NCBI RefSeq assembly: GCF_000014785.1
Contig: NC_008340.1
Span: forward strand, 2,130,001 to 2,162,000
Direction: 5' to 3'
Length of the DNA: 32,000 nt
DNA from: Alkalilimnicola ehrlichii MLHE-1
GTDB taxonomy: Bacteria; Pseudomonadota; Gammaproteobacteria; Nitrococcales; Halorhodospiraceae
Shown one piece after another: positions 1-32,000 of this stretch. The translations under genes and the position numbers were made by a program. The notes below the pieces were generated by a model that did no database searches, was not told where the DNA came from, and saw only the letters and a program-made list of their open reading frames with translations. Positions within the stretch are counted from its first letter, which is position 1, and the number at the start of each line of letters is the position of its first letter.

Positions 1-2
1 TG

Positions 3-614
<612 letters not shown>

Positions 615-670
615 GGAGGCACCCCCCGGCTGCACGGCGGGGCCGACGATGCGACGGCGGGAGACCGGTC

Positions 671-1273
671 CTACAGAAACCGTCGCCGTGCCCGGTGCAG
701 CAGCAGGCCAGCGAGCAGCGAGAGCAGGATAACGATGGTGGCGGCGGAATAGACGCCCAGCCAGTCGGCCAGCCGGGCCCATTGGTTGCCCAGCCAATAG
801 CCGGCCACAGCCAGCACGGCGTTCCACAACGCGGTGCCGGCAGCGGTGAGCAGCACGAAGCGCAGGAACCCCATGGGCATGAGCCCGGCCGGTATAGAGA
901 CCAGGCTGCGGAAGCTGGGCACCAGGCGCCCGAAGAACACCATCCAGTCCCCGTAATACTGAAAGGCCATCATCACCCGGTCCAGGTCCTTGCCCTTCAA
1001 TAGCAGATAACGCCCCGGTCCGGTGACCAGCGTCCGGGTGCGCGCCTCCCCCACCTGGCGCGCCACCAGGTAGATCAGGGTGGAACCGAACGTGGCCCCG
1101 ATGCTTCCGGCCACCACCACCCCCTCGAGGGTGAACACCTCCGTGAAGGCCAGGAAGCCGGCGAAAGGCATGATCACCTCGGGGGCGACGACGATCATCA
1201 CCAGGGCCAGCCCGCGGTAGCCCAACCCTTCCACCAACGACCGCCACCAGGCCAGGGTCACCTCACTCGACAT
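671..1273 (-). CDS. DedA/SNARE-associated family inner-membrane protein
   Basis: Multi-TM translation with DedA-like segments (PEVIMPFAGFLA, GRLVPSFRSLVSIPAGL). I prefer ATG at 1273 (MSSEVTL), preceded by GAGGG, over the track's upstream start at 1345. Stop TAG at 671-673. Confidence 0.82.
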   Translation of the reverse strand: MSSEVTLAWWRSLVEGLGYRGLALVMIVVAPEVIMPFAGFLAFTEVFTLEGVVVAGSIGATFGSTLIYLVARQVGEARTRTLVTGPGRYLLLKGKDLDRVMMAFQYYGDWMVFFGRLVPSFRSLVSIPAGLMPMGFLRFVLLTAAGTALWNAVLAVAGYWLGNQWARLADWLGVYSAATIVILLSLLAGLLLHRARRRFL

Positions 1274-1536
1274 CCGCCCTCTGTCCCTTCCCGGCGGCTT
1301 GTCCCCCTCAGGGGTGGCCGGGCCGCAACATTCAACGTTTCGCAATGGTCCGCGGGAGCGCCCCGCCCGCGCCTCGATATCACCGGGATGTCACACGCCG
1401 GGGATGGCAGGGTTCCACGCTCACTGGTAAGTTGAGGGTAATCCTTTTCGGCTGCCCCCACGCGAACCCGTTAGGCTAACACCTTCGGCCGGCGTGCGGG
1501 TGCCTTCGCCGCCAGAACACGAGACCGCGCCTTCGC

Positions 1537-3621
1537 ATGGACCAAAAAACGATCGATCTCAAGCAACCGGACCTCTACTTCAACCGCCTGCTCAGCCTGC
1601 TGGAGTTCAACCGCCGGGTGCTCGCCCAGGCCAAGGACACCGACACCCCGCTGCTGGAACGCCTCAAGTTCCTCTGTATCTGCACCTCGAACATGGACGA
1701 GTTCTTCGAGGTGAGGGTCTCGGGGGTGAAACACAAGGCCGAGGCCGGTTCGGTTCAGGCCGAGTCGGACAATCGCAGCCCGCAGGAGACCCTGAATGCC
1801 ATCAGTGCCGTCAGCCACGAGCTGGTAGCCGAGCAGTACCGCGTCCTCAACGAGGAATTGATCCCGGCCCTGGCGGAAGAGGACATCCGCTTCATCCGCC
1901 GGGCCGATTGGACCGACGCCCAGACGGAGTGGCTGCGCCGTTTTTTCGAGGACGAGCTGCTGCCGGTGCTCAGCCCCCTGGGACTGGATCCGGCCCACCC
2001 CTTCCCCAAGGTACTGAACAAGAGCCTGAACTTCATCGTCAGCCTGGAGGGCAAAGATGCCTTCGGCCGCAACAGCGGGTTCGCCATCGTGCAGGCGCCG
2101 CGCGCCCTGCCGCGCCTGATTCAACTGCCCCGGGAGGGTGAGGACAACGGACCCTGGGACTTCGTCTTCCTGTCCTCGGTCATTCACGCCTTCGTGGATC
2201 AGCTCTTCCCGGGCATGAAGATCAAGGGCTGTTATCAATTCCGGGTGACCCGCAACAGCGATCTGTTTGTTGACGAGGAGGAGGTGGACGACCTGCTGCG
2301 GGCGCTGGAGGGGGAGCTGCTCTCCCGCCGGTACGGCGAGGCCATTCGCTTGGAGGTGGCGGCCAACTGTTCCGAGGACCTGGCCAACTTCCTGCTGCGC
2401 AAGTTCGAGCTCGGGCCGGACGACCTCTACCAGGTGGACGGGCCGGTCAACCTGAACCGGATGATGGCGGTCTACGACCTGGTGGACCGCCCCGATCTGA
2501 AGTATCCGTCGTTCACCCCCGGGCTGCCGGCGGATTTCAGCCACAGCGGCGATATCTTCAAGGTCCTGCGCAAGCGCCAGGTGCTGCTGCACCACCCCTT
2601 CCAGTCCTTTGCCCCGGTCATCGAGCTGGTGCGCCAGGCCTCGCTGGATCCGGACGTGCTCGCCATCAAGCAGACCCTCTACCGCACCGGGCCCGATTCC
2701 GCCATCGTCGATCACCTGGTGCGCGCGGCGCGGGACGGTAAGGAGGTCACCGTTATCATCGAGTTGCGCGCCCGCTTTGACGAGGCGGCCAACATCGCCC
2801 TCGCCAACCGGCTGCAGGAGGCCGGCGTGCACGTGGTCTATGGGGTCGTGGGCCACAAGACCCATGCCAAGATGCTGCTGGTGGTGCGCCGCGAGGGGCG
2901 CAAGCTGCGCCACTACGTGCACCTGGGGACCGGCAACTACCACTCACGCACCGCGCGGCTCTACACCGACTATGGCCTGTTCACCCGAGACAAGCATACG
3001 GGTGAGGATGTCCACCGGCTGTTCCTGCAAATGACCAGCCTGGGGCGTTTCTCCGAGCTGAAACGCCTGCTGCAATCGCCCTTCACCTTGCGGGAGGGGG
3101 TGATCCAGCGCATCCAACGGGAGGCCGAACACGCCCTCGCCGGTCACGAGGCCCGCATTATCGTCAAGGTCAATTCCCTCACCGAGCCTGGTGTCATCCA
3201 GGCGCTCTACCAGGCCTCGCAGGCAGGCGTCACCGTCGACCTGATCGTGCGCGGCATGTGCTGTCTGCGCCCCGGGGTACCGGGGGTCTCGGACAACATT
3301 CAAGTCCGCTCCATCATCGGCCGCTTCCTGGAACATACCCGGGTGTTCTATTTCCACAACCGGGGCGACAGCGACCTCTATGCCAGCAGCGCCGATTGGA
3401 TGGAGCGCAATTTCTTCCGGCGGGTGGAGACGGCCTTCCCCCTCCTGGACGAGGAGGCGCGCCGGCGGGTGCTGCTGGACCTGGAGTGCTATCTCAAGGA
3501 CAACACCCAGGCCTGGCTGCTGCAACCCGACGGCAGTTACGTGCGCCTCCAGCCCGCGGAGGGCGAGGAACCCTACTGCGCCCAGCGGGCCCTCCTCGCG
3601 TTGCTCGCCGACAGTGCCTGA
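1537..3621 (+). CDS. ppk: polyphosphate kinase 1
   Basis: 694 aa. N-terminal LYFNRLLSLLEFNRRVL, then RLKFLCI, and two PLD-like HKxxxxD-type regions (VVGHKTHAKMLLV and the FLEH..V segment) are typical of PPK1. ATG at 1537, TGA at 3619-3621. Confidence 0.97.
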   Translation: MDQKTIDLKQPDLYFNRLLSLLEFNRRVLAQAKDTDTPLLERLKFLCICTSNMDEFFEVRVSGVKHKAEAGSVQAESDNRSPQETLNAISAVSHELVAEQYRVLNEELIPALAEEDIRFIRRADWTDAQTEWLRRFFEDELLPVLSPLGLDPAHPFPKVLNKSLNFIVSLEGKDAFGRNSGFAIVQAPRALPRLIQLPREGEDNGPWDFVFLSSVIHAFVDQLFPGMKIKGCYQFRVTRNSDLFVDEEEVDDLLRALEGELLSRRYGEAIRLEVAANCSEDLANFLLRKFELGPDDLYQVDGPVNLNRMMAVYDLVDRPDLKYPSFTPGLPADFSHSGDIFKVLRKRQVLLHHPFQSFAPVIELVRQASLDPDVLAIKQTLYRTGPDSAIVDHLVRAARDGKEVTVIIELRARFDEAANIALANRLQEAGVHVVYGVVGHKTHAKMLLVVRREGRKLRHYVHLGTGNYHSRTARLYTDYGLFTRDKHTGEDVHRLFLQMTSLGRFSELKRLLQSPFTLREGVIQRIQREAEHALAGHEARIIVKVNSLTEPGVIQALYQASQAGVTVDLIVRGMCCLRPGVPGVSDNIQVRSIIGRFLEHTRVFYFHNRGDSDLYASSADWMERNFFRRVETAFPLLDEEARRRVLLDLECYLKDNTQAWLLQPDGSYVRLQPAEGEEPYCAQRALLALLADSA

Positions 3622-3643
3622 AGCGCGGCCGGCGAGCAACGCG
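3597..3643. terminator. 14-bp perfect inverted repeat (CGCGTTGCTCGCCG / CGGCGAGCAACGCG) with a 19-nt loop; candidate bidirectional terminator or RNA-stabilising hairpin between convergent ppk and ppx
   Basis: Arms at 3597-3610 and 3630-3643 are exact reverse complements. The loop (3611-3629) contains the ppk stop codon. The right arm fills most of the 27-nt ppk/ppx spacer. No U-tract follows on either strand, so terminator function is inferred. Confidence 0.45.
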
Positions 3644-3648
3644 GCGGA

Positions 3649-5142
3649 TCAAGCGCCGAGATAGAGTCGCAGATCCGCCCGCTTGAGCCAGCGGCGTTCC
3701 TGTTCCAGATCCGCGCGCACCAGGGGGTGTTGCTCCAGCCAGTCCGAGGGGAGTTCCAGCTTCAGGTGGTGGCCGTTGCCACGCAGGCGGAAATCGGGCA
3801 GCGGGGTCTCGCTGCGGCTGCGGTGCAGCAGGACGGCGAGCCGCAATAACACCCCCAGGCGAATCAACGGGATCCGGTGGCTGCCCGGCAGGGCGTCGAA
3901 CTCGACGACCGGGAACTTGCGCCGGTGGGCCCGGACCAGCACCGCCAACAGCTGCTGGTCCAGGCTGGAAAACCCGGCCATATCCGCGTGGCGGGTGATG
4001 TAGGCCCCATGCTTGTGGTACTGGCTGTGGGAGATATCCAGGCCCACCTCATGCAGTTGCGCCGCCCAGCGCAACAGGCGCGCCCAGAAGGGCCGCTGCA
4101 GTGACCAATCAGCGGCCACCTGCTGCAGGCAATAGTGGGCGGTGGCGGCCACCCGTCCGGCCTGCAGTTCATCCACATGGTAGCGCCGGACCAGGCTCTC
4201 CACCGTGGCGGCGCGCACGTCCGCCTCCCCCAGGCGCCCCACCAGGTCGTAGAGCAGCCCCTCACGCAGCGCCCCCTCGGCCACCTCCATCCGGCCCACA
4301 CCCAGGGTCTCGAACACCGCGCTGAGCACAGCGACGCCGCCGGGCAACACCACCCGACGGTCATCGCTCAACCCGTCCAGCCGCAGCCGATCCACGTGGC
4401 CGGCGCTCAGGAGCGTGTCACCGAGCCGCTGCAGCGCCTCCCGGGTGATGCCGTAGTCGCACCAGCCCGCCGCCTGGACCACGTTGGCCACGGCCCGGAT
4501 CGTCCCCGAGGCCCCCACGGCCTCCGCCCAAAGGGGCGTCTGATAATGGGCGCCCACCGGCTCCATCTCCACACCCGCGGCTGTCAACGCCCGCTCCATG
4601 CACGCCGGAGTAATCTCGCCGCCCGGGAAATAGCGCTCGGTAAAGCTCACGCAGCCCATGTGCAGGCTGTCCATGGCTCGGGGCTGCTCCCCGGCCCCGA
4701 TGATCAATTCGGTGCTGCCTCCCCCGATGTCCACCACCAGCCGCGGGCGGCCATCGAAATCCAGGCTTCGGGCCACGCCCAGGTAGACCAGCCGCGCCTC
4801 CTCGTAACCCGGTATGATCTCAATCCCGTGCCCCAGGGCCGCCTCGGCCTCCTCAAGGAAGCCCCGCTTCTGCCGGGCCCTGCGCAGGGTATTGGTACCC
4901 ACTGCCCGAACCCCGCCGGCATCCACCTCACGCAAACGCTGGCCGAACCGGCGCAGACAGGCCAGAGCACGCTCCCGAGCCGGCGCGCTCAGGGTGCGGT
5001 GGGTCTCCAGTCCCTCGGCAAGACGGACCGGCTCTCGCAACCGGTCCAGGATGCGCAGCTGTCCGCCCTCGTGGCGGGCGACGATCATATGGAAGCTGTT
5101 GGAACCCAGATCGACAGCGGCCAGGATATCCGGCTTGCCCAT
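3649..5142 (-). CDS. ppx: exopolyphosphatase (Ppx/GppA family)
   Basis: 497 aa. The N-terminal AAVDLGSNSFHM, then DIGGGSTE, form the ASKHA-fold Ppx/GppA signature, and the C-terminal region is HD-like. ATG at 5140-5142. Confidence 0.95.
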   Translation of the reverse strand: MGKPDILAAVDLGSNSFHMIVARHEGGQLRILDRLREPVRLAEGLETHRTLSAPARERALACLRRFGQRLREVDAGGVRAVGTNTLRRARQKRGFLEEAEAALGHGIEIIPGYEEARLVYLGVARSLDFDGRPRLVVDIGGGSTELIIGAGEQPRAMDSLHMGCVSFTERYFPGGEITPACMERALTAAGVEMEPVGAHYQTPLWAEAVGASGTIRAVANVVQAAGWCDYGITREALQRLGDTLLSAGHVDRLRLDGLSDDRRVVLPGGVAVLSAVFETLGVGRMEVAEGALREGLLYDLVGRLGEADVRAATVESLVRRYHVDELQAGRVAATAHYCLQQVAADWSLQRPFWARLLRWAAQLHEVGLDISHSQYHKHGAYITRHADMAGFSSLDQQLLAVLVRAHRRKFPVVEFDALPGSHRIPLIRLGVLLRLAVLLHRSRSETPLPDFRLRGNGHHLKLELPSDWLEQHPLVRADLEQERRWLKRADLRLYLGA

Positions 5143-5145
5143 GCG

Positions 5146-5655
5146 CTAACGTCCGGCTTTCGCGAGCTGACGCAGGGGCCGGGCGGGTAGATACCACTGC
5201 AACTCGCCCCCGCCAGGCCGCGGCGGCTGATCGAACACCAAGGAAAGCATCCCGCCCTTCTTGAAGTGCATGAAGGAACGGGTCTGACCGGAGAGCGCGT
5301 AGGCGGCAAGGGCCCCCAGATCGGGCTCATGGCCCACCGCCATCACCCGACCCGGGTGATCCACCAACCACGCGAGGAAGGCGTCGGGGTCCCCCCCCGG
5401 GGCCAGGCCCTCGTGCAGTTCGCGCTCCACCGGCGGCGGGCCCTCCTCGGCAAGGATATCCGCCGTCTGTCGGGCCCGCAGCAGCGGGCTGTGCAACAGG
5501 AGGTCGATCTCGGGGAGCAGCCGGGTCACTCCCCGTGCCGCTGCCTTCATACGGTCCCGTCCCTTGTCGGTCAGCGCCCGTTCGGCGTCGGGTAGGCAGC
5601 CATCCGGCGGCGGATCCTCGGCAATGGCGTGCCGCACCAGTACCAATTCCCACAT
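5146..5655 (-). CDS. sixA: SixA-type phosphohistidine phosphatase (histidine phosphatase superfamily)
   Basis: 169 aa. LVLVRHAIA (RH catalytic motif), HSPLLRARQT and AVGHEPDLG resemble SixA. The stop lies 3 nt before the ppx ATG. GGGAG sits upstream of the ATG at 5655. Confidence 0.8.
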   Translation of the reverse strand: MWELVLVRHAIAEDPPPDGCLPDAERALTDKGRDRMKAAARGVTRLLPEIDLLLHSPLLRARQTADILAEEGPPPVERELHEGLAPGGDPDAFLAWLVDHPGRVMAVGHEPDLGALAAYALSGQTRSFMHFKKGGMLSLVFDQPPRPGGGELQWYLPARPLRQLAKAGR

Positions 5656-5675
5656 AGTGTCGCTCCCGAAGGGTT

Positions 5676-7205
5676 TCAGGCGTGTTCGCGGAGAACCGGA
5701 TCGACCACCAGGCGGTTGCGGCCCTGGTTCTTCGCGGTGTAGAGGGCCTGGTCGGCTGCCGCCACCAGGCTGTCGGTGTCAACGAAGGGGCGGCCGCCCT
5801 CCTGGACGGCGAGCCCGGCGGAGGCCGTCACCCGCAGCTGCGGCGCCTCCTTCAGGCCCAAGTCGGTACCCCGCACCCGCTCCAGCACCCGCCGAACCAC
5901 GCGTTGTGCATCCTGCCAGTGGACCCCGGGCAGCAAGAGCACGAATTCCTCACCGCCATAGCGGGCGACGACATCCTCACCGCGCACGGCATCGTGCAGC
6001 ACCGCGCTGACCCGGCGCAAGACCTGGTCGCCGGCGAGATGACCGTATTCATCGTTGACCTGCTTGAAGTGGTCCAGGTCCAGCACCACCAGGGTCAGCG
6101 GCCAGCCCCCCATCGCCGCCCCGGTGAATTCATCCTGGAGCCGACGGAAGAGTTGGTCGCGATTGTAGAGGCCGGTCAGGGGGTCACGCCGGGTGCGTTC
6201 CTCCAGCTCCCGGACCTGTTGCTCGTAGGCCTGTGCCTGCTCTCGCACTTCGACCACTTCGTGGACCATGCGGAGGTTTTGCAGAATAAGGGCCTCGCGC
6301 GCCTGCTCCAGCACACCCGCGGTGCTCTCCGGGTCATCCAACCGGATCTCAAAGAGCCTGGCCAGCTCCGGCTCTGCGGCACCAACCGCTTCCAGCAGGG
6401 CCTGTACCTCCTCCGCGGACCACCCGAGCGCCCGCGCCACCTGCTGAGCGGCACGGTCCGCCGCACGGCGGGTGTCATCAGCGAGCCACACATCGGCGAT
6501 GGCGCCGGACAACGCCACGGCACCCCGCAACAGGGTGGGCCCATCGGTGGTCGGGGACGCCACATCCAGCGCCACCTGATGGCTTCCGGCCACCGCCTCC
6601 ACCAGATGGCCCGGCAACCCCCAGCGGCCCATCAACCAAGCCGCCACGTCCGCATGGTCACAGCCGAGGGCGGCCCGCTCTGCCGCCGCCAGGCTGTCGT
6701 GGCACTGCGCAGCGGCAGCGATCTGTCGGTACTCGTCCTTGAGGGCGACATCCAGCACCAGGATTCCCAGGTCCTGAACCAACCCCGCCAGCATCAAGTC
6801 CTCTTCCCGCATCAGGCACTGGCGGCGCCCGATCTCCCGCGCGGCAGCGGCGGCCAGCAGGGACCGGCGCCAATACCGCTGCCGGTCGTAGCCGCCCTGT
6901 TCGGACGCCTGCTGCAGGGTGGGAATGAGCGTGAAACTGAGCGCGAGGGTCACCGCCGCATTCATGCCCATGGTGACCAGGGCCTGACGGACGTTGGTGA
7001 CCTCGCGACGGCGGGCGTAAAAGGGGGAGTTCGCGACCTTGAGGATGCGGACACTGAGCGCGGGGTCCTTGCCGATCACCTCCGCCAGGTCCGCGGTGCC
7101 CACATCAGGCTGATTGCCCAGTTCCACCAGCCGCATGGCGGCGGCCGGCAACGTGGGAAGCCCCGGCGCCAGCTCCAGCCGGCGGGCAAGACGGGCGTCA
7201 AGCAT
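5676..7205 (-). CDS. HDOD domain + GGDEF diguanylate cyclase
   Basis: 509 aa. The N-terminal HDOD-like region contains LPTLPAAAMRLVEL and ILKVANSPFY. The C-terminal GGDEF domain has an intact GGEEF (GGC GGT GAG GAA TTC on the minus strand at 5943-5957) and an RGED (RxxD) I-site 5 residues upstream. ATG at 7205 is preceded by GAGGGGAG. Confidence 0.9.
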   Translation of the reverse strand: MLDARLARRLELAPGLPTLPAAAMRLVELGNQPDVGTADLAEVIGKDPALSVRILKVANSPFYARRREVTNVRQALVTMGMNAAVTLALSFTLIPTLQQASEQGGYDRQRYWRRSLLAAAAAREIGRRQCLMREEDLMLAGLVQDLGILVLDVALKDEYRQIAAAAQCHDSLAAAERAALGCDHADVAAWLMGRWGLPGHLVEAVAGSHQVALDVASPTTDGPTLLRGAVALSGAIADVWLADDTRRAADRAAQQVARALGWSAEEVQALLEAVGAAEPELARLFEIRLDDPESTAGVLEQAREALILQNLRMVHEVVEVREQAQAYEQQVRELEERTRRDPLTGLYNRDQLFRRLQDEFTGAAMGGWPLTLVVLDLDHFKQVNDEYGHLAGDQVLRRVSAVLHDAVRGEDVVARYGGEEFVLLLPGVHWQDAQRVVRRVLERVRGTDLGLKEAPQLRVTASAGLAVQEGGRPFVDTDSLVAAADQALYTAKNQGRNRLVVDPVLREHA

Positions 7206-7272
7206 GCAGCACTCCCCTCAAAGCGCGCGGCAACCGGCCTTGAGGCACGCCCCTGGGGGCGCCGGTCCCCGC

Positions 7273-7506
7273 TCAACGCGATGATTTGTTGTTGGTATTC
7301 TCGTCCCGGGTGTCCGCTTCGGGCTCGACCTCTTGCTCGGACCGCTTGGTTTTCTCACCGGGCAGCGGCTCATCATCCAGCAACGGCTGATAGGCCGGGC
7401 TGTCCAGGTCATCATACTGCCCGCTGTCCACTGCCCAGAAGAAGGCCCAGATGGCGATGAGCAGAAAGATGATACCGACCGGTATGGAAAAAAAGATGAC
7501 GCTCAT
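7273..7506 (-). CDS. ccoS: cbb3 oxidase maturation protein CcoS/FixS
   Basis: 77 aa with a single TM. The IPVGIIFLLIAIWAFFWAVDSGQYDDLD signature is typical of CcoS. It lies immediately downstream of ccoI. Confidence 0.9.
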   Translation of the reverse strand: MSVIFFSIPVGIIFLLIAIWAFFWAVDSGQYDDLDSPAYQPLLDDEPLPGEKTKRSEQEVEPEADTRDENTNNKSSR

Positions 7507-7509
7507 GGC

Positions 7510-9990
7510 TCAGGACCGACCCGGGACAGGCTGTGCTTGGATCTTCCCACGGCCGACGGGTACAGGGCAAGCCGCCACCGGCCGCTGCCCCCGACTCAGG
7601 CGGCTGGCGTTGAGGATGACGAGAATAGAGCTGCCAGCCATACCCAAGGCGGCCATCCAGGGCGTGAGGAAACCCACCGCCGCCAACGGCAGGGCGGAGA
7701 AGTTGTAACAGGCCGACAGGGTCAGGTTCTGGATCATGATGCGCCGGCTCTGATGCGCCCAGTGAAACCCCCGCTCCACCGGGGTCAAACGCTCACCCAA
7801 CAAGACCATATCGGCGGAGGTCTGCGCCAGCGCCGTGCCGGTGTTCATGGCAATGGCGACATCGGCCCCGGCCAGCACCGGCGCATCGTTAAGCCCATCC
7901 CCCACCATGGCCACCTTGACGCCCTGCGCCTGGATCTCCCGGATTCGAGCCAGTTTGTCGTCGGGTCGCATGCGCGCCTGCCACCGGTCGATGCCCAGGC
8001 GCCGGGCAACGGCCTCAACCACGGCCGGATGATCGCCACTGGCCAGCTCCACGGTGAGCCCACGGGCCTTGAGCGCGGCCACCAGTTCCGCGGCATCCTC
8101 CCGGGGCCGGTCCGCCAACTGGAACCGCGCCAGCGGCTGCCCGTTGCGCGCCAAAACCACCCAACTGCCCTCGTCACTGGGCTCACCCTCGCCCACCGCC
8201 TGGTCACAGGCGAAACGGGGCAGCCCGATACGGTATTCGTCGCCGTCCAGGGCCCCGCGCACCCCATCGCCGCGCACCGCCTCCACGTCGTCGAACGCCA
8301 ACCGTTGCCCATGCCCGTCGAAGGCCCGGGCGATCGGGTGCTCCGAGTGGCGTTCAAGGCCACCGGCGAGCGCCAGTGCACGGGTCTCATCCAGGCCGGG
8401 CTCATCAGTCAGCAGCTCGATCCGCTCCACCCGCAGTTCGCCGCGGGTCAGGGTCCCGGTCTTGTCGAAGACCACGTGACCCACCTTGGTCATGGTCTCC
8501 AGGGCATCCCGCTGAGTGATCAACAGCCCGGACCGCGCCAGTCGATTGGTGCCGCCGGCAATCGCCATTGGCGTGGCCATGGCCAGGGCGCAGGGGCAGG
8601 TGGCGGCCAGTACCGCCATCAACACCGGGAAGGCCTGCACCGGGTCATGCTGCCACCACCAGGCGAACACCCCAACGGCTGCCACCAGCACCACGGAGAT
8701 GAAGCGTGCCGCCACCCAGTTGGCGACCCGCGCCAGGCGCGGCCGGTCGGCCTGGGCCCGGGCCAGCAGGCGGGAGATAGAGGACAGCACCGTGTCCTGG
8801 CCCAGGGCCTCGACGCGCATGCGGAAGACGCCGGCGGTGTTGAGGCTGCCACCCACCAGGCGCTCGCCCTCACCGCGCGACTGCGGCATGGACTCGCCGG
8901 TCAGCAGCGACTCGTCCAGATTGCCCTCGCCCCAGATCAGCTCACCGTCCGCGGGCACGGTCTCGCCAGAGCGCACCAGCAGGATGTCCCCGGTGCGCAG
9001 GTCCGCCACCGGGACTTGCTCCTCGCCCTGCTCGGTGACCCGAGTGGCGTTGCTGGGGATGAGTCGCGCCAGTGCGTCGGTGGTCTCGTTCGCCTTGTGG
9101 CGGGCCGCCATCTCAGCAAAACGGGCCACCCCCAGGAAAAAGATGAACATGACCACCGAGTCGAAGTAGACCTTCGGCCCGTCGGTGAGCGTCCACCAGA
9201 GACTGGCGGTATAGGTGATGCCGATGGCGAGGCTGACCGGGACGTCCATGCCCACAGTGCGGGCCCGGATATCGCGATAGGCGCCGATGAAGAAGGGAGC
9301 ACCGGCGTAGAACAACACCGGCGTGGCCACCAGCAGGCTGACCAAGCGCAGGAACTGCTCATGCACCGCGTCCATACCGTAGTAGTCGCCCAGGTAGAGC
9401 CCGATGCCGAGCATCATTACCTGCATCGTCCCCAGCCCGGAGACGATCAGCCGGCGTAGGGCCTTGCGCCGCTCCTGGTCGGCCATGGAGCGCACTTTGT
9501 CGGCGCGCAGCGGGTGGGCGCGATAGCCCAGACGCGCCATCTCACGGAGGAGGAAGGAAAGCGGGGCCCGCTCCTGCTCCCAGCGAATGATCGCGCGGCC
9601 GGTGGCGGCGTTGACCCGTACATCCAGGACCCCGTCCACCTGGCTGAGGAGGTGTTCGATCAGCCAGCCACAGGCCGCGCAGTAGAGGTTTTCGACCAGG
9701 AACGAGCCCTCGCGCGGGCCGTCGCCGATCCGCACGAAGTCGCGCTGGACCTCGTCACGGTCGTAGGCCGACCACTGGTCCGGACTGGATGCAACGGCCT
9801 CGTCATCCGGTCGGGCCCCGGCGCTGGTGCGGACCTGGTAGAACTTCTCCAGGCCGCTGCCCAGGATCATGTTGGCCACGGCATGGCACCCGGTGCAACA
9901 GACGGGTTCCTCCCGCCCGTTCACCGTGACAGTGCGGTCCTCGCCGGGCGGCACCTGCTCGCCGCAGTGAAAACACTTCTGGCCCGACAA
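7510..9990 (-). CDS. ccoI: copper-translocating P1B-type ATPase CcoI/FixI
   Basis: 826 aa. N-terminal Cys motifs CFHCGE and CCTGCH are present, with a CPC transmembrane motif (ATCPCAL), the DKTGTLT phosphorylation site and GDGLNDAP. Only a TTG start (9988-9990) keeps the Cys-rich N-terminus. It sits 2 nt after the ccoH stop. Confidence 0.93.
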   Translation of the reverse strand: MSGQKCFHCGEQVPPGEDRTVTVNGREEPVCCTGCHAVANMILGSGLEKFYQVRTSAGARPDDEAVASSPDQWSAYDRDEVQRDFVRIGDGPREGSFLVENLYCAACGWLIEHLLSQVDGVLDVRVNAATGRAIIRWEQERAPLSFLLREMARLGYRAHPLRADKVRSMADQERRKALRRLIVSGLGTMQVMMLGIGLYLGDYYGMDAVHEQFLRLVSLLVATPVLFYAGAPFFIGAYRDIRARTVGMDVPVSLAIGITYTASLWWTLTDGPKVYFDSVVMFIFFLGVARFAEMAARHKANETTDALARLIPSNATRVTEQGEEQVPVADLRTGDILLVRSGETVPADGELIWGEGNLDESLLTGESMPQSRGEGERLVGGSLNTAGVFRMRVEALGQDTVLSSISRLLARAQADRPRLARVANWVAARFISVVLVAAVGVFAWWWQHDPVQAFPVLMAVLAATCPCALAMATPMAIAGGTNRLARSGLLITQRDALETMTKVGHVVFDKTGTLTRGELRVERIELLTDEPGLDETRALALAGGLERHSEHPIARAFDGHGQRLAFDDVEAVRGDGVRGALDGDEYRIGLPRFACDQAVGEGEPSDEGSWVVLARNGQPLARFQLADRPREDAAELVAALKARGLTVELASGDHPAVVEAVARRLGIDRWQARMRPDDKLARIREIQAQGVKVAMVGDGLNDAPVLAGADVAIAMNTGTALAQTSADMVLLGERLTPVERGFHWAHQSRRIMIQNLTLSACYNFSALPLAAVGFLTPWMAALGMAGSSILVILNASRLSRGQRPVAACPVPVGRGKIQAQPVPGRS

Positions 9991-9992
9991 AT

Positions 9993-10550
9993 TCAGCCCC
10001 CGAGATCGGCACGGAGGCCACGGATCATGTCCGTCCGCGGCTCCAACACACCGTGAACCTGGGTTGCGTCCAGCTCCCCAATGATCCGCCAGCGCCCGTC
10101 CAGGGGCTCCAAGTGCAGGTAGCGCCGGTTACTGACCGCCCGGACCTGCCCCCGGTAGACGCCGTCGGCGCCCAGCTCCAGCTCCGCGACCACGTCATCG
10201 GCACCGGTACGGGGCTCCAGCGTCAGGCGCAGGTGCTCCGGCTTCGCCTCGGCGTTCTTGCCCTGCAGCACCAGGGACAATTCCCCGCCCTCCCGGGGTA
10301 CCCGCACGCGGGCGGAGAGCCCCATGTCGTAGGCCACGAGTTCGCGCTCAAAGTTGCGATAGGTCGCGCGCCCGGTGTCAAAGTGGTCGTCGATGACCAG
10401 GGGGTCCTGATTGGTCACCGCGGTGTACACCAGACCGAGCCCCATGGGGACCACCAGGATGGGCGGGGCGAAGACGAACCAGCACCAGAACTCCTTGTAC
10501 CAGGGCTTCTGACGAGGTTCTTTTTGTTTGGCGCTATGATGAACGCTCAT
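9993..10550 (-). CDS. ccoH: cbb3 oxidase assembly protein CcoH/FixH
   Basis: It has a single N-terminal TM (WCWFVFAPPILVVPMGLGLVY) followed by a soluble domain, and it lies between ccoG and ccoI. I prefer ATG at 10550 downstream of GGGAGG. The track start at 10574 is a TTG overlapping the ccoG stop. Confidence 0.78.
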   Translation of the reverse strand: MSVHHSAKQKEPRQKPWYKEFWCWFVFAPPILVVPMGLGLVYTAVTNQDPLVIDDHFDTGRATYRNFERELVAYDMGLSARVRVPREGGELSLVLQGKNAEAKPEHLRLTLEPRTGADDVVAELELGADGVYRGQVRAVSNRRYLHLEPLDGRWRIIGELDATQVHGVLEPRTDMIRGLRADLGG

Positions 10551-10570
10551 GGACCGGTATGCCTCCCGAG

Positions 10571-11953
10571 TCAACGCGCAGGCCCGTGGAAGCGAGTGCG
10601 CGTGGTGGTGCTCACGCTCTCGTCGTCCGTGCGGGTGATTGTAAAGTATACATCGGACGTCCGGTCCTCAAGGTGCTCCATATTCACCGTCACCGTGGCA
10701 ATGATGTCCTGCACCCCGCCCGGGCGCACGCTCACGGTCTCCGGCCGGAGTGACAACTCCGCCCCGGTCAGGCCGGACACCTCCACCTCGAAGGTCCGGG
10801 GCTCACTGTCCTTGTTGATGACCTTGAGGGTGTAGATGTTCTCGATGTCACCAAACCCCGATTCGCGGAACATGGGGTTGCGCTCGGGCAGCACATCAAG
10901 GCCCACCGGCGATCGCATCGCCAGCGCCGTCACAAAGACAGCCGCGAGGATGGTCAGCAGGGTGCCGTAGAGGAAAATACGCGGTCGCAGGACCTTCGTG
11001 CGCTTACCCTCCATCCCGCGCTCACTGGAGTACCGTACCAGACCCCGCGGGTAGCCCATCTTGTCCATCACCGAGTCGCAGGCGTCGACACAGGCCGCAC
11101 AGGCGATGCATTCGTACTGCAGGCCGTCTCGGATATCGATCCCGGTGGGACAGACCTGCACACACAGTTTGCAGTCAATGCAGTCCCCCAGGCCCTTGGC
11201 GCGATGGTCGATCCCCCGCTTGCGCGGGCCCCGCGGCTCGCCCCGTTCCTCATCATAGGAAATGATCAGGGTGTCCGGATCGAACATGGCGCCCTGAAAA
11301 CGGGCATAGGGGCACATGTATTTGCAGACCTGCTCGCGCATATAGCCGGCGTTACCATAGGTGGCAAAGCCGTAGAACAGGGTCCAGAAGGTCTCCCACG
11401 GCCCGAGACTGAAGCTCGCCAGTCGGGAGGCCAGTTCGGTCGCCGGGGAGAAATAGGCCACAAAGGTAAAGCCGGTGAACAACGCAAAGAGGATCCAGAC
11501 GGCCTGCTTCGAGGTCTTGCGCAGGATCTTTTCGCGGGTCCACGGGCCCTTATCGAGCTTCTTCCGCTTGGTGGCCGGGCCCTCCGTCCAGCGCTCCATC
11601 CACAGAAAGACCTCCGTCCAGACGGTCTGCGGACAGGCATAGCCGCACCACAGGCGGCCCGCCAACGCGGTGAAGAAAAACAAGGAGATAGCAGCGATGA
11701 TCAGCAGCGCCGACAGGAAGTAGAACTCCTGCGGCCAAAAGACCATCCCAAAGATGTAAAACTGCCGGGAGGGCAGATCAAACAGAATGGCCTGCCGGCC
11801 ATCCCACTGCACCCAGGGCATAACGTAGTAAAGCCCCAGCAGCGCCAGGACCGCCAGGACCCGCAATCGTTGAAAACGCCCCCCTATCTCTCTGGGATGG
11901 ATCTTTTCGCTCGCCTGATAAAGCGACTCACCCGTCTCGGGCTGGTTCGCCAT
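10571..11953 (-). CDS. ccoG: cbb3 oxidase accessory protein CcoG/FixG (polyferredoxin-like, 4Fe-4S)
   Basis: Two ferredoxin Cys clusters are present (CIDCKLCVQVCP and CIACAACVDAC), together with CGYACPQ and multiple TM segments. I prefer ATG at 11953 (MANQPE), preceded by AGGAG. Confidence 0.92.
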   Translation of the reverse strand: MANQPETGESLYQASEKIHPREIGGRFQRLRVLAVLALLGLYYVMPWVQWDGRQAILFDLPSRQFYIFGMVFWPQEFYFLSALLIIAAISLFFFTALAGRLWCGYACPQTVWTEVFLWMERWTEGPATKRKKLDKGPWTREKILRKTSKQAVWILFALFTGFTFVAYFSPATELASRLASFSLGPWETFWTLFYGFATYGNAGYMREQVCKYMCPYARFQGAMFDPDTLIISYDEERGEPRGPRKRGIDHRAKGLGDCIDCKLCVQVCPTGIDIRDGLQYECIACAACVDACDSVMDKMGYPRGLVRYSSERGMEGKRTKVLRPRIFLYGTLLTILAAVFVTALAMRSPVGLDVLPERNPMFRESGFGDIENIYTLKVINKDSEPRTFEVEVSGLTGAELSLRPETVSVRPGGVQDIIATVTVNMEHLEDRTSDVYFTITRTDDESVSTTTRTRFHGPAR

Positions 11954-11963
11954 AATGCTACTC

Positions 11964-12281
11964 CTATTTGCCACCTTCACTTTTGCCCTGTTCAGGGCGC
12001 CGCACCAAAACGGCAGTGAGGAAGCTTGCGCCCGCACTCACCGCCCAAAACATCAAGAATCCAATGGAGTAGCCCGTCTGCCGCCCTATCTCCCAGCCGG
12101 GAAACGTGGCCGCATGCAGGTCTGACGGGTCAATAGCCAGGAAAAACACCCAGGTCGCCAAGGCTGAGACCAGAAAGGAGGGCCAGATCACTGGCCCTAC
12201 CACCCGGACGAACCAGGTACCCTGGTCCGTCCGGGTCTCTTCCGCCTCAACCTCCGGGCCGTGCTTCGGGTCGTCACTCAT
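11964..12281 (-). CDS. hypothetical small membrane protein (about 105 aa, two predicted TM segments) embedded in the cco cluster
   Basis: ATG at 12281 (MSDDPKHGP) is preceded by GGGAGGTGG with 6-nt spacing. An acidic N-terminal tail is followed by two hydrophobic stretches (VVGPVIWPSFLVSALATWVFFLAI and GYSIGFLMFWAVSAGASFLTAVLV). GC3 looks genome-typical. I recognise no family. Confidence 0.6.
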   Translation of the reverse strand: MSDDPKHGPEVEAEETRTDQGTWFVRVVGPVIWPSFLVSALATWVFFLAIDPSDLHAATFPGWEIGRQTGYSIGFLMFWAVSAGASFLTAVLVRRPEQGKSEGGK

Positions 12282-12316
12282 GAGGACCCACCTCCCGAAG
12301 GGCAACGAGGCCCTCG

Positions 12317-13219
12317 TCAGTTGTTAAGGCTGTAGACGTATGCGGCGAGCACGTGGATGCGGTCCTCACCCAGACGCTCCAGGAAGGCCGGCATCTCACC
12401 ACTGCGACCGTTCAGGATGGTCTCCTTCATGGTCTCAGCATCGCCGCCGTAGGTGTACTCGCCCAGAGTCAGGTTGGGCCAGCCCGCGGCCTGGTTCCCG
12501 GTGCCGTCGGCGCCGTGACAGGCGATGCAGCCCGCCTGCTCGTACGCGGAGCGTCCGGCAGTGATGGTGTCCTCACTGATCCCCTCGCGACCACCGAGGT
12601 GCTGCACGTAGGCCACCAGGTTATCCAGGCCGTCCCCTTCCAGGGCCGGGCGCCCGGCATGGGGCGGCATCACCGCGCTGCGACCCTGGGTCAGGGTCTC
12701 CACGATCTTCTCCGGGGTGCCACCCCATTGCCATTTGTCGTTGGCAATGTTCGGGAAGCCGCGGGCCCCGCCGCCGTCTACCCCGTGGCAGACCGCACAC
12801 TCATACCCAAACAGCCGACGGCCGGTCTGCATGGCCTCATCGTTTTGAGCCAGTTCCGGGATCGAAAGTTCGGTGTACTGGGCGAAGATCGGCTCCAGCC
12901 GCTCCTCAATGCGCTCCACCTCACGGTCGTACTGGGCGGCGGAGCTCCAACCCAACACACCGCCGAAGTTGCCCAACCCCGGATAGAGGATGAGATAGAC
13001 CAGACCGAAGACGATGGTGATGTAGAACAGCCACAGCCACCAACGGGGCATGGGCCGGTTGTACTCGGCCAGGGTGCCTTCATCCCAACTGTGGCCGGTC
13101 GTCTCGTGCTCTGCGGCCTCCCCGGGCTTCTTCTTCTCGGCCCATTTGATCAACCACACCATCCCGAGAATGTTCGCTAGAACCAGGACGATGACCCACC
13201 AATGCCAGAAGCTACTCAT
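12317..13219 (-). CDS. ccoP: cbb3-type cytochrome c oxidase subunit III (diheme cytochrome c)
   Basis: Two CxxCH heme sites (CAVCHG and CIACHG) follow an N-terminal TM. I prefer ATG at 13219 (MSSFWHWW), preceded by GAGGA. It overlaps the ccoQ stop by 8 nt. Confidence 0.93.
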   Translation of the reverse strand: MSSFWHWWVIVLVLANILGMVWLIKWAEKKKPGEAAEHETTGHSWDEGTLAEYNRPMPRWWLWLFYITIVFGLVYLILYPGLGNFGGVLGWSSAAQYDREVERIEERLEPIFAQYTELSIPELAQNDEAMQTGRRLFGYECAVCHGVDGGGARGFPNIANDKWQWGGTPEKIVETLTQGRSAVMPPHAGRPALEGDGLDNLVAYVQHLGGREGISEDTITAGRSAYEQAGCIACHGADGTGNQAAGWPNLTLGEYTYGGDAETMKETILNGRSGEMPAFLERLGEDRIHVLAAYVYSLNN

Positions 13220-13403
13220 GGCGATTATCCTCGTTACGCTTGTTCTGTTCGCGCTCGTCAACCTGCGGCTGGTCGTCCTCGTCCAGGGCGAGGCGCGCCG
13301 CCTCGTCGAAGTCCTTCTTCTTGCGCGGGTGGTAGGCCCACCAGACCACGCCTAGGAAGAGGATGACCAGCAATGCAGTTGCGATGCCGTGAATCGTGCC
13401 CAT
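13212..13403 (-). CDS. ccoQ: cbb3-type cytochrome c oxidase subunit CcoQ
   Basis: 63 aa with a single TM (IATALLVILFLGVVWWAY) and a charged tail. It occupies the canonical position between ccoO and ccoP. Confidence 0.8.
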   Translation of the reverse strand: MGTIHGIATALLVILFLGVVWWAYHPRKKKDFDEAARLALDEDDQPQVDEREQNKRNEDNRHE

Positions 13404-13411
13404 TGATCGCC

Positions 13412-14023
13412 TCAGCGGGTCCGCTCGATGGCGGTACCGAGCCCTTGCAGGTAGGCGATAACGGCATCCATCTCCGTCTTGCCCTCCAGCTCATCGGCCG
13501 CCGACTCAATCATGTCGTCGTTATACGGCACGCCCAAGAAGCGCTGCTGCATCCGCATGCGGTGCGCCACCTGTTCACCATTGAGCTCCCGCGCCGCCAG
13601 CCAGGGATAGGCCGGCATGTTGGAGTTGGGCAGCACGTCACGCGGGTTCATCAGGTGGACCCGATGCCACTCATCGGTGTAGCGGCCACCGACCCGGTGC
13701 AGGTCAGGACCGGTCCGCTTCGAGCCCCACTGGAACGGCCGGTCGTAGACGAACTCACTGGCCAGGGAATAGTGGCCGTAGCGTTCGGTCTCGGCCCGGA
13801 ATGGCCGCACCATCTGGGAGTGACAGTTGTAGCACCCTTCGCGCACGTAGATATCACGGCCCGCGAACTCAAGGGGCGGATAGGGTTCCACCCCCTCGTG
13901 CGCCTGCGTGGTCTCGTTCAGGAAGAACAGGGGCACGATCTGCACCAGACCGGCCACACTGATGACCAGAACAATAAACACGGCAAGCACACCAACGTTT
14001 TTCTCGACTACCTCGTGATTCAT
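13412..14023 (-). CDS. ccoO: cbb3-type cytochrome c oxidase subunit II (monoheme)
   Basis: 203 aa with an N-terminal TM, a CYNCHS heme motif and the conserved [19 protein letters not shown] lies upstream of the ATG at 14023. Confidence 0.95.
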
Positions 14024-14035
14024 CCCGCTCCCTCC

Positions 14036-15460
14036 TTACGCGGTCTGACCAGCAGCACTGGGGGCCGGCTCACGGCTCGGCGCGCTGGTCACCGTCTTGT
14101 AGACGTTATACGCCATCAGGAACATGCCGATGAGGAACATGACCCCACCCAGCAGGCGCACCATGTAGTACGGGTAGGTGGCCACCAGCACCTCGGAGAA
14201 GGTGTAGGTGAGCGTCCCGTCCTCGTTGACGGCGCGCCACATGAGCCCCTGCATGACGCCGGCGATCCACATGGAGGCGATGTAGAGCACGGTACCGATG
14301 GTGGCGATCCAGAAGTGCCACTCGATCATTTTGGTGCTGTACATGCCCTCGCGGCCGAAGACACGAGGAATGAGGGCGTAGATGGAACCGAAGGTGATGA
14401 ACGCCACCCAGCCCAGGGCACCGGAGTGCACGTGACCCACCGTCCACTCGGTGTAGTGGGAGAGTGCGTTCACCGTCTTGATGGACATCATCGGCCCTTC
14501 GAAGGTGGACATACCGTAGAAGGACAGCGAGACGATGAGGAACTTGAGGATCGGATCGGTACGCAGCTTATGCCAGGCACCGGAGAGGGTCATGATGCCG
14601 TTGATCATGCCACCCCAGGAGGGGGCCAGCAGGATCAGCGAGAAGACCATGCCCAGGGACTGCACCCAGTCCGGCAGCGCGGTGTAGTGCAGGTGGTGGG
14701 GGCCGGCCCACATGTAAAGGGAGATCAGCGCCCAGAAGTGCACGATGGACAGGCGGTAGGAGTAGATGGGCCGCCCGGCCTGCTTAGGCACGAAGTAGTA
14801 CATCATGCCCAGGAAACCGGCCGTCAGGAAGAAGCCCACCGCGTTATGGCCATACCACCACTGCACCATGGCGTCCACCGCCCCGGAGTAGATCGGGTAG
14901 GACCACATGGGGCCCACCGGGATCACCAGGTTGTTGACAATGTGCAGGACCGCGATCGTCAGGATGAAGGCACCGAAGAACCAGTTGGCCACGTAAATAT
15001 GCTTGACCTTCCGGATGGCAATGGTGCCGAAGAAGTTGATGGCGTAGGCCACCCACACCAGGGCGATCAGCAGGGCGATGGGCCACTCGAGCTCGGCGTA
15101 CTCCTTGCCCATGGTGAAGCCCAACGGCAACGAGACCGCTGCGGCGACGATCACCGCCTGCCAACCCCAGAAGGTGAAGGCGGACAGCTTGTCGGAGAGC
15201 AGACGTACCCCGCAGGTACGCTGCACACAGTAGTAGGAGGTGGCAAAGAGCGCCGAGCCCCCGAAGGCGAAGATAACGGCATTGGTATGAAGTGGCCGCA
15301 ACCGACTGTACGTCAGCCACGGGTGGTCGAAGTTTAGCGCCGGCCAAATCAGCTGCGCCGCGATCAGAACGCCAACCGCCATACCGACCACGCCCCAGAC
15401 GACGGTCATTATGGCGAACTGGCGCACGACTTTTTCATTGTAGGTTGTGCTGGTGTCCAT
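14036..15460 (-). CDS. ccoN: cbb3-type cytochrome c oxidase subunit I
   Basis: 474 aa, a 12-TM heme-copper oxidase. [16 protein letters not shown], the [10 protein letters not shown]-type motif and HHLHYT are typical of CcoN. ATG at 15458-15460. Confidence 0.97.
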
Positions 15461-15545
15461 AGCTCCAGATCCGCAAGGTGGTTTGAGATGGATTCAGGCG
15501 ATCCTCCACGGGATTGGATTATCCGGGTCCGACAACAAGGCCGCC

Positions 15546-15559
15546 TTGATACAGGTCAA
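15546..15559. promoter_or_regulatory. FNR/Anr-type box TTGAT-ACAG-GTCAA upstream of ccoN
   Basis: It matches the TTGAT-N4-ATCAA consensus at 9 of 10 positions. It is centred about 92 nt upstream of the ccoN ATG, in the 186-bp divergent ccoN/moxR spacer. cbb3 operons are classically FNR/Anr-activated. Confidence 0.55.
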
Positions 15560-15715
15560 TACCGGCCGGAACCGTGACAACATGCCACACTCCAGTGTGA
15601 ACCGGGGTGGGAACTCGCAGCGAAGTGGCCCTGTCTGAATAAAAATTTGTTTGCAACCAATTCGCAGCCCCGCCACGATGAACCCACCGGGACACCGGCT
15701 CGGGAGGCCGCACGC

Positions 15716-16636
15716 TTGCAACAGGACATCCGTCACTTTCTCGCCGCCACCAATGAGATCATCCTCGGCAAGGCGCACCAAGTACGGCTGGCCCTGGTCT
15801 GTCTGATCGCCCGCGGCCACCTGCTCATCGAGGACCTGCCCGGCGTCGGCAAGACGACTCTGGCCCAGGCGCTGGCGCGTTTGCTGGGGCTGGATTTCCA
15901 GCGAATCCAGTTCACCAGCGACCTCCTGCCCGCCGACATCATCGGTGCGACCGTCTACGAAAAGGACAGCGGCCGCTTCCGCTTCCACCCGGGGCCGGTC
16001 TTCACCTCCCTGGTGCTGGCCGATGAGGTCAACCGCGCCACACCCAAGGCCCAGAGCGCCCTGCTCGAGGCCATGGCGGAACGCCAGGTCAGCGTTGAGG
16101 GTGAGACCCGCGCCCTACCCGACCCCTTTTTCGTGATCGCCACCCAAAACCCGGACTCGCAACTGGGCACCTTCCCGCTGCCGGAGTCCCAACTGGACCG
16201 CTTTCTCATGCGCCTGAGCCTGGGCTATCCGGGGCACGACGCTGAGCGGGCCCTGTTGCGCGGCACAGAGCGCAGGGACCTGCTGCACCGCATCGACACC
16301 CCGGCCCTCAGCCCCGAGCAGCTGCGGGAGCTGCAAACCGCCGCGCCGAGGGTGCATGCCTCCGACGCCCTGCTGGACTACCTTCAGGCCCTGTTGCGCC
16401 ATACCCGAGAGTGCGGGCGCTTCCGGCACGGCCTCTCCCCCCGGGCCGGCCTGGCACTGCTGCGCACGGCCCAGGCCTGGGCCCTGGTGGACGACCGTGG
16501 CGCGGTGCTGCCCGAGGATATCCAGGCAGTCTTCGTCCCGGTGGCCGGTCACCGCCTGGAACCGCGCGAAGAGGGGGGCGGACAGGCCCATGAGGACCTG
16601 GTCCGGGACAGCCTGGAGCAGGTGACCATCCCCTGA
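15716..16636 (+). CDS. moxR: MoxR-family AAA+ ATPase
   Basis: Walker A is GVGKTT and Walker B is LVLADEVNR. ATQNP and the LDRF MoxR signature are present. The ORF is open from TTG at 15647, which has no SD. I prefer TTG at 15716, 8 nt after GGGAGG. The start choice is uncertain. Confidence 0.88.
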   Translation: MQQDIRHFLAATNEIILGKAHQVRLALVCLIARGHLLIEDLPGVGKTTLAQALARLLGLDFQRIQFTSDLLPADIIGATVYEKDSGRFRFHPGPVFTSLVLADEVNRATPKAQSALLEAMAERQVSVEGETRALPDPFFVIATQNPDSQLGTFPLPESQLDRFLMRLSLGYPGHDAERALLRGTERRDLLHRIDTPALSPEQLRELQTAAPRVHASDALLDYLQALLRHTRECGRFRHGLSPRAGLALLRTAQAWALVDDRGAVLPEDIQAVFVPVAGHRLEPREEGGGQAHEDLVRDSLEQVTIP

Positions 16637-17607
16637 TGTCCGTCCGGCACCGGCTCCACTCAGGCCTGCTGCGGCTGCCCCGACGCCGTGGGGAGAGCAC
16701 CTCCGACCGCCTTACCCTCGATTATCGGCGGATCTTCATCCTCCCCAGCCGCTACGGCCTGTTTTTGACTTTGGTGGCGGCTCTGGTCTGGCTCGGCGGG
16801 GTGAATTACACGAATAACATGGTGCTCCTGCTCTCCTTTCTGCTGATCGGGCTGATCGTGGTGAGCATCCACCATACCTTCCGCAACCTGCACCGCCTCA
16901 TGCTCCTGGCCGGGCCGGCGGACGCCGTCTTTGCCGGCCAGACGTTGCACTTCCCGGTAACCGCCCACAACCCCACCCGACATGGCAAGCCGGCGCTCAC
17001 CCTGGTGGGCGGCGAGGGCCAGCAGACAGCCGATCTGCCCCCCGGCGGGAGCGTACGCTGGTGGCTGCCGGTGCCCACCCACCGGCGCGGCTGGCAGACC
17101 CTGCCGCGGTTCCGAGTGCACAGTCGGTTTCCCACCGGGCTCTTCGTGGCCTGGGCGCTGCCCGCACCGCGCCAGCGCGCGCTGGTCTATCCCACCCCCG
17201 AGCACGGTGCGGTGCCCCCACCCCCACACAGCGCCGGGGGCCACCAAGGCGAACGTCACGGTGAGGGGGACGACGATTTCCGTGGCCTGCGCCGCTACCA
17301 GGCCGGCGACCCCAAGGGTCACATCGCCTGGAAGCGGCTGGCCCGCGGCGAGGAGCACCTGCACACCAAGCAATTCTCCGGCGCCGCCGGCGCCCCGCGC
17401 TGGCTGGATGAGCGGGCCATTGACCCCCACCTGGACCCGGAGGCGCGCCTTGCCCGGCTCTGTCGCTGGGTGGTTGACCTGGACCGGGCCGGCCACCCCT
17501 ACGGCCTGCGGCTCGGTCACCTGCGGATCGCGCCGGGCCGGGGTGAGGCCCACCGCCATGCCTGCCTGCGTGCCCTGGCCCTGTACGACCCGGACGCCCG
17601 TCAATGA
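16636..17607 (+). CDS. DUF58 domain protein (MoxR partner, VWA-like)
   Basis: Two N-terminal TM segments are followed by the DDFRGLRRYQAGDPKGHIAWK motif typical of DUF58. Its ATG overlaps the moxR TGA (TGATG). Confidence 0.85.
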   Translation: MSVRHRLHSGLLRLPRRRGESTSDRLTLDYRRIFILPSRYGLFLTLVAALVWLGGVNYTNNMVLLLSFLLIGLIVVSIHHTFRNLHRLMLLAGPADAVFAGQTLHFPVTAHNPTRHGKPALTLVGGEGQQTADLPPGGSVRWWLPVPTHRRGWQTLPRFRVHSRFPTGLFVAWALPAPRQRALVYPTPEHGAVPPPPHSAGGHQGERHGEGDDDFRGLRRYQAGDPKGHIAWKRLARGEEHLHTKQFSGAAGAPRWLDERAIDPHLDPEARLARLCRWVVDLDRAGHPYGLRLGHLRIAPGRGEAHRHACLRALALYDPDARQ

Positions 17608-19574
17608 GCGGAACAGCGCACCCGCCGACCCCGCTGCCCCGCCAGGCCCAGGCCTGGCTGCTGGCCACCCTCGCACTGGTGGCTGCCGCCCACGCCCCCC
17701 ACCTGCCCTGGTGGCTTAGCCTGGGGGCGCTGGCCTGCGGACTGTGGTGCTGGCAAAACACCCGCCAGTGGCGCCGCCTGCCGCCGCGCAGCCTGCGCTT
17801 CGGACTCACCCTGCTGGCAACCGGCGGGGTCTACCTGAGCTACGGCGAACTCCTGGGCCAGGAGGCGGGAACGGCGTTGCTGCTTGCCATGACGGGGCTC
17901 AAACTGCTGGAACTGCGCAGCCGGCGCGACGCGGTGCTGCTGGTGGGGCTGGGGTTCTTCCTAGTGGCCACGCAGTTCCTGCGCTCCCAGGAACTGCCCA
18001 TGGCCTTTTACCTGGGCGCCTGCACCCTGGGGCTGATCATCAGCCTGATGGGGGCGACCCGGGAGAACGCCCCACCCCACCCGCTGGCGCATCTGCCTCA
18101 GGCGGCCACCTTGCTGCTCCAGGCCCTGCCCTTCATGGTCCTGCTGTTCTTCCTCTTCCCCCGCCTGGACGGCCCCCTCTGGGCCATGCCGGAGGATGGT
18201 GACCGGGCCCGGACCGGGCTCAGCGACCGCATGGAGCCCGGTCAGATCAGCGAACTGGCCCGCTCGGACGCCGTGGCCTTCCGGGTGGAGTTCGAGGCCG
18301 CGCCGCCCCCCCGATCCCGGCGTTACTGGCGCGGCCCGGTGTTCGAGGCGTTCGACGGCCAGCGCTGGCAGCCCGCCGACCACCTGCACGAGCGCCGGGA
18401 GCCGGTCGAACCAGCGGCGGACGCCGAGCGCATCGAATACACCGTGACCCTGGAGCCCCATGGCCAACCCTGGCTGTTCGGCCTGGATCTTCCGCTGACC
18501 CTGGCGGCCGGGCATGCCAGCGCCCGGGGCGCCCAGACCTGGGAGCGGGACACGCCGGTCAACCGGCGCGTACGCTACGCGGGCCAAAGCACGCCCGATT
18601 ACCGTCTGGGCGCCACGCTGGACCCGCAGCGCCGTGAGACCAATCTGGCCCTCGCGCAGAACCGCCACCCGAGAACCGTGGCGCTGGCCCGCTCCTGGCG
18701 GGCGCAGACCGACGACCCGCAGGCCCTGCTGGGGCAGGCCATCAGCCATTTCCGTGAGCAGGATTTCGGCTACACCCTGAGCCCACCCCTGATGCGCGAC
18801 GACATGGTCGATGAGTTTCTGTTCGACCATCAACAGGGGTTCTGCGAACACTACGCGGCCGCCTTTGCCGTGATGATGCGTGCCGCCGGAGTACCCGCCC
18901 GCGTAGTCACCGGCTACCTGGGCGGCGAGATGAACCCGACCGGCGACTACATGATCGTGCGCCAGTCCGACGCCCACGCCTGGAACGAGGTCTGGCTCGA
19001 GGGCGAAGGCTGGATCCGGATCGACCCCACCGCACTGGCCGCCCCGGCACGGCTGGACGAGGGTCTGGCCGGCGCCCTCGGGGACCCCGCCAGCGCCCCG
19101 GCCCTGGCCCGGCTGGACGCCTCGTGGCTGCGCGACCTGCGCCTGCGCTGGGATGCGGTGAACATGACCTGGCACCGCTGGATGCTCGGTTACGGCCCGG
19201 AGTTGCAGCGCCAGTGGCTGGAACGCCTGGGGCTACAGAGCTGGCAACAAGCGGTGATGGCCCTGGGCCTGGCCCTGATCGCCGCCTCCCTGCTGCTGGC
19301 CTGGGTCACGCTTTACCGCAACGCCCCGCCTGCCGCCGATCCGGCCGTCCGTGCCTGGCAGCGTCTGTGCCGGCGTCTGGCCCGCCGGGGCCTGCCCCCA
19401 CGGCCGGGTGAGCCACCCAACTGCTATGCCCGCCGGATTGCCCGGGCGCGCCCGGACCTGGCTGCCGCCATCTTGCATGTGGCCCGGCTCTACCAGCAGT
19501 ATCGGTATGAACCCAACCCCAGCCAGGCCGACCTGCAGGCCCTCCGCAAATGCATCAGACGCCTGCGGCCCTGA
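17604..19574 (+). CDS. tgpA: membrane transglutaminase-like protein (TgpA-type; N-terminal multi-TM + transglutaminase core)
   Basis: 656 aa. The N-terminal region has about 6 TM segments. The core carries a Cys-His-Asp triad context (QGFCEHYA, DAHAWNEVW, IRIDPT). ATGA overlap with the DUF58 stop. Confidence 0.85.
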   Translation: MSGTAHPPTPLPRQAQAWLLATLALVAAAHAPHLPWWLSLGALACGLWCWQNTRQWRRLPPRSLRFGLTLLATGGVYLSYGELLGQEAGTALLLAMTGLKLLELRSRRDAVLLVGLGFFLVATQFLRSQELPMAFYLGACTLGLIISLMGATRENAPPHPLAHLPQAATLLLQALPFMVLLFFLFPRLDGPLWAMPEDGDRARTGLSDRMEPGQISELARSDAVAFRVEFEAAPPPRSRRYWRGPVFEAFDGQRWQPADHLHERREPVEPAADAERIEYTVTLEPHGQPWLFGLDLPLTLAAGHASARGAQTWERDTPVNRRVRYAGQSTPDYRLGATLDPQRRETNLALAQNRHPRTVALARSWRAQTDDPQALLGQAISHFREQDFGYTLSPPLMRDDMVDEFLFDHQQGFCEHYAAAFAVMMRAAGVPARVVTGYLGGEMNPTGDYMIVRQSDAHAWNEVWLEGEGWIRIDPTALAAPARLDEGLAGALGDPASAPALARLDASWLRDLRLRWDAVNMTWHRWMLGYGPELQRQWLERLGLQSWQQAVMALGLALIAASLLLAWVTLYRNAPPAADPAVRAWQRLCRRLARRGLPPRPGEPPNCYARRIARARPDLAAAILHVARLYQQYRYEPNPSQADLQALRKCIRRLRP

Positions 19575-19602
19575 CCGGCGCCCAGACAGGAGAGAGCGAC
19601 CC

Positions 19603-20310
19603 ATGAAGCAACACCCCTGGATCATCGCCCACCGCGGTGATGTTGAGCGGCATACAGAGAACACACTGCCCGCCTTCCGCTCGGCCCTGGAACGCGGCGC
19701 AGATGGCATTGAGCTGGACGTGCAATTCACCGCCGAGGGCACGCCGGTAGTCTTTCACGACCGGGACCTCCGGCGGATCACCGGGCAGCGGGGTAATCTG
19801 GCGGACCTGGAGGATAAGGCGCTGGACACCCTGGGCCTGCGCCCGGGACCGGATCAGGCCGGCTTTCACCTGCCCACCCTGCGGGAGGCCTGCGAGTGCC
19901 TCGCCCACGCCCGAGTCCCGCTCTTCGTCGAGATCAAGACCGACGCACTGCCCCATCATCAGGTTCCCACGGCCGTGGCCGATGTCCTCCGGGACAGCGA
20001 GGCCATCGCCAGTCATCGGGTGCTTATCAGCTTCAGCGAGGCCGCCCTGCGGATCGCCCGATCGCATGCGCGGGTGCCCGTCGGCTGGGTGCTGGAGGCA
20101 TGGGACATCGCCAGTCGCGAGCGAGCCGAGGCGCTGCAACCCGACTGGTTGTTTTGTGACACCGCGCTGCTGCCGCCGGGCACGGCGCCGCTTTGGGCGG
20201 GCCCCTGGGACTGGGCCATCTATGAAATCAACGAAACCGGGCCCGCAGGGGCGCTGGCCCGGCGTGGTGTGAAGGCAATCGAGACGGGAAGGCTTTCTGT
20301 CTGGCGGTGA
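19603..20310 (+). CDS. glycerophosphodiester phosphodiesterase family protein (GDPD/UgpQ-like)
   Basis: IIAHRGDVERHTENTLPAFRSALERGADGIELDVQFTAEGTPVVFHD is the GDPD catalytic signature. ATG at 19603 follows CAGGAGAGAG. The track's upstream extension to 19351 overlaps tgpA. Confidence 0.85.
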   Translation: MKQHPWIIAHRGDVERHTENTLPAFRSALERGADGIELDVQFTAEGTPVVFHDRDLRRITGQRGNLADLEDKALDTLGLRPGPDQAGFHLPTLREACECLAHARVPLFVEIKTDALPHHQVPTAVADVLRDSEAIASHRVLISFSEAALRIARSHARVPVGWVLEAWDIASRERAEALQPDWLFCDTALLPPGTAPLWAGPWDWAIYEINETGPAGALARRGVKAIETGRLSVWR

Positions 20311-20313
20311 GGC

Positions 20314-20357
20314 GCGAGGGAAAACAACACCCCTCGCCGCCGGGGCGCCCCCGGCGG
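20314..20357. terminator. two adjacent GC-rich hairpins in the convergent GDPD/iscR spacer (candidate terminators without U-tracts)
   Basis: GCGAGGG (20314-20320) pairs with CCCTCGC (20331-20337) across a 10-nt loop. CCGCCGGGG (20337-20345) pairs with CCCCGGCGG (20349-20357) across a 3-nt loop. No T-run follows either hairpin. Confidence 0.3.
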
Positions 20358-20381
20358 ACCGGTCCCCGGCCGCTCCCCTGG

Positions 20382-20858
20382 TCAGCCGCGCGCGGTCCGG
20401 CGCCGGTCGGCCAGCGGCTGCTCGGCCAGACCCTGGCGCTCGGCAACCCGACGAACCGCCGGCTCCTGGGCCAACTGCGCCAGGGTAATGCCGTTCAGGA
20501 AGTCGTAGATCTGGCGGCTCAGGTCCATCCACAGATCATGGGTCAGGCAGCGCTCACCCTCCTGGCAATCACCCCGCCCCTTGCAGCGTGTGGCATCCAC
20601 GTTCTCGTCCACGGCCGTAATGATATCGGCAATGGTGATCTGATCCGCGGGCTGGGCCAGGCGATAACCGCCGCCGGGCCCCCGCACCCCGGACACCAGC
20701 GAGTGCTTGCGCAGCCGGGCAAAGAGCTGCTCCAGATAGGACAAGGAGATCCCCTGTGACTCGGAGATGTCCGCCAGAGTGACTGGCCCCTGCCCCTCGT
20801 GGAGGGCAAGATCCATCATGGCTGTGACCGCGTAGCGGCCCTTGGTCGATAGTTTCAT
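20382..20858 (-). CDS. iscR: Rrf2-family [2Fe-2S] transcriptional regulator IscR
   Basis: The protein starts [18 protein letters not shown] and carries the wHTH segment [15 protein letters not shown] and GPGGGY. The ligand pattern C-x5-C-x5-C-x2-H is intact ([17 protein letters not shown]). ATG at 20858 follows GGGAAGG. Confidence 0.9.
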
Positions 20859-20904
20859 CCCAACCTTCCCGTAAGACTCATCCAGGGCAAAAAACCTTTC
20901 GCCT

Positions 20905-20933
20905 TTTATAGGCACTAAACCCACTTTCGTCAA
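20905..20933 (-). promoter_or_regulatory. sigma70-type promoter for iscR (TTGACG-N17-TATAAA), overlapping a possible IscR half-site
   Basis: The minus strand reads CTTGACGAAAGTGGGTTTAGTGCCTATAAAAGG. The -35 is at 20928-20933 and the -10 at 20905-20910, in the only AT-rich patch upstream of iscR. The flanking ATACCCC...TAGTGCCTAT loosely resembles a type-1 IscR site. Confidence 0.5.
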
Positions 20934-20971
20934 GGGGTATTGGTTATAAATACGGTTTAAACGTACAAGGC

Positions 20972-21412
20972 TCAAACGACTGGGGAATCGAAACGGTGCC
21001 CCTCGCCGAGACAAAACCGCAGCCAGCGGTTCAGGAACCGGTTGGCACGCCAGCGCCACGCCAGCGACGGCCCTTGGTCGCGGGCCTTGCCGCGCCGCCC
21101 CCGGCCCACCACCTCGGCGACCCGGGCGTCGTAATAGATGCGCACCCGCAGGGCGGGCAGCGCCTCGGGCCCCAGTGCCGCCCCGCCCGCGAACTGGTGA
21201 GTCAGAAAGTAGGTGCGGGTATAGGGGGTGGACTCGAGCAACTCGGCGTGCAGCGCCGCGCCCCGGGCCATCGGGCTGACCCGACAGAGGCCGTGCTCGG
21301 CCTCAGGCAGCAGCCGCCGGAGGAAGAGATAGTTCGACTCGTACAGCTCCATCAGGCCGCTGAAACTGGGCCCGGCCCGCTGACGGTCCAACGCTGGCGA
21401 CAAGTGCATCAT
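20972..21412 (-). CDS. DUF1249 family protein (YqiB-like)
   Basis: [30 protein letters not shown] and [17 protein letters not shown] parallel E. coli YqiB (LCEMNFSQLRRLLP, TVRLYHDAMVAEV, INQFLADWLRYCLAHG) as I recall it. The start is uncertain: ATG at 21412 or 21409, or GTG at 21466. Confidence 0.78.
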
Positions 21413-21499
21413 GGGGCCCGATCTTACCACAGGGGTGGCACCTCGGCGGCGGACGAATGGGCGCACGAACCGGACCGGACTGGAAAACGGGCGACAGTT

Positions 21500-22324
21500 C
21501 TAATAAAGTCGCCGCTCCAATTTGGCCTCGTGGATGATTTTGGTGGCGATCTCCTCGATGGACATGGTGGTGGTGTTCACATAGGGAATGCCTTCGCTGC
21601 GGAACAGGGCCTCCGCGCGCGCCACCTCGTAGCTGCACTGGCGCAGGGAGGCGTAATCGCTGTTGGGCAGCCGCCCGGAGCGGATTGTCTGCAGCCGGTC
21701 GACGTTGATGGTCAGCCCGTACAGCTTGCGCTTGTGCTCCACCAGCTTCCGCGGCAGCTTGCCGCGGTTGAGATCATCCTGGGTCAGCGGGTAGTTGGCG
21801 GCGTAAATGCCGTACTGCAGCGCCAGATAGATACAGGTCGGGGTCTTGCCGCTGCGCGAGACCGCCGTGAGGATGACGTCGGCCCGGGAGTAGTGATGGG
21901 TCACTGCCCCGTCGTCGTGGTTGAGCGCATAGTTCATGGCGTCAATCCGGACGTCATACATGTTATTATCCACGACCCCGTGGGACCGCCCAATGACGTG
22001 GCTGGAGGGCATACGCAATTCCTGCTCCAGCGGGGCGATGAAGGTGTCGAAAAAGTCGAACAGCACGGCGTCCGTGGTCTGCAATACCCGGCGGACCTCG
22101 GCATCGACAACTGTGGAGAACACAATGGGCCGCAAGCCGGAGCGCTGGCTGGCGACGTTCAGTTGTTCCACCACCTGGGCGGCCTTCTCCTCGGTATCGA
22201 CGAAGGGGATGGTCCGCTGTTCGAAGTCAATAGAGAACTGGGTCAACAGGCTGTGACCCAAGGCTTCGGCCGTGATGCCGGTGCGGTCGGAGATGAAATA
22301 GACGCTACGTCTGGCTTCGGTCAT
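21500..22324 (-). CDS. ppsR: PEP synthase regulatory protein (bifunctional kinase/pyrophosphorylase, DUF299)
   Basis: 274 aa. VYFISDRTGITAE and the P-loop-like AVSRSGKTPT are present. It is divergent from ppsA, as in enterobacteria. Confidence 0.93.
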   Translation of the reverse strand: MTEARRSVYFISDRTGITAEALGHSLLTQFSIDFEQRTIPFVDTEEKAAQVVEQLNVASQRSGLRPIVFSTVVDAEVRRVLQTTDAVLFDFFDTFIAPLEQELRMPSSHVIGRSHGVVDNNMYDVRIDAMNYALNHDDGAVTHHYSRADVILTAVSRSGKTPTCIYLALQYGIYAANYPLTQDDLNRGKLPRKLVEHKRKLYGLTINVDRLQTIRSGRLPNSDYASLRQCSYEVARAEALFRSEGIPYVNTTTMSIEEIATKIIHEAKLERRLY

Positions 22325-22444
22325 TGACGATGCGGGCTCCGCTGGACTGGGCGGCTGACTGGATGCCCATGCATGCTAGCGGAATTGCCGGCACCGTGCA
22401 CAGCAACCCGTAGGCAATCGCGAAATATCAAGGGGGACGCAACC

Positions 22445-24820
22445 TTGCAAGAGTATGTGGTCAACTTCGACACCCTGGGGATGGGGGATGTGGATCGCGT
22501 AGGGGGGAAGAACGCCTCCCTGGGCGAGATGATCAGCCACCTGTCCGCAGCGGGCGTGAGCGTGCCGGGGGGCTTTGCCACCACCGCGAAGGCCTACTGG
22601 GATTTCCTGGACGAGAGCGGCCTGCGCGAGCGTATCAACGGCCTGCTCGAGCCCCTGGATATCGAAGACGTGGACGCCCTGGTCCGCACCGGCGCCGAGA
22701 TCCGCCAGCTGATCATCGACACGCCCTTCCCGGCGGCCTTGGAACAGGCTATCACCGAGGCCTACCAGAAGCTGGAGGCCGAGACCCCGGGCGAGGCCTC
22801 CTTCGCCGTACGCTCCTCCGCCACCGCCGAGGACCTGCCGGACGCCTCCTTCGCCGGGCAGCAGGAGACCTTCCTGAACGTGCGCGGGCTGGACGGCATC
22901 ATGGAGGCGGTCAAGCACGTCTTCGCCTCCCTGTTCAACGACCGCGCCATCTCTTACCGGGTGCACCACGGTTTTGAGCACAGCCAGGTGGCGCTCTCCG
23001 CCGGGATCCAGCGCATGGTGCGCTCCGACATCGGCGCCGCCGGCGTGATATTCACCATGGACACCGAATCGGGCTTCCGCGACGTGGTCTTCATCACCTC
23101 GTCCTACGGCCTGGGTGAGACGGTGGTCCAGGGCGCGGTCAACCCGGATGAGTTCTACGTCCACAAGCCCACGCTGGAGGCCGGCCGCCCGGCCGTACTG
23201 CGCCGCAACCTCGGCAGCAAGGCCATCAAGATGGTCTACTCCGGCGACCAGACCCACGGCAAGACGGTCGCGACCGTAGACGTGGACGAGGCCGAACGCC
23301 TGCAGTACTCGCTGACCGACGACGAGGTGCAGGACCTGGCCCGCCAGGCAATGATCATTGAAAAGCACTACGACCGGCCCATGGACATCGAGTGGGGCAA
23401 GGACGGCCAGGACGGCAAGCTCTACATCCTGCAGGCCCGCCCGGAGACGGTGAAGAGCCGTGACGCCGGCCAGACCCTGGAGCGCTTCCACCTCAAGGCC
23501 CGGGGCGATGTGCTCTCCACCGGCCGTGCCATCGGCCAGCGCATCGGCGCCGGACCGGCCCGGGTGGTCGACAGTATCAACGACATGAACAAGGTCAAGG
23601 CCGGTGACGTGCTGGTCACCGACATGACTGACCCGGACTGGGAGCCCATCATGAAGCGGGCCTCCGCCATCGTCACCAATCGCGGCGGCCGCACCTGTCA
23701 CGCGGCCATCATCGCCCGCGAGTTGGGGATCCCGGCGGTGGTGGGCACCGGTGACGGCACCGAGCGTATCAAGGACGGCCACGAGGTGACCGTCTCCTGC
23801 GCTGAGGGCGACACCGGCTACATCTATGCCGGCAAGCAGGACTACGAGGTCCGCAAGATCGCCCTGGACAAGCTGCCCGAGCTCCCCTTCAAGATCATGA
23901 TGAACGTGGGCAACCCGGACCGCGCCTTCGACTTCGCCAGCCTGCCCAACGCCGGCATCGGCCTGGCGCGGCTGGAGTTCATCATCAACCGGATGATCGG
24001 CATCCACCCCAAGGCGCTGCTGGAGTTCGACCAGCAGGACGAGAACCTAAAGCAGGTGATCCGCACCCAGGCGGCCGGCTACAGCGATCCGGTCCAGTTT
24101 TACGTGGACAAGCTGGCCGAGGGCATCTCCACCCTGGCCGCCGCCTTCACGCCGAAGCCGGTGATCGTGCGGCTGTCCGACTTCAAGTCCAACGAGTACG
24201 CCAACCTGATCGGCGGCGCGCAGTACGAGCCCGACGAGGAGAACCCCATGCTGGGCTTCCGCGGCGCCTCACGCTATACCGCCGACAGCTTCCGCGACTG
24301 CTTCGCCCTGGAGTGCAAGGCGCTGAAGAAGGTCCGTGACGAGATGGGCCTAGACAACGTCTGGGTCATGGTGCCCTTCGTGCGCACCGTCGAGGAAGGC
24401 AAAGGGGTGCTGGCGGAACTGGAGAAAAACGGCTTGAAAAAGGGCGAGAATGGGCTCAAGGTCATCATGATGTGTGAGCTGCCGTCCAACGCCCTGCTGG
24501 CCGACGAGTTCCTGGAGCACTTCGACGGTTATTCCATCGGCTCCAACGACCTCACCCAGCTCACCCTGGGCCTGGACCGCGACTCCAGCCTGATCGCCGA
24601 GCTGTTCGATGAGCGCGACGAAGCGGTCAAGAAACTGCTCTCCATGGCCATCCAGAGCGCCCGCCGGGCCGGCAAGTACGTGGGCATCTGCGGCCAGGGG
24701 CCGTCCGACCACCCCGACCTCGCCCGCTGGCTGATGGACGAGGGTATCGAAAGTGTCTCTTTAAACCCCGATTCGGTGGTGGAGACCTGGCTCTACCTGG
24801 CTGGGGAACAGGCCCAATAG
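22445..24820 (+). CDS. ppsA: phosphoenolpyruvate synthase (pyruvate, water dikinase)
   Basis: [18 protein letters not shown], the phosphohistidine region [21 protein letters not shown], and a C-terminal PEP-utilising domain are present. I prefer TTG at 22445, 7 nt after AAGGGGGA. That gives 791 aa, compared with about 792 aa in E. coli. The track ATG at 22373 adds an unconserved extension. Confidence 0.96.
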
Positions 24821-24847
24821 GCTGCCTCCGGCAAGAGCCGACCTGAG

Positions 24848-24878
24848 AGGGCGCCCCAAAAGGGCGCCCTTTCTTTTT
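24848..24878. terminator. intrinsic terminator between convergent ppsA and porin genes
   Basis: A 9-bp stem, AGGGCGCCC (24848-24856) with GGGCGCCCT (24862-24870), has a 5-nt loop. It is followed by TTCTTTTT on the plus strand, and an A-run precedes it for the minus-strand transcript. Confidence 0.75.
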
Positions 24879-24887
24879 CTCAGCCGG

Positions 24888-25937
24888 TCAGAAGTCGATC
24901 CGTAACCCCACAGAGACGCCATAGGGGTCTTCACCCGGGGTATCCATCTCCGGGTCGGCGGAACGGGACTGGCGGTAGGGGGTCAGATCCCCTTCGTCAT
25001 CGTTGTCCAGCCACGCCAGGCGCAGATAGACCCGCACGCTGTCCGCCAGGAAGCGCTCGGCACCCAGCGCGTACATCGTCGCGTCCAGGTCATCGCCATC
25101 CCTCGCGTCCACCGTGTAGACCTGCGCCAGAAGCCGGTTCACCCCGAAGGCATAGGTCACAGAGCCACCCAGGGCCCAGCTGTCCGGATCACGCGTGGAC
25201 TGGTAAAGACCGGTCAGCCGCCAGTCGCCAAGCCCCTGGCTGGCCGCCACCCGCCAGATGGTCGGTGTCTCACCGGCCCGGTAACGCTCATAGCCGAGTC
25301 CCACCCAGGTCGCGTCCCGCTCATAGTCGAGCATCGCGCTCCAGGCCTCGTCATCGTTATCGCTGGCGCTGCCGTCACCTTCCGCGTCGGCGGAGTAATG
25401 CAACTGCGCACCCAGTCCCTGGTAGCGGGGGGTGGTGTAGTTGAGGGAATTCTTCAGACGGCGGTCAAAGTTCACCCGCAGGTCCCGGTCATCATAGGCG
25501 GCCGTGTTCAGGCGCAGGATGTTTCGGGCGTCCCCCACGCTGTCGCTGAACGGGTCCACGTTGCTGCGCATGCGCTTTACCGGCGTGTCAATCCGACCGG
25601 CGCGCAGCAGCCCCCAGGGGCCCTCCAGGCCCGCGAAGGTGTTGCGCAAGGTCAGCTCATCGCTGCTGTCATCCTCGTTCAGCGCCGCCTGTATCTCCAC
25701 CTGGTAGACGGCGCGCAGGCGGTCATCATCCAACAGCACTTGGCCGCGCAAACCCAAGCGACTGGAGTTGTCCGAGAGGTGGCGCGAGGTGCCATCGCCG
25801 TTGTTCAGCACGTCGGCCGAGAGGTGCAGCCGCCCGTAGAGCTCAGGCCAGTCCAGCGGCTGCGCCACGGCGGGTAACGCCACCAGCAGCGACAGGCCGC
25901 CGACAGCCACGAAGCGAATCCCCGATTGCCTAATCAA
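24888..25937 (-). CDS. outer-membrane general porin (Gram-negative porin family)
   Basis: The signal peptide is MIRQSGIRFVAVGGLSLLVALPAVA|QP. LYGRLHLS and SSRLGLRG are N-terminal porin motifs, the Tyr/Gly/Asp composition is beta-strand-rich, and the protein ends in a C-terminal Phe (LRIDF). The TTG start at 25937 lies 8 nt after AAGGAG. Confidence 0.8.
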   Translation of the reverse strand: MIRQSGIRFVAVGGLSLLVALPAVAQPLDWPELYGRLHLSADVLNNGDGTSRHLSDNSSRLGLRGQVLLDDDRLRAVYQVEIQAALNEDDSSDELTLRNTFAGLEGPWGLLRAGRIDTPVKRMRSNVDPFSDSVGDARNILRLNTAAYDDRDLRVNFDRRLKNSLNYTTPRYQGLGAQLHYSADAEGDGSASDNDDEAWSAMLDYERDATWVGLGYERYRAGETPTIWRVAASQGLGDWRLTGLYQSTRDPDSWALGGSVTYAFGVNRLLAQVYTVDARDGDDLDATMYALGAERFLADSVRVYLRLAWLDNDDEGDLTPYRQSRSADPEMDTPGEDPYGVSVGLRIDF

Positions 25938-26002
25938 AACGTCATCTCCTTCTCTCCTTTACTGATCTTCCGGAAGGGGGCGCCCTATCTCAGCCCCCCG
26001 GA

Positions 26003-28195
26003 TCAGTCGATCAAATCCAGGCGCAGTCGCCCCTCCGCCTCCCATTGGCGCAGGCGTTCACGCGCTTCGGGTGGAGCGAGACCCCGTTGCTCGACCAACA
26101 CTCCAGTCAACGCCTCCCGCAACCCCCGGCCCAGGGTGCTCGCCTTGCCACAGGCGTAAAGCAGGGCATCGCGCCGCTCCAGCCAGTCCAGCAGCTCCGC
26201 CCCGGCCTCACGGATGCAGTCCGAGACGTAGCGCCCGTCATCCGCATCCCGCGAGAAGGCAGTATCGAGCCGATACAGGTGCCCCTCCTCCAGGCAGCGC
26301 TGCAGGCGCTCCCGGTAGAAGAAGTCCCCCGCCCGTTTTCGATTGCCGAAGAGCAGCCAGGCCGGCCCGGTACGGGGACGGTGAGCCTGTTCGGCCAGAA
26401 ATCCCATAAACGGGGCGATGCCGCAACCCGCAGCCACCATGATCATTGGCCGGTCCGGCGACTCCGGCGGATGGAAGTGGGGATGACGGCGCAGGGTCAT
26501 ATCCAGCGGGGTCCCCACCGGCAGCTGCCGGCAGAGCAGTCCCGAGGCCTCGCCCGGGGTCCCGTCGTCCCGGGTCACCACGGCGACGGTCAACATCAGC
26601 CGCCGTGGGTCCGTCAACGGGGTACTGCCGATGGAGTAGGGACGGGCCGGCGCGCCCGGCGCGGGTCGCACCAGCAGCAAATCCCCGGGCCGGTAGTCCA
26701 GCGGCTCCGCGCACTCGAATACCAAGCTCCAGACTTCATTGGTATCGGGATCGGCCGGATCATTGAGCTGTTGGCGTTGCGCCAGGGTCAGCCGGACCGG
26801 TTGGTCGCCGCCGTCCGGCGCCTCCAGCTCGCCGAGGTCAGTACCGACAGCCCGGCCCACCCGGTCCATCCAGCCCCGCCACGGGCCGGCCGGATCACCA
26901 TCCACCTTGACCAAGGGCAGGACCTCCTCCGCCCCGGAAGTCAGCAGGCGCTGACGCAACCGCTCGCCCGCCGCGCAGAATTGCCGGTAGGACGAGTCGC
27001 CCAGGGCCAACACGGCGAACCTGGCGCCACTCAACCGGCTGCCCGGGAGGGCATCGACAAAGCGGCGCGCGGCGTCAGGCACTTCGCCGTCACCGGTGGT
27101 GGAGATGATCAGCAGGACCTGCCGGAAACCCGGCAGCTCTTCCGGCCGAACCCCCGCCAGGGAGGCCTCCAGCACCCGCTCGCCGCCATCGCGTAGCGCC
27201 TTTGCCGTGGCCCGGGCCCAGCGTGCCGCGGTGCCCGTCTGGCTGCCGTAGGCCACCAGGATGTCGGCGGCGGGATCACCCTCGCGGCGCCGCGCCTGCC
27301 ACTGCCGCCGCAGCCAGACCCAGGTCCCGCTCAGCAGCAGAAAGCCCAGCGCCAATGCGGCTATGCCGTTCAGTGCACCGGAGATGGCACCTGCCCACGT
27401 CCCCTGGTGCAGTGACTGGACCAGCCCGGGGTAGGCGGTGACCCGGGCCACTTCTCCCGGCGTCACCACGTAGGTCACCCGGTTGCCGGTGGCGTCCGCC
27501 CCCTGCAAGGCCACCGAAACCTGGGCAAAGCGCTCGGCTTCGTAAACGGCGACCAGGTCTCCCTGCTGTGCGGCACGCGCGATAGCGGCCGGGAGCGTCA
27601 CTTGGGGCTGGTCACGGTCGAATTCCGGCAGCGCCGGGGTGCCCCATTGCAACGCCAGCAGGGCGCCGGTGGCCGTGACCAGAAAAATCAGTGGCAGGGT
27701 CAACCAGCCCAGCCCGGTGTGCCAGTCACTCAAGGTGTTGCGCAGCCGCGGCCAGGCCAGCCACGGCCCGGTCACGACGATAATCAGCAGGGCGTAGGTC
27801 ACCCACTCCACCAACCCGTCCAGACCCAGTAGAAGGTCCTTGTGCAGGTGACGCACGGTGCGGAAGAAGGACTCACCTGTGGCCCGCTCCACACCGGCCT
27901 CTCCGGTGGTGAGGTCGAAGGGCACCACCCGGCGCTCACCGCGCTGGCTGAAGGTAAGCACCAGTACCCGGTCCGCCTCGAACCGCAACGCCCTCGCCCG
28001 CTGCCGCTGATCCAATCGGTCCAGCCAGGTCAGCGTCTCCGGGACCGCCACGGGCACGTCGGCATCGGGGCCGGCCACCCAGTCCTCGACCACCGGCTGC
28101 ACCGCCAGCAGGCCGCCGGACACAATCAGCACCAGCAGCAGGGGAGCCAGCCCGATACTGAGCCACCGATGTAGCCACAACAGCCTCCGCTTCAA
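26003..28195 (-). CDS. PepSY-associated TM domain fused to flavodoxin and FAD/NAD(P)-binding reductase (CysJ / cytochrome P450 reductase-like flavoprotein)
   Basis: 730 aa. The N-terminal ~300 aa begin WLHRWLSIGLAPLLL and contain about 4 TM segments (PepSY_TM-like). This is followed by flavodoxin (ILVAYGSQTGTA), an FAD site (RPYSIGS) and an NAD(P) site (MVAAGCGIAPFMGF). The start is TTG at 28195. Confidence 0.85.
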   Translation of the reverse strand: MKRRLLWLHRWLSIGLAPLLLVLIVSGGLLAVQPVVEDWVAGPDADVPVAVPETLTWLDRLDQRQRARALRFEADRVLVLTFSQRGERRVVPFDLTTGEAGVERATGESFFRTVRHLHKDLLLGLDGLVEWVTYALLIIVVTGPWLAWPRLRNTLSDWHTGLGWLTLPLIFLVTATGALLALQWGTPALPEFDRDQPQVTLPAAIARAAQQGDLVAVYEAERFAQVSVALQGADATGNRVTYVVTPGEVARVTAYPGLVQSLHQGTWAGAISGALNGIAALALGFLLLSGTWVWLRRQWQARRREGDPAADILVAYGSQTGTAARWARATAKALRDGGERVLEASLAGVRPEELPGFRQVLLIISTTGDGEVPDAARRFVDALPGSRLSGARFAVLALGDSSYRQFCAAGERLRQRLLTSGAEEVLPLVKVDGDPAGPWRGWMDRVGRAVGTDLGELEAPDGGDQPVRLTLAQRQQLNDPADPDTNEVWSLVFECAEPLDYRPGDLLLVRPAPGAPARPYSIGSTPLTDPRRLMLTVAVVTRDDGTPGEASGLLCRQLPVGTPLDMTLRRHPHFHPPESPDRPMIMVAAGCGIAPFMGFLAEQAHRPRTGPAWLLFGNRKRAGDFFYRERLQRCLEEGHLYRLDTAFSRDADDGRYVSDCIREAGAELLDWLERRDALLYACGKASTLGRGLREALTGVLVEQRGLAPPEARERLRQWEAEGRLRLDLID

Positions 28196-28378
28196 GGTTC
28201 CACCCCCTACCCGCTACCCAGGCCAAAATCCCGCCCTCGATATGGCAGCGGTTCAGGCGTCCAGCCTACCTTTTCCGCGCCAAGAGGGCGTTGATACAGC
28301 GCAACCAGCAGCGTGCGGCACACGGGGTCGGTCTTTCAGCGCCGCCCAGGGCAGGCGGTGTGAGCGATGCGGGCGGCC

Positions 28379-28597
28379 TCAGCGGCGCGGGGCGGGTTGA
28401 ATCACCAGCCAGTCGTCCAGCAGGTCGGCAGGGAGGGTGCTCATGTTATAGCGCTCGGACAGCTGCGCCTTGACCTCCGCCAGGGCCTGAATCTGATCCT
28501 CCGCCTCCACGGTGAAGGTCTCCTCGGCCAGCTCGCCCAATGAGGCGCGGGCATCCTCCATGGCGCCCGGTTTGATATAGCAGTTCCAGCGGGACAT
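28379..28597 (-). CDS. hypothetical small acidic protein (72 aa)
   Basis: The ATG at 28595-28597 lies 6 nt after AAGGGAGGA. Third-codon positions are G/C-rich like neighbouring genes. I recognise no family. Confidence 0.55.
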   Translation of the reverse strand: MSRWNCYIKPGAMEDARASLGELAEETFTVEAEDQIQALAEVKAQLSERYNMSTLPADLLDDWLVIQPAPRR

Positions 28598-28733
28598 CGG
28601 CGGTCCTCCCTTTCCAAATGGTCTAGACAGTATAGCGGAGCCCGGCCCCTCGTCGGGGGACGGTGGAGAGGGCCGTCGTCCGCTGTGGCGAGGGCCGAGA
28701 GGCCATGATTATGGTGTGGCAATGGACGGACAT

Positions 28734-28771
28734 GGATTGCTTCGTCGCTTCGCTCCTCGCAATGACGGGGG
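28734..28771. repeat. palindromic-element arm GGATTGCTTCGTCGCTTCGCTCCTCGCAATGACGGGGG (inverted relative to the arms at 28811 and 29013)
   Basis: Its reverse complement, CGTCATTGCGAGGAGCGAAGCGACGAAGCAATCC, aligns with CGTCACTGCGAGGAGGCGAAGCCGACGTGGCAGTCT at about 29 of 36 positions. It produces the artefactual peptides MDCFVASLLAMT and HCEERSDEAIH in the ORF track. Confidence 0.85.
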
Positions 28772-28805
28772 TGGTGGCGGCCCACCGTCACTGAGGGATG
28801 GGCAT

Positions 28806-28894
28806 CCCCCCACCGTCACTGCGAGGAGGCGAAGCCGACGTGGCAGTCTACCGCCCTGGATCGCCACGGGCCTGCGGCCCTCGCGATGACGGGG
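28806..28894. repeat. ~88-nt composite repeat unit, copy A (long left arm CACCGTCACTGCGAGG..., short right arm ...CCTCGCGATGACGGGG)
   Basis: The termini CCGTCACTGCGAGG and CCTCGCGATGACGG are inverted repeats that match at 12 of 14 positions. A second copy sits 202 nt downstream. Confidence 0.88.
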
Positions 28895-28960
28895 AGGGGG
28901 GCCTGCGGCCCTCGCGATGACGGGGAGGGGGCCTGCGGCCCTCGCGATGACGGGGAGGGG
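28871..28960. repeat. head-to-tail tandem array, 3 copies of CCTGCGGCCCTCGCGATGACGGGGAGGGGG(G)
   Basis: The copies are at 28871-28901 (31 nt), 28902-28931 (30 nt) and 28932-28960 (29 nt). They are contiguous, with no spacers between them. Confidence 0.9.
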
Positions 28961-29008
28961 CTGGCTAGCCCTCTTGAAGAACTTGACTGTGCCGGAAGCG
29001 GAAAGTCG

Positions 29009-29097
29009 CCCCCACCGTCACTGCGAGGAGGCGAAGCCGACGCGGCAGTCTACCGCCCTGGATCGCCACGGGCCTTCGGCCCTCGCGATGACCGGGG
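29009..29097. repeat. ~88-nt composite repeat unit, copy B
   Basis: It aligns to copy A at a +202 offset, with 2 substitutions (T/C at 28841/29043 and G/T at 28874/29076) and 1 single-nt indel in the shared ~83 nt. Confidence 0.88.
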
Positions 29098-29143
29098 GTG
29101 CCCCGTTCCTCGTTGATTCGGGCCCACGCAGCGGGGAGGGGGG

Positions 29144-29187
29144 CTCGCGATGACGGGGAGGGGGTCGGCGCCCCTCGTGATGACGGG
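29144..29187. repeat. two further right-arm copies (CTCGCGATGACGGGGAGGGGG and CTCGTGATGACGGG)
   Basis: Direct reading places copies at 29144-29164 and 29174-29187. They are in the same orientation as the five other right arms. Confidence 0.8.
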
Positions 29188-29225
29188 TTATTCGGCGCGT
29201 ACTTCCGCGAACGGGGCCCGGCCGA

Positions 29226-29267
29226 TTCACAAGCGTGTGGCATTCCTGATAAATTGGTCAGACAATT
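29226..29267 (+). promoter_or_regulatory. candidate glcD promoter (TTCACA-N16-GATAAA) overlapping palindrome AATTGGTCAGACAATT
   Basis: The -35-like TTCACA is at 29226-29231 and the -10-like GATAAA at 29248-29253. The AATTG-N6-CAATT palindrome is at 29252-29267, and AGACAA is directly repeated at 29260-29265 and 29268-29273. This is the only AT-rich patch upstream of the glcD ATG. Confidence 0.35.
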
Positions 29268-29299
29268 AGACAACTGCCCACCGTTGAGAGACTCCGACC

Positions 29300-30802
29300 A
29301 TGAGCGCGCACTCCGTATACCGCGAGGAGGACTGCCGCTTCGAGTACGATCGCGAGGACCTGATCGCCCGCCTGGGCGGGGTTCTGGACGACCCCGAAGC
29401 GCTGATCACCAACGAAGAGGCCCTACGGGCCTACGAGACCGACGGTCTGGCCGCTTACCGCCAGCTGCCGGTAGCAGCGGTCCTGCCGGACACGGTGGAG
29501 CAGGTGCAGGCCATCCTGCGCATCTGCCATGAGCTGGAGGTGCCGGTGGTGGCCCGTGGTGCGGGCACCAGCCTCTCCGCCGGCGCCCTGCCCCACCCCC
29601 AGGGTATTCTCCTCAGCCTGTCCCGCTTCAACCGCATTCTGGAGGTGGACGCCGAACGGCGCATTGCGCGGGTCCAGCCCGGGGTGCGCAACCTGGCGGT
29701 GTCCGAGGCCGCGGCCCCCTACGGGCTTTACTACGCCCCGGACCCCTCCTCGCAAATTGCCTGCAGCATCGGCGGCAACGTGGCGGAGAACGCCGGCGGG
29801 GTGCACTGCCTGAAGTATGGCCTGACCATCCACAACGTCCTCGAGGCCACCCTGATCACCATCGACGGCGATGTCATCAAGGTGGGCAGCGAGGCGCCGG
29901 ACGCCCCCGGATACGACCTGCTGGCGGCGGTGATCGGCTCCGAGGGCATGCTCGGCGTGGTGGTGGAGGTGGCGGTCAAGCTGCTGCCCGAGCCGTTGAC
30001 CAAGAAGGTGATGCTGGCCGCCTTCCCCACCGTCGAGGCCGGCGGCGAGGCGGTGGCCGGGATCATCGGCGACGGCATCATCCCCGGTGGCCTGGAGATG
30101 ATGGACAACGCCGCCATCCGCGCCGCCGAGGACTTCGTCCACGCCGGCTACCCGGTGGATGCCGCCACCATCCTGATCTGCGAGCTGGACGGCAGTGAGG
30201 CGGAGGTGGCCGCCCAGTGCGACCGGGTGCGCAAGCTGATGGAGCGCTACGGGGCCACCGAAATCCGCATCGCCGAGACCCCCGAACAGGCGCAGCGCTT
30301 CTGGGCCGGGCGCAAGGCGGCCTTTCCCGCGGTGGGCCGTATCTCCCCCGACTACTACTGCATGGACGGCACCATCCCACGCAAGCACCTGGGCACGGTG
30401 CTCAAGCGCATGCAGGCCCTCTCCGAGCAGTACGGCCTGCGGGTGGTGAACGTCTTTCACGCCGGTGACGGCAACCTGCACCCGCTGGTGCTCTACGACG
30501 GCAACGTCCCGGGCGAGCTGGAACGCACCGAGGAGCTGGGCGGGCGCATCCTGGAGTTGTGTGTGGAGGTCGGCGGCACGGTCACCGGCGAGCACGGCGT
30601 GGGCATGGAGAAGCTCGACCAGATGTGCGTGCAGTTCAACAAGGCGGAGCGCGAGCAGTTCTTCGCCCTCAAGCGCGCCTTCGATCCCAAGGGGCTGCTC
30701 AACCCCGGCAAGGCCATCCCCACCCTGCACCGCTGCGCCGAGTTCGGCGCCATGCACGTGCACCACGGCGAACTGCCCTTCCCGGACATCGAGCGCTTCT
30801 GA
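29300..30802 (+). CDS. glcD: glycolate oxidase subunit GlcD (FAD-linked oxidase)
   Basis: 500 aa. An FAD-binding PCMH domain (VVARGAGTSLSAGAL and GGNVAENAGG) and a C-terminal GEHGVG motif are present. It is followed by glcE and glcF. Confidence 0.93.
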   Translation: MSAHSVYREEDCRFEYDREDLIARLGGVLDDPEALITNEEALRAYETDGLAAYRQLPVAAVLPDTVEQVQAILRICHELEVPVVARGAGTSLSAGALPHPQGILLSLSRFNRILEVDAERRIARVQPGVRNLAVSEAAAPYGLYYAPDPSSQIACSIGGNVAENAGGVHCLKYGLTIHNVLEATLITIDGDVIKVGSEAPDAPGYDLLAAVIGSEGMLGVVVEVAVKLLPEPLTKKVMLAAFPTVEAGGEAVAGIIGDGIIPGGLEMMDNAAIRAAEDFVHAGYPVDAATILICELDGSEAEVAAQCDRVRKLMERYGATEIRIAETPEQAQRFWAGRKAAFPAVGRISPDYYCMDGTIPRKHLGTVLKRMQALSEQYGLRVVNVFHAGDGNLHPLVLYDGNVPGELERTEELGGRILELCVEVGGTVTGEHGVGMEKLDQMCVQFNKAEREQFFALKRAFDPKGLLNPGKAIPTLHRCAEFGAMHVHHGELPFPDIERF

Positions 30803-30814
30803 CAGGACGGACCC

Positions 30815-31879
30815 ATGACCCACGAGAACGATCACAGCCAGGCCATTCGCGAGCGGGTGGCGGCCGCGGCCGGCAGCGGAACCGCGCTGGCCATCGAGGG
30901 CAGCGGCAGCAAGGGCTTCCTGGGCCGTGAGCCCCAGGGCGAGCCGCTGTCGCTGGCGGAACACACCGGCATCGTCAACTACGAACCCACCGAGCTGGTG
31001 CTCACCGCCCGCACCGGCACCCGGCTGGAAGAACTGGAACACATCCTCGCCGACGCCGGCCAGATGCTGCCCTTCGAACCGCCGCAGTTCGACGGCGGTG
31101 GCACGCTGGGTGGCGCCATAGCCAGCGGCCTGTCCGGCCCGGCCCGGCCCTTCGCCGGCTCGGCGCGTGACCTGGTCCTGGGCTGCCGGCTGGTCAACGG
31201 CCGCGGTGAGGACATGCACTTCGGTGGCGAGGTCATGAAGAACGTCGCCGGCTACGACATCTCCCGCCTGCAGACCGGGGCCATGGGCACCCTGGGCGTC
31301 CTGCTGGAGGTCTCGCTCAAGGTCCTGCCGCGGCCCGAGAAGGTGCTCGGGCTGACCCTGGAGTTGCCCCGCAACGAGGGCTTCCGGAACGTCATGGATT
31401 GGCAGGCCCGCGGTGCGCCGGTCACCGGCAGCGCCCACGACGGCCACCGGCTACACCTGCGCCTGTCCGGGTCCGCCCTGGGGGTGAACGCCTCACGCAA
31501 GATGATCGGCGGCGAGGAGGAGGACCTGGCCTTCTGGCAGGATCTGCGCGACCACCGGCTGCCCTGGTTTGCCCGCCAGACCCTGCTCTGGCGGGTGGCC
31601 CTGCCACCGGGGCGCACCCTGCCCGAGGGCTTCCTGGGCAACGCCCTGCTGGACTGGAACGGCCAGCAGGTATGGATTGGCGGTGAACAGGACTTCGGGG
31701 CCCTGCAGCAGGCGGCGCGGACGGCAGGCGGCCATGCCCGCCTGTTCCGCGGCGGCGATCGCCGGGGCGAGGTGCTGCCCGACGGCGGCCCCGTCTTCCG
31801 GCGTCTGCACCGCAACATCAAGCAGGCCTTCGACCCCGAGGGCATCCTCAACCCGGGCCGACTCTACGCTGACCTCTGA
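30815..31879 (+). CDS. glcE: glycolate oxidase FAD-binding subunit GlcE
   Basis: 354 aa. It is an FAD-binding PCMH-type protein (VMKNVAGYDISRL) ending in FDPEGILNPGRLY. Its position between glcD and glcF fits. Confidence 0.9.
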   Translation: MTHENDHSQAIRERVAAAAGSGTALAIEGSGSKGFLGREPQGEPLSLAEHTGIVNYEPTELVLTARTGTRLEELEHILADAGQMLPFEPPQFDGGGTLGGAIASGLSGPARPFAGSARDLVLGCRLVNGRGEDMHFGGEVMKNVAGYDISRLQTGAMGTLGVLLEVSLKVLPRPEKVLGLTLELPRNEGFRNVMDWQARGAPVTGSAHDGHRLHLRLSGSALGVNASRKMIGGEEEDLAFWQDLRDHRLPWFARQTLLWRVALPPGRTLPEGFLGNALLDWNGQQVWIGGEQDFGALQQAARTAGGHARLFRGGDRRGEVLPDGGPVFRRLHRNIKQAFDPEGILNPGRLYADL

Positions 31880-31886
31880 GGCCGCC

Positions 31887-32000
31887 ATGCAGACCCATAT
31901 CGCCGATTCCATCAAAGACACCGACGCCGGCCGTGAGGCCGAGCGCATCCTGCGCACCTGTACCCACTGTGGCTTCTGCCTGGCCACCTGCCCCACCTAT
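31887..32000 (+). CDS. glcF: glycolate oxidase iron-sulfur subunit GlcF, N-terminal 38 codons (continues past the window end)
   Basis: My own translation from ATG at 31887 is MQTHIADSIKDTDAGREAERILRTCTHCGFCLATCPTY. CxHCGFCxATCPTY is the GlcF first Fe-S motif. GAGG overlaps the glcE stop 6 nt upstream. Confidence 0.85.
   Translation, partial: MQTHIADSIKDTDAGREAERILRTCTHCGFCLATCPTY

Follow-up and report, generated by a model that had tools for sequence, protein, structure and literature searches.

What a membrane-bound flavin reductase does next to an outer-membrane porin is the question raised by three consecutive minus-strand genes of Alkalilimnicola ehrlichii MLHE-1, encoding a 72-aa acidic protein, a 730-aa reductase and a 349-aa porin (table 1). 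They lie in a window of 32,000 nt (NC_008340.1:2130001-2162000), the whole stretch of DNA analysed here. A sequence-only reading had described them as a co-directional string, with 65 nt separating the last two, and the ORF calls confirm this arrangement. It had also proposed that a complete CysJ/CPR-like diflavin reductase, anchored by PepSY helices, would form with the porin an envelope-spanning module for reductive uptake or detoxification. In this work, we computed the domain content, topology and conserved cofactor motifs of the reductase, the purifying selection acting on it and the non-conservation of its neighbours. The interpretation that we favour, and hold to be reasonably probable, is that of an inner-membrane enzyme in which flavins and then membrane haems relay electrons from cytoplasmic NAD(P)H to a periplasmic metal chelate, with the porin as merely a neighbour.

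Table 1. Features of the locus, in coordinates of the window.
Feature	Position	Strand	Basis or remark
72-aa acidic ORF	28597..28379	-	ORF call
Spacer small ORF/reductase, 183 nt	28196..28378	-	Motif TTGCGCTG..TCAA conserved relative to L083, remainder poorly
730-aa PepSY_TM::flavodoxin::FNR-like fusion reductase, TTG start	28195..26003	-	ORF call
Reductase residues 1-305, PepSY_TM module with four TM helices and two PepSY domains in the periplasm (predicted)	27281..28195	-	Pfam PF03929
Reductase residues 310-450, flavodoxin-like FMN domain	26846..27268	-	Flavodoxin_1
Reductase residues 465-730, FNR-like module for FAD and NAD(P)H, lacking the connecting domain of CPR/CysJ	26006..26803	-	NAD_binding_1
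Reductase/porin spacer, 65 nt	25938..26002	-	GC-rich hairpin without U-tract; porin Shine-Dalgarno AGGAGAGAAGGAG
349-aa acidic general-type porin (Porin_4/Porin_1), TTG start	25937..24888	-	ORF call; Pfam, sequence inspection
Terminator-like hairpin between the convergent porin and ppsA genes	24845..24873	.	12-bp stem, 9 GC pairs, then T-run

The PepSY_TM Half of the Reductase

The N-terminal part of the protein (residues 6-297) matches Pfam PepSY_TM (PF03929) over the whole profile (positions 1-295 of 295; E 2.5e-35, 123.1 bits against a cut-off of 28.8). Hydropathy and the AlphaFold models agree on four long hydrophobic helices; in the AF2 model of residues 1-305 (pLDDT 85.8, pTM 0.78) helices span residues 2-31, 126-147, 157-181 and 269-304, and between them lie two domains made up of a helix plus three to four strands. 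As these four helices are accompanied by a positive-inside charge pattern (four K/R and no D/E at the N-terminus, five K/R in the segment after TM4), the predicted topology is N-in with four TM helices, both termini and the flavin domains being cytoplasmic, as the sequence-only reading had supposed for the latter.

Just N-terminal to each helix sits a histidine (H9, H118, H159 and H263). These four candidate haem ligands, together with R10, are invariant in 20 orthologues sharing 37-57% identity. A histidine before each TM helix is the described pattern of the PepSY_TM family, and in the crystal structure of FoxB the conserved TM-helix histidines ligate two b-haems, while R10 binds the propionates of the cytoplasmic haem. 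FoxB was also the best PDB match for a profile of the PepSY_TM module (7abw_A, E 0.0011), in an alignment covering LLHRY of TM1 (H9-R10) and IHGG of TM4 (H263). A single-sequence phmmer search of the PDB with the N-terminal module gave no match, and Foldseek with the N-terminal model retrieved no PDB entry at E<=0.001 (best 4exr, E 0.02; 7abw outside the top 50). Purifying selection acts on the reductase gene (dN/dS 0.21). Because the invariant His and Arg residues of its helices follow the pattern of the di-haem FoxB family, the PepSY_TM half is probably more than an anchor, with its catalytic site facing the periplasm; the anchoring role first suggested for these helices is probably mistaken.

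The Flavin Half of the Reductase

The flavin half matches Flavodoxin_1 (residues 314-435, E 1.5e-24) and NAD_binding_1 (residues 586-684, E 8e-11), and the three-part architecture read from the sequence therefore stands. The FMN-domain motifs SQTGTA (318-323) and LGDSSYRQFC (398-407) are invariant or almost so among orthologues, those of the FNR-like module are conserved (RPYSIGS, 518-523; GCGIAPF, 590-596; FSRD, 647-650; CG, 682-683), and every motif for FMN, FAD and NAD(P)H is intact. The C-terminal aromatic residue usual in orthologues (DLFD) is replaced by Ile (DLID). Inter-domain confidence in the full-length AlphaFold model is low (pTM 0.50).

The best matches for residues 310-730, in sequence and in structure, are the diflavin reductases (CysJ, cytochrome P450 reductase, the reductase domain of NOS), with which they share the order of an FMN domain followed by a FAD/NADPH domain, with all cofactor motifs. 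The best PDB sequence matches of the flavin half are CysJ and NOS reductase modules, and the top Foldseek matches of the FNR-like half are diflavin reductases. The A. ehrlichii protein is, however, not the complete CysJ/CPR-like unit that had been described. Pfam FAD_binding_1 (PF00667) has no match in the reductase, and the connecting domain of ~105 residues is missing, since the alignment to E. coli CysJ, in which the FMN domain pairs with residues 38-246, resumes only at residue 352 (query positions 507 and 511 on either side), leaving CysJ residues ~247-351 without a match. It also differs from soluble or N-terminally anchored diflavin reductases in being embedded in the membrane through PepSY_TM.

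The Porin and the Small ORF

The downstream gene encodes a porin, as had been read: it matches Porin_4 (E 4.5e-38, 132 bits against 27, profile positions 7-309 of 310) and Porin_1 (E 2.3e-10), begins with a signal peptide (...LVALPAVA/QP) and ends in ...RIDF. The whole Porin_4 profile, the signal peptide and the final Phe are features of OmpC/PorB-like porins, from which it differs in its very narrow lineage (only four homologues were found) and in its strong acidity (pI 4.52). It is most likely a lineage-specific general diffusion porin, and a neighbour of the reductase rather than its dedicated partner.

The small ORF is acidic, as first noted (pI 4.39; 13 D+E against 7 K+R), and has no Pfam or NCBIfam match. 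It is 94% identical in the relative L083 (dN/dS 0.075) and is preceded by a conserved TATACT/TATAAT-like box and a GGGAGG Shine-Dalgarno. About eight homologues were found, all in haloalkaliphilic relatives; none of those examined adjoins a PepSY reductase or a porin, and the one from Aquisalimonas ends a CcoI-FixS-DsbD_2-ResB-DUF2189 string. On sequence grounds, we regard it as a real, independent small gene unrelated to the reductase.

Spacers and Regulatory Signals

The 183-nt spacer ahead of the reductase gene showed no significant fold (z +1.0) and no Fur-like site (8 of 19 positions). Across three upstream and intergenic stretches the best 19-mer match to the Fur box reached 8-9 of 19, which is the background of the window, in agreement with the lack of a Fur box upstream seen at first. 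In the reductase/porin spacer, the hairpin does not stand out against shuffled sequences (z -0.34 and -0.01), no sigma-70-like site was found on the minus strand, and conservation across three relatives is limited to the Shine-Dalgarno and the TTG start. Reductase and porin may be co-transcribed in A. ehrlichii MLHE-1, since the gap is this short and no convincing terminator was found inside it. The hairpin beyond the porin gene, when read on the minus strand, has its stem flanked by an upstream A-run and TTTT-containing sequence.

Gene Neighbourhoods

The adjacency of reductase and porin is a single event, to which no chance probability can be assigned, and its conservation across genomes was tested instead. 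A porin within ±6 kb was found at none of the 79 orthologue loci scanned (35-57% identity). The trio of small ORF, reductase and porin is kept in one very close relative (L083-L085), a synteny that carries little weight because this relative is nearly the same organism (flanking ppsA 99% and glcD 96% identical). Elsewhere, an 83%-identical porin (L093) comes after an unrelated secreted 465-aa protein, and the Aquisalimonas porin homologue after a helicase.

A uniform linkage to siderophore receptors, which had been named as the alternative to the module, was not found either: the immediate upstream gene encodes a TonB-dependent receptor in 5 of 75 orthologues, and the 79 loci have only eight receptor ORFs altogether within ±6 kb. 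OmpR-type two-component systems and TolC/MacAB-type pumps are the most frequent neighbours. A TolC-like OEP gene lies immediately downstream in 11 of 76 orthologues; at the one such locus examined closely (L092) a MacAB-type pump comes next, and ExsFGH siderophore efflux offers a comparison for such pump genes. In Ectothiorhodospira, the orthologue has an EncFtn-like gene on its upstream side and, 80 nt beyond its downstream end, a ZIP transporter gene. Taken together, these neighbours fit the handling of metal chelates in the periplasm, and they are heterogeneous enough that context leaves the substrate unfixed. Among the annotated genes of the window, no TonB receptor, Feo or siderophore genes were identified; a ccoP/ccoG/fixH/ccoI cluster is present, 11-17 kb from the reductase gene.

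Comparison with Known Systems

FoxB of Pseudomonas aeruginosa (7ABW), FpvG, FhuB of Burkholderia, FsrB of Bradyrhizobium and HiuB of Caulobacter are periplasmic ferri-siderophore reductases of the PepSY_TM/COG3182 type. With this group the A. ehrlichii protein shares a full-length match to the Pfam family, four TM helices and a pair of PepSY domains in the periplasm, as well as the histidine before each helix, Arg10 and a predicted di-haem transmembrane electron transfer. It differs from them in its C-terminal flavodoxin and FNR fusion, and its gene in having neither an adjacent TonB-dependent receptor gene nor a Fur box. The FoxB paper had already pointed out the fusion of PepSY_TM, flavodoxin and FNR-type domains, and we found no paper in the literature characterising the PepSY_TM-diflavin fusion. 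The order proposed here, from cytoplasmic NAD(P)H to flavin, two bis-His haems stacked across the membrane and an extracytoplasmic acceptor, is also that of the NADPH oxidases (NOX), the yeast FRE ferric reductases and bacterial MsrQ with Fre, although their Ferric_reduct fold, with six TM helices, is unrelated to the four-helix PepSY_TM. In addition, NOX has FAD only, whereas the A. ehrlichii reductase has FMN and FAD domains.

PiuB (PA4513) of P. aeruginosa, which we take to have the same PepSY_TM-flavodoxin-FAD/NAD fusion as the A. ehrlichii reductase, is absent from the 120 best homologues listed and is thus not a close orthologue. It is described as an oxidoreductase, or 'inner membrane siderophore oxidoreductase', and COG3182 takes its name from the PepSY-associated TM region that PiuB contains. 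In the piu locus (piuC, piuE) its gene adjoins the TonB-dependent receptor gene piuA, and the literature in this way agrees with the receptor neighbour that the sequence-only reading had named for it. Unlike piuB, the A. ehrlichii gene is flanked by a tiny ORF and a porin gene.

Proposed Mechanism and Alternatives

That the protein binds haem, in which direction electrons flow and what they reduce are inferences, which run as follows. Cytoplasmic NAD(P)H would reduce FAD in the C-terminal FNR-like module, and FAD would pass electrons to FMN in the flavodoxin domain, whose tether of about 15 residues past TM4 would hold it at the inner face of the membrane. From FMN, electrons would reach a haem b on the cytoplasmic side (candidate ligands H9 and H159, R10 contacting a propionate) and, traversing the membrane, a second haem b on the periplasmic side (candidate ligands H118 and H263), to be delivered to a substrate in the cavity enclosed by the pair of periplasmic PepSY domains. 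An Fe(III) chelate would be the likeliest substrate, Cu(II) a less likely one.

The same haem-flavin mechanism acting on Cu(II), and furnishing Cu(I) for the assembly of a cbb3-type haem-copper oxidase, is an unlikely reading but one with several points in its favour. CrpH belongs to a PepSY_TM subfamily and supports haem-copper oxidase function, with a genetic overlap with ccoG; its paper draws the NOX/FRE analogy for PepSY_TM proteins too, without mention of flavin domains. The lack of a Fur box, the cco cluster of the window and the Aquisalimonas string ended by the small-ORF homologue point the same way. Against them, that cluster is not adjacent to the reductase, crpH shares an operon with the gene of the TonB-dependent copper transporter CrtA, no such receptor was identified near the reductase, and several orthologue contexts (ZIP, EncFtn) point to iron or zinc. 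If the PepSY_TM half were instead a haem-free anchor or sensor, the diflavin part would reduce a quinone, chromate, a partner haemoprotein or some similar acceptor in the cytoplasm or the membrane. Diflavin reductases of the CPR/CysJ family are promiscuous one-electron donors, and Foldseek did not confirm the FoxB fold, but an anchor would not need four invariant histidines and an arginine at the FoxB haem positions, and the reductase has kept its periplasmic PepSY domains under purifying selection (dN/dS 0.25-0.29); we consider this reading very improbable. The database annotations, 'sulfite reductase flavoprotein' and 'flavodoxin/nitric oxide synthase', are in line with the PDB sequence matches to CysJ and NOS reductase modules. 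They are effectively refuted by the model cut-offs, and we give them almost no chance: the CysJ equivalog TIGR01931 scores 221.5 bits against a cut-off of 668.15, with a match only in the C-terminal third (382-595), PRK10953 scores 156.3 against 838, PepSY_TM takes up the first 300 residues, there is no connecting domain, and neither the sulfite-reductase haemoprotein CysI nor a NOS oxygenase domain is found among the neighbouring genes listed.

As for the envelope-spanning module, in which a co-transcribed porin would admit a small metal chelate, quinone or oxyanion for reductive uptake or detoxification, we judge it distinctly unlikely. The shared strand, the short gap with no significant terminator, the clear one after the porin gene and the trio in the close relative are compatible with it. 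So is the codon usage of reductase and porin, identical (GC3 0.83, Nc 39.4) and unlike that of the flanking genes, and HiuB is a precedent for PepSY reductases acting on substrates that arrive by routes beyond a cognate receptor. What tells against the module is that the pairing is not conserved, one of the grounds for rejection that the sequence-only reading had itself named: the 79 orthologue loci have no porin within ±6 kb, its tiny family occurs elsewhere in other contexts, and the sole other genome with the pair is nearly the same organism. A more specific version, which we hold to be quite improbable, would be a TonB-independent pair for reductive metal uptake in this soda-lake bacterium, co-transcribed from a promoter not controlled by Fur. 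Small complexes of Fe(III) or Cu(II) would enter through its acidic porin, the NAD(P)H-powered reductase would reduce them in the periplasm, and the free reduced ion would be taken up.

On the favoured reading of a periplasmic metal-chelate reductase, the A. ehrlichii protein would be a self-sufficient transmembrane member of the PepSY_TM family (COG3182; FoxB/FpvG/FsrB/PiuB), and an ordinary one within that family.

The fused reductase

The 730-residue reductase, 100% identical to the entry of the A. ehrlichii MLHE-1 genome at NCBI, matched in Pfam the whole PepSY_TM profile (residues 6-297, E 2.5e-35), Flavodoxin_1 (314-435) and NAD_binding_1 (586-684), with no match to FAD_binding_1. The NCBIfam CysJ equivalog model gave 221.5 bits (cut-off 668), with a match limited to the C-terminal third of the model. 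When aligned to E. coli CysJ, residues 310-507 correspond to CysJ 38-246 and residues 511-727 to CysJ 352-567. CPR and CysJ typically have a connecting domain of about 105 residues, and it is this stretch that the alignment skips. The sequence-only reading, which joined PepSY helices to a complete CysJ/CPR-like diflavin reductase, was thus correct except for "complete": without the connecting domain, the flavin half is a flavodoxin fused straight to a plain FNR-type barrel and nucleotide-binding domain. With the full-length model as query, Foldseek returned diflavin reductases only.

In an alignment of 20 orthologues (37-57% identity), the motifs for FMN (SQTGTA, LGDSSYxxFC), FAD (RPYSIGS, GxxS) and NAD(P)H (GCGIAPF, FSRD, CG) are invariant or nearly so. 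The penultimate aromatic residue of the family consensus DLFD is replaced by Ile in A. ehrlichii (DLID). Also invariant in the 20 orthologues are H9-R10-W11, H118, W158-H159 and H263, each His lying just N-terminal to a TM helix, a pattern described for the PepSY_TM family. In the crystal structure of FoxB (PDB 7abw), a periplasmic ferri-siderophore reductase of P. aeruginosa, the conserved His of four helices ligate two b-haems, one per membrane face, and R10 holds the propionates of the cytoplasmic haem. The PepSY_TM half of our reductase is probably more than a membrane anchor.

FoxB (7abw_A) was the sole meaningful PDB match of a profile of residues 1-305 made from 18 sequences, albeit a weak one (E 0.0011), with "LHRW" of the reductase aligned to "LLHRY" of FoxB and "LHxGTWAG...TG..W.RRR" to its TM4. 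A phmmer search of PDB with the N-terminal 306 residues found no match, and Foldseek did not recover FoxB with the N-terminal model. The homology to FoxB that we propose comes from the Pfam and profile matches and the motif pattern, not from structural superposition. AlphaFold2 models (pLDDT 84.7 for the full length; 85.8 for residues 1-305, pTM 0.78) contain four long helices; one small alpha/beta domain lies between TM1 and TM2 and another between TM3 and TM4. Judging from the charge of the N-terminus (four K/R, zero acidic residues) and of the segment after TM4 (five K/R), both termini should be in the cytoplasm, along with the flavin domains, and the PepSY domains in the periplasm.

Genomic context of the orthologues

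It had been suggested from the sequence alone that the reductase and the downstream porin form an envelope-spanning module for reductive uptake or detoxification. We surveyed 79 orthologue loci (35-57% identity) from representative genomes within 6 kb on either side; genes were greedy ORF picks using GC3, an imperfect procedure that makes the neighbor counts approximate. Neither the A. ehrlichii porin nor the 72-aa ORF was found in these intervals (tblastn E<=1e-3; phmmer E<=1). The 25 Pfam families listed for the genes directly downstream (76 loci) include no porin; among these genes are 11 TolC-like OEP proteins, 8 SLT transglycosylases and scattered others. The sole OEP example read in detail (L092) is followed by a MacAB-type pump. 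Immediately upstream (75 loci) there are 17 OmpR-type response regulators, 8 TetR regulators, 5 TonB-dependent receptors and 3 PepSY proteins. The large upstream ORFs on the same strand, five in number, all come from Ferrimonas loci, and the one checked singly (L074) is a receptor; ORFs for TonB-dependent receptors number eight in all over the 79 loci. FeoB_N matches in three downstream neighbors belong to YlqF/RsgA-type GTPases and not to FeoB. Two downstream genes considered as hidden porins (L071 and L091) gave only arginase-family and weak prohead-protease-family matches in Pfam.

Close relatives differ among themselves in the context of the reductase. In Ectothiorhodospira haloalkaliphila it is preceded by an EncFtn-like gene and a small flavodoxin, with a ZIP transporter 80 nt downstream; in a Competibacteraceae genome there is a divergent two-component system and a downstream OEP-MacAB; in Halorhodospira halochloris no same-strand neighbor is present. 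In Halorhodospira halophila, the reductase gene lies 75 nt after a same-strand ModABC-like transporter (SBP_bac_11, BPD_transp_1, ABC_tran+TOBE) and 5 nt before a gene of the leucine carboxyl methyltransferase family, a single case that hints at an oxyanion (Mo/W) connection.

The trio of small ORF, reductase and porin recurs only in metagenomic contigs L083-L085, where the gene order reflects recent common ancestry, since the flanking ppsA and glcD fragments of that organism are 99% and 96% identical to those of the window. For the porin, only four homologues could be detected: one, 83% identical (L093), is preceded by a secreted 465-aa protein that is unrelated and lacks a Pfam match, and another, from Aquisalimonas (39%), by a helicase. 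Between the two L093 genes there is a very strong hairpin, its perfect stem 15 bp long (-42.9 kcal/mol, z -6.2); it has no U-tract, lies only about 55 nt from the porin start, may be a terminator or a processing site, and is not counted as a proven terminator. With no porin at the 79 loci, the trio confined to a near-identical relative and the porin elsewhere in other contexts, the pairing is not conserved and the envelope module is not supported by these comparisons.

Organization and evolution of the locus

Coordinates of the features discussed, with dN/dS values from the comparison of the window with contig L083
Feature	Sequence	Coordinates	Strand	dN/dS	Remark
CcoI/FixI Cu-ATPase	window	7510-9990	-		cbb3 assembly cluster
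FixH	window	9993-10574	-		cbb3 assembly cluster
CcoG/FixG	window	10571-12037	-		cbb3 assembly cluster
CcoP/FixP	window	12317-13261	-		cbb3 oxidase and assembly cluster
Candidate CcoN ORF (probable)	window	14036-15460	-		within cluster spanning 7510-15460
Terminator-like hairpin and T-run	window	24845-24873			3' of porin, where porin and ppsA converge
Porin, 349 aa	window	25937..24888	-	0.15	ORF call; TTG start
Reductase, 730 aa	window	28195..26003	-	0.21	ORF call; TTG start; dN/dS similar in all domains
Small ORF, 72 aa	window	28597..28379	-	0.075	ORF call; head-to-tail with the next two; most constrained of the trio
GC-rich repeat field, ~540 nt	window	28690-29230			between small ORF and glcD; dense short repeats
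Flanking genes	window			0.05
Reductase orthologue and neighbors, H. halophila	L087	4336-9208			ABC transporter, reductase, methyltransferase
Hairpin upstream of porin	L093	7894-7960
Small-ORF homologue	L098	6001-6222
Small-ORF homologue	L097	6001-6216

The small ORF and the reductase are separated by 183 nt, and the reductase and the porin by 65 nt. The TTG start of the porin is kept in both relatives compared (L083 and L093). The last two genes may be co-transcribed in A. ehrlichii: the hairpin in their spacer, like the others between genes in the window, is no better than shuffles, a sigma-70 scan found no site on the minus strand, and both genes have the same codon statistics, with no sign in codon usage of high porin expression. 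An Rfam scan of 24700-29400 gave sub-threshold chance matches only. No Fur-like site was found at the reductase locus, in agreement with the initial impression that a Fur box is missing upstream. The repeat field contains six copies of a unit of ~31-44 nt (CTCGCGATGACGGGGAGGGGGCC...), three of them in tandem at a period of 30-31. An 88-nt stretch is directly repeated with 97% identity (28807-28894 and 29009-29096), and inverted arms of 22 nt lie at 28753-28774 and 28807-28828. By its sequence the field looks REP- or MITE-like.

All members of the trio are real genes under purifying selection, and the reductase and the porin evolve several-fold faster than the flanks. Their identities to L083 (73% and 84%) are far below the values above for ppsA and glcD, and dS is higher at 24888-28195 (0.66-0.91) than in the flanks (0.20-0.44). 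This pattern suggests that this envelope-protein locus has evolved faster or has recombined in the past.

The small ORF is 94% identical in L083 and has about eight homologues, each 69-73 aa long, in haloalkaliphilic relatives, Natronocella and Aquisalimonas among them. None of those with readable context adjoins a PepSY reductase or a porin, and we consider it, on comparative grounds, an independent gene. The Aquisalimonas homologue lies 20 nt after a DUF2189 gene and closes a CcoI-FixS-DsbD_2-ResB string, a context that hints at some connection with cbb3 oxidase or with the handling of copper.

Proposed electron path and possible substrates

Electrons would pass from NAD(P)H to FAD and FMN within the flavin domains, from FMN (the flavodoxin domain starts ~15 residues after TM4) to an inner haem at H9/H159, then to an outer haem at H118/H263 and finally to a periplasmic acceptor held in the PepSY cavity. 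Everything from domain content to topology is shown by the data presented here; that the protein binds haem, which way the electrons flow and what accepts them we infer from the family.

Ferri-siderophores are the substrates of FoxB, FpvG, FhuB, FsrB and HiuB, and copper reduction for haem-copper oxidases has been proposed for the CrpH subfamily of PepSY_TM proteins. No TonB-dependent receptor, Feo or siderophore gene is present among the annotated genes of the window. We rank Fe(III) chelates first, based on the record of the family and on the neighbors of the orthologues (ZIP, EncFtn, efflux pumps and receptors), and Cu(II) second. A copper role is possible given the cbb3 oxidase and assembly cluster (ccoP, ccoG, fixH, ccoI) located 11-17 kb from the reductase.

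The reductase belongs to a known family, with at least 343 related stretches across representative genomes. The fusion was already remarked at the family level in the FoxB paper, and the same domain string is listed in a survey of the Brucella flavoproteome; our literature search found no paper characterizing the fused form, which is, in the literature searched, uncharacterized. Since the envelope module is not upheld, interest in the locus as such is limited. The published accounts of FoxB, FhuB, FsrB, HiuB and CrpH consulted here name no cytoplasmic electron donor. The fused reductase has a built-in NAD(P)H-FAD-FMN input and would therefore be a handy single-polypeptide system in which to test the proposed haem-to-haem transmembrane electron path; its main interest is as a test system for electron supply to PepSY_TM reductases.

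Follow-up and report, generated by a model that had tools for sequence, protein, structure and literature searches.

The spacer upstream of glcD

In the stretch of Alkalilimnicola ehrlichii MLHE-1 DNA analyzed here (32 kb, referred to as the window), a 72-aa ORF on the minus strand is followed by a repeat field of about 450 bp, by glcD, and then by glcE- and glcF-like genes. The field holds ten termini of a short palindromic repeat, exactly where an earlier note, made from the letters alone, had counted them. Seven are exact plus-strand matches to CTCGYRATGACSGG, starting at 28756, 28880, 28911, 28941, 29082, 29144, and 29174, at a chance level of 0.18 matches expected from shuffles (seven or more were reached in none of 100 shuffles). 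The other three follow from CCCACCGTCACTG at 28781, 28809, and 29011, which places the complementary terminus CACCGTCACTG at 28783, 28811, and 29013. Within the window, the terminus motif is confined to this field. Besides a pair of dimers and five truncated arms, the field contains one solitary canonical arm, a tandem array of 30/31-nt units, and a species-specific module of 50 nt.

The leftmost part of the insert (28650–28732, no strand assigned) was delimited by alignment of orthologous spacers. It is found in both A. ehrlichii strains, is missing in Alkalispirillum mobile, and contains degenerate arm-like fragments such as GCGAGGGCCGAGAGGCC, which may be decayed arms. A left module, 'CCTCTTGAAGAAC', was considered as another shared flank or as a target palindrome and was set aside, as it is too short for significance and has no match elsewhere.

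The solitary complete arm follows at 28733–28767 on the minus strand, where it reads CGTCATTGCGAGGAGCGAAGCGACGAAGCAATCC(A). It is of the canonical type and is 100% identical over 35 nt to plasmids of Methylosinus trichosporium OB3b. Together with the arm at 28814–28848, it forms a tags-inward pair. The earlier note had proposed that the long arms at 28734–28771 and 28811–28850 could form a long hairpin across a spacer of about 45 nt. The hairpin is borne out by a joint single-stranded DNA fold of −43 kcal/mol (z = −7.4), and the spacer is corrected to 39 nt. Between these arms lies a truncated arm on the plus strand (28786–28808), recognized by sequence repeat comparison, of which only the head CGTCACTGAGGG is left; after it comes a small hairpin, GGGATGGGCATCCC, that is unrelated. 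In a second field of this genome, described below, this truncated head likewise stands in front of the full unit.

Two 88-nt units, 28807–28894 and 29009–29096, are 97% identical and include C-rich and G-rich flanks around a tags-outward dimer. Dimer 1 (28814–28891, plus strand) consists of arm A′ at 28814–28848 on the plus strand (outer stem ACTGC/GCAGT, mini-hairpin GGC-GAA-GCC), a 7-nt spacer, and arm B at 28856–28891 on the minus strand (outer stem ATCGC/GCGAT, mini-hairpin GGCC-GCA-GGCC). Dimer 2 (29016–29093, plus strand) repeats this arrangement with A′ at 29016–29050 and B at 29058–29093, the tag of arm B now being GGTC. Both cores, 78 nt long, are diverged heterodimers and fold as DNA into weak hairpins (z about −2). 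The heterodimer type of dimer 1 also occurs in the second field and in four metagenome contigs (L177, L180, L181, and L183).

Overlapping the end of dimer 1, a tandem array of three units occupies 28868–28960 on the plus strand (Tandem Repeats Finder, TRF: period 30/31, 3.0 copies, 96–98% matches). Each unit consists of the outer part of arm B, that is, the mini-hairpin, half-stem, and tag, together with the G-rich flank, so that the array contains partial arms at 28899–28922 and 28930–28952, as read from the sequence. To the right of dimer 2 lies the species-specific module (29094–29143, plus strand), which begins with GGGGGTGCCCCGTTCCTCGTTGATTCGGGCCCACGCAGC. It is shared only with the second field (87–90% identity over 30–39 nt to positions 21022–21060 of locus L001) and is absent from every other locus collected. 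The field ends with two truncated plus-strand arms within 29144–29187 that retain only the tag and a half-stem, CTCGCGATGACG at 29144–29155 and CTCGTGATGACG at 29174–29185.

The right boundary is given by a promoter-like and an operator-like site on the plus strand (29226–29275), which lie outside the repeats and are kept in relatives that have no field. They comprise a putative sigma-70-like glcD promoter, TTCACA-18-TAAATT (29226–29255), and, next to it and downstream of the field, the palindromic operator-like AAATTGGTCAGACAATTAGACAA. The promoter-proximal flanks are kept in strain SGAR-12, in Alkalispirillum mobile, and in a metagenomic relative. Since the promoter and the operator-like site follow the field, the field is located upstream of the core promoters of both flanking genes.

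The genome of the re-sequenced type strain MLHE-1 (CP183314), a gammaproteobacterium, is a hybrid assembly with low-coverage long reads. Two short-read assemblies support only the edges of the field, up to 28757 and from 29131, so that the exact copy number in the interior rests on the hybrid long-read assembly. The short-read break points were also considered as proof of copies throughout the genome, and were rejected for this purpose, since a de Bruijn assembly would already break on the repeats inside this one field.

Architecture of the arms and dimers

Across the family, an arm of about 29–37 nt begins with a CGTC tag, continues with a 5-bp outer stem of the type A(T/C)(T/C)GC, an internal loop, and a G+C-rich mini-hairpin (a stem of 2–7 bp and a 3-nt GNA loop closed by C-G), and ends with GC(A/G)(A/G)T and a CCA(G) tail. 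In its canonical form, it reads CGTC-ATTGC...GCAAT-CCAG. Two such arms with their tags outward make up a dimer of 78–88 nt. Full elements run from CGTCATTGCGAG at one end to CTCGCAATGACG at the other; their lengths peak sharply at 85–89 nt, and the arms are separated by a variable spacer of about 12–25 nt. Tags-outward pairs (n = 154) prevail over tags-inward juxtapositions (n = 25), and many arms have no partner (71 heads and 76 tails). The base preceding the tag is a pyrimidine in 91% of the full elements; flanking positions −1 and +1 are Y and R, with a C-rich left and a G-rich right side. In the window, every complete arm carries CGTC except for the one GGTC variant, and the tail is CCAT or CCAG in three arms and the degenerate TCTA in both A′ arms.

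The stems are conserved in sequence across the family, and the loops and inserts vary. In the two stem variants of the window, ACTGC/GCAGT and ATCGC/GCGAT, the first pair of the stem is kept and the second or third is compensated. The same pattern was followed in 137 arms that lie outside the selection imposed by the search pattern. In 31 of them, the head dinucleotide is not TT, and in 29 of these 31 the arm's own 3′ half carries the complementary change (shuffled: mean 3.2, maximum 9 in 1000 trials). Three compensated types were found (TC/GA, CT/AG, and TG/CA), and one dimer can combine arms of different types. Pairing between the two arms is therefore not the feature that has been preserved, and the single arm is the conserved unit. 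The compensating changes could in part be inherited arm subfamilies rather than the outcome of repeated selection.

For the canonical dimer, the folding energy is −44 kcal/mol (z = −10.6). With standard DNA parameters, the folds of single arms do not surpass those of shuffled sequences (z from 0 to −0.8), which may be because these parameters miss the stability of the mini-hairpin. A GAA, GCA, GTA, or GGA triloop was found on the tag strand in 224 of 262 arms, on 56 different stems. This corresponds to the d(GCGNAGC) mini-hairpin, which is known for an exceptional stability as DNA, above that of RNA (PMC13037366; PMC3201870), which standard thermodynamic models do not capture (PMC13037366).

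A second field and the comparison of strains and relatives

The earlier note had made a mobile or REP-type reading depend on whether the motif recurs elsewhere in the genome and in other taxa, and on whether the spacer between the small ORF and glcD varies in length among relatives. All three were observed. In the roughly 41 kb of A. ehrlichii sequence examined, there are two fields, the second of which is located in the hrcA-nadK spacer (L001 20760–21085), 11.5 kb downstream of the first. The note's statement that the element occurs only upstream of glcD thus holds within the window, just beyond which this second field lies. It is 90% identical to the glcD field over 181 nt and has the same composite build, comprising a truncated head and a dimer as well as tandem partial arms of 30 nt and the right-hand module. 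Given that the two fields are 10% apart, any spread within the A. ehrlichii genome is not recent.

Both fields are also present in the independently assembled strain SGAR-12, each differing by one tandem unit. The glcD spacer measures 702 nt in MLHE-1 and 671 nt in SGAR-12, which is exactly one 31-nt unit fewer, and the hrcA-nadK spacer measures 404 and 434 nt, respectively, with one 30-nt unit more in SGAR-12 (five tandem units as opposed to four). Alkalispirillum mobile, whose GlcD falls in the same 90% identity cluster as that of A. ehrlichii, has element-free spacers of 166 nt (glcD) and 70 nt (hrcA-nadK), and no terminus was found in 21.5 kb of its sequence. In the metagenomic relative, the glcD spacer is 266 nt long and likewise contains no element. 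On alignment, the middle parts of these 'empty' orthologous spacers proved to be unrelated sequence. They are therefore not clean empty sites, and a deletion in the relatives is possible.

Distribution of the family and the search for a mobilizing enzyme

The earlier note took the core for a short repeat scattered over many unrelated bacterial genomes, and the collected loci confirm this. More than 150 family loci were gathered, mostly from Alphaproteobacteria, with some from Betaproteobacteria and a few from other phyla. Besides the Methylosinus trichosporium plasmids, the 35-nt core was found by pattern scans in 36 IMG/VR contigs and in at least 120 genome stretches (27-nt pattern), with the window's own genome not among the matches listed, and four metagenomic loci were added. 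These four are the true copies among 13 matches of the metagenome scan; the other nine lay within coding sequence and are chance matches. At least six fields with the heterodimer of the window are present in an unrelated metagenomic organism, one of them with three tandem partial arms of 28 nt (L181 361–445).

The elements are unevenly distributed over the classes of spacers (chi-square p = 0.0008). Convergent spacers are enriched (36% of the elements versus 20% of all spacers) and divergent spacers are depleted (12% versus 17%), the latter being the least used location of the family. The orientation relative to transcription is unbiased (31 against 24).

Direct repeats in the flanks of 151 elements are as long as in the shuffled control, and hence no target-site duplication is seen. 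No transposase gene bearing the ends of the element was found in about 1.3 Mb of flanking sequence, and no gene family of transposase type recurs between the elements among the neighbors of the collected loci. The sole recurrent neighbor family, a gene-transfer-agent/phage-tail-like protein in the 'viral' contigs, was considered and dismissed as an ordinary neighbor rather than a transposase. A search with the RayT of E. coli returned one homologue in about 170 loci (L140 49–576), 3.6 kb away from the element. Likewise, Rfam 15 gave no match at the gathering score in the window and only chance-level hits (E ≥ 0.2) across 28600–29300; in eight loci with canonical copies, nothing fell on the elements. 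A literature search for the exact DNA and peptide strings of the element returned nothing beyond chance matches to primers.

Comparison with known repeat systems

The closest known system is the CGTC-tagged REP superfamily, with families CGTC-1 to CGTC-4, introduced by Di Nocera, De Gregorio and Rocco (BMC Genomics 2013, PMC3733652). As described there, the published repeats have an unpaired CGTC tag (with TGTC and CCTC variants), a stem whose first pairs are A-T and T-A, and a 3-nt CCA tail; they occur mostly as tags-outward dimers, predominantly in Alphaproteobacteria, and have no dedicated transposase (PMC3733652). The present elements agree with that description in the tag, the start of the stem, the tail, the tags-outward dimers, the alphaproteobacterial majority, and the lack of a transposase. 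They also share with it the scattered members in other phyla, the preference for co-directional and convergent spacers, and the occurrence of some copies inside ORFs.

The same text assigns to CGTC-1 to CGTC-4 continuous stems of 8–9 bp and loops of 4–5 nt (PMC3733652). Unlike these, the present arm has a 5-bp outer stem, an internal loop, and a separate mini-hairpin of 2–7 bp with a GNA loop. Since the 8–9 bp stem and the 4–5 nt loop are not found here, the element is not one of the four families as the text defines them, and the authors themselves point out that bulged variants may have been missed (PMC3733652). Further differences concern the peptides of intragenic REPs, which are given for the CGTC families as SFPRKRES/VIPAKAGI, VIAGLDPAIH, VIPWLDHGI, and RHSELVSGS and do not match the RHCEERSDEAI / DCF..LAMT of the present family, and the clustering of copies, which is described as rare in PMC3733652 and is evident here. 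A. ehrlichii does not figure among the strains analyzed there. The element is filed as a new member of the CGTC REP superfamily outside CGTC-1 to CGTC-4. It is set apart by the description in the published text and by the peptides listed there, and it may correspond to a listed variant (e.g., the Bradyrhizobium CGTC-1 repeats with unusual loops).

REPINs and RAYT transposases, reportedly the subject of work by Bertels and Rainey in 2011 and by Nunvar et al. in 2010, and summarized in PMC3733652, offer a second comparison. Like REPINs, the present elements consist of two inverted units that are joined by a short and less conserved spacer and form a long hairpin, are dispersed in intergenic DNA, and show no target-site duplication; their solitary units resemble decayed dimers. 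In contrast to REPINs, the tag is CGTC rather than GTAG, no RAYT gene flanked by units was seen in the collected loci, and the arm hardly differs between classes and phyla, while the sequences of REPINs are typically specific to a lineage and to its own RAYT. The fields also resemble BIMEs and RIMEs in that whole and partial palindromic units are combined with other short modules into composites that recur at several loci, although the unit sequences differ (RIMEs were compared by description only).

Interpretation and alternative explanations

Taken together, these observations are best explained by a cluster of CGTC-tagged REP-type repeats, which are non-coding, non-autonomous, and selfish or near-neutral, and which accumulated in a divergent spacer in the A. 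ehrlichii lineage; we put the probability of this explanation at roughly 0.8. The field is thus ordinary selfish intergenic DNA rather than a special regulatory device. Its tie to the catabolic promoter looks incidental, because the conserved core promoter and operator of glcD are found downstream of the field and divergent spacers are the least used location family-wide. At this locus, it would probably do little more than lengthen the spacer. Given that no mobilizing enzyme was found, the term 'mobile' rests on presence and absence among relatives and on dispersal rather than on an observed event.

As to how such repeats might spread, the active form of the arms would be a single-stranded DNA hairpin of the tag strand, as suggested by the C(GNA)G motif, an unusually stable DNA mini-hairpin. 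A single-strand-specific enzyme encoded elsewhere, of the Y1/HUH or another type, would copy or move them in trans and without target duplication. The tandem partial arms would grow and shrink by slippage.

A more far-reaching reading, which we consider unlikely, takes the ATTGC/GCAAT arm with its C(GNA)G mini-hairpin for a distinct class of single-strand-active repeats. Its copier, which would not be encoded next to the repeats, would be a widely conserved host function or a broad-host-range mobile enzyme, and the tandem partial arms would be footprints of copying, produced, for example, by repeated nicking and restarting at the mini-hairpin, rather than the result of plain slippage. These partial arms (tag, half-stem, and mini-hairpin) recur with a period of 28–31 nt in three independent fields and vary between strains. 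A widespread copier acting in trans would account for the identical 35-nt arm in an alphaproteobacterium and a gammaproteobacterium.

The earlier note had also listed a structured RNA or DNA element among its options. If the units were genes for structured RNAs or cis-acting elements retained for their role, such as a small RNA, an mRNA-stabilizing hairpin, or a terminator, the long hairpins, the pairs maintained by compensating changes, and the enrichment in convergent spacers (36% versus 20%, p = 0.0008) would find an explanation, the last in line with the suggestion in the text of PMC3733652 that many REPs are transcribed. The option found no support, however. The Rfam searches gave no match at gathering or E-value thresholds in either the window or the canonical copies. 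Moreover, conserved stem sequences with variable loops are the reverse of what is typical of functional RNAs, no terminator-like runs of T were found, and orientation is unbiased. The two core promoters are downstream of the field, its GNA triloop is the motif stable in DNA, and the relatives without it keep glcDEF. A retained RNA function is accordingly quite improbable.

Somewhat less credible again is an array of protein-binding sites, another of the options first raised, in which TGACG cores 30–31 nt apart would regulate glcDEF or the small ORF or organize the nucleoid. The 30–31 nt spacing of the termini is regular in both fields, the glcD field does lie between divergent promoters, and E. 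coli REP clusters bind IHF and gyrase. Yet this option, too, found no support; the same composite sits in the unrelated hrcA-nadK spacer, the number of units varies between strains, Alkalispirillum mobile and the metagenomic relative keep the promoter and operator with no array, and the family is dispersed across phyla in unrelated contexts.

We hold it to be more doubtful still that the units are MITEs that go back to an insertion sequence of the DDE type and whose terminal inverted repeats would be the 12-nt CGTCATTGCGAG ends. The inverted termini are perfect, the length peaks at 85–89 nt, and orthologous sites differ by presence and absence, all of which would suit a MITE. On the other hand, there is no target-site duplication, solitary arms are common (the 71 heads and 76 tails without a partner), pairing is kept inside each arm and not between the ends, and the roughly 1.3 Mb of flanking sequence holds no transposase gene with such ends. 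Of the REP/MITE-like insertion that had been suggested, the REP-like part is therefore retained; the MITE-like part is dropped on account of the missing target-site duplication and the single arm as conserved unit. A local duplication or assembly artefact without a family, which the tandem units, the failure of short-read assemblies across the interior, and the low-coverage long-read assembly might suggest, is the least probable reading. Where the field's existence is concerned, it has already been disproved by more than 150 independent family loci, the second field in the same genome, and the presence of both fields in the independently assembled SGAR-12; an assembly error could affect the number of tandem units alone.

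Implications

The cluster of REP-type repeats accounts for the oddly long glcD spacer of A. ehrlichii and for the breaks of short-read assemblies at this site. It also carries a warning for genome annotation, as ORFs of the RHCEERSDEAI / LLAMT type should not be called. In Alkalilimnicola, the 30/31-nt arrays are possible markers for strain typing.

To our knowledge, CGTC-tagged REPs are the one large REP superfamily without a known mobilizing enzyme. The present family offers a handle for finding the mobilizer of the CGTC REPs and their active strand, through its cross-phylum identity, the pairing within the arm, the DNA-stable mini-hairpin on the tag strand, and the strain-variable tandem arrays.

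Genomic surroundings of the glcD field

The repeat field between glcD and the 72-aa ORF is bordered on one side by this minus-strand ORF (window 28379-28597), which carries no Pfam domain. Homologues with 51-62% identity occur in Natronocella, in Aquisalimonas, and among metagenomic sequences; Alkalispirillum mobile belongs to a cluster with 94% identity. The ORF adjoins glcD in both Alkalilimnicola and Alkalispirillum; in Natronocella, its homologue lies next to a long fused FAD-oxidase/Fe-S protein, and no FAD-oxidase gene was found beside the Aquisalimonas homologue. Further out, A. ehrlichii and the metagenomic relative that lacks the field share genes for a porin and a PepSY_TM/flavodoxin/NAD-binding reductase between ppsA and the small ORF, which are absent at that position in A. 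mobile (L191 compared with window 24888-28195).

The field itself is flanked by two palindromic operator-like sites, ATGGTCTAGACAGTATAG on the small-ORF side (window 28618-28636) and AAATTGGTCAGACAATTAGACAA on the glcD side (window 29251-29275), both of which resemble FadR/GntR-type operators. The glcD-side site is kept in A. mobile and in the metagenomic relative; of these two, only A. mobile keeps the small-ORF-side site.

Related elements in other loci

In an IMG/VR contig (L013 3171-9371), a cluster of gene-transfer-agent or phage-tail-like genes, presumably of alphaproteobacterial origin, carries the element in nearly every intergenic gap, with seven element sites in 6 kb. Because elements fill almost all gaps of this cluster, the matches labelled as viral are suggested to be ordinary chromosomal regions. 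An element whose arms are of the type found in Inquilinus loci is also present in a record titled Mycobacterium sp. KBS0706 (L153, NZ_VCCH02000043.1). Such an element is unexpected in an actinobacterial record, which may be mislabelled or contaminated.

In some copies (L020 1985-2110, L065 6115-6229, and L078 3522-3645), the position of the mini-hairpin is taken by a different, longer palindromic module reading …CCAACGGGTCCG…CGGCCCGATGACAGGCTC…, which suggests that another repeat family has been combined with this one in a modular or nested fashion.

Across all the loci, just one RAYT-like gene was found, in Rhodopseudomonas sp. B29 (L140 49-576); it shows 54% identity to E. coli RayT and sits 3.6 kb from the nearest element. 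Rfam matches to the whalefall-1 RNA motif and an alphaproteobacterial SAM riboswitch (L083 7753-7804 and L044 3623-3699) both fall on Inquilinus limosus contigs and bear no relation to the repeat.

A second field and strain variation

The A. ehrlichii genome contains another field with this composite organization, located outside the window in the hrcA-nadK spacer, about 11.5 kb past glcD (L001 20760-21085, CP183314). In this second field, a truncated head and a dimer are combined with four tandem partial arms of 30 nt each and with a right-hand module common to the glcD field; its identity to window 28781-28958 is 90%. The 30/31-nt tandem units (window 28868-28960; both fields of strain SGAR-12, L189) show a difference of exactly one copy when the two A. 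ehrlichii strains are compared, the change being of opposite sign at the two fields. In their behaviour these units resemble variable-number tandem repeats, and they could serve for strain typing.
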